From a virus, in IMG/VR virus record IMGVR_UViG_3300045988_118516, positions 1-38,567 of that record: a DNA stretch of 38,567 nt; one strand, written 5' to 3'. A model generated the notes under the pieces. The model was not told the DNA's origin. It searched no databases and worked only from the letters and a program-made list of their open reading frames with translations. The position numbers and the translations under genes are program-made. Of the stretch, positions 1 to 38,567 are shown piece by piece (positions within the stretch are counted from its first letter, which is position 1; each line of letters begins with the position of its first letter).

Positions 1-99
1 GCTGCAATCATATTATCCGGTCGCTCTATGTACCAATTCATGGATATGTGGACTTTTTCAACATCCGTCAAACTTTTGTCCTCATGTAACAAAAAAAAC
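1..99. repeat. Terminal overlap copy A, identical to 38469-38567 (circular closure)
   Basis: Direct comparison: gctgcaatcatattatccgg...catgtaacaaaaaaaac occurs at both ends of the window. Confidence 0.95.
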
Positions 100-206
100 G
101 ATATCCAATCCTTAAAATTTGTGAAAATAGGATATTTTTTACCGCAAACCTCTACACTGTCCGGCAGAGCGTCCGTTAAGATGTTATACCATATCTCCTG
201 GGGCAT
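1..206 (-). CDS. Tail assembly chaperone, Gp15-like: N-terminal segment of a gene that wraps the circular junction (continues 38567->38114; 186 aa in total)
   Basis: The minus-strand frame is open from ATG at 206: MPQEIWYNILTDALPDSVEVCGKKYPIFTNFKDWISFF, running straight into LLHEDKSLTDVEK of the 38114..38560 ORF. Stops (TAA, TAG) lie just upstream of 206. Confidence 0.75.
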   Translation of the reverse strand, partial: MPQEIWYNILTDALPDSVEVCGKKYPIFTNFKDWISFFLLHEDKSLTDVEKVHISMNWYIERPDNMIA

Positions 207-531
207 ATCGCTGCACCGCCTCAACTAGTCTTAATTTTGCAGCAACTCGCTGCTCAAACATCGCTTTGAGCAACTGCATAAATGTTTTTTCGTACTCTCG
301 GCGATTGTCGGGAGCATCTGCAAAAACGGCGTCTGCTGTACCGTCACCAAACAGCACATCAAAAAACACCCGAAACGATTTGCAATACTGCCGGATGCCA
401 TCCGCATCGTCTTTGATTGGTTGGTTAGGGATAGCAGCAGCAGCGGTGGCATACCGCTGCATAAACGCTGCATCCTCTGCATCAACGTGTAAAGCAACCC
501 CGTTTATAGCTACTGTATACATGTCTTGCAT
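184..531 (-). CDS. Tail assembly chaperone (gpG-like position), 115 aa
   Basis: ATG at 531 with AAGGAG 9 nt upstream. The gene sits between the major tail protein and the Gp15-like/tape-measure genes. The call is positional. Confidence 0.6.
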   Translation of the reverse strand: MQDMYTVAINGVALHVDAEDAAFMQRYATAAAAIPNQPIKDDADGIRQYCKSFRVFFDVLFGDGTADAVFADAPDNRREYEKTFMQLLKAMFEQRVAAKLRLVEAVQRYAPGDMV

Positions 532-545
532 TGGTTACGCTCCTT

Positions 546-1058
546 TTACTTTTCAGCGTTTACAATGGTTGCGTTTTCGAAATCCGCATCCAACGTGACC
601 TTAACCGCTTTTTTTGCTCCTCTGGACTTAAAATCGCCGGAATATGTCATGCAGTCAGTCGTGTCACCGTTGCTGGACGGCACGATTGCATAGGCTCTCA
701 ATGTTGCCTCATACTGTCCGCCGGATGTGTTGGACGTCATATCCACAAGCAAGATGTTGCGGACTGCGTCCGTTCCGGTCAGTTCGTTTTCCGTGATTTT
801 CACGATTTCGCTCAATGCCGGCTGCCCGATATACTGGTCAAAATTGTAGTTGATGCTTTCGGAATAGCCTGTAACATCGGTTCGCTCTGTATCTTCGTCT
901 ACATACTGCCGGGCGAATTCCTTCGCATTGGCGTTAAATGTCTGTGTTGTAAAGCCTTCCAAACGGCAATAGCTGGACGTGCTCCCAGTCTTAACTTCCA
1001 TAAATGCCAGCTTTTCAGACCGCTTTTTAAGCTTTAAGCTATCAATACCTTTACCCAT
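546..1058 (-). CDS. Major tail protein, 170 aa
   Basis: GGAGGT RBS. The size and the position directly upstream of the chaperones and tape measure support the call. The sequence resembles TP901-1/phi13-type major tail proteins. Confidence 0.7.
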   Translation of the reverse strand: MGKGIDSLKLKKRSEKLAFMEVKTGSTSSYCRLEGFTTQTFNANAKEFARQYVDEDTERTDVTGYSESINYNFDQYIGQPALSEIVKITENELTGTDAVRNILLVDMTSNTSGGQYEATLRAYAIVPSSNGDTTDCMTYSGDFKSRGAKKAVKVTLDADFENATIVNAEK

Positions 1059-1509
1059 TTTTTAGATACCTCCATGACTCCAAATATGTCAACCGCATCT
1101 CAATTTGATAGCGTGCGGTTGTTTCTGTGACATCGATGGCGTAACCGCCCGATGTCAACTCAATCGACCGGACGGGGCGGAACTCGCCCAAATCCGGATA
1201 AATTCCTGCATCGTCATTGCGTCCAATCCAGTCCGCAAAATCCTCATAAAATGCAGAATTTTGAATGCCCTGCACCACATCCCGTCCATACGCCTCCCGA
1301 CTGCTGAACGCAAACTGAAACTGCTTAATTTTAGAGCCGTCCACGTATTTTTGTAACACTGGTGCACAGGGAAGCACGTCAATGCTATACTCAATTGCAT
1401 CCGCTCCAATGCGGTCAACGCCTAAAATCCGGCCGTCTTTTAGCAAAGGACAGGATGCAATGTAGTTGCGTACCGCCTCAATGATTGACAAATTATCCAC
1501 CTCCACCAT
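1051..1509 (-). CDS. Tail completion/terminator-type structural protein (minor-capsid-2-like), 152 aa
   Basis: Position between the head-tail joining genes and the major tail protein. The start is uncertain: ATG at 1509 has no SD, whereas TTG at 1491 has GGTGGAGGTGGA 8 nt upstream. Confidence 0.6.
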   Translation of the reverse strand: MVEVDNLSIIEAVRNYIASCPLLKDGRILGVDRIGADAIEYSIDVLPCAPVLQKYVDGSKIKQFQFAFSSREAYGRDVVQGIQNSAFYEDFADWIGRNDDAGIYPDLGEFRPVRSIELTSGGYAIDVTETTARYQIEMRLTYLESWRYLKNG

Positions 1510-1822
1510 TTAGCTTTTTTTGTGCCCCTCGCATGATACTTTCTCCGTGGGCGGTCATTGCCCGTTTTACCCAGTATCTGCCACGCTTGCCCGTTGATAG
1601 TCCTTTGTAGTACTGTTTACGTGCATACGGTGCAAGCCATCGGATGCGACCACTGCCGACCTTTGTGCCTAAAATGCCCGAACCACGCAACATCCCCGTT
1701 TTAAATGGGATATACGGGTCACATTTCCGCAGAATCTTGCTATCCACGTACTTTTGCACAGGTTGCAGCCGCTTTTGTAGCTGCTGTGTCTGCGGCATAG
1801 TGATTTTAAACGTCAAACTCAT
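1493..1822 (-). CDS. Head-tail joining protein (HK97 gp10-like / minor capsid protein family), 109 aa
   Basis: ATGA overlap with the upstream gene. Sequence KYVDSKILRKCDPYIPFKTGMLRGSG is typical of this small connector family. Confidence 0.6.
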   Translation of the reverse strand: MSLTFKITMPQTQQLQKRLQPVQKYVDSKILRKCDPYIPFKTGMLRGSGILGTKVGSGRIRWLAPYARKQYYKGLSTGKRGRYWVKRAMTAHGESIMRGAQKKLNGGGG

Positions 1823-2163
1823 CCTGCAGTCACCTCGATGTGCTGCACGTCCGCAGAGCCGTAGCGGTAATCTTCTACCATCATCACTCTTTTTGCAGCT
1901 TCGGGTGGTGCTGCATTCTCGCAGCGACCACAGACAAGCAAATCGTCCCGTTTTGGCAGATAGTCAGACAAGGAAGCGGCAGGAATTACGCAAAATACCG
2001 TGTCTTGCTGCTGCATTGCCGTGCCGGATTGTGTTTGACCGGCTGCATCTTCCCAATAAATGGACGGGATAAAATGCCGGATATAAGTTTCCATGCGGTT
2101 TGCTCCGGCTGTCCGCTCGTAGACAGTACAACCAATTTTATTTACATACAATCCTCGTTGCAC
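1819..2163 (-). CDS. Head closure / head-tail adaptor protein
   Basis: The ORF is open over 1819..2205. The start is uncertain: GTG at 2163, or ATG at 2094 with GGAG 8 nt upstream. The call is positional. Confidence 0.5.
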   Translation of the reverse strand: MQRGLYVNKIGCTVYERTAGANRMETYIRHFIPSIYWEDAAGQTQSGTAMQQQDTVFCVIPAASLSDYLPKRDDLLVCGRCENAAPPEAAKRVMMVEDYRYGSADVQHIEVTAG

Positions 2164-2567
2164 CCCCTGTATAGTAGTCCTGTACGCCCCAGATACTGCA
2201 CGCAAATGCGATATAGATAACTTTGCAAGCCTGCCGTGTTGCCATTCAGAAGAGCGGCTGCAACGTCTGCTGGTGCTCTGTAACTAACGCTATATTTACT
2301 GATGGTTTCGGCGGTTTTTTTGCCCTTGCTGCCTGCAAGCATTCCGTTTTTTGCGTCCAGGAATAACGTCCATGCTTCAGATAAAGCACAGCAGCAATTT
2401 TTCACTTGCTCGGTGTACGCATCTGGGATACCGTTTTGCAGCCGCCCAAACGTGATGCTGTCTATGTACTCCGATGCACGGGCGGCAGCCGTGCGAAATG
2501 CTGCCGCATCCGTGATGGATGTACCACAGTAAAAATCTTGATAATAGGGGAAATCTGCATAAATCAT
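2142..2567 (-). CDS. Head-tail connector protein, gp6-like, 141 aa
   Basis: The N-terminus MIYADFPYYQDFYCGTSITDAAAFRTAAARASEYIDSITFGRL resembles the phage gp6-like connector family. The gene lies just downstream of the capsid gene. Confidence 0.65.
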   Translation of the reverse strand: MIYADFPYYQDFYCGTSITDAAAFRTAAARASEYIDSITFGRLQNGIPDAYTEQVKNCCCALSEAWTLFLDAKNGMLAGSKGKKTAETISKYSVSYRAPADVAAALLNGNTAGLQSYLYRICVQYLGRTGLLYRGCNEDCM

Positions 2568-2647
2568 GCCTTTTCTTGCTCCGTTTCTGGCTTTTTCACC
2601 GGTTTTGGTTTTTGCTTTTTCTGTGGTTTCATGCCGATGGTCTTCAT
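2564..2647 (-). CDS. Possible 27-aa lysine-rich micro-protein (MKTIGMKPQKKQKPKPVKKPETEQEKA)
   Basis: GAGGGAGTGG lies 5 nt upstream of the ATG at 2647. The stop overlaps the next start as ATGA. The ORF fills the capsid-connector gap and is too short to appear in the ORF track. Confidence 0.35.
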   Translation of the reverse strand: MKTIGMKPQKKQKPKPVKKPETEQEKA

Positions 2648-2660
2648 TTCATCCACTCCC

Positions 2661-3533
2661 TCAGGCGGTCTTATAGGAGCAATAAATGCCCTTTGCGTGA
2701 TTGTCAAGCACATCAGTTAAGCCGTATGTCCGGTAATAAAACGCCCATGCATCCATAGACTGGTTGACTTCCGGAGCGATAATCTTAGAAACTACGTGCT
2801 TCTGCACCTGCAAGACTGCCGCCTTGTCGATAATCATAAAGTTAATATCGCTTGCACCGGTCGTCTTTTTGAAACCGCCTGCCTTTTCGCTGGCAGATTT
2901 GCCGTCCAGTGTGTCAATTGCCGTATAGAATCGGCTCTGCGGTACGGTCACGATGCTTGCAAACCGTTCCATCATTGCCTTGGACTTGTATGTATCCATT
3001 GCGTTAATCATCTGTAGCAAGGTCGGTGTTACAAACAAATACCGGCCCGTTTCGGTGACTTCTGCTTCGTCGAGGGCGATGTTTGCGGTCATGATAGCGT
3101 CGGTGATGTCCGTCACGGTCGCAAAGGTTTCCTGCTTCTTCTGGATTCCGGTTGTGCCTGCATACTGTGCAAACCGCATTGCATCCATTTCCGGTACAAC
3201 CTTTGTTCGCATAAATTCGGCAGACAGCAGACCAAACGCCAGTGCAATAGATTCTTCATCGTCCATCGCATCGACTGCAAACTTTCTGCCACGGTCGTAG
3301 TTTGGCTTTTTGGTTTCCCATTCCAACTTGACATCTCCAGCAGCGTAGCCCTCTGTGCGGCTGTAATCGCCCAATCCGTCCATGTCATACTTCGGAATCT
3401 TAAATTCCCCGGTGTCCTTTGTCATTGTGACAATGTCACTGCCGCTGTCCAGCACCATGGTCTTAGAGGACTGTTTGTAGACCTCGTCCAGCATGGTGAC
3501 GCATTTTGTCGCCAATTCAATTGCATTTGCCAT
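2661..3533 (-). CDS. Major capsid protein, 290 aa
   Basis: Follows the scaffold gene, has an RBS of GAAAGGA, and the size and composition fit a capsid protein. Confidence 0.75.
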   Translation of the reverse strand: MANAIELATKCVTMLDEVYKQSSKTMVLDSGSDIVTMTKDTGEFKIPKYDMDGLGDYSRTEGYAAGDVKLEWETKKPNYDRGRKFAVDAMDDEESIALAFGLLSAEFMRTKVVPEMDAMRFAQYAGTTGIQKKQETFATVTDITDAIMTANIALDEAEVTETGRYLFVTPTLLQMINAMDTYKSKAMMERFASIVTVPQSRFYTAIDTLDGKSASEKAGGFKKTTGASDINFMIIDKAAVLQVQKHVVSKIIAPEVNQSMDAWAFYYRTYGLTDVLDNHAKGIYCSYKTA

Positions 3534-3552
3534 TTATTATATCATCCTTTCA

Positions 3553-4071
3553 TTATTTGTTGTCGGCCGGCAAGCACATGACCTTCCGCAGGCGTTTATC
3601 AAATGCATCGCCTGTGCTGGAAAATCCTGGCGTACTGCCCAGAAACGGCTTTGGCGGTTCTTCTGCTGCAAACGCATCCGGACAGGTCTTTTTCAGTTCC
3701 TGCACGGTTTCCGTTCCGCCAGTCAGGTTGCCTTTGTCGTCAAATTGCAGCTGTTTGCCGATAATCTGGTTGGTCAGATATTCCGCGTAAACATCATTTT
3801 TCATGCCTTGTTTTCGCACAAACGCTGCTACATTGTCCCGGTATTCCTTGGCTTTGCGGTCAGCCTCTGCCTGTTCATACTTCTGCTGCCAGTCTGCAGC
3901 GGACTGCTTAATGCCATCAATATCCATCTTTTCAAAGGACGACAGCTTTTCCGCCGTTTCTTTCAGACTGGTTCTTGCTGCATCCAACTGTTCCTGTAAG
4001 GCGGTGTATTCCGCTGCAGTATAGGTCTTTTCCGGCTGTTCTGCCTCCTGCTGCTTGGTTTCTTCTGCCAT
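3553..4071 (-). CDS. Capsid scaffolding protein (GP20-like), 172 aa
   Basis: Charged coiled-coil sequence (EETKQQEAEQPEK...QQKYEQAEADRKAKEYRD) immediately upstream of the capsid gene. Confidence 0.7.
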   Translation of the reverse strand: MAEETKQQEAEQPEKTYTAAEYTALQEQLDAARTSLKETAEKLSSFEKMDIDGIKQSAADWQQKYEQAEADRKAKEYRDNVAAFVRKQGMKNDVYAEYLTNQIIGKQLQFDDKGNLTGGTETVQELKKTCPDAFAAEEPPKPFLGSTPGFSSTGDAFDKRLRKVMCLPADNK

Positions 4072-4101
4072 TTTTGCAACTCCTTTCTGTTTTTGGGTAT
4101 C

Positions 4102-4128
4102 AAAAAAGCACCTGATTGCTCAGATGCT
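4102..4128 (-). terminator. Intrinsic terminator-like hairpin followed by a U-run, downstream of the 166-aa moron
   Basis: Minus sense reads AGCAUCUGAGCAAUCAGGUGCUUUUUU. It shares the AAAAAAGCACCT...GATGCT motif with 4742-4765. Confidence 0.5.
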
Positions 4129-4221
4129 GATTTGTTAATAATATAAGAGCGCCGTACCCGCAGGCTTGTTTGTTCTTGGTTTCCGTCCCTCCGCCAGTTT
4201 TTGCCCATGGTCGGGGCGTTT

Positions 4222-4719
4222 TTATCTAAAAATTCGTTCAAGCACTTCTCTTAGTTCGATGGCATCAGGTTCAAGCAAGGTTGTTCTTATCTTTTCTCGC
4301 ATGTCAACCACCTTGTCTGTTTCAAACACAATGCAGAGCTTGTTGAAACCGTCGGAATCCTGTCTGTTTTCAGCGAAATACACACCTTCCAGCTTTACAC
4401 CGCCAACATACAGAGCCCCACTTTTGCCGATAAAAATAGGCGTGTATCCCAACCTTGTCTTGCTTGTCCAAATAGGCTTGCTTCCTGCTTTAAACCTATC
4501 TCTTTCTGTGTCTTTCCGCATTGCAGCGATTTCTTCGTCTGTGAGTCCGTCATAGTCTGCAGGGTCGTAATAGTAGTTCATTTCGTGTAGCTCCTTTGCA
4601 ATCGCCATTTTCAACTCCGTTACTTTTAATAAATCAGATGTAGATTCACAACAATTAGCTGCACTTATTATAATGTCTTCTATATCTTTTAAAAATGCAG
4701 CATATTCCTTATCTGTCAT
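4222..4719 (-). CDS. Hypothetical protein (165 aa) inserted between the minor capsid and scaffold genes
   Basis: GAGGAGGA lies 6 nt upstream of the ATG at 4719. I do not recognise the family. Confidence 0.7.
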   Translation of the reverse strand: MTDKEYAAFLKDIEDIIISAANCCESTSDLLKVTELKMAIAKELHEMNYYYDPADYDGLTDEEIAAMRKDTERDRFKAGSKPIWTSKTRLGYTPIFIGKSGALYVGGVKLEGVYFAENRQDSDGFNKLCIVFETDKVVDMREKIRTTLLEPDAIELREVLERIFR

Positions 4720-4741
4720 CACAAATCCTCCTCATGGCATG

Positions 4742-4765
4742 AAAAAAGCACCTCACCGAGATGCT
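4742..4765 (-). terminator. Intrinsic terminator-like hairpin overlapping the stop codon of the minor capsid gene
   Basis: Minus sense reads AGCAUCUCGGUGAGGUGCUUUUUU. Confidence 0.45.
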
Positions 4766-6006
4766 TTTGCACTCTTTTTGCTCTCTTTTTGCACTCTTTT
4801 CGCCGCATGCACCGCTTTTTGTGCCTCGCTCCGGCTAAATCTCAGCACTTGCTCTCTAAACCGGTCACGGTCTTGTCCGGTCTGATTGCAAAATGCTTGC
4901 AAATCCTTTTCGGCTGCTTTCAACTTTGCAGCGGTTGCCTGATAATCTGCTGTTGCAGCCTCTCTCAACTCTGGCTTGTCTGTCAGTTCAGCAGCTTGCT
5001 GCATGCTCATGGTCTGCCGTTTCAGTTTCCGGACGTTCCGCTCTCTGGCTCGCTGCATCTGGCTGATTTCGTATTCTGTGTATTTCTCGCCGTTCCATTC
5101 AATCCGCTTTTCGTCCAGCTGTTCCAATTCTTTTTTGGTGTAGTTCGGCGTGGACAGCCCTGGAAAATACGGAAACCAGTCGTGACGGCAGTTCCAACCC
5201 CGGAAGCCGTCACCGTCACCATAGCCAATGCCACGCAACGACCAGACTTTCAAACCGTCTATCGTCTTGCCAACGTCTTTTCCGGTCAGGCTGACAAGCT
5301 GCCCCTGCCACTTTGCATGCTCCGGTCTTGCTCCAGAATGTGCGGTGATTTCCATGAGATAACAGTCGTTTTCCTCGGCGTTGGTCTTGCTGACCTCTGC
5401 CGCCGTCTGTCCAACTCCGGTCAACGCTGCACGGCGGATTGCAACGTCCAGTTTGTCAACGTGTCCGGATGGATATGTGACTGACAAGCCGCCCTGTGCC
5501 GCCTGTTTCAGCACGTTCCGGATTGCCTCTTGATAGCTAAACGCCCCACTTGTAATTTGCATATATGCATCATTGCAGGCCTGATAAAATGCACGCTGCG
5601 TTGTCAGTGCCGTGGTCTTTGTGAGGTTGTCCATCACACCCATGGTCTTTTTAAAACCAGCCTCCAGCACCTGCCGCAGGCTGTCCGATTGCCGGATGTC
5701 AACCGTTGCAATTCCGGCTTGTCTGTAAGCCTGATTGTCAATCTCTACGGCTGTCACGCCTGCATCCTCAAATAACGCCAGAACCTGTGCTGTGCATGCG
5801 TCTGTGCGTTGTGCAATCAGCTGCAAGATGTCCTCGTACAGCAAACCAGCCTCTTGTAACATCTCTGCTTGGTGTTTGGTTGCCTCGGACACAAACCCCA
5901 TCCGCAGGATACGTTTCACCATCGCTGACAAAATCGCATCTTCCAGGTGGGCATACGCTGCGAGCACAGCGTCCGTGCACGACTCGTAGTAAATCGGCGG
6001 CAGCAT
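4753..6006 (-). CDS. Minor capsid / head morphogenesis protein (phage minor capsid protein 2, SPP1 gp7-like), 417 aa
   Basis: Directly follows the portal gene (TGATG overlap). Contains motifs VDKLDVAIRRAALTGVGQTAAEV and AHSGARPEHAKWQGQ, which are typical of this family. Confidence 0.75.
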   Translation of the reverse strand: MLPPIYYESCTDAVLAAYAHLEDAILSAMVKRILRMGFVSEATKHQAEMLQEAGLLYEDILQLIAQRTDACTAQVLALFEDAGVTAVEIDNQAYRQAGIATVDIRQSDSLRQVLEAGFKKTMGVMDNLTKTTALTTQRAFYQACNDAYMQITSGAFSYQEAIRNVLKQAAQGGLSVTYPSGHVDKLDVAIRRAALTGVGQTAAEVSKTNAEENDCYLMEITAHSGARPEHAKWQGQLVSLTGKDVGKTIDGLKVWSLRGIGYGDGDGFRGWNCRHDWFPYFPGLSTPNYTKKELEQLDEKRIEWNGEKYTEYEISQMQRARERNVRKLKRQTMSMQQAAELTDKPELREAATADYQATAAKLKAAEKDLQAFCNQTGQDRDRFREQVLRFSRSEAQKAVHAAKRVQKESKKSAKASR

Positions 6007-7358
6007 CAGCGACCACCTACACCAAACAGGCTGTAATCCTCAGGGCTGCCAGCGTCCGGAATCATCTTTTTCGCTTCTTCTTCCGAGCAGCCGTAGTAGC
6101 TGCTCAGGAAAATTTCAGGCTTTAAGATGCCGGCTTGTACAAACTGCAACTCTCGCTGTGTCTTTGCGTCTACATCCTCTAGGACGCTATCGCCCCAGTC
6201 AAACGCAATCTCAAATTCTGTTGATGGGACAACACCATGATAAAACGCCAGCGTTGCTGCTGCCGTAATCGCTCGTCGCAGAGCAAATTCCGTCTGCTTT
6301 TGCAGGGCAGACACAAACACATAGCTGCGTTGTTTGGACGACTCAATCTCGGTTGCTGTTTTTGCGACCTCTGCAGGCTCTGACAGCGTGCCATAGGCAA
6401 GCTGACAAGAAAACTCAATCCGCTGCAAAATCTTATTTAAGCCGTTAAAAAACGATGCATCCCGAATTTCCGGCGAGTACGGCATGATTTTGTCAGAATC
6501 ATCATCCCCGATGGACAGCATCTTTTTGTATAACCGCTTATCATGTGCGGAAAGCCGGTCAAATCTGTTGAAAATGTCCTGTGTCGCAAAGACTGCGGTT
6601 TCCTTTGATTCGTATTCCCACAAAATTTCCGACCATAATTGGTCTGCCTGTACAATCTGCGGCAGTGCATCCGCAAACACGGACACGCCTAAAGCAGAGG
6701 TCGGGTCTTTGCTGTTGGGTTTTGGCACGCGGAAAAAGCCAAATAGCGGCGTATCTGACTGCACGTTAACCAGCGGCTCTAATCCAGCCCACGGCGTTTC
6801 TGACAGCTCACAAGGGCTGCCCAACGTGTCTGCATCGTATGCATGATACGTGTAATTCTGGATAATGCACTGCTTTTTGTCACTGTCATAACCGTGGCAC
6901 TCCAACCTTGTGTACCAGTCTGCACCGCTCCGAAACGTATCCGCAAACACGGCGGATTGCATAGACTGGTCAGATGTAAACGCAATCGGAAACACACGCT
7001 GCACCGGCACCCACTCCAACGATACACTGCCGTTTGCAAAATATGGCTTTATCACCATGCCGCCGCTGGCAAGCCCCGCAGAAAAGCCGGTTTGCAACGC
7101 TGGCAGGTGGTTGTCTATCATGGTTTGCAAATAGTCTGCCGTCTTGCCGTTGCCAGTAATCTCTATTTTTGATTCTGCAAAAATCAACCTTGCAAACTCG
7201 GTGCAGATTGCTGCTGCAAGATGTAAGCCGTCTTTTTGCTCTCGGCTCTCCGAATTGTCAGAAAACAGCGTTTCCCACTGTTCAATGTATCCTCGCATTA
7301 GTGGGGATATTGCTGTTTTGATATTAAGTGCAGCCTCAATATCTGCATAACTTATCAT
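6006..7358 (-). CDS. Portal protein (SPP1 Gp6-like), 450 aa
   Basis: Follows TerL. ATG at 7358 has GGGGGTGA upstream. The longer track ORF (to 7532) would overlap the TerL gene. Confidence 0.8.
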   Translation of the reverse strand: MISYADIEAALNIKTAISPLMRGYIEQWETLFSDNSESREQKDGLHLAAAICTEFARLIFAESKIEITGNGKTADYLQTMIDNHLPALQTGFSAGLASGGMVIKPYFANGSVSLEWVPVQRVFPIAFTSDQSMQSAVFADTFRSGADWYTRLECHGYDSDKKQCIIQNYTYHAYDADTLGSPCELSETPWAGLEPLVNVQSDTPLFGFFRVPKPNSKDPTSALGVSVFADALPQIVQADQLWSEILWEYESKETAVFATQDIFNRFDRLSAHDKRLYKKMLSIGDDDSDKIMPYSPEIRDASFFNGLNKILQRIEFSCQLAYGTLSEPAEVAKTATEIESSKQRSYVFVSALQKQTEFALRRAITAAATLAFYHGVVPSTEFEIAFDWGDSVLEDVDAKTQRELQFVQAGILKPEIFLSSYYGCSEEEAKKMIPDAGSPEDYSLFGVGGR

Positions 7359-7362
7359 AAAA

Positions 7363-8616
7363 TCACCCCCAATCATCTGTTTTCCATCCCAAATGTCGCA
7401 GGATGGTATAACAAAAATACCGGATGTCGTCCATCGCATGGTCACTCTCTTTGATAACAGTATCCTGTTGCTTTTTGTCATCCCAGCGATACAAGCCAAA
7501 TTCCCGAATGGTGTCCGTGCAAGTATCTGCAATCAAAATCCGCTTTTGTTTTAGCAAGGTCATCGTGTACCGGATACCATCAATTACGCTGTTATTTGCT
7601 TTGCGGACACTATAGACAGCGTGGTGCTGGATACAGGCGATCAGACTTGCGGCAGACGGGTCTACTATAATCTGCTGGATGTCGTAGCCCTCTGCAAGTC
7701 TTGCAATCTCCTGATAATGCTGCTCGTCATCCTTTTGCTTGCCTGCTTTTCGTGCGTCATAATAAGACTCTTTCATACGCACTGCAAAATCATCCTCGAC
7801 CGCCCACAATCCAATAGAGGTCGGATTCAGCGTGCCGTAGTCGATGGACAAATAAAAAACCGCCCTCTCGGACGGTTTGTAATTATGAACAACGCTAACA
7901 GCTGGGTCAAAATCCGGATAGACAAGCCCCTCTGCCACTCGCCACAAGCCCAATACATAGCGGTCATAAAACGCCCCAGCAGGGTACACAGACGCTGCTC
8001 GCTGGATTTTTTGTGGTGTCATGATTGGATTATCCTGCATCGTAAAGTGCAGGTGTAAAACGTCGCTACGCTCGCCGTTGTCTGCTTTTAAAATCCACTG
8101 TTGATAAAACCAGTGCTGCGGGTTGTCCGGATTGCAGTTAAACCACAATCTTGCATTTCCAACAGACAGCGTTCGGGCAATTGCCTGATTTACAAACGAT
8201 TCTGGCATTAAGGCAACCTCATCAAATAACACGCCACTCAGCGTGATACCCTGAACAAGCTTATAAGACGCCTCGTCCTTACCACCAAAAACGTGAAATT
8301 GGTTTTGTTTGCCGTTGCCTTTAACGGTTAAGATGTGCTTGCTGCCGCCAATGTAGGACACGTTAAAATAATGCGTGATGTCTGCCATCTGCAACAGCTC
8401 CATGATGATGTTACGCTCTGCAGATTGTACCGTGTTGCCGCAGATGCCAAACCGTGCACGGTCAAATGTTGCCATTGCCCACAGGATAAACGCACATGCC
8501 ATGGATGCCGTCTTGCCAGACCGCACAGAGCCGTCACAAATTAAGGCGTATGCATCCGGTTTATATGCCCACCGAAAGACGGTTTTTTGCTTTTTGGATA
8601 GCTTTGTAAACGTCAT
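7363..8616 (-). CDS. terL: Terminase large subunit (PBSX/Terminase_3 type), 417 aa
   Basis: Walker A motif DGSVRSGKT, motifs LFDEVALMP and WFNCNPDNPQHWFY, and an ATGA overlap with the upstream small subunit gene. Confidence 0.9.
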   Translation of the reverse strand: MTFTKLSKKQKTVFRWAYKPDAYALICDGSVRSGKTASMACAFILWAMATFDRARFGICGNTVQSAERNIIMELLQMADITHYFNVSYIGGSKHILTVKGNGKQNQFHVFGGKDEASYKLVQGITLSGVLFDEVALMPESFVNQAIARTLSVGNARLWFNCNPDNPQHWFYQQWILKADNGERSDVLHLHFTMQDNPIMTPQKIQRAASVYPAGAFYDRYVLGLWRVAEGLVYPDFDPAVSVVHNYKPSERAVFYLSIDYGTLNPTSIGLWAVEDDFAVRMKESYYDARKAGKQKDDEQHYQEIARLAEGYDIQQIIVDPSAASLIACIQHHAVYSVRKANNSVIDGIRYTMTLLKQKRILIADTCTDTIREFGLYRWDDKKQQDTVIKESDHAMDDIRYFCYTILRHLGWKTDDWG

Positions 8617-8978
8617 TCTGCGTCATCCTCCTGCAACGCCTGCAAGAGTTGCGGCAGTTCTGCAACGCTTTTCTGTCCGTTCTGCTGGGCAAACTGCTTT
8701 TTCTTGAGGGCAAGCTCTTCTCGCTGCACAGTCTCACCAATGAGGTCTTGCAACTTGTCAATTGCTTTTACATTGCCCTTTTCAGCCTCTTCGTAAAGGG
8801 CTTGAATCATCCGCATAGCAGCGTCATCGTTTTCTTTAAAAAATGCCTTAGCGGCTTGCTTTAGGCTCCTGTACGCCCGTCTGGACGCTCCTGACACAAT
8901 GCCACCTTTTCTACCTAACTCTCTCGCCTCATCCTTGCTTCTTTCACTCATTGGTATTAAGTTTTTCTCATTTGCCAA
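8613..8978 (-). CDS. terS: Terminase small subunit, about 121 aa
   Basis: TTG start at 8978 with GGAGG 7 nt upstream. Sequence NLIPMSERSKDEARELGRKGGIVSGASRR is typical of small terminases in Firmicutes phages. Confidence 0.65.
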   Translation of the reverse strand: MANEKNLIPMSERSKDEARELGRKGGIVSGASRRAYRSLKQAAKAFFKENDDAAMRMIQALYEEAEKGNVKAIDKLQDLIGETVQREELALKKKQFAQQNGQKSVAELPQLLQALQEDDAE

Positions 8979-9002
8979 CGTCCTACCTCCATCTTTCAGG
9001 TA

Positions 9003-9036
9003 TAAAAAAGTCCGGACGGGTATCACACCATCCGGA
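9003..9036 (-). terminator. Intrinsic terminator between the last early gene and terS
   Basis: Minus sense reads UCCGGAUGG-UGUGAUAC-CCGUCCGGA followed by CUUUUUUAUA. The hairpin ends 25 nt before the terS start. Confidence 0.6.
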
Positions 9037-9056
9037 TTTCATTTTTTCATGTTACT

Positions 9057-9085
9057 ATTATAGCACAATAAAAAGGGCATTAAAA
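9057..9085 (-). promoter_or_regulatory. Extended -10 promoter candidate (TTTTAA-17-TGcTATAAT) upstream of the terminator and terS
   Basis: Minus sense reads ttttaatgccctttttattgTGcTATAAT. It shares TGCTATAAT with the promoters at 22185-22193 and 22890-22898. Confidence 0.4.
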
Positions 9086-9117
9086 GGCTTTTTAGGGCTT
9101 TTTTGGGCTTATTTTTT
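9086..9117. repeat. Three phased GGGCTTTTT(T) repeats at about 10-bp spacing (probable curved DNA)
   Basis: ggcttttt at 9086, gggctttttt at 9095 and gggcttatttttt at 9105. Confidence 0.5.
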
Positions 9118-9513
9118 ATCTTCCAGCATTTTTAACGCCTCACGGTGCAGGCGTTTGGATTTTGTTTCTGAAATAAATAGCTTGTCATTGACATCTTCCC
9201 ACCGCATACCGTCAATATACCGCAGTCGCATCAGCACCGCATGGTCGGACGGTAAAAACAAAATCGCACGCTCTACACGGATAATACTGGTTTGCAGCTC
9301 TGCTTTTTTTGCCTCGTAAAGGGCTGACAGTTCCTCCAACCGTTCTATGTAGGTCTGCATGGCTGGCATTGGTTCGCCGCGATGCTCAGGCTCATCACTG
9401 TAACAGATTGCCTTAGTGCTGCGTGCATCTGCTCGCAGCTTGCCAATCCGGTCATCAATCTGTATCAATTCCTTTTGCTTCGAGCGGCACTGCATAAGTT
9501 CTTCCTTTGTCAT
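9109..9513 (-). CDS. Sigma-70 region-4-like late transcription regulator (DUF1492/ArpU/RinA-like), 134 aa
   Basis: The C-terminus VLMRLRYIDGMRWEDVNDKLFISETKSKRLHREALKML has the look of a sigma-r4 HTH. ATG at 9513 has GGAAAGGA upstream. This is the last gene before terS. Confidence 0.6.
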   Translation of the reverse strand: MTKEELMQCRSKQKELIQIDDRIGKLRADARSTKAICYSDEPEHRGEPMPAMQTYIERLEELSALYEAKKAELQTSIIRVERAILFLPSDHAVLMRLRYIDGMRWEDVNDKLFISETKSKRLHREALKMLEDKK

Positions 9514-9560
9514 GTTTTCAACAATCCTTTCCACAAAATGTTGATAAATGGTTGTTTTTA

Positions 9561-9905
9561 TTATACCATATCTTGTGCTTTTGTGCAAGTGCCGATTTTG
9601 TACACCCTGCGTTTATTTGCACAATACTGTTGTAAATCCAACGCTTGCATCGTCAAAACGCTGTAGTAGGTACTCAGCAAGTCACACTCTATCATCTCAA
9701 TGCGGTGCAGAGATTCCGGTGTGCCGTTATCTCTCTGTAAGGCGTGCTCATACTCTACCATGGTTGACCGCACGATGTATGCAGCAAGATTTAAATAGCA
9801 GTCGTTGACATTGCTATGCCGGACGCTTGGCGTTAGCTGCTTGCGTGCCGCTCCTGTCTTGTCCTGTAGATTGGATTTATGTGCTTTGTAGTACTCAGCC
9901 CGCAC
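9561..9905 (-). CDS. Hypothetical protein, 114 aa (GTG start)
   Basis: The ORF abuts the stop of the upstream micro-gene (TAGTG). The family is not recognised. Confidence 0.45.
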   Translation of the reverse strand: MRAEYYKAHKSNLQDKTGAARKQLTPSVRHSNVNDCYLNLAAYIVRSTMVEYEHALQRDNGTPESLHRIEMIECDLLSTYYSVLTMQALDLQQYCANKRRVYKIGTCTKAQDMV

Positions 9906-10030
9906 TATTTTTTACACGCTTTGCAGTAGCTATCACGCTTTTTGGTGGTGCGTCCGGTATGCTTGTTTACATAAGTCACAAGTCCATTGTCCTGTAGCGA
10001 TTGGCCGCATCGCTTGCATACCTTGCTCAT
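9905..10030 (-). CDS. 41-aa zinc-ribbon protein (MSKVCKRCGQSLQDNGLVTYVNKHTGRTTKKRDSYCKACKK)
   Basis: Two CxxC pairs, AAAGGGGAAAG 7 nt upstream, and an ATGA overlap with the upstream gene. Too short to appear in the ORF track. Confidence 0.55.
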   Translation of the reverse strand: MSKVCKRCGQSLQDNGLVTYVNKHTGRTTKKRDSYCKACKK

Positions 10031-10323
10031 CGGTCTACTTTCCCCTTTACTTGTAATTGGATTTTTGTAAAATCAATCTGATAATCCTGCTTGAAATGCT
10101 GCATTTGTTCCAGTGCGTCCGGTGCTTTACCAAAGATGGGCGGTATTTCAGCAATGGACTGTAGATTCTCAAATAGTCTGTTCAGCCGTTTCTCTTTCCA
10201 GCCATAGTGCCACTCCAACGCCACGAATACCATCGCCATGCCCTGATAGATAGCCATTTTATGACTATACTCGACCTCATTCTTGTTGTACAGGTTTTTC
10301 CGCTGCAAGGCTGGGTTCTTCAT
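10027..10323 (-). CDS. Hypothetical protein, 98 aa
   Basis: ATGA overlap with the upstream gene and in-series packing. Confidence 0.6.
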   Translation of the reverse strand: MKNPALQRKNLYNKNEVEYSHKMAIYQGMAMVFVALEWHYGWKEKRLNRLFENLQSIAEIPPIFGKAPDALEQMQHFKQDYQIDFTKIQLQVKGKVDR

Positions 10324-10820
10324 TGCGATTCCTCCAGTTCCTTATTTAAGATTTCCGCTGCTTTTTCAGCGTTTTCGAGGGTGTCGAAATAAGGACCATT
10401 AACGCGACAATTGCAATCATACCAACCTTCAGCAGCCCAGTGGCTGCTACTGTAATCATAATAAAGGCAATACGTTGCTTCTCCGCTTCCAAAATCCGGC
10501 TCATAGTCCGGGCAGAGCATATCATGCAGCTGCTCCAACCGTAACAGCAACCGCATTTTATCTGCAACTTGTTCGGCACGGGCTTCCGTTGGGAAACAGT
10601 TGCCGATTCTAAAATTGCGTTTGTCCGTGTCGTCATCTACGTTTTCCCAGCTATCAATTGTAAAATCGATACCAATATAAAAGTAGTCTTCTCCATCCTT
10701 CGGCTTCCACGGCTTCAACTCTTCCTGTTCCTTTTGTGCCTCTGCTTCTTTCTTCAGTCCTTCCAGCTTAGTCAAAAATTCGGATTTCAGTTCTTCAATT
10801 TTCTTTTCGATGTCGTTCAT
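10320..10820 (-). CDS. Hypothetical protein with an N-terminal coiled coil, 166 aa
   Basis: ATG at 10820 follows AAAGGAAAC. The GTG at 10838 is less likely. Confidence 0.6.
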   Translation of the reverse strand: MNDIEKKIEELKSEFLTKLEGLKKEAEAQKEQEELKPWKPKDGEDYFYIGIDFTIDSWENVDDDTDKRNFRIGNCFPTEARAEQVADKMRLLLRLEQLHDMLCPDYEPDFGSGEATYCLYYDYSSSHWAAEGWYDCNCRVNGPYFDTLENAEKAAEILNKELEESQ

Positions 10821-10849
10821 TTCAACGTTTCCTTTCACTTTTGTTTTGC

Positions 10850-12004
10850 TCAGTATTTTATAAAACCATTGCCATAAATACTGTTAAGCACATCAAATAC
10901 ATGTCCCATACCCAGCCCTTTGTTGTTGGGTGTCCACAAACCATCCTCGTTATACTCGCCGCCGTTTATGCAGTAATTGTACTGTTTTGGATGTGTCTCT
11001 TTAAGTTGCTCAAATCTGCTTTTGTCTTTGTCCAAATGACAACCAAATCCACAAAAAATGCAGCCTGTCCTATCGCATCCAGTTGTTTTTAGCTTGTCCG
11101 CTCCACAGCCGCAAAACCGCATTTGTTCTGGTTCTTTGTTGTAATTAACATCGCCATAAATACTTGCAATAGCGATGTTATATTTTTTTATGTATTGCAA
11201 TACATCTTGTTCCGTCCAAAAACTCATAGGATTTGAAACCGGTCTTTTGCTTTTAAAAGCATTGCAACCATTAGCAAGCCATGCTCGGTATCTTAGCTTT
11301 CCTTCGCTTGCCATTTGTGCCATAAACGGCTTTTTCCCAGTTTGCCTTTCATATTCCTTTGCCGGCTTTTTCTTCATGATTTTGCAACATTTATCCGAGA
11401 TACTAAAATCAACGGATAACAATGGCTTGTATTTTTGGACGTCATACTTATTAGTTTTACCATTTTTACTAACATACACCCCGTCAAATTGCTGGTGTGC
11501 ATATGATTTTGGATTGTTTCGGGCGTCGTAGACTTTTTGCGATATCTCTTTGCTTATCACAGGATAGCCGTAAGTTTTGATAACCTCATCAAATCGCATC
11601 GCAGGTTTTAATATCGTGACATTATCAAATGTCTTTACAAACCCCTGTATCTCCGGATACTCCAACCCAGTATTTACAAACACCGCCTCTACATCCGGAT
11701 ACATTTGACGAACCAGATGCAATAAAACCGTGCTGTCTTTGCCACCGCTAAACGACACATAAACCTGCCCGTCATCCACATACTCGCTGTACTCGTTCTT
11801 TTTCAGAGGCGGCTCTTTGTCGCCTCTTGTGTCAAACACCACAAAGCGTGTTTTGCCTGTCTTGGTGTTTGTGATTTTAAACTTGCACCAGCTCTCATAC
11901 CAAACCTTGATACGCTGCTTTGTCATTATGATTTTTGCATCCAACGGCAAAGACTGCATTTGCACCAAATCTGATATCTGGTGCCGTTTAACATCATCGT
12001 TCAT
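10850..12004 (-). CDS. PAPS-reductase-family PP-loop ATPase with a C-terminal Cys cluster, 384 aa
   Basis: PP-loop motif VSFSGGKDSTVLLHL and C-terminal CGCGADKLKTTGCDRTGCIFCGFGCH. The ATG at 12004 overlaps the VRR-NUC stop as ATGA. Confidence 0.75.
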   Translation of the reverse strand: MNDDVKRHQISDLVQMQSLPLDAKIIMTKQRIKVWYESWCKFKITNTKTGKTRFVVFDTRGDKEPPLKKNEYSEYVDDGQVYVSFSGGKDSTVLLHLVRQMYPDVEAVFVNTGLEYPEIQGFVKTFDNVTILKPAMRFDEVIKTYGYPVISKEISQKVYDARNNPKSYAHQQFDGVYVSKNGKTNKYDVQKYKPLLSVDFSISDKCCKIMKKKPAKEYERQTGKKPFMAQMASEGKLRYRAWLANGCNAFKSKRPVSNPMSFWTEQDVLQYIKKYNIAIASIYGDVNYNKEPEQMRFCGCGADKLKTTGCDRTGCIFCGFGCHLDKDKSRFEQLKETHPKQYNYCINGGEYNEDGLWTPNNKGLGMGHVFDVLNSIYGNGFIKY

Positions 12005-12327
12005 TTTGATTCCTCCATTTCGTTTATTAATCGCACTGCATCCTCCGCACTCCTGCAAATCCCAGCGATTGCACCGCTTTTTTGCATCATCTCTATAAAA
12101 TGCAGCTGTGCTTTGGATGCTCTGCCTTTTGGCGTTTTTACCTCAATAAAGACTGCCTTGCCATCTGATTTTCGGACGCCAAACAAGTCGGAAAACCCTG
12201 CCGGAACGCCCGACGTAATCCATCGCCCGTCCAACGTGCGGCCACTGCACACGTTGACGCGAAAAATCACGCAATACTCTGACACGGCAGCCCGAATCTG
12301 ATTTTGAATGTTATGCTCCTGCGTCAT
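12001..12327 (-). CDS. VRR-NUC domain nuclease, 108 aa
   Basis: GFSDLFGV...AVFIEVKTPKGRASKAQLHFIE matches the D...E-x-K core of VRR-NUC. The RBS is GGGAGGA. Confidence 0.75.
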   Translation of the reverse strand: MTQEHNIQNQIRAAVSEYCVIFRVNVCSGRTLDGRWITSGVPAGFSDLFGVRKSDGKAVFIEVKTPKGRASKAQLHFIEMMQKSGAIAGICRSAEDAVRLINEMEESK

Positions 12328-13690
12328 GCTTTATCCTCCCAACTGGCAAGCCCATCCGTTTTGCCATATAATACGCCCATCCGGGCTTGTACCCCTTTGC
12401 CTTGCCGTATGTTGCAAGGTCTGCAAACGTCTTGCACTGCGACGGCATTGCTGGGATAACGGGCACATCTGTGACTTTTTCCAGTTTGATTTCCGTATGT
12501 ACTTCTTGCTCCGTTGGCTCTGCTGGCGGTCGTTCTTCTTCCGCTCGGATTGGCTCGCCACAATTCGGGCAGTTTTTGACCAGCTTGCCGTTTTTGTCAC
12601 GTTTTGGAAAACTATAATAGCAGTATGCACAGGTCTCAATCTGAAATCCTTTGTCGTCTTTTTTGTGTCCATCCAGTGACCACTCTCTATCTGCATCGGG
12701 CATACCAAACCGCTTGACATTGCCGACGTGGTCAAGAATCACTGCTCGTTTGTCCGGCTGATACCGCATGCATCGCATTGACTGCTGGATGTAGAGCGTT
12801 AGGGATTGTGTCGGACGGAGTAGGATTGCACAACCGCAATCTGGCACATCAAACCCCTCCGAAATCAAATCCACGTTGCAAAGAATCTGGATTTTGCCGC
12901 TCCGAAAGTCTGCAATGATTGCATCTCGCTCTTGTTTTGGAGTTTTTGCATCCAGGTGCTGTGCAGGGATACCAACATCGCAAAACATCTTTGCCATCAT
13001 CTGTGAGTATCGGATGGATACGCAATAGCAGACGGCTTTTTTGCCTTTTGCATAGGTCTGATAGTGTGCGATGACGTCCCCAAAAATATATTTGTTGGAC
13101 ATCATCATCTGCTCTGCCTCTGCCATGTCGTACTCGCCACGCTTTGTGTGCAAGTCTGACGTATCCAGTATTTTTGGTGCGTAGTAGTCATACGGTGCAA
13201 GACAATTGTTTTGAATCAGCCATTTTGCTGTCACGCCGACAATCAAATCATCGTTGACATCACCCAAACCCGACCCGTCCAGCCGGATTGGCGTTGCTGT
13301 CACGCCCACCCGATACGCTGCCGGAAATGCGTCATAGATTTTGCGATAGGTTGCCGCTTTGCTGTGGTGGTTTTCGTCCGTAATAATCAGCGTCGGATAG
13401 GTGAGCTTTTGCACCCGTCTGGATGCCGTCTGCACCATCATGACGTTGCACAAATCCATCTCAACGCCCCACCACCGGAAGGTGTTGCGGATTTGGTCGC
13501 ACAACTCTTTTCGATGTACCAAAAACAGCACATTTCCGCCGTTTTCCGTGGTACGTTTCGCAATCTCTGCCACAATCACCGATTTTCCACCGCCACACGG
13601 CAGCACGATGCACGGTGCTTTGTGTCCGGCTCGCCACGATTGACTCAATCGGTTGACAAGGTCGGTTTGATAGGGTCGCAACTCTCCCAT
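12311..13690 (-). CDS. Superfamily-2 DNA helicase (ResIII/DExH plus Helicase_C) with a C-terminal zinc ribbon, 459 aa
   Basis: Motifs LRPYQ, PCGGGKS (Walker A), ITDENHH (DExH), QQSMRCMR (motif VI) and CAYC...CPNC. ATG at 13690 has GAGAGGAGGAG upstream. Confidence 0.8.
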   Translation of the reverse strand: MGELRPYQTDLVNRLSQSWRAGHKAPCIVLPCGGGKSVIVAEIAKRTTENGGNVLFLVHRKELCDQIRNTFRWWGVEMDLCNVMMVQTASRRVQKLTYPTLIITDENHHSKAATYRKIYDAFPAAYRVGVTATPIRLDGSGLGDVNDDLIVGVTAKWLIQNNCLAPYDYYAPKILDTSDLHTKRGEYDMAEAEQMMMSNKYIFGDVIAHYQTYAKGKKAVCYCVSIRYSQMMAKMFCDVGIPAQHLDAKTPKQERDAIIADFRSGKIQILCNVDLISEGFDVPDCGCAILLRPTQSLTLYIQQSMRCMRYQPDKRAVILDHVGNVKRFGMPDADREWSLDGHKKDDKGFQIETCAYCYYSFPKRDKNGKLVKNCPNCGEPIRAEEERPPAEPTEQEVHTEIKLEKVTDVPVIPAMPSQCKTFADLATYGKAKGYKPGWAYYMAKRMGLPVGRIKHDAGA

Positions 13691-14025
13691 CGGTGCTCCT
13701 CCTCTCTGATTGCCAGCCCACATAATTGATTTGCAAGCTGTTTGCAGGTCGGGCAGCCATTTTTACTGTAATATGCCCCACTTTTGCGGATGTTGTTCAA
13801 TATCTGCCGCTCCTGCATCCCGATTTTTTGAAGCAAATCAAAATCCCGATACTGCTGCAAAACCTGCTTTTTTTCCTGTTTTGCTTGCTCTGCAGACAAT
13901 TTCCGGAACGCATACAAGGCGTATAGTGTCCGCATTGTCAAAAAATAGTAGGTTTCTGGCGGCTGCAACCCCTCTGGCAGCGGCTGCAACTCGTACGCCA
14001 TCTTATCTAAATTCTCCAGTGTCAC
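13645..14025 (-). CDS. Hypothetical protein, 126 aa (GTG start)
   Basis: AAGGAG lies 7 nt upstream of the GTG at 14025. The 3' end overlaps the helicase start by about 46 nt. Confidence 0.55.
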   Translation of the reverse strand: MTLENLDKMAYELQPLPEGLQPPETYYFLTMRTLYALYAFRKLSAEQAKQEKKQVLQQYRDFDLLQKIGMQERQILNNIRKSGAYYSKNGCPTCKQLANQLCGLAIREEEHRWESCDPIKPTLSTD

Positions 14026-14037
14026 ACAATCGTCTCC

Positions 14038-15849
14038 TTAAAACGGTAGTTTTGTGTCCTCTTTTTTCGCCGTATCCAGATTAAATGGAAACTGACAAAT
14101 GCCTTTCTCCCCGACCTGATACAACCGCTTTGACTTCCGGCTATGCCGCAGCTGGATGCGGTCGTCCTCTTGCAATAAAATACCCGTTGCGCGGTTTTTT
14201 TTCACTGCAAGTAGCGTCCGTGTGATTTTTTCGCCGTCGTCTTTGGTGGTGGCATCTCTATCTAACATGATAACGGTATCTGACAGGTTTCCGATGTTAC
14301 CAGAGCCGGATATCTCGTCAACGTCTAACTCCTTAGATTTGGTCTTTTTCGGGTGGGCGACCAGCAGGATAACAATTTGCAGCTTACTTGCCAGCAGTTT
14401 CAGCTTTTTTACAAATTTGCTTTGCTCTATGTACATATCCGTCCCCTCGGCAATTGCCGTCATGAGGTTATCTACCAGCACAAACCGCACGTCATACGCT
14501 CTGGCAGCCGCTTCAATTTCCGGAATGATGTCCATGTTGTCTTTCTCTGCCAATGCAAGGTTGTCAACGATAAACAGGCGGTGGCGATACCAGTCCGCAA
14601 GCTGCTGCTCTTGCTCTTTTTCAAGATAAAACCCGGCAGAATCGGTATAAACACGCTCTTTGATTGCCTTTTCGCCGGCAATCTGGAAATCCAGCCATCG
14701 TTTTACTTCGTAATCGGCTAACTCGCCGGAATAAATCAGCACGTTCCAGTCCTGCCAGAGGGCAGCGACTGCAAACATACTGGCAAGTGTGCTCTTTCCC
14801 GTGCCGCATTTGCCAGTCAGGGCAATCAGCTGCCCCTCGTAAAACCCGCCAATAGTCTGGTCAAGCTTTGGCAGCATGGTTTTAAAGTGTGGCACGTCGT
14901 TGAGAGCAACGCCTTGCACGTTTGCCATGTCCTTGATGGTCGGCGGCTGAAACAGCTCTGCTTGCTCCACTGCCCGGTGCAGTGCTTGCTCCCCGTAAGC
15001 CTGCAGTATGTCGTTTGCGTCTTTTTCCAGCAGATAATCTCCCGGACGGACAGAACGCACTTTACACTTTGGAAACAACTCCCGAACCTCTTTTACAAGC
15101 GTTATGCTGCCCCGCTCGTGGTCACCAAATACCACGATGGTGTCAAACTGCTCCACAAAGTCCCTGCAGTGCTCCACCCATGTAAATCCTCTTGCTCCAG
15201 TCGGCACGCTGACAGCGTTGGGAATTCCTGCACTTGCAAGGGATAAGCTGTCAATCTGTCCCTCTGTGATGACCAGTGTCTTGCTTTTGGATGGGTCGCA
15301 GTGATCCATCCCGAACAAAATCGGTCTGCATCCGCTCTCGCACCACTCTTTTGCCTTGTGTTTTGTCTTGTCGTAGTCCATCAGGCGATATTTGACAAAC
15401 TCCAGCTTGTTGTAACGGTTGCCGCTCGTGTCTGTAACGGGTCGATAAAACGGAAAAATCAGCTGGTTGGAATCGCCTTTTGTGGTCGTGATGCCATAAG
15501 CCCGTGTGACTTCTTTTTTGATGCCTCTGCGAAACAAGTATTGCTCTGCTGGTGTACTGGTAATCAACCGTACCTGTGGAAGGCTCTTAAACGTCCCTGT
15601 GTCGTCCGCTTGCAGCTGGAAGTCAAAGTCCCTTGCCAACTCCACAAAATGCCCCTGACGGCCGCAGGACGCCCGTGGGCAGCGATATGCACCGGATTCC
15701 ATGTTGATGCTAAACGACCAGCGGTCACCACGGCTGGAGTGGCAGTAGGGGCACTCTTTAAACTGTAACTCATTGCCGTGTACTCTGGTTTCAATGCCTT
15801 GCCGCTCGGCAAAGGCTAGCAGGTCGGATTGTTGTAATTGATACCGCAT
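14038..15849 (-). CDS. Bifunctional primase-helicase (zinc finger + TOPRIM + DnaB-like helicase; T7 gp4/Twinkle-like), 603 aa
   Basis: Motifs CPYCHSS...RCPRASC, LVITEGQIDSLSL (Toprim) and GKCGTGKST (Walker A). ATG at 15849 has GAGGGAGTG upstream. Confidence 0.85.
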   Translation of the reverse strand: MRYQLQQSDLLAFAERQGIETRVHGNELQFKECPYCHSSRGDRWSFSINMESGAYRCPRASCGRQGHFVELARDFDFQLQADDTGTFKSLPQVRLITSTPAEQYLFRRGIKKEVTRAYGITTTKGDSNQLIFPFYRPVTDTSGNRYNKLEFVKYRLMDYDKTKHKAKEWCESGCRPILFGMDHCDPSKSKTLVITEGQIDSLSLASAGIPNAVSVPTGARGFTWVEHCRDFVEQFDTIVVFGDHERGSITLVKEVRELFPKCKVRSVRPGDYLLEKDANDILQAYGEQALHRAVEQAELFQPPTIKDMANVQGVALNDVPHFKTMLPKLDQTIGGFYEGQLIALTGKCGTGKSTLASMFAVAALWQDWNVLIYSGELADYEVKRWLDFQIAGEKAIKERVYTDSAGFYLEKEQEQQLADWYRHRLFIVDNLALAEKDNMDIIPEIEAAARAYDVRFVLVDNLMTAIAEGTDMYIEQSKFVKKLKLLASKLQIVILLVAHPKKTKSKELDVDEISGSGNIGNLSDTVIMLDRDATTKDDGEKITRTLLAVKKNRATGILLQEDDRIQLRHSRKSKRLYQVGEKGICQFPFNLDTAKKEDTKLPF

Positions 15850-15864
15850 CGTTCTCACTCCCTC

Positions 15865-16419
15865 TTATACTAAATCAAAATCGACCTCATCCCACGGCAC
15901 AACATCTCCCTCTTTTGAGATAGCCGGTGGTGCTGCCCCATTGGGGGCAGTGCCGTCCGGCGGCTTATTTGTTACTGGTACTGTAACAGTACCAGTAACA
16001 GTATCAGTAACAGTTACAGCTTGTTTTGCTTGTTTTGGTTGTTTTAAACAAGCATTGCTTGTTTTTGCTTGTTTTGGTTGTTTTAAACAAGCATTGCTTG
16101 TTTTTGCTTGTTTTGGTTGTTTTTCTGTTGCCCCGCCCTTTTCCTTTGCAGCGTTTCGGTTGCCTTTTGGAGCCCCGCCTTTTTTCCCTGCTTCTACGCG
16201 TTTCCGTTTTGCCTCTTCCCATTTCTCTGCACACTCGTCAATCTGGGATGTAAAAACGCTGAACAGCACCTGCAACACCAAGTCGTCAGATTCTAAACGC
16301 TCTCCGGTATCTGCATACCGGAGAATCGCCTTGAATAGGACACCACACTGTGCATCGGATAGCATGTCAATCTCTTTTTTGCGGTCAGTAAACAGAACGA
16401 ATGATTTTTTGGTTGCCAT
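15865..16419 (-). CDS. Putative replisome organizer / origin-associated protein with repeat-encoded low-complexity C-terminus, 184 aa
   Basis: The N-terminus FVLFTDRKKEIDMLSDAQCGVLFKAILRYADTGE resembles phage replisome-organizer N-domains. The gene contains the 39-bp repeats (KQPKQAKTSNACL x2.4). Confidence 0.5.
   Translation of the reverse strand: MATKKSFVLFTDRKKEIDMLSDAQCGVLFKAILRYADTGERLESDDLVLQVLFSVFTSQIDECAEKWEEAKRKRVEAGKKGGAPKGNRNAAKEKGGATEKQPKQAKTSNACLKQPKQAKTSNACLKQPKQAKQAVTVTDTVTGTVTVPVTNKPPDGTAPNGAAPPAISKEGDVVPWDEVDFDLV
15971..15999. repeat. Inverted repeat with 11-bp arms (gttactggtac-N7-gtaccagtaac)
   Basis: Read directly from the sequence. It lies inside the 15865..16419 gene next to the 39-bp repeats. 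Confidence 0.85.
16028..16123. repeat. About 2.4 tandem copies of a 39-bp unit, each containing the 19-bp perfect palindrome AAACAAGCATTGCTTGTTT; candidate lytic origin
   Basis: gcttgttttggttgttttaaacaagcattgcttgttttt starts at 16028 and 16067, with a partial copy at 16106. Confidence 0.85.
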
Positions 16420-16434
16420 CCGCTTATCACCTCA

Positions 16435-17103
16435 TTAAAACGGTACGTCACCCGTTGTTGGAATCTCCTCAAAGTCGCTCAGGTCGCCAATGTTGGGAAC
16501 GGCTGCTGGTTGCTGCTGCTGTGCTGCTGCGGCAAAGATACCACCGGATGCAAAGACGTTATTTCCGGTTTGCTTTGGTTTTCTCGGCTCTGGAATCTCA
16601 AAATTACCCGTACGAATCTTTGCAGGGTCGCAGAGAAATGCAGCCTCGGTAAAGTGATTGCCGTTATACTCTGCCTCACGGAACAGCACACCCACGGTGC
16701 AACCTTTAAAAATGTCTGGGTCATATCCTGCCTCAATATTTGGCTCTGGTTTGCCGTTTGCCCGTGCGATGGTGTTGACCTGACCTTTATAGATTGCAAC
16801 GCTCTGCATATACTTTTCGTTGTCGCCCGTCATGACCGGCAGAAAGATTTTGTAGATGCCCTTCCACTTCTGCCCGTATTGACTGCCTGCATCGTCCAAA
16901 TACCGCCGCTGGAAGTGTCCGGCATACTCACCCTCAGACACGTCAATCTGTAGCTTGATGTATAAGCTGCCGCCACTGGTCTTGTCCACCTTAACATTAA
17001 GGATTTTGCAGACATAACCGCCTGCCGGAAGCTTGCCAAACTTGCTGCCAAATGTAGACTCCTGCACACCATTTGCACCTTGGATACCTGCTAACATTGC
17101 CAT
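16435..17103 (-). CDS. DUF669-type SSB-like protein with an acidic C-terminal tip, 222 aa
   Basis: Follows the AAA_24 ATPase, as DUF669 proteins typically do. The C-terminus is ...GDLSDFEEIPTTGDVPF. ATG at 17103 follows GGAGGT. Confidence 0.6.
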   Translation of the reverse strand: MAMLAGIQGANGVQESTFGSKFGKLPAGGYVCKILNVKVDKTSGGSLYIKLQIDVSEGEYAGHFQRRYLDDAGSQYGQKWKGIYKIFLPVMTGDNEKYMQSVAIYKGQVNTIARANGKPEPNIEAGYDPDIFKGCTVGVLFREAEYNGNHFTEAAFLCDPAKIRTGNFEIPEPRKPKQTGNNVFASGGIFAAAAQQQQPAAVPNIGDLSDFEEIPTTGDVPF

Positions 17104-17156
17104 AATAAATACCTCCATAATTTTTATTTGATTTAGTTATGATACATACAGCCAAT

Positions 17157-17786
17157 TTACTCCAGCTGATAGTACTCTCGGATAGCCTTGTCCACGGCTT
17201 TTAGGTCGTTGTCAATCTCCTCCGGGAACAGCTCCATAGGAGATTTTGCCGTGCTGTTGCCGTTGCTTTGCGTTTGGAAATAGTGCCGCCCCGCTGCATC
17301 TGCCTGGCACAGCAGAACGATGGAAAACAGCCCCTCGACCGTCAACTTTTCGTCCAGCATTTTTCCGATGGTTTTCGCTTTCAGCCGCCGATTTCCGGCA
17401 GCGTCATACGAGGTTTCGGTGTGGTGCAAAAAGTACACAATGCAGTTGTCTGGCGTTTTGAACTGAATGAATCGGATGAGATTGTAAAAATTCAGTGCCA
17501 TGTTTGTAAACTTTTCGTATCCTTTCTCACTTGCATGGTTAAAAAACTCAAACGCAAGCAAGTACTGACTGTCATCAATCGCATACTTTGTCTTATTGTG
17601 CTGTGCCAGTGTCCGGATAATCAACGGATAATCTGCCGCATTTGCACACGGCAGCTTTTTGCGAAACGGGAGCGGCTTGCTGGCAACATTAAAAATACCA
17701 ATCTCGCCCGGCTCAAAATTTCGGAGGCTGGTAGACTTGCCACTGCCAGATTCTCCGATGATTAAAACAGGGATACCCATAGCCAT
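17157..17786 (-). CDS. AAA_24 / Sak4-like RecA-fold ATPase, 209 aa
   Basis: Walker A motif LIIGESGSGKST at the N-terminus. The size and the Gp157/DUF669 neighbours support the call. Confidence 0.7.
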   Translation of the reverse strand: MAMGIPVLIIGESGSGKSTSLRNFEPGEIGIFNVASKPLPFRKKLPCANAADYPLIIRTLAQHNKTKYAIDDSQYLLAFEFFNHASEKGYEKFTNMALNFYNLIRFIQFKTPDNCIVYFLHHTETSYDAAGNRRLKAKTIGKMLDEKLTVEGLFSIVLLCQADAAGRHYFQTQSNGNSTAKSPMELFPEEIDNDLKAVDKAIREYYQLE

Positions 17787-17795
17787 CACCGCCTT

Positions 17796-18341
17796 TCATC
17801 GGATTTGCAAGGATTGCGTCTGCACCAGCTGGCAGCCATCCAGCTGACCACCGTCCTGCAAATACGCCTTAATCTTTGTCTTTTGCAGCTCTGGCAGCTT
17901 GTACCGCAACAGGTCGTCATGGTCAGATGCTTGCAACTGCTTTACAAGTGCCGCCTCGTCTGCAATCTGCAGTGACTGCGGATTGTTGCGGATAGAGATG
18001 CAAGCACGCACGCCATCAACTTTTTTCAGCCGCATTTGCGTCATACTGTTCTGCAAATAGTCTTTCAGGTGTGCAGCCCGATGTTCACACGCTTTCCGTC
18101 GGTCAGACAATCTCCGTTCTTCCGCCCGCATTGCATCTGCTCTTGCAAGTAAGTCCTTGATGTACAAGGCAACATTCTCCGCCTTGTCGTTAAACTCTGT
18201 TTCCAAAGCGTCCAGCGTGTCAAACCACGCTGTTTCTGCGTCCTCTGCGGACGCCCCTGCAGCTTCTGCTTGTTCCGTCAGGTCGTCCAACTGGTCAAAC
18301 AGTACGGCAAAATCGCCGGAAATCTCGTATAATTTACTCAT
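17796..18341 (-). CDS. Siphovirus Gp157-like protein, 181 aa
   Basis: The N-terminus MSKLYEISGDFAVLFDQLDD and the position upstream of the AAA_24 ATPase are typical of the Gp157 family. Confidence 0.6.
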   Translation of the reverse strand: MSKLYEISGDFAVLFDQLDDLTEQAEAAGASAEDAETAWFDTLDALETEFNDKAENVALYIKDLLARADAMRAEERRLSDRRKACEHRAAHLKDYLQNSMTQMRLKKVDGVRACISIRNNPQSLQIADEAALVKQLQASDHDDLLRYKLPELQKTKIKAYLQDGGQLDGCQLVQTQSLQIR

Positions 18342-18398
18342 TGACAAACACTCCTTTTTTGTGCTATATTATATAATAGTTATGTTTTTGTTCCCTCG

Positions 18399-18731
18399 TC
18401 ACTGGTTACCGCCAGTGCGAGGGTCTTTTTTTGCCCGTTCTTTCATTAGTTCTTCACGCAAAAATTTGTTTTCTTCTTTAAGCAGCCGTGTCTGTTCATT
18501 CGCTGCTCTCCGGACTTTTCTACATGCTTTCGCTGCTTCCGTGAGTTCGTGTTCTTCCGTAGCTTTCGCAACTTGTTTTTCCATTTTGCGTTTTTGGCGG
18601 TAATTTTTGTTAGCTATTTTCTTCCTGATTGCTGCACATTCTTGGCAATACTTAACCGCATTGTATCTCCCAAGTGTGTCATAATCGGTGTCGGCAATCT
18701 CAATCCCGCACATATCACAATGCTTTACCAT
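18399..18731 (-). CDS. Zinc-ribbon plus coiled-coil protein, 110 aa
   Basis: CDMCG...YCQEC followed by a basic and charged helix. The RBS is GGGGGAGGGA. Confidence 0.6.
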   Translation of the reverse strand: MVKHCDMCGIEIADTDYDTLGRYNAVKYCQECAAIRKKIANKNYRQKRKMEKQVAKATEEHELTEAAKACRKVRRAANEQTRLLKEENKFLREELMKERAKKDPRTGGNQ

Positions 18732-18764
18732 TGCTTTTCATCCCTCCCCCGATGGTGGGAAAAG

Positions 18765-18800
18765 CTGGCTTTTCCTACTGCTTTTCCTACCACTTTTCCT
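18765..18800. repeat. Three tandem 12-bp repeats (minus sense AGGAAAAGNNGT)
   Basis: ctggcttttcct / actgcttttcct / accacttttcct, located in the 5' leader of the 18399..18731 gene. Confidence 0.8.
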
Positions 18801-18817
18801 CGGCATTCCCGAAAAAA

Positions 18818-19216
18818 TCAAATTTCCGGCGGTGGGGGAGTGCTGCTGCATCGCTCTGCACAAACGTCCAGCAGCCGATGTGCAAAGTCGTTGACAATCT
18901 CCGGCGGAATGTCGGTCAGCGTGGTATGTACTCGCCGCCCTCTGTTGTCAAAATGAGTAATCTCAATCGGCATACTCTCGCCCGTCTGGATAGCTACAAC
19001 ACTATCATTTATTAACTGATTGCACTGCTCGTACTGCTTGAGATTGCTCTCCATGCGGTCTGTCTGTTCCCGTGCCGCCTGATAATCAAACCCAGCCGGT
19101 ACGGGTTTTAATTCCCGTCCGGAATCCGCTGCTTGCTTGTCCAGTAGGTGATTGTGCCGCTGCCAGGCAACCCAGCAGATAGCGGCAGCAATGCCGCCTA
19201 AAATCATCGTTTGCAT
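18818..19216 (-). CDS. Membrane-anchored hypothetical protein, 132 aa
   Basis: N-terminal hydrophobic helix MILGGIAAAICWVAW. The RBS is AAAGGAGGGGA. Confidence 0.6.
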   Translation of the reverse strand: MQTMILGGIAAAICWVAWQRHNHLLDKQAADSGRELKPVPAGFDYQAAREQTDRMESNLKQYEQCNQLINDSVVAIQTGESMPIEITHFDNRGRRVHTTLTDIPPEIVNDFAHRLLDVCAERCSSTPPPPEI

Positions 19217-19279
19217 GTAACCATCATCCCCTCCTTTTAAAAAATTCCTGATTCTTCTTCTGCCGCCGTTCTTCTGTGG

Positions 19280-19492
19280 TCATTCGCTCACATCCTTGCT
19301 TAATTTGTCCAGAATCTGGCGTGCTGCATCCATCGCAATCGCACATTCTACACGTCTTCCTTGCTTAGCAAGAGCCATTGTCGTTCCTGCAAACATTGCA
19401 AGCGAGATTTTGGCAACTTGTAAAGAATCCATGTTCTCCAGTTCCTCGATACGCCAGCTGCCTTTGTCAGGTTCAATCGCTGTTATTCCCAT
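19280..19492 (-). CDS. Small hypothetical protein, 70 aa; paralog of the 19473..19715 gene
   Basis: The internal ATG at 19492 follows AGGAAG. AKISLAMFAG aligns with AKIALCAFVG in the neighbouring gene. Confidence 0.5.
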   Translation of the reverse strand: MGITAIEPDKGSWRIEELENMDSLQVAKISLAMFAGTTMALAKQGRRVECAIAMDAARQILDKLSKDVSE

Positions 19493-19715
19493 CTTCCTGC
19501 TCTTCCCCTCGTTCAGAATTCGCCTTGTCTGCAATGCCTTGAATAAGGAAAGCAGCTGCATACAAGATATCATCTCTATCCTTCTGATTGAGTTCGCTCA
19601 TGATGCCAACAAATGCACAAAGTGCTATTTTAGCGGCATCAATTTTTTCAAAACCTCTCACCTTGACCTTAGATATATTGCTCTTTCTGGTTGTTTTGAT
19701 AACGATTTTTCCCAT
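19473..19715 (-). CDS. Small hypothetical protein, 80 aa; paralog of the 19280..19492 gene
   Basis: ATG at 19715 follows GAAAGGAAAAACAGAAAG. The sequence pattern is shared with the downstream gene. Confidence 0.5.
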   Translation of the reverse strand: MGKIVIKTTRKSNISKVKVRGFEKIDAAKIALCAFVGIMSELNQKDRDDILYAAAFLIQGIADKANSERGEEQEDGNNSD

Positions 19716-19908
19716 CTTTCTGTTTTTCCTTTCTGTTTTTACTCCAACAGACCGGGCATGTATACCACCCGGAAAACTGCCAGGATACGTTGTAGTCCTC
19801 CCCGCACTGCATGCAAATAGCGTGCTTGTGTCCGTCTTTGATGTAAATACTGCCTTTTGCATATGTCCTTGTATCTATGCAAAGGGCACGCTTTGGGGTC
19901 GTGCCCAT
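19669..19908 (-). CDS. Zinc-ribbon protein, 79 aa
   Basis: CMQCG...CPVCW motifs, with GAGGAGGGA upstream. The 3' end overlaps the next gene by 47 nt. Confidence 0.45.
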   Translation of the reverse strand: MGTTPKRALCIDTRTYAKGSIYIKDGHKHAICMQCGEDYNVSWQFSGWYTCPVCWSKNRKEKQKDGKNRYQNNQKEQYI

Positions 19909-19914
19909 CTGCCG

Positions 19915-20157
19915 TTATCCCTCCTCTTTCTGGGTTGCTGCGATGTCCTTGGTCTGTTGCAGGCTCTTGAGTAAAACAAAAGCCAGATTTAAGGCGGTTT
20001 CAAATGTTGCTGTGACGTCCTTAGTATGCTGTAGGCTCTTGAGTAAAACAAAAGCCAGATTTAAGACGGTTTCAAAGACCACCTTATCGCTCGGACTGAG
20101 TTCCCGGTACACCTGCGTTATCTGCTGCTGTTCCGTTGCTCTGTTTGCGTTGCTCAT
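19915..20157 (-). CDS. Hypothetical protein containing an internal 24-aa duplication, 80 aa
   Basis: ATG at 20157 follows AAGGGGGTGA. Contains (V/A)LNLAFVLLKSLQ(H/Q)TKD twice. Confidence 0.55.
   Translation of the reverse strand: MSNANRATEQQQITQVYRELSPSDKVVFETVLNLAFVLLKSLQHTKDVTATFETALNLAFVLLKSLQQTKDIAATQKEEG
19942..20085. repeat. In-frame tandem duplication, 2 x 72 bp
   Basis: aggctcttgagtaaaacaaaagccagatttaag occurs at 19961 and at 20033. Confidence 0.9.
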
Positions 20158-20171
20158 AAAATCACCCCCTT

Positions 20172-20846
20172 TCAAGCCTGTCCCAAAAACAGATTGATGA
20201 AGTAAACCTGTCCTTTTCCGGTAACTTTCGGCGTTTTGCTGATGGTTGTGTATCCAGTATGTACCACGCTGGTTTCTTTGATTTCCATCAAACCTTGTTC
20301 CATACTTCGCTGCGTCGGCAGATTGTATTCAGAACCTTTTCGCTTAATCAACTTTGCAAGCTCGCCAATCAGGATACTGCTGCTCGATGCGGTCACGCTG
20401 TCGGCAAATAAAACCTTTGGCTTGTCCTGTTCCATCTGCTTCTGTAGGTCGCTGACGGTCGTTTCCAGCTGCTTCATCTTTACATTTGACAGCTGCAAGG
20501 CTCTCGCCATGATTGCTTCGGGGCTGTTCCACTTCTCTTCCACGCCAATGAAATACTGCCGCCAGAACTTCCCCCTTTCCGTCCGCTGAAGCATACAGAG
20601 TTCCTTTGCCATGGGAATGGTAAGCTGGTGGTCGGTGATTTCTCTTGAAACGTTACGATTTCCTTCAATTTGAACTCGGACATTTTTGTCCAAGTTGAAA
20701 TCAACGCCTTCAGAAAAACCGTACTCTGCCATTCTGTCAAACCACTTTTTATAAGGGGTTTCTACTTCCAGAGCTTCCCACAGCTCCCGACCTGATACGG
20801 TCGGGCGGTCTACGTTCTCGTAGTTGACTTTGATTAGTTCATTCAT
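20172..20846 (-). CDS. ant: Antirepressor (AntA/ORF6N N-domain plus KilA-C-type C-domain), 224 aa
   Basis: TVSGRELWEALEVETPYKKWFDRMAEYGFSEGVDF is the AntA/ORF6N signature. ATG at 20846 follows GGAAAGGAAG. Confidence 0.7.
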   Translation of the reverse strand: MNELIKVNYENVDRPTVSGRELWEALEVETPYKKWFDRMAEYGFSEGVDFNLDKNVRVQIEGNRNVSREITDHQLTIPMAKELCMLQRTERGKFWRQYFIGVEEKWNSPEAIMARALQLSNVKMKQLETTVSDLQKQMEQDKPKVLFADSVTASSSSILIGELAKLIKRKGSEYNLPTQRSMEQGLMEIKETSVVHTGYTTISKTPKVTGKGQVYFINLFLGQA

Positions 20847-20987
20847 CACGATACTTCCTTTCCGGCTTTCGCCGTGCAATTTACCCTTACGGGCTGGGAT
20901 GCCGCTGATACGCTCAACGGCTCAGAAGCGTGTTAGTATAAAGGCAAAGAATGAGGTCTTGCCAATGGCTACGATGCTGCCACACCG

Positions 20988-21012
20988 TCCCCGTGTTGCC
21001 GATAGGTCAGCA
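20988..21012. repeat. 25-nt exact repeat, copy 1 (TCCCCGTGTTGCCGATAGGTCAGCA)
   Basis: Identical to 21371-21395. It lies 5 nt beyond the stop of the 21018..21356 gene. Confidence 0.95.
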
Positions 21013-21017
21013 GGGGC

Positions 21018-21356
21018 TTATTTGTTGTCCATCTCTTTGATTTTTATCGCTGTGAAAAATTCAGCGTGTATCTGTCTGATATTGATGTTCTCTTGCCCAA
21101 GAATTTTTTCGATTTTTTCTTTAAATTCTCTGCGTTCATCTACACATCGTTGAACTTCAACTTCATATTCTTCATGGTTGTCGAATGAAAAATCAAAACA
21201 CGGAATCTCACTTGTTATCCAATTCCGCAAAGCTTCTCCACTTACGTGAATGTTCCATATTGTAACAAGGAAATTCTTGTTTTTAGCCGAATAATCGTCT
21301 ACAAATTCGGACTTTGAAATGATTTCAATTTCAAAACGTTCATTTGAAAGTTTCAT
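21018..21356 (-). CDS. Hypothetical early protein, 112 aa, AT-rich cassette
   Basis: RBS context GAGAAAGGGAACAAAA-ATG. The gene is visibly more AT-rich than the genome backbone and is bracketed by the 25-nt repeats. Confidence 0.65.
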   Translation of the reverse strand: MKLSNERFEIEIISKSEFVDDYSAKNKNFLVTIWNIHVSGEALRNWITSEIPCFDFSFDNHEEYEVEVQRCVDERREFKEKIEKILGQENINIRQIHAEFFTAIKIKEMDNK

Positions 21357-21370
21357 TTTTGTTCCCTTTC

Positions 21371-21395
21371 TCCCCGTGTTGCCGATAGGTCAGCA
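21371..21395. repeat. 25-nt exact repeat, copy 2
   Basis: Identical to 20988-21012. It lies 4 nt beyond the stop of the 21400..21837 gene. Confidence 0.95.
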
Positions 21396-21399
21396 ATGG

Positions 21400-21837
21400 T
21401 TAGCCTATTACATATTCTTTGAGCAAGACATCTGTACCGTGCTTATAAATCCTGATGCAGTCAATTGTTTTTGCATTTTCAGAATCTGTTTCGTTGTTAA
21501 CTCGTAAAATTGCCTTGTACCCTGCAACGCATGAGAAGTTAGCATTGACTTGATATGTGTCCCATCCGTTGACGGTGTGGACATCCACATCGTATACAGA
21601 TTTTCCTATTTTCGTTTCCTTTCCCTCTGTGCTGCTGTTTTCTTCCTCTCTGATGTCATTGATTCTGAGTTCGTTCCCAACCATATGAGCATTCTTAAAA
21701 GAAAACCAGCAATTAAGTGGAGCATATGCCACTTTACCGAAATAGTAAATATTGTGGTTATCATCGTAAATAACGATAATCTGTGGATTTTCTTCGTTGT
21801 TTTCCAGCATTCTGCTGATATAATCATTAACAGTCAT
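21400..21837 (-). CDS. Hypothetical first early protein, 145 aa, AT-rich cassette
   Basis: RBS context GAGAGAGGGAACGAAA-ATG is almost the same as that of the next cassette. This is the first gene of the early operon. Confidence 0.65.
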   Translation of the reverse strand: MTVNDYISRMLENNEENPQIIVIYDDNHNIYYFGKVAYAPLNCWFSFKNAHMVGNELRINDIREEENSSTEGKETKIGKSVYDVDVHTVNGWDTYQVNANFSCVAGYKAILRVNNETDSENAKTIDCIRIYKHGTDVLLKEYVIG

Positions 21838-22045
21838 TTTCGTTCCCTCTCTCTTTACGCTCGCTCAACGCTCGTTTAATGCTCGCCGAGTGTTAAAGCG
21901 TGCAGCCGAGCGTTAAAGTGTGCGTTAAGCAAGTTCTTGTTTAAATTTAGCCGAGCGTTTCGGTTTTCCGCTGGCTCGTGGCTTTCGGTTTTCCGCTGCC
22001 TGTCCTCGGCTGATTTTTAGCTTACGCCCGTTTGTGCGTTTCTGT
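21838..22045 (-). promoter_or_regulatory. Repeat-rich, potentially structured 5' leader of about 200 nt for the early lytic operon
   Basis: GCCGAG(Y)GTTAAAG(Y)GTG at 21885 and 21905, GCCGAGCGTT at 21950, inverted CTCGGC at 22015, and TTTCGGTTTTCCGCTG at 21958 and 21983. Confidence 0.5.
22023..22037. promoter_or_regulatory. Operator-like site TACGCCCGTTTGTGC, just downstream of the early-promoter start site
   Basis: A 14/15 match to TACGCCCATTTGTGC at 22173-22187. Confidence 0.5.
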
Positions 22046-22051
22046 GATTAT

Positions 22052-22080
22052 ATTATACGCCATTTTGGGCGTTATGTCAA
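22052..22080 (-). promoter_or_regulatory. Early lytic promoter, perfect consensus TTGACA-17-TATAAT
   Basis: Minus sense reads TTGACAtaacgcccaaaatggcgTATAAT. The spacer contains the inverted repeat ACGCC-N6-GGCGT. Confidence 0.75.
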
Positions 22081-22097
22081 CCTTTTTCTGCATAAAA

Positions 22098-22142
22098 ATA
22101 TGCACAAATTTTCGCTCTTGGAATTGTTAAATATGTACAAAT
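22098..22142. promoter_or_regulatory. Two ATATG(C/T)ACAAAT boxes 33 bp apart, between the divergent promoters
   Basis: atatgcacaaat at 22098-22109 and atatgtacaaat at 22131-22142. Confidence 0.45.
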
Positions 22143-22164
22143 ATGCGTATTTTTAGAAAATTCG

Positions 22165-22193
22165 TTGACAAGTACGCCCATTTGTGCTATAAT
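22165..22193 (+). promoter_or_regulatory. Repressor-gene promoter, perfect consensus TTGACA-17-TATAAT
   Basis: TTGACAagtacgcccatttgtgcTATAAT. The spacer carries the TACGCCCATTTGTGC operator-like site. Confidence 0.75.
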
Positions 22194-22216
22194 TTAAGCA
22201 AAAGGAGGTGATAAAC

Positions 22217-22672
22217 ATGAACGAAAAGTACAACAACCTTAAAAAGATACGGAAAGAACGGGGACTTACAGTTAAAGAGGTCGTTGAAGGGGCAGGCATA
22301 CCAATGAGGACTTATCAAAACTATGAGTACATGGAACGAGAAATCGGTGCTGGTACGTTGCAAAAACTCGCCGACTTTTACGGTGTAACCACAGACTACT
22401 TACTTGGCAGAGAACCAGCCCCTGACCCGTTTGCAGACCTGAATCTCAACAAGGAATCAGAAGAGGATGTCATTAACAAGTACATGAGCCTGCCACCAAA
22501 TATCCGTGCTTGCCTGATGGATGTCTTGCTGCAGCTTGCTGACGCAGCAAAGCAGCGGCAAAACGCACCGTCTGAAGAAGATACGCAGTGCAGCAAATTG
22601 TCCGTATCGACCGCCCTCGGAACGATTGAGGACGAAATTGAAAAGATGGCTATGGCAAAAGGCGGCGTATAA
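22217..22672 (+). CDS. CI-like repressor, XRE-family HTH, 151 aa, no S24 peptidase domain
   Basis: LKKIRKERGLTVKEVVEGAGIPMRTYQNYEYMEREIGAGTLQKLADFYGVTTDYLLG is a canonical HTH_3 sequence. AAAGGAGGTG lies upstream of the ATG at 22217. The gene is divergent from the early operon. Confidence 0.8.
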   Translation: MNEKYNNLKKIRKERGLTVKEVVEGAGIPMRTYQNYEYMEREIGAGTLQKLADFYGVTTDYLLGREPAPDPFADLNLNKESEEDVINKYMSLPPNIRACLMDVLLQLADAAKQRQNAPSEEDTQCSKLSVSTALGTIEDEIEKMAMAKGGV

Positions 22673-22736
22673 TGCTTACAAAAGTCCTAAAAAAATAGTG
22701 CGTCTGGGAAACACTTAAAAATCACCGAAACAAAAA

Positions 22737-22775
22737 ACCGCCTGTGAGAGCGTGTCACTCCACAGGCGGTTTTTG
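22737..22775 (+). terminator. Intrinsic terminator after the repressor gene
   Basis: accgcctgtg-N14-cacaggcggt followed by ttttt, with an A-run on the other side. Confidence 0.75.
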
Positions 22776-22869
22776 TAACTATTTTTATCTATTTTATGCA
22801 AATCTATACCTGCTATTTTGTCAGCTTATCCAAATATAGTTACATATCGGTTACAAAATCGGTTATAAC

Positions 22870-22898
22870 TTGCTCTTGCATCCGATACTTGCTATAAT
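22870..22898 (+). promoter_or_regulatory. Promoter candidate TTGCTC-17-TGcTATAAT (extended -10)
   Basis: ttgctcttgcatccgatacttgctataat, upstream of the 22950 gene. Confidence 0.5.
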
Positions 22899-22949
22899 AA
22901 AGTAAAAGAGGGTAAAACAATTTTACCCAGCGAAACAGGAGTGATTGAA

Positions 22950-23408
22950 ATGAAAACTTGCCCAAATTGCGGCGAAACGAACGGAGAAGCGAACGACAAG
23001 TGCTATAAGTGTGGTGCAGACTTGTCACAGATTTCCGGCGAAAAGCGATATTGCGAGTATTGCAAAGAGATTTACTCACCACGGACAAAAGAGTGTCCTA
23101 ACTGTGGTATGCCTACGATTGTGTACAATCCTGCTACAATGTCGCAGATACATAACACCGGAGGCGTTGAAGTGTGGATGTACGTCATCGCATTTTTAAT
23201 CCCGATTGTGGGGCTTGTCCTCGGATGCATCCAAGTCGGCAAAAACGACAAATCTGGAGGCAAAAAGCTGATTATCACCTCCATTGTGTCGTTTATACTG
23301 TATGTAATTGTCGTGTCTGCAATCTCCAGCAGCCGCGAAAAGCAAGCTGCTGATGAGTTGTCAAGCCTATATGATAGTTATAGCTACAGTTATGACATTG
23401 ATGACTAA
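22950..23408 (+). CDS. Double zinc-ribbon membrane protein, 152 aa
   Basis: CPNCG...CYKCG and CEYC...CPNCG motifs, followed by two hydrophobic helices (VWMYVIAFLIPIVGLVLGCI and LIITSIVSFILYVIVVSAI). The RBS is CAGGAGTG. Confidence 0.7.
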   Translation: MKTCPNCGETNGEANDKCYKCGADLSQISGEKRYCEYCKEIYSPRTKECPNCGMPTIVYNPATMSQIHNTGGVEVWMYVIAFLIPIVGLVLGCIQVGKNDKSGGKKLIITSIVSFILYVIVVSAISSSREKQAADELSSLYDSYSYSYDIDD

Positions 23409-23445
23409 AAAGCCGCCTTGCATTTTTGCATGGCGATAAAAATAG

Positions 23446-23481
23446 CCCCCCAGAGGTCGAAACCTCTGAGGGGTGTTTTTT
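23446..23481. terminator. Bidirectional intrinsic terminator between the convergent Zn-ribbon and rep genes
   Basis: ccccccagaggt-cgaa-acctctgagggg, flanked by aaaaata on one side and tgtttttt on the other. Confidence 0.75.
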
Positions 23482-24538
23482 ATATTCCGTTATATGATAT
23501 CGGCTGATATGCATCGCTTTCGAGCATTTTTAAAAAATACTTAAACCTGTTTTTTATCGGCTTTTTGCACATTATGACATTGAGTGCGGCATATTTTTCA
23601 CGGAGATAAAACTGCTTACCATACAACTCACTTTTTGTTGCCTGGTCACACGGGATGTTTATCCGGACAAGTACACGGGCGATTTGCTCCATCTCAGCTT
23701 TGTTAAACTCATAATTACACCCCTCTGCGAGCGTGGCAAGCCGCTCAGAGCCGTAAGTGATTGCCCAATCAAATTCATCGCGTTCTTCAAAAAGTGCCTC
23801 TACGGGGCTGTCAGCGGCGTTCTGGGACGTTTTGAGTATAAATTGTATGCCGGATACTTTGCGGCCACGCCGCAGGGCTACATAATCAAAATCAATGTCG
23901 GTTTTTTGAGATAACTCTTTTTGACATTTTTTAAGCACCATTGTACTAAAACGCTTGTACTCGCTATACGTGTCCGCTGTGCAGCAAAGCATTTTTTTAA
24001 GGGCATCAAGTGGTATCGTCCACGACCCCCGAAAACGGTTGCTCTCCAGATACAAATACAAAATATAACTGTATCTTGATGTCAAATTGACTACATTTTT
24101 TAGACGGTATCTCAAATAACCTATGCTCTCAATGTTAAAGATGTACTCCATTGCCTCCGGAGAGCATGCAAGTTTGATTGTCCAAAGCCCATCATCCCCC
24201 CGTGTGCACTCAGCACACGAAAAGAGGACTATTTTAGTAAATTTGTTTGGTTTGTCGGGGTCTTGGATTGTAACGACCTTAAAAAGATTGTCAATCCGGT
24301 TGGATAAATCCTTGTTTTTTATCTGCGTAACGCCCAGCAGTGACTCCAACTCACCTTTATCAAACGTCACGCTCCGCTCCTCTGGTTTGCGGCTGTCGAT
24401 TTTTGATAGGTACGCATCGAGTATTTTAAACTCTGCGAGCGTCATTTTTGTCTCAGATAATGATTGCAGGGGATTTGATTTTTGTACTAAAAATTTGCAA
24501 TCACCCGAAAATTGTGGTAGCGCTGTCCTTTTTGGCAT
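23480..24538 (-). CDS. repB: Plasmid-type replication initiator, RepB/Rep_3 family, 352 aa
   Basis: LVQKSNPLQSLSETKMTLAEFKILDAYLSKI...VTFDKGELESLLGV is the characteristic Rep_3 N-terminal pattern. GAGGTG lies upstream of the ATG at 24538. Iterons sit directly upstream. Confidence 0.75.
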   Translation of the reverse strand: MPKRTALPQFSGDCKFLVQKSNPLQSLSETKMTLAEFKILDAYLSKIDSRKPEERSVTFDKGELESLLGVTQIKNKDLSNRIDNLFKVVTIQDPDKPNKFTKIVLFSCAECTRGDDGLWTIKLACSPEAMEYIFNIESIGYLRYRLKNVVNLTSRYSYILYLYLESNRFRGSWTIPLDALKKMLCCTADTYSEYKRFSTMVLKKCQKELSQKTDIDFDYVALRRGRKVSGIQFILKTSQNAADSPVEALFEERDEFDWAITYGSERLATLAEGCNYEFNKAEMEQIARVLVRINIPCDQATKSELYGKQFYLREKYAALNVIMCKKPIKNRFKYFLKMLESDAYQPISYNGI

Positions 24539-24556
24539 GATTATCACCTCATGCTT

Positions 24557-24585
24557 ATTTTAACATAAAGACGTGGTTTTGTCAA
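24557..24585 (-). promoter_or_regulatory. rep promoter TTGACA-17-TAAAAT
   Basis: Minus sense reads TTGACAaaaccacgtctttatgtTAAAAT. It abuts the iteron array. Confidence 0.65.
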
Positions 24586-24592
24586 TAGGTAT

Positions 24593-24689
24593 ACGTCCCT
24601 TTACGGAAAAGAGTATGTCCTTTGGCGGAAAAGGATACGTCCCTTTACGGAAAAGAGTACGTCCCTTTACGGAAAAGAGTATGTCCCTA
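24593..24689. repeat. Iteron array: about 4.4 tandem 22-bp repeats (ACGTCCCTTTACGGAAAAGAGT)
   Basis: Units start at 24593, 24615 (diverged), 24637 and 24659, with a partial unit at 24681. Confidence 0.9.
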
Positions 24690-24731
24690 AACACCAAACC
24701 GCCCCGAAAATCCGGACTTTTTTACACCCCG

Positions 24732-24790
24732 TAATCAAGTAGATAATCAAGTTATAATCAAGTTATAATCAAGATGATTGATTGATTGAT
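24732..24790. repeat. AT-rich short-repeat block (ATAATCAAGTT x3, then TGAT x4); candidate DNA-unwinding element of the plasmid origin
   Basis: taatcaagt agataatcaagtt ataatcaagtt ataatcaag atgattgattgattgat. Confidence 0.7.
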
Positions 24791-24811
24791 ATGCAGCAAA
24801 AAGAAAAAAAT

Positions 24812-26053
24812 TCACAATTTTGCATCTAGTGAAGCGACGTGCTTCAGAATCTGTTGCAGCGTGGATTCTTCGGTGTCCGGTTCAGGTGTTGGCTCTGGTT
24901 CTGGTTCATTCGGTTGCGTTACTTTTGTGAACCCGTTCAATCCAGCAGTTTTTATGATTGTCGGGTAATCGGTGTAACAGTAATCCATATCACACTCGCC
25001 AACAATACCAGGGATACTTTTTTGCCCAATAATGTCATACTCTGCGTTACCAGCTACGTTATACTGCCAAATGCCGTATGAATTTTGATACGTGCATTTA
25101 CTTGCGTACTGGGCACACCAGACCGTATAACGGCTTTTAATGCTATCTGACAGGTAATTGTCTAAGTAGTAGGTACTGCAATACAGACCGGCAAAATATC
25201 CAGCCTGTTCCAGCGTGTTCAAAAATGCATCTACTATTGCAGAGCAAGAAGCTTTGCCTAATGCAAATTGTTTTTCGTTCTCCAAATCCATATAAACCGG
25301 ATACTCAAACGATTTACCTTTAATGGTCTGCAAAAACACCTGTGCCTCACGTCTTGCCTCGTCTGCCGACATTGCGTAACTAAACCAGTACGCACCGCAG
25401 GGGATACTCAGACGCTTACAAGCGGCATAGTTACGGTTAAATTGTGTATCAACTTGGTTTGCCTCTTTGCCGTATCCAGCCCGTAAAATCGCAAAATCAA
25501 CCAGCCCGGACGCTTTTGCAGTGTCCCAGTCAATCTTGTTTTGACAGTATGACACATCGATGCCTTTTAAAATACTTGTTGTTTCGGTTGTCTTTTTGAT
25601 GCCAAAATACTTGTAAAAATCCTCTGTAACTGTGCCGTTCCCTTTGACCTCGTCACCGAGCCAACGGTATCCTGTGCGGACATCCAGATGCGTGTACTGG
25701 TAAGATGTCGTGATGTTAGCAATACCACCGAAACCTAAGTCTTGAGCCTTACAGCATACCGTTTTGCTGCTGATGGGCTGCCCGTCCTGCCCATAACAGC
25801 AGACATCCGCAGCAGTGCCTTTGGTATGCTGACCGCTGCTTGTGCCTCCAACCGTCTTGTCATGCTCTGGGCAGCGGTATCCACTTGTCACAATGATTTT
25901 GCTACAGTTAAGAGCAGTATAAAGCTGCTCTAACTTGTCTATTAGACCGCTGTCTATCAAAATATCGTGCAATTTACCGCACTGGCACTTAAACTCCTGC
26001 ACGTTAAAATGTGCTGACAGCTGGGTTTTGTCGTCAAATTGATACGTTGACAT
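24812..26053 (-). CDS. Bifunctional endolysin: N-terminal zinc peptidase (M15-type) plus GH25 muramidase, 413 aa
   Basis: SGYRCPEHDK...GQHTKGTAADV...YTHLDVR (H/D/H metal-site pattern) and GIDVSYCQNKIDWDTAKASGLVDFAILRAGYG (GH25). AAAGGAGTG lies upstream of the ATG at 26053. Confidence 0.85.
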   Translation of the reverse strand: MSTYQFDDKTQLSAHFNVQEFKCQCGKLHDILIDSGLIDKLEQLYTALNCSKIIVTSGYRCPEHDKTVGGTSSGQHTKGTAADVCCYGQDGQPISSKTVCCKAQDLGFGGIANITTSYQYTHLDVRTGYRWLGDEVKGNGTVTEDFYKYFGIKKTTETTSILKGIDVSYCQNKIDWDTAKASGLVDFAILRAGYGKEANQVDTQFNRNYAACKRLSIPCGAYWFSYAMSADEARREAQVFLQTIKGKSFEYPVYMDLENEKQFALGKASCSAIVDAFLNTLEQAGYFAGLYCSTYYLDNYLSDSIKSRYTVWCAQYASKCTYQNSYGIWQYNVAGNAEYDIIGQKSIPGIVGECDMDYCYTDYPTIIKTAGLNGFTKVTQPNEPEPEPTPEPDTEESTLQQILKHVASLDAKL

Positions 26054-26165
26054 GGTTAACACACTCCTTTTTATTCGATATTGGTTAAGATACACAAAAC
26101 AAATATATTATTTTTGTGCATCTATACAAATTCAAGAAAATATACGCCAAATTGGCATAAACCTA

Positions 26166-26194
26166 TTGACAAATATGCCAAATAGGTGTATACT
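26166..26194 (+). promoter_or_regulatory. Promoter TTGACA-17-TATACT
   Basis: TTGACAaatatgccaaataggtgTATACT. It is flanked by the inverted repeat CCTATT/AATAGG. Confidence 0.65.
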
Positions 26195-26248
26195 ATAATT
26201 ACAGCAAGGGCGAGAGCCCAAAAGAAAAGAAAACGGAGGAAATTTAAA

Positions 26249-27274
26249 ATGAACAACACGGAAAGAATCAACGAACTGCATGCAAAAATCAGACAGGAAC
26301 TCACCAACAAAGAAGCTTTGATTGATAGCAGAGAATACTTGGAATTTAAGGATGCTGACACAACAGAGGTTGAGGCAGAGCTTGCGGAAACAAGAGCCAA
26401 CATTAAGGCAATGCGGGAAGAACTCAGAGCCTTGCTGGACGCCGAATCTGCAGAAGAAAAAGAAAAAGAGTTGCAGGCAAAAATTAAACAGAAATTTGAG
26501 GCTAAGCAACCGCTACTCAGAGAGCAAGCACGCCTTTGTCTCAACAGCAAGGACACTGCAGAGGTCGACGGCAAAATTGCAGAAATAGAATCAAGCGTCA
26601 ACGAGATGCATTCTGAATTAAACGCTCTCCGGTGTGCAGAATTTGCAATCGAATGTGCAGAAAAATCAGAAGCCGATGATGAAGAAGAAAAAGATTTAGG
26701 CAAGAGAATCAAAAATCTGCAATTGCGGTTAAGAATTGCATACAGCCAGCGAGACCGCTATGTCTTTCACGGCTCAACATCAAAAGCAAAACAAGCTGAA
26801 ATTGAGGCTGACCTCACAAAAGGGGAAGAAGAAATTGCCATGATTAAAGCAAAGTTAAAATCCCTTGGTGCAGAGCCGGAAGAATGGAATGCACTTGACA
26901 TTTTTGATATTCCATCGTCGGATTTCGGAGCCGTTGCAGAAGAAGAGGTTAAAATTTACATTGACTTTGATGTATTTGCACAGCAGTACAACGCCGCAAA
27001 AAGTTGTGATAATAGCGACAAATTTATTATAAGACCGTGGGAAGACTGGATGAATCCTGCTGCAACACGTGCGTCAGTTGTTGATTTGCTGTCATATATA
27101 TACAACGTAAGCAAAAACGGATTTAACGAGATTGCTAAGCAGTACAAGTCCCTTAGAGAGCTGTCTGACAAGTTTAATATACCGTACAGCACCGTCCAAA
27201 AGTGGGGGGCGGGAAAAGCAACACCGCCGGAATACCTGTTGACGATGATGGCATATGTTACAATTATCGGGTAA
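26249..27274 (+). CDS. Coiled-coil protein with a C-terminal HTH, 341 aa
   Basis: ACGGAGGA RBS. A long charged heptad-like N-terminal part is followed by the C-terminus LRELSDKFNIPYSTVQKWGAGKATPPEYLLTMMAY (XRE-like HTH pattern). Confidence 0.75.
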   Translation: MNNTERINELHAKIRQELTNKEALIDSREYLEFKDADTTEVEAELAETRANIKAMREELRALLDAESAEEKEKELQAKIKQKFEAKQPLLREQARLCLNSKDTAEVDGKIAEIESSVNEMHSELNALRCAEFAIECAEKSEADDEEEKDLGKRIKNLQLRLRIAYSQRDRYVFHGSTSKAKQAEIEADLTKGEEEIAMIKAKLKSLGAEPEEWNALDIFDIPSSDFGAVAEEEVKIYIDFDVFAQQYNAAKSCDNSDKFIIRPWEDWMNPAATRASVVDLLSYIYNVSKNGFNEIAKQYKSLRELSDKFNIPYSTVQKWGAGKATPPEYLLTMMAYVTIIG

Positions 27275-27277
27275 CAG

Positions 27278-27289
27278 ATTTGTACAAAT
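27278..27289. promoter_or_regulatory. Perfect 12-bp palindrome ATTTGTACAAAT, 22 bp upstream of the next -35 element
   Basis: Read directly from the sequence. It shares TGTACAAAT with 22134-22142. Confidence 0.5.
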
Positions 27290-27311
27290 ACACAAAAACC
27301 GCCGAAAAGTA

Positions 27312-27339
27312 TTGACAAAGTGCATATAAGCGGTATAAT
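27312..27339 (+). promoter_or_regulatory. Promoter TTGACA-16-TATAAT
   Basis: TTGACAaagtgcatataagcggTATAAT. Confidence 0.65.
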
Positions 27340-27345
27340 AAAGGC

Positions 27346-27492
27346 ATAGCAAGACAACTTGCTTATGTCCTCCTTGCAAAAGGAGTGTTGGATTTAAATC
27401 ATTATTTTTAGTATGTGCTATAGGTAAGTAGCCGTTATGTCGCTACAAGCAAATGGCGTGTCGCTCCCCGTTGCAGGGGAGCGTGTCTTTTT
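27346..27492 (+). ncRNA. Candidate ~150-nt structured RNA or attenuator leader ending at an intrinsic terminator
   Basis: It lies between a consensus promoter and a strong terminator. Hairpins are cauagcaag/cuugcuuaug and cuccuu-GCAA-aaggag, then the terminator. There is no convincing ORF. Confidence 0.45.
27462..27492 (+). terminator. Intrinsic terminator inside the leader, upstream of the 74-aa ORF
   Basis: cgctcccc-gttgca-ggggagcg followed by tgtcttttt. Confidence 0.75.
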
Positions 27493-27518
27493 AAACCAAC
27501 AATACAGGAGGGCTAAAC

Positions 27519-27743
27519 ATGAGTAAAAAACCAACAAGAGTATTTTGGATTGTAAGGTATCGGCTATGGGGTGCGGACGGAGAATCATATATGTGGTTTG
27601 ACCACAAAGAAGACGCAGAAAAGTTTGCAGCCCGTGACTTTTACGACAAGCCATACCATAAAGTATATCCAAAAGAAGAGGGCGATTTACAAGCTATTCG
27701 GCTTAATGCTCTTGGTCTTTTAAATAACCCGTGGGGAGATTAA
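27519..27743 (+). CDS. Hypothetical protein, 74 aa
   Basis: CAGGAGGG RBS 7 nt upstream. The gene is followed by a terminator. The family is not recognised. Confidence 0.6.
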   Translation: MSKKPTRVFWIVRYRLWGADGESYMWFDHKEDAEKFAARDFYDKPYHKVYPKEEGDLQAIRLNALGLLNNPWGD

Positions 27744-27768
27744 AAACTAATACTTAAATTGGACGGTT

Positions 27769-27804
27769 CGCCCAGCAGTAATTTAAACTGCTGGGCGTTT
27801 TTTT
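27769..27804 (+). terminator. Intrinsic terminator ending the plus-strand island
   Basis: cgcccagcag-N9-ctgctgggcg followed by ttttttt. It overlaps the stop codon of the convergent methyltransferase gene. Confidence 0.8.
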
Positions 27805-28585
27805 ATTTTGATAATTCTTTTATAATTTCTTTTTCTCGGTCGCTGAGTTCAAAACGTTCCGCCCGTTCACGTTCCACCTGTTCTCGCTCTGCCCGTTCAC
27901 GTTCTGCGGCACACTGCTCGGAAATTAAAAATCCACCGCCAAATATCATCTTTTTCTTTTCTTTTTGGGTATCAAGCTGCGAGACAAAGAAAGATTCTGA
28001 TTTTGGCACTTTAAACTCAATCCCATATTTTGAGTAAGCGTTAATCCGTGCGGATTGTACAACATAATTTGGGTATGTGTATTTTGGCAACTGTTTTTTA
28101 GTCTCTTTCAGTATCGTTTCGGTCGCTTTTCTTACAACCTGATACAATCCCGGAGCGGTTCTGATTCGCAGATTCTGCGGCTCTAAATTGGTCAAAAATG
28201 ACGTTTTTACATTAGCACCGTTGTCATAAATGATGTTTGCATCCACAACCAACGCTGTACAATCTCTGTCTCTTATGCAATTAAACAAGGTTAAATTTGG
28301 AGCAAATAAGAAAAACGGAACATTTTTTGAAATGTAAAAATCTACAATTTTTGACAATATGCTAAATGGTGGATTGTCTACAACTATCGCAGTTTTGTCG
28401 TAGTCATAGTTTTCATAATCGCCGCCCGGATAAAAAGGGCGAACGAAATTGTCCCGATTAACCCCGTATTCACTTGCAACCCACTCTGCAACAGCATCGT
28501 AAACGACAGGCGGCGTATAGCAATCGTCTGTTGTTTTTTTCGGCTTAAATTTTTCTACAAATTCTTCGTATGTTTTGCTTTTCAT
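27803..28585 (-). CDS. Putative N6-adenine DNA methyltransferase (DNPPF motif), 260 aa
   Basis: DDCYTPP near the N-terminus and the catalytic-type motif VVDNPPFS. The start overlaps the holin stop as ATGA. Confidence 0.6.
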   Translation of the reverse strand: MKSKTYEEFVEKFKPKKTTDDCYTPPVVYDAVAEWVASEYGVNRDNFVRPFYPGGDYENYDYDKTAIVVDNPPFSILSKIVDFYISKNVPFFLFAPNLTLFNCIRDRDCTALVVDANIIYDNGANVKTSFLTNLEPQNLRIRTAPGLYQVVRKATETILKETKKQLPKYTYPNYVVQSARINAYSKYGIEFKVPKSESFFVSQLDTQKEKKKMIFGGGFLISEQCAAERERAEREQVERERAERFELSDREKEIIKELSK

Positions 28586-28998
28586 TTCTTTTCCTCTTTT
28601 TTTTGCAGCAAATCAATTGCTTTTCGGAGTGGTTCGGGGAACTGCACACCCATCAATCCCACGTTTTCGACCATTGAAATCAATTCATTTGCCATGAATG
28701 CGATACAAACACCATCTCTTACATAGGACGTATGCAGGACAGCGTCCACCTGCACGGCAACCACAACAAGTGCAAGCGTTGCAACCTTACGGCACAAACC
28801 TTTCCAGCCGACTTTAGATTGCAAGCCGCCTGATTCTGTTTTCGGGGACTTCTTAAAAATCCCTGCACAAGCTAACCCCATCAGGTAATCAATCGCCATA
28901 AAAATCAGCAAGGCTCTGATTGCTGCATCCCAGCCGCCAAACAACCCGGCAATCAGACCGCCGACTGTTCCGGCTGCTGCACAAATCCATTCTTTCAT
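28582..28998 (-). CDS. Holin (Phage_holin_4_1 / TcdE-like), 138 aa
   Basis: Multiple transmembrane segments: AAAGTVGGLIAGLFGGW, ALLIFMAIDYLMGLACAGIF and VATLALVVVAVQV. Confidence 0.8.
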   Translation of the reverse strand: MKEWICAAAGTVGGLIAGLFGGWDAAIRALLIFMAIDYLMGLACAGIFKKSPKTESGGLQSKVGWKGLCRKVATLALVVVAVQVDAVLHTSYVRDGVCIAFMANELISMVENVGLMGVQFPEPLRKAIDLLQKKEEKK

Positions 28999-29192
28999 TC
29001 AGCCGCCTCCTCTTCACTGACATCAGGTTCTTCTTCCGTTTCTTCCGCCGGCGGCTCTCCGTCCGGCGTAATCGTAACCGGCACGTCTTCCAAATCTTTG
29101 CCACCATCTAAAAACTCCTGCAATGACATCAAGACGCTATCATCATCGCCAAGTTGCATGTCAGGCTGATAATCCGCATATTTTATGTACAT
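28995..29192 (-). CDS. Highly acidic small protein, 65 aa
   Basis: AAAGGAGGGA lies upstream of the ATG at 29192. The C-terminus is EPPAEETEEEPDVSEEEAAE. The stop overlaps the holin start as ATGA. Confidence 0.55.
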   Translation of the reverse strand: MYIKYADYQPDMQLGDDDSVLMSLQEFLDGGKDLEDVPVTITPDGEPPAEETEEEPDVSEEEAAE

Positions 29193-29194
29193 GT

Positions 29195-30154
29195 TTATCC
29201 CTCCTTTGTAAGACCAGACACTGTCCAACCATTTGCAACCAATGTTGCAACAGCGTCATCGGATGCAGCCGTTCTTTTCATTCCGGTTGCTGTAAACGCG
29301 CCTGATTTGACGCCACTTGCGGCAAAATTTATCAAATTTGCGTCCATATCGGCTGACGTGATAGATGTTTTTGATACAGCAAATGTTTTTGGGTATTTTG
29401 TCCCAGAGTAAACGCCTGTAATATTTGAGCAGTAGCCTAAGTTAAGCACGCTTGCAATCTTACTGCCTAAATCAGATAAATCTCCTGTAATGTTTCGGCA
29501 GCCTTTTAAACTTAACCAATTTGTAATCTTACCGCCTAAATCAGACAAATCTCCTGTGATGTTTGGGCAGTTGTCTAAACTTAACCAATTTGCAATCTTA
29601 CCACCTAAATCAGACAAATCTCCTGTAATGTTTGGGCAGCTGCTTAAGTTTAGCGAGCTTGCAATCTTACCACCTAAATCAGACAAATCTCCTGTAATGT
29701 TTGGGCAGCTTTCTAAACTGAGCACGCTTGCAATCTTACCGCCTAAGTCTGATAAATCCATCTTGTTTGTAGTATCATTTTTGATTGTAAGGCTTTCGAT
29801 GGTATCACATTCCAGCGTAACCAGCCCATTGTCTGATTTTACGTCAAACGTGCAGTTACCCCCTTGCACTTGCTGCCCACCATACTGCCACACAACATTT
29901 GTACCAGTTGCGGTTGCAGTAAATGTACCTTTCCCATGCCGGAATTGGATGGTTTTCCGGTTTAGCTGTGCAATACTTGCATTCAGTGGTGCAATTGCGT
30001 TGCTGAGTGTTTCATCCGTCACGCTTCCACTTAGCCGTTCAACGATTCTTTCCAAAAATTCTTGCACTCGTGTGAGAGGCTTTGGCATCGGCACATCATC
30101 CCCGGCTGCTTTTGCTAAAAACTGCTCGTCACGTGTTAGCGGTTTTTTACTCAT
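29195..30154 (-). CDS. Tail fibre / receptor-binding protein with five leucine-rich-repeat-like 23-aa units, 319 aa
   Basis: The N-terminus KPLTRDEQFLAKAAGDDVPMPKPLTRVQEFLERI is a fibre-type N-terminal motif. It is followed by (DLSDLGGKIAxxLxLxxCPNITG) x5. GAGGAGG lies upstream of the ATG at 30154. Confidence 0.65.
   Translation of the reverse strand: MSKKPLTRDEQFLAKAAGDDVPMPKPLTRVQEFLERIVERLSGSVTDETLSNAIAPLNASIAQLNRKTIQFRHGKGTFTATATGTNVVWQYGGQQVQGGNCTFDVKSDNGLVTLECDTIESLTIKNDTTNKMDLSDLGGKIASVLSLESCPNITGDLSDLGGKIASSLNLSSCPNITGDLSDLGGKIANWLSLDNCPNITGDLSDLGGKITNWLSLKGCRNITGDLSDLGSKIASVLNLGYCSNITGVYSGTKYPKTFAVSKTSITSADMDANLINFAASGVKSGAFTATGMKRTAASDDAVATLVANGWTVSGLTKEG
29415..29759. repeat. Five tandem 69-bp repeats encoding the LRR-like units
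   Basis: cctgtaat/cctgtgat recurs at 29415, 29484, 29553, 29622 and 29691. Confidence 0.9.
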
Positions 30155-30332
30155 TGTCCGACGCCTCCTCTGGTACATAGCTGTCAATTGCGTCATTAAT
30201 TTCCGACAAATCGGATTCCGTGAGTACGCCTTTTTCCTGCCACCCGGCAGCATTTAAAATGATTTGATAATTTGCCATTTTCCCGATTGCGTCCAAAAAG
30301 CCTTTTTTTACAAAATCTCTCAAACTAAACAT
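30147..30332 (-). CDS. Small tail-fibre-associated protein (XkdX-like position), 61 aa
   Basis: Tightly packed between the two fibre genes. The family assignment is weak. Confidence 0.5.
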   Translation of the reverse strand: MFSLRDFVKKGFLDAIGKMANYQIILNAAGWQEKGVLTESDLSEINDAIDSYVPEEASDNE

Positions 30333-32278
30333 TATACATTGCCCCCTGTTGATAAAATTGCGGTTGTAGCGGCCGGCTGCGGTAAAACTTGCTGCCCATT
30401 TACAAATACCATGCCATTATTGGCATTCGTGTAAGGGAAATTACTTTCGTTACTCTGTGTAATCCGAACCATACTATTTGCCCCAGAATAAATGCCTTTT
30501 GTAGTACTATTGGTACAGCTGTAAATTTTTGCGTCACCTTGTCCGGTTACATAAACAGCATACTGTGCATTGCCTTTAAATTCCGTACCAGAACAGCAAA
30601 TGTTCGATATATCAGAGACACCAACTGCATTTTTAGAGTTGGCATTCACCACACAATCAGAAATCCGAACCGTTCCATTATACTGTGCAAGGATTGCGGT
30701 TGTGGATGTGTTTGCAGTATCGCTGTCGGTGTTGTCAATGGTGACTTTGGATAGATGCAAAAATCCATTTTCACAGACAAAATTCCCTTGAATGGTTGTT
30801 GTCGCTGCGGCATTGCCATAAATCCGAACATCTCGACCAAGCAGGGTTAATGTTTTGTCTGGAATGGGATAAGTTCCAGCTGCCAGATAAATCACGGCTT
30901 TTTTTGCGTACTGTGTGAACTGTAAAGCCCCGCTGAGTGTCTGCATGGCTTTTGCTGCGGTGCTGCCATTTTGTGCGTCTGAACCTGCAGCGGCATTAAC
31001 GTAAACTATTTTAGTGCTGCAAGCATCATCAAAATTGGAATGCAGTACAGTCAACTCGCCAATGACATTTTGTAAAGCTTGAATGTGCTGCAAATCGGCT
31101 GGCGAAAGGCTGTTTAAAACTGCCATGTTGTTGTGAGAATGATGTGTGTTTTTGATTACGTTCCATTTTTTAGCGTCAATATCATCAAGTACGCTCTTGT
31201 TATCGTGCGTATGTGCAGAGGCCTTTAGCGTATCCACATCCGGCGACAAATCCAGTACAAACAGCCCATCCGTTACAATATCCAGTGCATTGTGAGATAC
31301 GGTGCTGATAGACGGCAATATCTGCCACGTTTGCTTGCCATATACAGTTACCAGTTTGGCGGTGCAATACATTGCATGTGCATTGCCATCCCATCCGGGT
31401 GTATAATCACCCCACAGTGTAGCCTCTGCGTTTGTGCCGTTTTTGACGGACGCTGTGGTTGTGCCGTTTTTGTCAGTGATTGTGATTGTTGCCCCGGTAT
31501 CTGTTTCAGTGACGGTTGCTGTAGGAGAGTAACCGTCTGTACCGTTTTTCCCGTCAACCCCGTTTGTTCCGTCTTTTCCGTTTACGCCGTCCTTGCCGGG
31601 TGTTCCGGCGTCGCCTTTTTCTCCTTTTTCGCCACGTTCTCCCTTTTCACCGGGTGTTCCAGGCTCGCCCTGGTCACCTTTTTCACCTTTTGCTCCGGTC
31701 TTTCCTTGCTTTCCAGGGTCACCTTTTTCCCCAGTTTCTCCCTTGTCGCCTTTATCTCCCTTTGCAGGCTGCTCGGAATCCTGATAAACACCCGTTGCAG
31801 CGTCGTACAACCACCACGTGCCGTTCTGGATAATCGGAGCTTTCGCAATCAATTGCTCTGCTTGTGAGAGGATGGACTGCATCTCACGCAACGCCTTGTC
31901 AATCGCATCAATTCCGCCCTTGTATTGCTCCAAGATGGAATTGCGGACGACCATCGGGGTCATCTCATACTTAATGACAACCGTATCATCCTTTTGACCA
32001 ACAATTTCCGGCAGAAGTTCGCCGGGAACTGCCGTAAAATCCTCGGTAATTGCCCACGTCAGAATGATTTGGTTTTCAGTCGTTTCTTTTTCAAGGTTCT
32101 GCATGACAAGTCCACCGCCACTGTTGACGGCTCGTAGCGTAAACAGGCAATCAGATAAATCAGTCTGGTGGTAGTACCGGTCAATGGCAATTTGGATTTT
32201 ATCGGCGTTTTTTTCGCCGGCACTGAGCAGATGCTTGATGTTTGCCGTGTCGATGTATTTTTGATTTGCTGTTAGCAT
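30332..32278 (-). CDS. Tail fibre with a collagen-like stalk and a C-terminal parallel beta-helix (depolymerase-like) domain, 648 aa
   Basis: 25 G-X-Y triplets. The C-terminal part has repetitive G/N/T-rich segments (IQGNFVCENG..., VNANSKNAVGV..., GNAQYAVYVTG...). AAGGGAGA lies upstream of the ATG at 32278. Confidence 0.7.
   Translation of the reverse strand: MLTANQKYIDTANIKHLLSAGEKNADKIQIAIDRYYHQTDLSDCLFTLRAVNSGGGLVMQNLEKETTENQIILTWAITEDFTAVPGELLPEIVGQKDDTVVIKYEMTPMVVRNSILEQYKGGIDAIDKALREMQSILSQAEQLIAKAPIIQNGTWWLYDAATGVYQDSEQPAKGDKGDKGETGEKGDPGKQGKTGAKGEKGDQGEPGTPGEKGERGEKGEKGDAGTPGKDGVNGKDGTNGVDGKNGTDGYSPTATVTETDTGATITITDKNGTTTASVKNGTNAEATLWGDYTPGWDGNAHAMYCTAKLVTVYGKQTWQILPSISTVSHNALDIVTDGLFVLDLSPDVDTLKASAHTHDNKSVLDDIDAKKWNVIKNTHHSHNNMAVLNSLSPADLQHIQALQNVIGELTVLHSNFDDACSTKIVYVNAAAGSDAQNGSTAAKAMQTLSGALQFTQYAKKAVIYLAAGTYPIPDKTLTLLGRDVRIYGNAAATTTIQGNFVCENGFLHLSKVTIDNTDSDTANTSTTAILAQYNGTVRISDCVVNANSKNAVGVSDISNICCSGTEFKGNAQYAVYVTGQGDAKIYSCTNSTTKGIYSGANSMVRITQSNESNFPYTNANNGMVFVNGQQVLPQPAATTAILSTGGNV
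31532..31759. repeat. Collagen-like G-X-Y x25 coding repeat
   Basis: GDKGDKGETGEKGDPGKQGKTGAKGEKGDQGEPGTPGEKGERGEKGEKGDAGTPGKDGVNGKDGTNGVDGKNGTDG. Confidence 0.9.
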
Positions 32279-32291
32279 GGTATCATCTCCC

Positions 32292-33824
32292 TTACAAGTT
32301 ATTGATAGCATCCCAGAGGGCATTGATTGCGTTTTTAAATTCTTCGTTTTCAACTTTGTTATCTTCTAAATTTTGTATATCTGATACATTCTTGTCAGCA
32401 TAATTCCAAGCTTCGTCTGCTTTCGCTAAAGCAATTTTTTTAGCACTTGCTGCCACAATGTCCGCATGACGTTTCGATGCATTTTCGGAATTAAATGCCA
32501 ACGACCGCTTTGCAGCCTGTGCCAGCACTCTGGTGTCCTTCCCGGTGCAGGAAAACTCCCATCCGCCACGAAACTTCCAGGTCATGTTTGTAATGGTGCT
32601 TTCCGCCCATTTTCCAGGCTGATATTCGATTTCAATTCGCTGCCCCAACTTGGGGAAGTGGTCAATGTCATCAAATTTCAGATAGCATTTTAATTGAAAC
32701 GGTTTCAGCAACACATTATGAAACAGATAATTTGCTGCTGCTTCCACAATCGGATATTCGTTTTTGTCGTTTGTGTCCGGAAAGTCTTCTTGATAATTCA
32801 AAACCGTTTCCATTCTTCTTCCATCAAAAAAGCAATTGCTGGACAGGTCGATTTCCGCATTTCCCAGCATTGGCTTGTATTCCCTTGCATTTGTCCATCC
32901 AGTATCATCATAGGTTTTAAAATAGACCTTTTGAATATAGATGTTATACGATGCCACATCACAGCTATCTCTTGCAATGGAAGAAAACGGAACACGTATT
33001 TTGTCTTTAAAAAAGCCAAATGGGACAAGAGAAAAAGGTACTTGTGAATCATTGTTCTGATACTGGTCATTTCGCATACAAACAAAGGAACAAGCCGGCT
33101 TTGCAAGGGCAGAGATATAATCAATCGCACTGTATCGGGTATTTCTGGATTCTCCCTCTTCTGATTTTCTCATCAGTGTATAACCGCTGTAGGAATTTCC
33201 CAGTTTTGGATTATCATTCGGGATAGAATTGATATGTTCATAAGCAAGTGGCTTTTCTGCAATCATATTTTGCAGAATGTCATTCGTCCATGTGACAATA
33301 TCCGTTACAATTTCATGCAGAGGATAAACACCACCGTCACCGCCGCCCTCATAACCTTCCAGTTTATCCCTCAGTTTTTTGGATACTTCGCTTTCATCGT
33401 CATCAACTTTTCCAGAACCGGACGAAATGGAATTGTTATTTAGCCATACCAAGGCATCCGATGCCCGAAGCGTGTACAGCGTTTTTTTACGGGATACAGA
33501 TGTCACCCAGAACATTCCACGGAAAATCCAATCTGACGGCTTAGGCTCTTTTTGATAGCAGCTGTACAGAATGATTTTTGCACCATACAAGTTATATGCA
33601 TTGATGCCGTCTTGCTCTAAGTGCAGCTGAATGGATAGTTCTGCCGGGCGGACACTGCCAAGGGAAAAGGTGCTGCTGTCACAGGCAGAGGATTTGATGG
33701 AACAGCTATTCCGGATAATATCAGAATCGGTAAAAGCAATGTCCGTTGTATATTCGGCATAATCACCATTATCCAGATAGCAGGGAACAGAGAGAATGCC
33801 CTTTACATGCTCGTAAATCACCAT
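32292..33824 (-). CDS. Tail-associated protein (Tal / prophage tail endopeptidase-type baseplate protein), 510 aa
   Basis: Follows Dit. The size and position are typical, and the RBS is AGAGGAGGTG. Confidence 0.65.
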   Translation of the reverse strand: MVIYEHVKGILSVPCYLDNGDYAEYTTDIAFTDSDIIRNSCSIKSSACDSSTFSLGSVRPAELSIQLHLEQDGINAYNLYGAKIILYSCYQKEPKPSDWIFRGMFWVTSVSRKKTLYTLRASDALVWLNNNSISSGSGKVDDDESEVSKKLRDKLEGYEGGGDGGVYPLHEIVTDIVTWTNDILQNMIAEKPLAYEHINSIPNDNPKLGNSYSGYTLMRKSEEGESRNTRYSAIDYISALAKPACSFVCMRNDQYQNNDSQVPFSLVPFGFFKDKIRVPFSSIARDSCDVASYNIYIQKVYFKTYDDTGWTNAREYKPMLGNAEIDLSSNCFFDGRRMETVLNYQEDFPDTNDKNEYPIVEAAANYLFHNVLLKPFQLKCYLKFDDIDHFPKLGQRIEIEYQPGKWAESTITNMTWKFRGGWEFSCTGKDTRVLAQAAKRSLAFNSENASKRHADIVAASAKKIALAKADEAWNYADKNVSDIQNLEDNKVENEEFKNAINALWDAINNL

Positions 33825-33827
33825 GGT

Positions 33828-34712
33828 TTACACCTCCTCTAGGCTGACAGAAATATAATAGATACCAGTTTGATTTTCACTTTTTTGCAATTCTTGCAAC
33901 TCATAAAAATATCCGTTATTTGTATCATACTCCAGCGTTTGATATAAAAACGGATTATTGTAATAATGCGGATTTTTTGAGATTGTTTGCACTTGAATGT
34001 CGGATGTTTTCCGAAACATACCAAACTGTTCTGCTGCATCAGTTGGGGATTGGTACAGCATCAAAATTTCCGATTGCTGGAAAAATTCCGTTAAGATGTT
34101 TAGCGTGTCGAGGTTACACTCTAACTCCAAATCGATTTTACGCTTGCCAACTCGAACCGGATATTGGATAGTGTGTCCAGTTTCGTTTTCATAGGTGTTT
34201 GTGATTTCCGAATAAGATACATCAAATTTTGTGAATTGGTGAATCAAATAGTTATGATACTCTGTTGTCCAAACACGGAGTTCTGTGTCGCTGTCTTTGT
34301 TTGCACGGTACATCCTGCCAGTACTTAAATCATAGCAAAAAACAGGCGTTCGTAAATCAACAACGCGTCCATCGCTACTTTGATAGTTGCTGACAGTACC
34401 ATCCACTTTAGTAAAAACTTCTGTGTTTTTTGTTATGATTGCGTTTCCGTTTTCGTGGTCTGCAGGGAGTCCAATGCTTGTAAGCCGGATGCGTGCATCC
34501 TCATCCAGTGCCAGGATGTCAACATCTCCGCTCTTAAAAACAATCCCGTTTGATACTCGCTCTATTGTTGTATCCTGTAAGGTTGTTGCCGTTTGCCAGT
34601 TAAAATTTGTTGCAATACCGTAAGAGCCGCCGGTAATCAGCTGGATGTAAACCGGGCTTATTTCCTCAATGTAATCTTCTTTCCTGTGCTTCAGCTGTAT
34701 CACACGCTCCAC
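33828..34712 (-). CDS. Distal tail protein (Dit), about 291-294 aa
   Basis: Lies immediately after the tape-measure gene. The start is GTG at 34712 or at 34703. Confidence 0.65.
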   Translation of the reverse strand: MERVIQLKHRKEDYIEEISPVYIQLITGGSYGIATNFNWQTATTLQDTTIERVSNGIVFKSGDVDILALDEDARIRLTSIGLPADHENGNAIITKNTEVFTKVDGTVSNYQSSDGRVVDLRTPVFCYDLSTGRMYRANKDSDTELRVWTTEYHNYLIHQFTKFDVSYSEITNTYENETGHTIQYPVRVGKRKIDLELECNLDTLNILTEFFQQSEILMLYQSPTDAAEQFGMFRKTSDIQVQTISKNPHYYNNPFLYQTLEYDTNNGYFYELQELQKSENQTGIYYISVSLEEV

Positions 34713-37700
34713 CCCCCACTGCTTGCATTTGCTCTTGTAATGGCGTTTACAACGACTGTTTCAAGCGTTTCATCGCCGATGCTGACTGGGATAATGATGT
34801 CGCGGATACCCTGATTGTTTTGCGTTGGAGTTGGCTGCTGCTGCATATCTGCTGTTTGTATCTGTTGATATGCAGGATTATATGCAGACACTGCAGAGCT
34901 GCCCTGATTGGACATAATGCCCAGAGTTTGTGGCACAAGAGCCTGTGCGATCTCAGCGGTAACGCCAACATTCGGCAAAACGTCAGTTGCTGCATTAACG
35001 GCAGCTGTAACGCTGTTTTTAGATGCATCTTGCACCGCTGGCGTACTCTTTTGCAAGCCTGCTGCTGTACCTAAGCCTAACATATAACCGACCTCGTCAC
35101 GCATAATGTGTGACGGAGAATAAATCGCACCGGCTGCTTTTGCCGCATCAATTGCAGCAGTAACGCCATTGATAGCGGACGTTGCAATTGCTATTGCTGC
35201 TGCATCAATACCATCCGCAATGCCCAATCCTAAATAATAACCTGTATCGCTGCAAGTACTATACATGTCATTTTGGACGTTTGCCATCGCACTGTTGATA
35301 ATTGATTTTTCTGCCTCTTCGAGGGCAGACCCGCCTTTTTCCGCTCCGGCTGCCATGTCGGACGTAAAGTTTACGCCTAAGGAATCTGCAATCTTTTTAA
35401 GGCTTTCGCCATCGTTTAGACGGTTTTGGATATAAGTGTTTAAAGCAGTGATTTGGTCGTCATGGCTCATCCCAGCTGCTGCAATGGTATCGACAAAATT
35501 TGTTCCGATTTTTGTGGCGTGCTCGCCTGTGGACGCTTCCGCCTCCACGATTGCTTGATTCCACAAATAAAGTGCATTTTGTAGTTGCTCGTCTGATACC
35601 AATTCCGGACTTTTTTTCTGCGTTTCCAGCAGTGTTTCGTATTGGCTTTGGAAGTCAGATACCTGTTGCTTTAGTTCTTCTCGTGTACCCGTGGACGCAG
35701 TGACGAAATCGGATGATAACTTTGCAAAATCCTCGCCGACCTTGTCAAAATCTTCGTTTAACAAGTCCTCTTGCATCCCCTTATATCGGGAGATATATGC
35801 AAGAGATGTTTCCAATTCGGCATTGTTTTTTGCCCGTGCTTCGGTGGTTTCGTCAATTTTTTGGTTATATCCGTCAAGCTGCGATTTCAATTCCTCGACT
35901 CTTTTGGCAACGCTTGCATCAACAATAATATCGCCGTTTTTGTCTGTACCAAGCGAGTGATTTTTATAAATCTCATCCAACTCTTTTCGCACATTTCCGG
36001 CTTGTCTACTGGTTTCCTCGAGGCTTTTTGCATACTCCGTCTCGTTGTCCAAAAGCTGTTGCTGACTGCCTAATGCCTCTTGATAACCTTGCTCTGCAAC
36101 ACTTAACAGGTTTTGTGCGTGCTGCTTTTCGATGACCTTGTCAATGCTGCTTGAGATTTGGTCATAAGATGCTACAACCTCGCCGTTTTTTTGGATAACT
36201 CCGTCAGACACCGTCAACCCTGTATCTGCGTACTGGTTAAGCTGGTCGATGATGTCAGATACTTTTTGCTCTGCTCCAGCTTTGATTGTACCGTCCGCGT
36301 TGATTAACTCGCCTAAAGAGTCTTTGAGTTTTACAACACTCTCATAATCAAACGACTCTGTTGTAAAATTGCTGTCCATGTTTTTTTTGATGTTGTCCCA
36401 AGAGTCGGCAAACTCGTTGGTTGCATCAATAGATTTTTGCAGCTCTGCAGGGATTTCGGCGGCTTTGTCCGTGATGCCTTGTAAATATGCCTGATGTTTG
36501 CTTGACATGCTCCGCAGTGCTGTTTCCAGCCCCACAAGGGCACTCACTCCAATTGCAATCCAGCCAAGCGGATTAGATGTGTTTAACGCCTTAAACGCTG
36601 TTTTGATTGTTTTTGCGGTCGTAACCGCAGAACTACCAAAATCCGTGATTTTTTTAACTGCAAACGCTGCCGCAATCGCTGCTGCAATTGGCTTTGCGTG
36701 TTCTACGATTTCGCCCAGATGTTCCGACACATAGTCAATTGCTTTTTCGATTTTTGGCATGTACTTTTGTGCAATCGGCAAAACAACTTCCGTTTCGACC
36801 TGACGTTTCAGCTTTTCAAATTGGCTGCCCAAATCATCAAACTGCAGGTCAGATAGCTGATTCATTGCATCCGATGTAGTGGAGATTTCGCCCTGTGTAT
36901 TCATCAGGGCTTGCACAGCACTTTCGCCGATGTCTTCCCACTGTGTTCCCATCAACGTCTGACCCAGCACATAGCGGTCTTGCTCGTTCTCCACCTGCGA
37001 CAATGCCGTCATGATTCCTTGGATTGCTTCCTGTGCATCAGAGCCGCCAGCAGCGAGTTTTCCCTTGATTTCGTCCAGATTAAATCCCAGCGTTTGCAGT
37101 GCCTTGTCTGCCGTGCCGTCATTTAAGCGGATGTTCATTTCTTTCACTGCATCGCCCAGCTTATCGACCGACCACGTACCGTTTTGTACGCCATTTGCAA
37201 GCATATTAAACATATCCTCAGCGGAATAGCCCAGATTTGCAAACTGCACGGAATACTCGTTTAACGTGTCCAGCATGTCACCATTTTGGTCAAGTCCCTT
37301 TTGTGCACCCTGTGCAATCAGCGTGTAAGCCTCGTCTGCAGTAATACCAAACGTGCTCATCAGCTGCGTGGCAGCCTGCAGGGAGTCGTTGACCTCATAT
37401 CCAAACGCATTTTGCAGGGTGTATGCGTCTTCTGTCGCCTTTTGCAGTTCTTCTCCGACAAGCCCCGTCCGCTTGTACACCTCTGCCACGCTGGCGGCTG
37501 CATCTTCCATGGATTCCCCGAAATTGTCCGCATACACGTTGGACGCAATGCCCTGCAGATTTTCCAGTTCCTGCCCGGCTGCTCCTGTAGAGATTGCCAC
37601 CTGATTCATGGCTTTCTCGTAAGAAACGCCCACTTCTGTGATTTCTTTCGCCCCGTATGCCAGACCAGCGGCAGCAAGGGCGTTTTGCAGTTTCTTAGAA

Positions 37701-38098
37701 AATTGATCTACAGAAGTATTGGCTGCTTCAAGGCTTTTTTCCACATTCTGTGGAATCCCATCGAAAGATTGTGTTGCAATTTCTCCCACATTTTGCAGTT
37801 CCGCTTCCACCTTGTCTGCAAAGTCGGAAACAGTTCTTTCTGCTGCTTGGAAAGATGTGGAACTTTCTTTTACTTCCGCCCATGCTTTTTTCATCGCATC
37901 CGAAGCAGTCATTCCGGCTTCTTTGTATGTTGCTGCTAACTTTGCAACCTGAGACTTTATGCTGCTAAATGATTGTTCGGTTTCTTTTTCTGCTGCAGTG
38001 GCAGCACCTGAAATGGATTCTTCCATTTTTGACAAATCTTTTTCCAAATTATCTGTATTGATTCGGGAATCAAATGCAATCGTTCCATCATTTGCCAT
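34700..38098 (-). CDS. Tape measure protein, 1132 aa
   Basis: The largest ORF in the window. It is Ala/Gln/Glu-rich and helical, with a hydrophobic central segment (PLGWIAIGVSALVGL). GAGGAGG lies upstream of the ATG at 38098. Confidence 0.9.
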   Translation of the reverse strand: MANDGTIAFDSRINTDNLEKDLSKMEESISGAATAAEKETEQSFSSIKSQVAKLAATYKEAGMTASDAMKKAWAEVKESSTSFQAAERTVSDFADKVEAELQNVGEIATQSFDGIPQNVEKSLEAANTSVDQFSKKLQNALAAAGLAYGAKEITEVGVSYEKAMNQVAISTGAAGQELENLQGIASNVYADNFGESMEDAAASVAEVYKRTGLVGEELQKATEDAYTLQNAFGYEVNDSLQAATQLMSTFGITADEAYTLIAQGAQKGLDQNGDMLDTLNEYSVQFANLGYSAEDMFNMLANGVQNGTWSVDKLGDAVKEMNIRLNDGTADKALQTLGFNLDEIKGKLAAGGSDAQEAIQGIMTALSQVENEQDRYVLGQTLMGTQWEDIGESAVQALMNTQGEISTTSDAMNQLSDLQFDDLGSQFEKLKRQVETEVVLPIAQKYMPKIEKAIDYVSEHLGEIVEHAKPIAAAIAAAFAVKKITDFGSSAVTTAKTIKTAFKALNTSNPLGWIAIGVSALVGLETALRSMSSKHQAYLQGITDKAAEIPAELQKSIDATNEFADSWDNIKKNMDSNFTTESFDYESVVKLKDSLGELINADGTIKAGAEQKVSDIIDQLNQYADTGLTVSDGVIQKNGEVVASYDQISSSIDKVIEKQHAQNLLSVAEQGYQEALGSQQQLLDNETEYAKSLEETSRQAGNVRKELDEIYKNHSLGTDKNGDIIVDASVAKRVEELKSQLDGYNQKIDETTEARAKNNAELETSLAYISRYKGMQEDLLNEDFDKVGEDFAKLSSDFVTASTGTREELKQQVSDFQSQYETLLETQKKSPELVSDEQLQNALYLWNQAIVEAEASTGEHATKIGTNFVDTIAAAGMSHDDQITALNTYIQNRLNDGESLKKIADSLGVNFTSDMAAGAEKGGSALEEAEKSIINSAMANVQNDMYSTCSDTGYYLGLGIADGIDAAAIAIATSAINGVTAAIDAAKAAGAIYSPSHIMRDEVGYMLGLGTAAGLQKSTPAVQDASKNSVTAAVNAATDVLPNVGVTAEIAQALVPQTLGIMSNQGSSAVSAYNPAYQQIQTADMQQQPTPTQNNQGIRDIIIPVSIGDETLETVVVNAITRANASSGGWSV

Positions 38099-38113
38099 TT
38101 CCACCACCTCCTC

Positions 38114-38567
38114 TTATCCAAATAAATTTCCTACTTCTGCCGCTGTCATTGGCGGTCGTGGAATTGCAACTGCTCGCTGGATTTTTGCAAGTCTTGCCCG
38201 CTCTTTTTTGTCTTTGATTGCCCCTAAGTTGACGCTCCGGTATGCAATCCGCTGCTTTGTGCTGCTGTCCTCCGGCATTCCCTCAAACAGTGCATTAAAC
38301 GCAAACCAATGCAGCTGTGCAGTCTGCAAATTGATTTGATAAAACCGCAAAAAATCGGCGAACAAATACGGGCTATCGTGCAAATAGGAAAAAACAGGTG
38401 CGGATGTGCCTGTACCTTTTGCTTTTGGCAACGACTTACATGCTGCAAATTCTTGCAACGCCTGATAGGCTGCAATCATATTATCCGGTCGCTCTATGTA
38501 CCAATTCATGGATATGTGGACTTTTTCAACATCCGTCAAACTTTTGTCCTCATGTAACAAAAAAAAC
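38114..38567 (-). CDS. Tail assembly chaperone, Gp15-like: C-terminal segment of the junction-spanning gene (start at 206)
   Basis: YLHDSPYLFADFLRFYQINLQTAQLHWFAFNALFEGMPEDS resembles the Bacteriophage Gp15 family. The gene lies directly upstream of the tape-measure gene. The TTG start at 38560 in the ORF track is a window-edge artefact. Confidence 0.75.
   Translation of the reverse strand, partial: FFLLHEDKSLTDVEKVHISMNWYIERPDNMIAAYQALQEFAACKSLPKAKGTGTSAPVFSYLHDSPYLFADFLRFYQINLQTAQLHWFAFNALFEGMPEDSSTKQRIAYRSVNLGAIKDKKERARLAKIQRAVAIPRPPMTAAEVGNLFG
38469..38567. repeat. Terminal overlap copy B, identical to 1-99
   Basis: Direct comparison with the start of the window. Confidence 0.95.

Follow-up and report, generated by a model that had tools for sequence, protein, structure and literature searches.

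A temperate siphovirus appears to have captured a plasmid-type replicon from a family of small cryptic plasmids in gut Clostridia and to carry it in its integrase slot, and this locus is most likely a working replicon that keeps the prophage as an episome. The whole stretch of DNA that was analysed (38 567 nt; referred to below as the window) is the circular 38.6 kb genome of this temperate tailed phage from the human gut. The analysis shows the domain and fold identity of the initiator, the repeat architecture of the origin, its conservation, the covariation of initiator and origin, purifying selection, the exchange of genes at one slot and the absence of a recombinase, and the episomal reading is drawn from these.

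The phage genome

The genome encodes a full set of phage functions, covering packaging, head, tail, lysis and lysogeny control. Pfam searches identified TerL, an SPP1-type portal, MuF-like, scaffold and Gp15-like proteins, a collagen-repeat fibre, a holin, an endolysin, an HTH repressor and an AntA/ANT protein (Table 1), and both the CI-like repressor and the antirepressor claimed in the first-pass annotation of this DNA were thus detected. The arrangement of the repressor, the zinc-ribbon gene and rep recurs in relatives. A 99 bp exact direct repeat is present at the termini of the window, as expected of the closed circle described earlier, and contigs of the same phage of ~38.2–38.6 kb are broken at differing points, as a circle predicts. 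However, virion DNA that is circularly permuted would assemble into a circle just as readily, which counts against inferring an episome from the circle.

The early replication module comprises the primase–helicase, an SNF2 helicase, an SSB-like protein and a DUF6291 protein with an internal 39 bp repeat. As had been noted before, rep lies outside this early operon with its own primase–helicase. The endolysin marks the upstream edge of the slot in which integrases or the replicon are found.

Table 1. Features of the replicon and of the phage genome around it (positions in the window).
Feature	Position	Strand	Basis or remark
Primase–helicase	14038–15858	−	In early module
AntA/ANT antirepressor	20172–20879	−	Pfam
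CI-like HTH repressor	22208–22672	+	HTH_3 1.5e-12, RstR-like 5.9e-10; convergent with rep
Zinc-ribbon membrane protein	22941–23408	+	Zn_ribbon/DZR/DUF4064 matches; convergent with rep
Bidirectional intrinsic terminator	23446–23481		12 bp stem (23446–23473), 8 G–C pairs, 4 nt loop, T-runs on both strands
rep (352-residue Rep_3-family initiator)	23480–24538	−	ORF translation, Pfam, PHROG, fold
Rep domain layout	WH1 ~residues 34–132; WH2 ~155–236; C-terminal domain ~258–344		C-terminal domain helical and conserved
Rep codons 198–200 (Ser-Thr-Met)	23939–23947	−	Predicted WH2 helix 194–212; candidate iteron-specificity residues
Ribosome-binding site GAGGTG	24545–24550	−	6 nt ahead of rep ATG; unchanged in 14 alleles
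rep promoter TTGACA-17 nt-TAAAAT with TG extension	24557–24585	−	Predicted; consensus match, 11/12
Inverted partial iteron CCACGTCTTTA, candidate Rep operator	24566–24576	−	Between −35 and −10 of rep promoter
Iteron array, 4.4 direct repeats of 22 bp, rep-sense unit CTCTTTTCCGTAAAGGGACGTA	24592–24689	−	Tandem Repeats Finder (24592–24688), score 145
Conserved 42 bp spacer with palindrome AAAATCCGGACTTTT (~24707–24720)	24690–24731		Possible host-factor site
AT-rich block, four 11 bp repeats (rep-sense CTTGATTATAA) and (TGAT)4	24732–24790		Candidate DNA-unwinding element
Endolysin (Peptidase_M15 and GH25)	24812–26095	−	Glyco_hydro_25 1.5e-25, Peptidase_M15_3 2.9e-14; final late-operon gene
Tape-measure gene, 1135 residues	34700–38107		Position, size, homology to PhageMin_Tail-annotated proteins in relatives

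The initiator

The product of rep had been described as Rep_3-like at first pass, and the Pfam search was positive, with Rep3_N at residues 18–164 (7.3e-21) and Rep3_C at residues 177–233 (3.5e-15), both above the gathering cut-offs. The protein is also matched by PHROG 4402, 'replication initiation protein' (2.5e-27). When an AlphaFold model of Rep (pLDDT 71 overall and 70–88 within WH1 and WH2) was compared with known structures using Foldseek, RepE was found as a fold match (E = 5e-7, probability 1.0), and 45 RepE chains matched at E ≤ 1e-4 with a probability of 1.0 over ~215 aligned columns. The modelled protein thus has the tandem winged-helix fold of RepE, π and RepA. The C-terminal domain is modelled at a pLDDT of 87.6; despite this confident model it has no fold match in the PDB, and no Pfam match even at E ≤ 10. 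A DnaD/DnaB_2-like (helicase-loader adaptor) reading of this domain was therefore dropped. The dN/dS ratio of rep is about 0.1 (0.07–0.14), indicating purifying selection.

The origin

The rep gene, promoter, iterons and AT-rich block together form the complete layout of a theta-type iteron replicon, and each of the elements that the first-pass annotation had placed here was recovered at its position. The promoter, predicted by consensus match, keeps both hexamers in 14 of 14 alleles, with a variable spacer. It contains one clear 11 nt inverted half-site, CCACGTCTTTA, which matches the reverse complement of the iteron, TACGTCCCTTTA, and which co-varies with the iteron type, becoming TATGACATTA / TATGTCTTTA in alleles in which the iteron has CATAG in place of CGTAC. 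This half-iteron is a candidate operator through which Rep could bind and repress its own synthesis. A dif-like Xer site near the promoter was considered and rejected by eye: the extended −10 element accounts for the likeness of TTATGTTAAAA to a XerD arm, and the proposed XerC arm is mismatched.

The iteron unit of 22 bp corresponds to two helical turns, and its copies are in register. Three copies are exact, copy 2 (24615–24636) is a variant and the last one is incomplete. At up to three mismatches the unit has no further occurrence in the window, and no match arose in 100 shuffles. In all relatives, and in small plasmids as well, this position holds an array of 2.5–6.5 units. The adjoining 42 bp spacer is nearly unchanged across iteron types A, B and C, and in plasmid pRGF00037 the corresponding position is taken by another dyad; the spacer may be a host-factor site. 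Beyond it, Tandem Repeats Finder resolved the AT-rich block into 11 bp × 3.7 at 24732–24773 and 4 bp × 4, (TGAT)4, at 24775–24790. Its A+T content is 78%, compared with 54% for the window. Although the 11-mer by itself is statistically unremarkable, it is kept in all relatives and, as CTTGATTTACTT × 3.8, in plasmid pRGF00037, the Rep of which is 49% identical. The block is a candidate DNA-unwinding element.

On the other side of rep, the terminator stands between the 3′ end of the gene and the convergent operon of the repressor and the zinc-ribbon protein. No DnaA box was recognised at the replicon. Scans of the window for Rfam families and tRNAs gave no match, leaving no known antisense RNA or ct-RNA and no hint of a tRNA attP.

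Covariation of Rep and iterons

Comparison of 14 origin alleles revealed that all iterons of an allele change in concert and that the half-iteron of the promoter changes to match. Residues 198–200, which are STM in alleles of iteron type A and NDL in those of types B and C, are the sole Rep positions that discriminate between these two groups. The triplet follows the iteron core across the wider family, including 18 plasmid relatives, and aligns to the RRR that follows PDF in RepE. From these patterns Rep and its iterons appear to co-evolve, and residues 198–200 are candidates for reading the iteron core, which indirectly suggests that Rep would bind its iterons specifically.

The slot after the endolysin

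The slot was compared using the endolysin as an anchor, in IMG/VR relatives with endolysins of 62–94% identity. The gene that directly follows is rep in eight contigs, a tyrosine integrase in L017 and L034–L039, and a large serine recombinase in L020, L023, L027, L042 and L051; homologues of CI and the antirepressor follow the slot in those relatives that extend far enough. All Rep-carrying genomes examined are without an integrase, and the Rep-less relatives have one. The replicon and the integrases thus appear to be in complementary distribution at one slot, and since the replicon sits where relatives carry an integrase, the prophage is probably a free plasmid.

A small plasmid could also have recombined into the phage as a selfish passenger, hitch-hiking in virions and playing no part in the life cycle. 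Ancestry among small mobilisable plasmids and a compact cassette bounded by a terminator would suit such a passenger. However, only rep and the origin have been kept, with no mob or other plasmid genes, and across dozens of diverged alleles they stay in a single slot and co-linear with the repressor operon. Furthermore, Rep and integrase exclude one another in the genomes examined, and their distribution is therefore complementary and not that of random carriage. We regard a passenger as the least probable of the explanations considered here.

The absence of a tyrosine or serine recombinase, claimed at first pass, was upheld by the searches. Pfam gave no match to Phage_integrase, Resolvase, Recombinase or rve in all predicted genes and the other stop-to-stop ORFs of at least 125 residues in six frames, and a tblastn search of the window with three integrases from relatives was negative. 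ORFs below ~85 residues, a possible size for an excisionase, were only partly scanned. A prophage without an integrase of its own might integrate by homologous, IS-mediated or host-recombinase routes, leaving the Rep unit redundant or transiently used. One contig (L112; 51 309 bp) is suggestive of this, in that a Rep-carrying phage of this type is joined just upstream of the tail-fibre gene to bacterial-looking genes, namely those for a HAD hydrolase and a GH9/dockerin cellulase, which are Oscillospiraceae-like; in one relative an IS3-family transposase lies between rep and the repressor. However, this contig is single: among the indexed blocks for that Rep allele the longest contig is 20–50 kb in 20 and exceeds 50 kb in only one. 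Its junction lies inside the late operon, an implausible position for an att site, at the point where the fibre changes to an alternative N-terminus known in other phages; chimeric assemblies and recombinant remnants typically show this pattern. In IMG/VR, JGI, ENA and Logan, contigs with Rep of at least 80% identity showed no further host junction. Integration of this kind is therefore very unlikely, only marginally less so than a passenger. A further contig, of 64 754 bp (L074), was also counted against the episome.

Plasmid maintenance or lytic replication

The Rep/iteron unit might instead be a lytic or early theta-mode origin, as are O and its iterons in lambda, with lysogeny kept in some other way or replaced by an unstable carrier state. 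Rep_3-like proteins of cultured phages are classed under PHROG 4402, rep shares the orientation of the late operon, and a terminator could not be detected from the endolysin to the origin. In addition, no separate replication initiator was identified in the available part of the module in lineages with RecT or ERF modules, so Rep might also serve lytic replication there. However, the window has an early replication module of its own, and rep lies apart from it, beside the repressor and in the integrase slot of relatives. Relatives of the integrase type, L020 among them, have the same late genes but no Rep. Furthermore, the same cassette is found with unrelated early modules: an identical Rep protein accompanies the primase–helicase module in L072 and RecT/ERCC4/SSB in L073, and a 94%-identical Rep accompanies an ERF/ERCC4/SSB module in L089. 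One cassette with three different early modules is therefore not tied to one lytic replication module.

The relatives of Rep also point away from a lytic origin. The closest non-phage relatives are plasmid Reps and not phage initiators (1110 PLSDB records versus three unannotated phage records), and the initiator in this phage genome is, by its sequence relationships, plasmid-type. In the listed clusters with ≥82% identity, out of 1439 Rep homologues in all, the longest contigs are phage-sized (~30–65 kb) where a long contig exists; below an identity gap at 60%, the contigs are mostly of 2–10 kb. The phage Reps form a separate branch, with at least 80% identity inside it and at most 60% to plasmids. 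Near-perfect 22 bp-periodic arrays were found upstream of rep in 13 of 18 more distant relatives, which are mostly on contigs of 1–13 kb. The locus had no nucleotide-level match among cultured and GenBank phages, and protein-level matches among phages were confined to three unannotated gut phage contigs. Taken with the position of rep and the exchange of early modules, a lytic origin is improbable, although it is the strongest of the three alternatives to an episome.

GTDB representative genomes contain Rep relatives of ≤55% identity only, on small MAG contigs. The signal for the host is mixed: a MatE gene flanking a distant integrase-type relative is labelled Dorea and Gemmiger, and the flank of L112 resembles Oscillospiraceae. 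Host assignment is ambiguous between these labels.

Partition and addiction genes

The first-pass annotation had cautioned that partition genes and a toxin–antitoxin pair were lacking, and this caveat stands: searches of the window with Pfam, PHROGs, NCBIfam and PADLOC detected no ParA, ParM, TubZ, ParB or toxin–antitoxin system, and multimer-resolution genes were not found in it. The absence of partition, resolution and addiction genes is unusual for a 38 kb plasmid and counts against the episome. A pair of opposite-strand genes at 26249–27743 (341 and 74 residues) was considered as ParM/ParR-like and rejected, as there was no actin-like or P-loop signal; a protein of this pair consists of a coiled coil and a C-terminal domain and has no match in Pfam, NCBIfam or PADLOC.

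Comparison with known systems

The nearest well defined counterpart is pRGF00037 (HG796793), a small cryptic Rep_3 plasmid of 3924 bp (MOBV), the Rep of which has 49% identity along its entire length. The elements follow one another as in the phage: AT-rich short repeats (CTTGATT...), a dyad spacer, 22 bp iterons × 4.5, the promoter and rep. Its repeats (22 bp × 4.5 and 12 bp × 3.8) have iteron and 11/12-mer sequences similar to those of the phage. Small cryptic plasmids of this Rep_3 type, from Clostridia of gut and rumen, are 2–10 kb in size; a relaxase is present in some of them and phage genes in none, whereas here the cassette resides in a 38.6 kb phage. A similar layout is found in lactococcal pCI305-type Rep_3 theta replicons, which have 22 bp iterons × ~3.5 and AT-rich short repeats.

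RepE of mini-F, π of R6K and RepA of pPS10 are, like Rep, tandem winged-helix initiators, and the fold of Rep matches both RepE54 and dimeric RepE. Direct iterons next to an AT-rich stretch are shared with iteron initiators of this kind, as may be the inverted partial iteron within the rep promoter. However, sequence identity to RepE is ~15%, and Rep has an extra conserved C-terminal domain of 95 residues without a known fold match; a mini-F-type partition locus (sopABC) is absent and the replicon has a phage genome as its context.

Phage-plasmids are already a well described class, of which this element is a further member. Known examples are mainly from Enterobacteria, Bacillus, Clostridium and mycobacteria, and usually have partition systems. 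In the cluster A mycobacteriophages RedRock, Miko and Rachaly the prophages are extrachromosomal, and plasmid-maintenance functions replace the integration cassette at the same genome position (PMC7157519). For some cluster A prophages a RepA-like initiator is both necessary and sufficient to drive replication; the extrachromosomal prophages have parABS and 1–2 copies, with no iterons near repA, and most use an RNA-based origin (PMC7157519). The present phage is likewise a temperate siphovirus with plasmid functions in place of the integration cassette, but it has no par system, clear iterons, and a different Rep family and host phylum. It also resembles the Bacillus plasmid-prophage vB_BtS_B83 (PMC6669507) and P1, N15 and SSU5-type elements (PMC7969092) in combining a complete temperate phage with a plasmid initiator, and for these circular extrachromosomal maintenance has been proposed or shown (PMC6669507; PMC7969092). 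However, vB_BtS_B83 also has ParM with an adaptor and XerC/D-like recombinases (PMC6669507) and the model phage-plasmids are expected to encode partition systems (PMC7969092), whereas the element described here is a replicon alone.

Proposed mechanism

The following scheme is inferred from the sequence, and this applies to the binding of DNA by Rep, firing of the origin, autorepression, copy number and the episomal state alike. The genome would circularise upon infection, and the CI-like repressor would silence the early operon, with Rep expressed from its own promoter. Rep monomers would occupy the four to five phased iterons via WH1 and WH2, with residues 198–200 of WH2 reading the core. Rep would then melt the adjoining 11-mer AT-rich block and the host replisome would be recruited, resulting in plasmid replication of the prophage. 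Binding of Rep to the inverted half-iteron of the promoter would repress rep synthesis, and copy number would be set by the number of iterons and probably also by handcuffing. Because partition, resolution and addiction genes are absent, inheritance would most likely depend on a multicopy state, as in the source plasmids of 3–5 kb. Upon induction by the antirepressor, the primase–helicase module of the phage would take over.

Implications

Human gut metagenomes contain dozens of Rep clusters at ≥82% identity, some with more than 100 member sequences, and the Rep-carrying phage family looks common there. If the prophage is indeed a multicopy plasmid without a par system, integrase-based predictors of lifestyle would miscall such phages as virulent. 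The integrase and replicon versions of one backbone would then be a natural experiment on integration versus an episomal state, and the 1.4 kb cassette could supply the replicon of genetic tools for gut Clostridia that are hard to manipulate. The correspondence between the Rep triplet and the iteron core may provide a compact specificity code for Rep_3 initiators. More tentatively, and with slightly less than even confidence, a phage lineage prevalent in the human gut may alternate between plasmid and chromosomal lysogeny by swapping a tyrosine integrase, a serine integrase and a Rep_3 replicon at one slot, with a plasmid form that has a bare small-plasmid replicon and lacks partition, resolution and addiction genes, and the replicon may be diversifying into specificity (incompatibility) types via the three-residue change in the WH2 recognition helix together with concerted changes in iterons and operator. 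If so, related plasmid-prophages could coexist in one cell.

Replicon anatomy

The 352-aa protein encoded by rep, which the first-pass annotation had assigned to the Rep_3 initiators, is borne out as a member of that family by Pfam: residues 18-164 match Rep3_N (WH1, the first winged-helix domain; 7.3e-21) and residues 177-233 match Rep3_C (WH2; 3.5e-15). It is labelled a replication initiation protein in PHROGs, and its AlphaFold model, built from 42 homologues, resembled 45 RepE chains with a probability of 1.0, RepE54 bound to iterons and operator-bound dimeric RepE among them. The pairwise dN/dS of rep was 0.07-0.14, with dS up to 1.5, which points to a functional gene. A C-terminal helical domain of ~95 aa (residues about 258-344, window 23507-23767; pLDDT 87.6) is conserved and common to phage and plasmid members of the same Rep family, and had no match among Pfam families or PDB folds. 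The ORF, promoter, iterons, AT-rich block and terminator described previously are all present, in the order promoter, 22-bp iterons, 42-bp spacer, 11-bp repeats and (TGAT)4 upstream of rep. The window contains three exact iteron copies, whereas shuffled sequences contained none.

Predicted features of the phage genome
Feature	Position	Strand	Description or basis
MuF-like protein	4753-6006		Pfam
Portal, SPP1-type	6006-7532		Pfam
TerL	7363-8616		Pfam
Scaffold protein			Pfam
Early module			Gp157, AAA_24, SSB-like, DUF6291, Toprim-DnaB primase-helicase, SNF2 helicase, VRR-NUC; Pfam
Primase-helicase, Toprim-DnaB	14038-15858		Early module
AntA/ANT antirepressor	20172-20879		Lysogeny control
CI-like HTH repressor	22208-22672	+	Lysogeny control
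Bidirectional terminator	23446-23473	both	Strong; at end of rep
rep	23480-24538	-	352-aa protein; GAGGTG ribosome-binding site ahead of gene
rep promoter	24585-24557	-	TTGACA-17-TAAAAT with TG extension; predicted, sequence match
Iteron array	24592-24689		4.4 direct 22-bp repeats, three copies exact
Spacer			42 bp with palindrome, between iterons and 11-bp repeats
AT-rich block	24732-24790		Four 11-bp repeats and (TGAT)4; 78% A+T versus 54% window-wide
Endolysin	24812-26095		M15+GH25; Pfam
Holin	28582-28998		Pfam
Fibre	30332-32353		Collagen-repeat; Pfam
Tape measure	34700-38107		1135 aa; size, position, PhageMin_Tail-annotated homologues in relatives

Phage genome

A siphovirus gene set was recognized by Pfam among the predicted genes other than the 1135-aa tape-measure gene. 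A 99-bp exact terminal repeat identifies the window as a circular assembly, in agreement with the closed circle proposed earlier, and the CI-like repressor and antirepressor were both recovered; a zinc-ribbon membrane protein gene follows the repressor and converges with rep. The same Pfam search gave no integrase, resolvase, transposase, ParA/ParM or toxin-antitoxin family match, none of the other stop-to-stop ORFs of 125 aa or longer, 38 across the six frames, had any Pfam match, and tblastn of the window with three integrases from relatives was negative. The earlier statements that recombinase, partition and toxin-antitoxin genes are lacking hold within these searches.

Other features lie outside the replicon. 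Within the early replication module, the DUF6291 gene (15865-16419, - strand) contains 2.7 tandem copies of a 39-bp repeat (16019-16123, 98% matches) encoding a recurring KQPKQAKTSNACL motif, and its protein is ~65% identical in relatives with flanking genes 93-99% identical. By analogy with the ori of lambda, which sits inside gene O, this repeat may be a lytic origin. Further repeats occur inside a tail-region ORF (69 bp x 5, 29415-29758, ORF 29195-30253) and a small early ORF (72 bp x 2, 19934-20076, ORF 19915-20175). In the early region, a 402-aa PAPS-reductase-domain protein (10850-12058, - strand) with weak similarity to SspD, BrxP and QueC may be a DNA-modification enzyme. An opposite-strand cassette (26167-27743, +), located between the endolysin and a 260-aa gene (27803-28585) that follows the holin, has its own predicted TTGACA-17-TATACT promoter, a 74-aa ORF and a 341-aa protein with a coiled coil and a C-terminal phrog_25567 domain. 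In several relatives this protein is conserved at 97-98%, and it has no match in Pfam, NCBIfam or PADLOC; L020, a related locus, has neither it nor the 260-aa gene, the endolysin directly following the holin.

The slot after the endolysin

Rep was found at 82-93% identity in eight IMG/VR contigs (24-47 kb) and one 9.6-kb fragment, and in each of these contigs it lies between endolysin and repressor, as in the window. With the endolysin as an anchor, the genes following it were classified in 55 related loci. This slot holds Rep, a tyrosine integrase (L017, L034-L039) or a 498-aa serine recombinase (L020, L023, L027, L042, L051), with occasional cargo such as Fic, Abi_2, D12 methylase and AAA_21. 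In the integrase-type loci L020 and L042 the fibre, holin and endolysin are 64-97% identical to those of the window, and homologues of the repressor and antirepressor come after the integrase where a locus reaches far enough. None of the Rep-carrying loci examined contained any of the slot integrases, so the Rep and integrase cassettes are alternatives at one position. A role of the replicon in prophage maintenance is best supported by this alternation.

The Rep cassette goes with the repressor region and not with any one lytic replication module. One identical Rep (P0035) is shared by loci whose early modules are unrelated, primase-helicase in L072 and RecT/ERCC4/SSB in L073, and a 94% identical Rep occurs with ERF/ERCC4/SSB (L089). 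No other initiator was recognized in the early-module stretch examined of the RecT and ERF lineages, so Rep may also be used for lytic replication there.

In L072-L074 the endolysin and the Rep origin are separated by a gene for a D12-class adenine methyltransferase, indicating that the slot takes cargo genes too. In a 38.5-kb relative, an IS3-family transposase (rve, HTH_21) lies between rep and repressor (L061 9179-10015, same contig as L006). Six loci (L022, L025, L026, L028, L031, L052) retain beside the endolysin just the last 27 serine recombinase codons, 89-93% identical, followed in L022 by a bacterial MatE gene (protein-cluster labels Dorea or Gemmiger); these remnants resemble the edges of prophages or truncated integrases.

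Plasmid ancestry

Rep matched 1110 plasmid records in PLSDB, the best being 3.5-4.5 kb plasmids of uncultured bacteria (38-49% full-length identity). The best match, the small plasmid pRGF00037, has the same origin layout as the window: its 22-bp iterons (TTTTCCACGAAAGGACATAGAC, x 4.5) come after a run of CTTGATTTACTT (x 3.8), and the two repeats are visibly akin to those of the window. In a collection of 5.8 billion proteins the homologues form two groups separated by a gap: a tight clade at 82-100% identity, in which the longest contigs, where long ones exist, are of phage size (about 30-65 kb, many 38-44 kb), and proteins at 60% or less, most of them encoded on contigs of 2-10 kb and some annotated as plasmid replication initiators. 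The same division is seen among JGI metagenome contigs, and GTDB representative genomes contain only distant plasmid-type relatives (Ruminococcus, Oscillospiraceae and Lachnospiraceae MAGs).

Rep-iteron correspondence

All 14 distinct origin alleles retain the (TCAA)n run, four 11-mers, spacer, promoter hexamers and ribosome-binding site. The iteron copies of one array vary in concert, giving three types: A (GGGACGTAC...CCGTAAA; the window), B (AGG(T/A)CATAGAC...CCGCCAA) and C (...TTTTTCAyGAA); iteron 2 of the window (24615-24636) is a type-B-like unit within its type-A array. The inverted partial iteron in the promoter spacer varies in step: type A has CCACGTCTTTA, and types B and C have TATGACATTA or TATGTCTTTA. 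Iteron number per array ranges from 2.5 to 6.5 (origins compared include L074, L075 and L095), and differs between contigs with identical Rep (2.5 versus 3.5; L074 and L075).

Among the 104 variable positions of Rep, only 198-200 separate type A (Ser-Thr-Met) from B and C (Asn-Asp-Leu). These residues lie within a predicted WH2 helix (194-212, AlphaFold model) and align to the RRR after PDF in RepE, where the recognition helix of WH2 lies. Plasmid relatives show the correspondence as well: in them, NDL accompanies CATAGAC, NDR CAATGAC, NDK GCGAAGAC and NSE TACGA(C/T)AC. This indirect but coherent evidence suggests that Rep reads the iterons and that its specificity is diversifying.

Maintenance of the prophage

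The anatomy of the replicon fits the classical iteron model, from which, by family, we infer the steps from DNA binding onward. Rep monomers would bind the iterons, which are spaced two helical turns apart, the adjoining AT-rich 11-mers would melt and the host replisome would be recruited. Rep bound to the inverted half-iteron within the promoter would repress its own synthesis, and copy number would be limited by iteron number, probably together with handcuffing. Because partition genes are absent from both the phage and the ancestral 3-5 kb plasmids, the simplest stability model is multicopy maintenance with random segregation.

A circular assembly fits plasmid and circularly permuted virion DNA alike. 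The 38.2-38.6 kb contigs are broken at differing positions, which argues against fixed prophage ends while falling short of proof for an episome. Two contigs are weak points of the episomal reading: L074, at 64.7 kb, and L112 (ENA ERZ27266812 k113_14070, 51,309 bp), in which a Rep-carrying phage is fused to non-phage DNA directly upstream of the fibre start codon. Positions 1-4381 of L112 encode a HAD hydrolase that shares 85% identity with proteins of Oscillospiraceae MAGs, together with a GH9/CBM30/dockerin cellulase; from 4381 on, L112 matches a 38.3-kb contig at 99.7% identity. Its alternative fibre N-terminus recurs in other phages, there after a normal tail gene. The fusion may reflect integration, the insertion of 13 kb of cargo or a chimeric assembly.

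Relation to known phage-plasmids

Phage-plasmids are a well-described class (PMC7969092, PMC10879196, PMC11652158), and reportedly make up a common kind of gut phage (10.1101/2025.02.07.636470). Conceptually, the closest counterparts are cluster A mycobacteriophages, which carry parABS with RepA or an RNA origin in place of the integration cassette (PMC7157519), and Bacillus phage B83 has a RepA-like gene, ParM and Xer-like recombinases (PMC6669507). In contrast to these, the present phage has a Rep_3 replicon that combines textbook iterons with a clear small-plasmid ancestry in gut Clostridia, and the window lacks genes for partition or resolution. Literature searches returned no description of this Rep_3 phage family, which is weak evidence of absence. 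The point of note is the clean alternation of integrase and replicon, together with the Rep-iteron specificity code.

Follow-up and report, generated by a model that had tools for sequence, protein, structure and literature searches.

Layout of the locus

The window analysed, ie the whole 38,567-nt stretch of IMG/VR record IMGVR_UViG_3300045988_118516, is a phage or phage-plasmid carrying capsid, portal, terminase, tape measure, holin, endolysin and Rep3 genes. Its host label is Ruminococcus sp. No similar DNA was found in the GenBank phage collection or among the PLSDB plasmids, and a protein scan of isolate genomes gave no relative. The index of the assembly collection lists the exact 74-aa protein described below in 287 blocks, and the lineage appears to be common in metagenomes.

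All of the features described here lie on the plus strand. A gene at 26186-27274, with its own promoter at 26166, encodes a 362-aa coiled-coil protein with a C-terminal XRE-like HTH domain (PHROG match to phrog_25567, 1.5e-24), and belongs to the same plus-strand island as the elements that follow. An inverted repeat, TTTGTACAAA, is seen at 27279-27288, upstream of the next promoter. That promoter is a consensus sigma-70-type TTGACA-16-TATAAT at 27312-27339, which scores 12/12 and is the best site between 25500 and 29500; transcription is predicted to start at about 27344-27346. The 5' end of the transcript would be a hairpin, H1 (27346-27366), in which AGCAAG (27348-27353) pairs with CTTGCT (27358-27363) across an ACAA loop, and which can be extended with one bulge. 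A second hairpin, CTCCTT-GCAA-AAGGAG, is present at 27370-27385, and the first terminator, T1, consists of CGCTCCCC-GTTGCA-GGGGAGCG at 27462-27483 followed by TGTCTTTTT. Downstream are the RBS AGGAGGG (27506-27512), kept in all relatives which bear the ORF, the 74-aa ORF itself (27519-27743), and a second terminator, T2 (27769-27804), whose 11-bp stem (27769-27797) and T7 run end the island. The promoter, hairpins, terminators, RBS and ORF had all been listed in an earlier note on this DNA, and each was found where it had been placed or within 2 nt of that position.

That note had also described the stretch of about 150 nt behind the promoter as structured and free of any credible ORF, and both descriptions hold. 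A +1 indel in the relative L002 shifts the frame of the sole ORF within it (29 aa, 27437-27526), which was rejected as a leader peptide. A TTG mini-ORF after AAGGAG was rejected likewise, its Shine-Dalgarno (SD) spacing being 2 nt and its length not being kept (7 codons here, about 41 in L001). The whole RNA has a predicted minimum free energy of -47.7 kcal/mol (z = -3.45), and none of 200 shuffled sequences folded as well. The promoter shows few changes across all the RNA-bearing relatives, those without the ORF included. The reading of the stretch as a conserved, structured, non-coding RNA with its own promoter is supported. The H1 stem is invariant in all 8 haplotypes, and its loop varies (ACAA, GCAA or GCGA); it lies outside both of the repeat-like units described in the next section and is probably a 5' stabiliser or leader element. 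No tRNA or tmRNA was found.

In four relatives (L034, L035, L036 and L038) the promoter, RNA and terminator are kept with no 74-aa ORF behind them, and the RNA is therefore a stand-alone gene. An independent small RNA had been the fallback proposal of the earlier note. Its first proposal, an RNA-controlled two-part module, was not supported by the comparison. The RNA is found without the protein, as above, and the protein without the RNA, distant homologues of the ORF being located in tight operons that have no such leader. The upstream HTH gene is also separable, having been deleted in L009, where the RNA and the ORF are still 100% identical; L037 carries other cargo and no RNA. The order of the parts had suggested a type III toxin-antitoxin locus of the ToxIN kind, and this was rejected. 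Tandem Repeats Finder finds no tandem repeats in 27300-27520, as the note had itself remarked of the RNA, the protein has no ToxN/AbiQ-type match in Pfam, in PHROG or by fold, and the RNA occurs without the ORF in the four loci named above. ToxN-type toxins are, at about 170 aa, much larger than 74 aa.

Similarity of the RNA to type I-C CRISPR repeats

A scan with the pattern GTCGCTCCCC-N(3-7)-GGGGAGCG, ie the arms of the terminator stem, returned at least 120 loci. About 55 of those listed are CRISPR arrays with a period of 66-68 nt and the repeat GTCGCTCCCC-NNNN-GGGGAGCG-TGGATTGAAAT, which is 33 nt long and has the general form GTCGCTCCCC...GGGGAGCGTGGATTGAAAT. Many of these arrays are from Oscillospiraceae, Ruminococcus or Clostridia, and two of them lie directly downstream of cas5d-csd1(cas8c)-cas7-cas4-cas1-cas2. 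The table of the Racr paper gives the label I-C to this repeat (PMC10651486). Genomes of Ruminococcus, Ruminococcaceae and Oscillospiraceae contain type I-C arrays with this exact stem. When 949 spacers from arrays of representative genomes were compared with the phage, only chance matches of 14-16 nt were obtained. In a mature type I-C crRNA the spacer is flanked by a 5' handle of 11 nt and a 3' stem-loop of 21 nt (PMC8524198).

The order within the phage element is promoter, 5' hairpin, a first repeat-like unit (psiR1), a 60-nt spacer-like segment (psiS), and lastly psiR2, a further repeat-like unit that is also the terminator T1. The psiR2 unit (27460-27496) reads GTCGCTCCCC-GTTGCA-GGGGAGCG-TG and continues into a degenerate, U-rich tail, TCTTTTTAAAC. 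Its stem arms and the TG are identical to the repeat of the approximately 55 arrays. Compared to the consensus GTCGCTCCCCGCACGGGGAGCGTGGATTGAAAT, 28 of 33 positions are identical in the window and 30 of 33 in L003, and no shuffled sequence in 5000 did as well. A covariance model was built from genuine repeats only, and psiR2 is its top match in every phage locus, at 19.6-24.3 bits, a match to the array profile which is partly circular because the arrays were retrieved with the psiR2 stem. The 8-bp stem is invariant and the loop varies freely, being even inverted in places. The tail has decayed into a U-run and psiR2 therefore also acts as an intrinsic terminator; the unit scores as terminator-like.

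The 3' tail of the repeat was not part of the search pattern, and hence its match after hairpin 2 is independent. This first unit, psiR1 (27367-27399), reads GTC-CTCCTT-GCAA-AAGGAG-TG-TTGGATTTAAAT, with its stem at 27370-27375/27380-27385. The 3' tail, TGGATTTAAAT (27389-27399), corresponds to the 11-nt 5' handle of a crRNA and agrees with the repeat tail TGGATTGAAAT at 10 of 11 positions in the window and at all 11 in L034. Over its full length psiR1 is identical to the consensus host repeat at 25 of 33 positions, a score that none of 5000 shuffles reached. The covariance model gives a full-length match at exactly 27367-27399, on the same strand as psiR2 and 60 nt upstream of it, with a score of 11.8 bits which, taken alone, falls short of significance in that search (E about 2).

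The psiR1 stem, of 6-7 bp, covaries. Compensatory double changes (C-G/A-U/G-C and U-A/C-G) are found with no disrupted pairs, in a set whose diversity is low, ie about 8 haplotypes with only 3 distinct psiR1 stems. The arms become CACCCUU/AAGGGUG and CGCCUUU/AAGGGCG with the pairing kept. It had been suggested that this hairpin pairs an SD-like with an anti-SD-like sequence; sequestration of the RBS in this way was ruled out because the letters of the arms change among relatives and the pairing alone stays. Judged by its sequence, hairpin 2 with its 3' flank is a second, degenerate type I-C repeat. Between the psiR1 stem and GGAUU there is an extra U in L034 and L038 and an extra UGU in the window. 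The handle is thereby offset by 1 or 3 nt, and Cas5c may therefore not cleave psiR1 in the normal way.

The Rfam search found no family at gathering score, with only chance-level matches at E of 10 or less, and thus no known cis-regulatory RNA family that would give the element a riboswitch-type identity. A genuine type I-C array of 12 repeats was also missed in a control search, so that the negative result says nothing on likeness to CRISPR. For annotation, the lesson is that what reads as a strong terminator and an SD/anti-SD hairpin can be a pair of CRISPR repeat mimics invisible to Rfam.

Taken together, bases 27312-27496 appear to be a self-contained phage gene for a CRISPR-repeat-like RNA, and we consider it very probable that the element derives from a type I-C repeat. 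By its layout it belongs with the viral type I-C mini-arrays of the known Racr/Cracr class, discussed below. It is not a canonical CRISPR array: the two units differ strongly, there is a single spacer-like segment of 60 nt, and cas genes are absent from the window and from the gene lists of its relatives.

The likeness could also be a relic, captured from an array, within a generic phage small RNA, such as one that regulates the convergent late lysis transcript in trans or by antisense pairing. The entire island runs antisense to the direction from holin to endolysin, and a consensus promoter, a 5' hairpin and a 3' terminator would suit a stable, abundant small RNA. The psiR2 tail, moreover, looks like the degenerate repeat at the end of a Ruminococcus array and was perhaps captured from a trailer end. 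However, what selection keeps is exactly those parts of the repeat on which Cas5c and Cascade depend, ie the handle, the psiR1 stem with its covariation and the invariant stem of psiR2, whereas other parts of the RNA drift, and compensatory changes such as those in psiR1 would not be maintained in a relic. We regard this explanation as unlikely. Far less probable still is that the units serve as DNA, recombining with host CRISPR arrays or integrating into them. Homology to the host repeats does extend over at least 20 nt, and viral solitary repeats have been suggested to act in this way (PMC10651486), but the phage replicates by means of a Rep3 initiator, or integrates elsewhere through a tyrosine integrase (L009 and L010), these loci are not beside arrays, and the strong dedicated promoter and terminator point to an RNA product.

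The spacer-like segment and the 74-aa gene

No part of the RNA varies more than the psiS segment (27400-27459), which is AT-rich and low in complexity. It drifts by about 30%, through substitutions and indels, and its seed differs between variants. Its length is 60 nt in the window and 36 nt in L003 and L006, where 24 nt have been deleted between direct repeats (GCTATAAGCAA in L001). Type I-C spacers are 33-36 nt long, and the 60-nt segment is far longer. Its length, its drift and its variable seed all disfavour a fixed guide function.

A target for psiS was sought in several collections. No match was seen outside the phage lineage and no target in the phage itself or its relatives. The GenBank phage collection gave only hits with E of 2 or more, in phages of unrelated hosts, and exact scans of IMG/VR returned relatives of this phage or nothing. 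In 817 kb of type I-C loci from representative genomes, most of which lack the region upstream of cas3, the hits with a TTC PAM and a seed match were no better than those of shuffled sequences, and no host CreR/CreA mini-array resembling the RNA was present in the same 817 kb. Three modes of action are possible, ie decoy, cas-repressing guide and inter-viral guide.

The last of these modes would make the element a functional mini-CRISPR array with one spacer, which borrows the type I-C Cascade and Cas3 of the host against competing phages or plasmids, for superinfection exclusion or in inter-viral conflict. The layout is exactly that of one crRNA unit, with handle, spacer and 3' stem-loop read in the direction of transcription, a spacer of the canonical size of 36 nt is found in the L003 variant, and viral mini-arrays with such a role are documented (PMC6858448, PMC7099407). 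The searches of the GenBank phages and IMG/VR, however, yielded no protospacer, the segment is 60 nt long in all but one lineage, and it changes by drift and indels rather than by replacement of the spacer, its composition being that of low-complexity, AT-rich sequence. A working mini-array is accordingly doubtful, though slightly less so than the generic small RNA discussed above.

Between T1 and the 74-aa ORF, which begins 35 nt behind the terminator hairpin, the promoter scan found no promoter, and the ORF is therefore transcribed only by read-through of T1. The strength of the terminator varies in step with the cargo: the U-tract is U7 where there is no ORF, and U5 or U3 where there is one, the three natural tails being UGUCUUUUU, UGAAUCUUU and UGUUUUUUU. 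T1 would be leaky, and the gene behind it optional cargo that is read through.

The same arrangement could be expected of a cis-acting leader or attenuator, riboswitch-like or protein-gated, for the 74-aa gene, or of a type III toxin-antitoxin-like pair. The ORF lacks a promoter of its own and closely follows a terminator hairpin, the U-tract correlates with the presence of the ORF, and by inspection the arms of hairpin 2 and those of the terminator could in principle exchange partners. Against this, four loci have retained the RNA gene with no ORF behind it, and with the stronger U7 terminator; distant homologues of the ORF do without the leader in their operons; the middle of the RNA tolerates the 24-nt deletion; and tandem repeats, an Rfam family and a ToxN-like protein are all lacking. 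As the primary function, a leader or attenuator is largely refuted, and we give it little credence. A related version would have psiR2 serve both as the recognition hairpin for Cas5c or Cascade and as the terminator gating the 74-aa gene, so that the element could act as an attenuator that senses Cas proteins. If type I-C proteins of the host bound or cut psiR2 as it is transcribed, termination or the fate of the transcript would change, and expression of an anti-CRISPR protein of a new family would be tied to the presence of the immune system that it counters; the upstream HTH protein, linked to that family by a fusion described below, might be the transcriptional partner. This version, too, seems quite improbable, marginally more so than the leader reading.

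The 74-aa ORF is coding, since the differences between clades comprise 12-14 synonymous and 5 non-synonymous codons. Distant homologues were found by exhaustive HMMER, and a profile search extended the family to at least 58 clusters, all of them unnamed "hypothetical" proteins, with the consensus KTFWSV.Y..WGAD.....WFDNKEEA..FA..DY.D.PVRH. The AF2 model (pLDDT 79) predicts a beta-beta-alpha-beta-alpha fold. The earlier note had proposed structure prediction and profile searches as a way to identify the protein; no significant match was obtained in Pfam, in PHROG, with the PDB sequence profile, or with Foldseek against PDB and BFVD. Its sequence places it in a family of small phage proteins that has no annotation, and it is carried as optional cargo.

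A distant member of the family adjoins an AcrIC5-like gene, and an unrelated phage in which another member occurs has a textbook example of a promoter-driven I-C solitary repeat. The protein P0007, a natural fusion of an HTH with the 74-aa domain, ties the HTH gene to this family; in the family alignment one member matches phrog_25567 at 3e-7, presumably through the N-terminal HTH of P0007. The 74-aa protein may tentatively be viewed as a possible, co-operating Acr candidate.

Proposed function and comparison with known systems

The reading that we favour, with a probability of about 0.6, is that the locus encodes a type I-C repeat-mimic RNA which subverts the host's CRISPR immunity, with the 74-aa ORF as optional cargo. 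Taken alone, an anti-CRISPR function of the RNA, which we infer, has somewhat better than even odds. In the proposed mechanism psiR1 would supply a covarying stem-loop and the repeat 3' tail, equivalent to the 5' handle of a crRNA, and psiR2 the exact stem-loop of the host repeat, equivalent to the 3' handle. Cas5c and the Cascade subunits of a Ruminococcus or other Oscillospiraceae type I-C host would bind, and probably process, the abundant transcript. The RNA might then be a decoy that soaks up Cas proteins, as Racr does, or might act like a crRNA and divert Cascade to a host promoter that matches it in part, in the manner of Cracr or crlRNA. The 74-aa ORF, transcribed by read-through of psiR2/T1, would possibly add an anti-CRISPR protein that co-operates with the RNA.

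If the RNA is an anti-CRISPR, the 74-aa family and the HTH domain phrog_25567 become candidate Acr/Aca-type genes, and the element would represent a natural and compact design, its terminal repeat being at the same time a terminator that can be tuned. It would also add an RNA-based inhibitor of type I-C for Ruminococcus and Oscillospiraceae, a clade in which phage-host biology is hard to study.

Compared to type III toxin-antitoxin systems (ToxIN, CptIN, TenpIN), the locus shares only the order promoter, RNA, terminator, protein gene; it has no tandem RNA repeats, no ToxN-like endoribonuclease and no obligate linkage between RNA and protein. Virus-borne mini-CRISPR arrays (Medvedeva et al. 2019, PMC6858448; Iranzo et al. 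2020, PMC7099407), which are used in inter-viral conflicts, have in common with it the repeat-spacer-repeat plan on a virus that has no cas genes and, as predicted here, reliance on the Cas proteins of the host. They differ in that the repeats of the present element are degenerate, the collections searched yielded no protospacer, and the spacer drifts instead of being replaced.

The Cracr elements, or viral crlRNAs (Liu et al., 10.1101/2024.10.29.618823), are Cas-repressing RNA anti-CRISPRs. They are organised as psiR-psiS followed by psiR or a terminator, with degenerate repeats and a native promoter, as here; I-C and Bacillota cases have been reported, and Acr proteins often accompany them. 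Their hallmark, at least 9 PAM-proximal psiS matches to a cas or creT promoter or to host CreR/CreA, the host mini-arrays described by Shmakov et al. 2023 (PMC10120712), was not found in the available loci. The psiS described here, at 60 nt, is also much longer than usual, and its seed differs between variants.

In the RNA anti-CRISPRs named Racr (Camara-Wilpert et al., Nature 2023, PMC10651486), viral solitary repeats or mini-arrays lie just downstream of a promoter, without cas genes, and cluster with acr genes. The part of the supplementary tables of that study that was covered does not list the present locus. The locus shares with Racr an intergenic repeat mimic just behind its own promoter and with no cas genes nearby, expression as a small RNA (predicted here), a subtype that would match that of the host clade, and small accessory genes alongside. 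Racr is one solitary unit, whereas two repeat-like units at a CRISPR-like spacing are present here, each only half canonical, in that psiR1 keeps the handle and psiR2 keeps the stem. The extra 5' hairpin is a further difference, and so is the position of the RNA, which is upstream of the protein gene instead of downstream. Co-transcription with a small gene would nonetheless be possible, as for RacrIC1, which is co-transcribed with AcrIC5 (PMC10651486).

A stand-alone RNA and a separable reading frame

The promoter TTGACA-16-TATAAT (27312-27339, plus strand, as is the whole unit) scored 12/12 and was the top promoter-like site between 25500 and 29500. It is followed by about 150 nt with no credible ORF, in which lie a 5' hairpin (AGCAAG-ACAA-CTTGCT, 27348-27363), a second hairpin (CTCCTT-GCAA-AAGGAG, 27370-27385) and the GC-rich hairpin of a first terminator, T1 (27462-27483, then TGTCTTTTT). 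An AGGAGGG ribosome-binding site precedes the 74-aa ORF (27519-27743), and a second terminator, T2 (27769-27797), closes the unit. All the features listed in the earlier note are thus present, and it was also right that the 150-nt stretch is non-coding. Small ORFs within the RNA are not conserved: a 29-aa frame is broken by a +1 indel in the relative L002, and a TTG mini-ORF has 7 codons in the window versus about 41 in the relative L001. The RNA folds better than its own shuffles (z = -3.45). The stem of the 5' hairpin is invariant and has no repeat likeness; it probably stabilises the 5' end.

Loci fetched via the 74-aa protein or the one encoded upstream fell into four natural configurations. 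The window and most relatives carry the upstream HTH gene, promoter-RNA-T1, the 74-aa ORF and T2. Four loci (L034, L035, L036 and L038) have the HTH gene and promoter-RNA-T1 leading directly to a terminator, without the ORF. One (L037) has other cargo and no RNA, and in one (L009) the HTH gene is deleted and RNA and ORF are 100% identical. Distant homologues of the 74-aa protein occur without a leader, in tight operons of small phage early genes. RNA and ORF are therefore not mutually required, and the RNA is a stand-alone gene. The independent sRNA that the earlier note had offered as its alternative is borne out; its preferred RNA-gated two-part module or attenuator is not, given RNA without ORF and ORF homologues without leader. 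The type III toxin-antitoxin form of that module was rejected, since the two parts are separable, the RNA has no tandem repeats and the protein has no ToxN-like features.

No promoter of its own was found for the 74-aa ORF, so its expression requires read-through of T1. Loci without the ORF have U7 as the U-tract 3' of T1, those with it U5 (UGUCUUUUU) or U3 (UGAAUCUUU), a pattern that, in few independent lineages, is consistent with such read-through.

Likeness to the type I-C CRISPR repeat

The arms of hairpin 2 covary among variants (CUCCUU/AAGGAG, CACCCUU/AAGGGUG, CGCCUUU/AAGGGCG), with a GNRA loop throughout and zero broken pairs. Because pairing is kept through three arm versions, the SD/anti-SD sequence to which attention had been drawn is not the conserved feature. 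In the ORF-less locus L034, TTGGATTGAAAT lies directly 3' of hairpin 2, and the T1 stem is GTCGCTCCCC/GGGGAGCG, then TG. The T1 stem alone, used as a scan pattern in representative genomes, picked out at least 120 loci, of which about 55 are CRISPR arrays with a period of 66-68 nt and the 33-nt repeat GTCGCTCCCC-NNNN-GGGGAGCG-TGGATTGAAAT. Many of these arrays are in Oscillospiraceae, Ruminococcus and other Clostridia; two lie directly downstream of cas5d-csd1(cas8c)-cas7-cas4-cas1-cas2, ie a type I-C operon, and a table in the Racr paper labels the same repeat I-C (PMC10651486).

The 3' tail of that repeat is found beside hairpin 2, at 10/11 positions in the window (27389-27399) and 11/11 in L034. 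As the tail was absent from the search pattern, this is independent evidence. The RNA accordingly contains two repeat-like units, psiR1 (27367-27399) and psiR2 (27460-27496, the T1 hairpin), which match the consensus repeat at 25/33 and 28-30/33 positions, respectively, in global alignment; none of 5000 shuffles reached either score. With a covariance model trained on genuine repeats only, psiR2 ranked top in every phage locus (19.6-24.3 bits) and in the relative L003 was aligned over its full length, including the tail. The same model matched psiR1 at full length and at exactly 27367-27399, on the same strand as psiR2 and 60 nt upstream, with a score weak by itself (11.8 bits, E about 2). The Rfam search suggested earlier found no family for the RNA, a silence that is uninformative because a genuine 12-repeat type I-C array is missed as well. 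We put the probability that the RNA is a type I-C repeat-derived element at roughly 0.85.

Type I-C Cas5c cleaves at the 3' base of the repeat stem-loop and recognises chiefly the cleavage site together with nucleotides downstream of it, giving a mature crRNA of an 11-nt 5' handle (the repeat tail), the spacer and a 21-nt 3' stem-loop (PMC8524198). Judged by its sequence, the phage element conserves exactly these parts. psiR1 retains the handle and a stem-loop, free in sequence and covarying; psiR2 retains the exact stem-loop, and its own tail, which would be dispensable in a single-unit array, has decayed to the U-run that makes it an intrinsic terminator. The 6-nt loop of psiR2 is GTTGCA in the window (27470-27475), CGCAAC in the relative L024 and TGCAAC in the relative L010 (9952-9957), the last being the exact reverse complement of the window's loop on the same stem, which looks like a hairpin-mediated inversion. 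Inverted or varied over an unchanged stem, the loop sequence is unconstrained. The most variable part of the RNA is psiS, the AT-rich, spacer-like segment of 60 nt between the units; in L003 and L006 it is 36 nt, through a 24-nt deletion between direct repeats (GCTATAAGCAA in L001). The difference between 27400-27459 and L003:4161-4196 equals four 6-nt Cas7 steps, which may be coincidental.

In a Ruminococcus array (L052:20-150, plus strand, sp. RUG14240), the last spacer, CATTTTTGTTAT..., and the terminal repeat, which is degenerate (...GGAATCTAAAT), are similar to the way psiS begins and to the psiR2 tail in L002 and L003 (...TGAATCTTTAAAT). The phage element may derive by capture from a host type I-C array's trailer end; the likeness is a weak one between low-complexity sequences.

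The island, its phage and the 74-aa family

The phage in the window is temperate and siphovirus-like, and its Rep3 initiator is of plasmid type. Among its products are minor capsid, portal, terminase, tape measure, holin, bifunctional endolysin, antirepressor and CI-like repressor proteins; related contigs are about 38 kb, the 74-aa protein in exactly this form has index entries in 287 assembly-collection blocks, and one source labels the host Ruminococcus sp. The Rep3 gene (23480-24547, minus strand) adjoins the endolysin gene, and since it is carried this is probably a phage-plasmid. In L009 its place is taken by a tyrosine integrase and two serine recombinases, and L010 sits within a host scaffold of 291 kb, so the lineage alternates between episomal and integrated lifestyles. 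In the replication region, a 402-aa protein (10850-12058, minus strand) carries a PAPS-reductase domain (PF01507, 1.9e-19); that it takes part in modifying DNA or nucleotides would be no more than a guess.

HTH gene, RNA and 74-aa ORF form a plus-strand island (26100-27810), antisense to the late lysis direction, between the endolysin gene (24812-26095) and the minus-strand holin gene (28582-28998). Between island and holin some relatives, like the window, have a minus-strand gene for a 260-aa protein of unknown function (phrog_21498, 27803-28585) with an E/R-rich C-terminal repeat, and others are without it; its L010 equivalent has four tandem 15-nt copies of TGAACGGGCAGAACG. In ORF-less variants the final terminator of the island has a U-run on the minus strand too, which that of the window does not, and may be bidirectional. 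The island begins with its own promoter at 26166, then the gene for a 362-aa coiled-coil protein with a C-terminal XRE-like HTH (phrog_25567). Just past the stop codon of this gene, about 25 nt upstream of the -35 box of the RNA promoter, lies the perfect 10-bp palindrome TTTGTACAAA (27279-27288). An equivalent inverted repeat, TTTGTG...CACAAA, is in all variants, RNA-less L037 included; the HTH protein could use it as an operator.

Purifying selection acts on the 74-aa ORF: the codon changes that separate clades are synonymous in 12-14 cases and non-synonymous in 5. The family found by exhaustive HMMER and profile searches comprises at least 58 clusters; its proteins are 60-90 aa long, and none has a name or a Pfam domain. 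Structure prediction, another of the earlier suggestions, yielded a beta-beta-alpha-beta-alpha fold (pLDDT 79) and no significant structural neighbour. The homologue P0007 has an XRE-type HTH fused N-terminally to the 74-aa domain, and one member of the family alignment, which we infer to be this HTH, matched phrog_25567, as does the 362-aa C-terminus; the two island genes are therefore functionally linked. The domain is tandemly duplicated in P0009 and has a long N-terminal extension in P0016.

One distant member adjoins an AcrIC5-like gene in a locus that also has Lar and DarA_C genes. In an unrelated 42.9-kb phage contig, L159, a 63-aa member (5001-5192) lies 4.8 kb from a textbook promoter-driven type I-C solitary repeat (160-275, plus strand; 25.8 bits, E about 5e-4), in the order TTGACA-17-TATATT, GTCGCCCTTTAACCGGGGCGTGGATTGAAAC, AT-rich stretch, terminator hairpin. 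Such findings hint at a possible anti-defence role for the family, perhaps as an Acr. Over the ribosome-binding site and start codon of that member (L159:4964-5002, plus strand), GTCGC-N20-GGAGCGTGGAT-GAAATG may be a decayed type I-C repeat (14.2 bits, E about 0.5, not significant alone); if real, the repeat-ORF association predates this phage lineage.

Function and known viral repeat RNAs

The best explanation of the RNA is a phage-borne type I-C repeat-like mini-array that would act as an RNA anti-CRISPR, its terminal repeat psiR2 doubling as a leaky terminator before an optional protein cargo. That the RNA does act against CRISPR we hold to be slightly better than an even bet. A target of psiS was not found elsewhere in the phage or its relatives, and 817 kb of type I-C host loci from representative genomes contained no similar mini-array and no TTC plus psiS seed matches above shuffled controls. 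Against the GenBank phage collection all psiS matches had E >= 2 and were in unrelated hosts, against IMG/VR only the phage's own relatives matched, and none of 949 spacers from representative arrays matched the phage. With its non-canonical length, its drift and its variable seed, psiS would more probably be a decoy (Racr-like) or a regulatory guide specific to a strain than an inter-viral one.

Racrs mimic a solitary repeat and stand immediately 3' of a promoter; they form clusters with acr genes and bind Cas proteins, RacrIC1 being co-transcribed with an AcrIC5 homologue (PMC10651486). In Cracrs, or viral crlRNAs, the order is psiR-psiS-terminator, with psiS a partial match to the promoter of a host cas or creT gene; candidates are reported for type I-C and Bacillota (10.1101/2024.10.29.618823), and there are host counterparts (PMC10120712). 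Viral mini-arrays are also able to target rival viruses (PMC6858448, PMC7099407). The layout of the phage element agrees with these described classes, within which its half-canonical repeats, 60-nt psiS and the dual use of a repeat as terminator are unusual.
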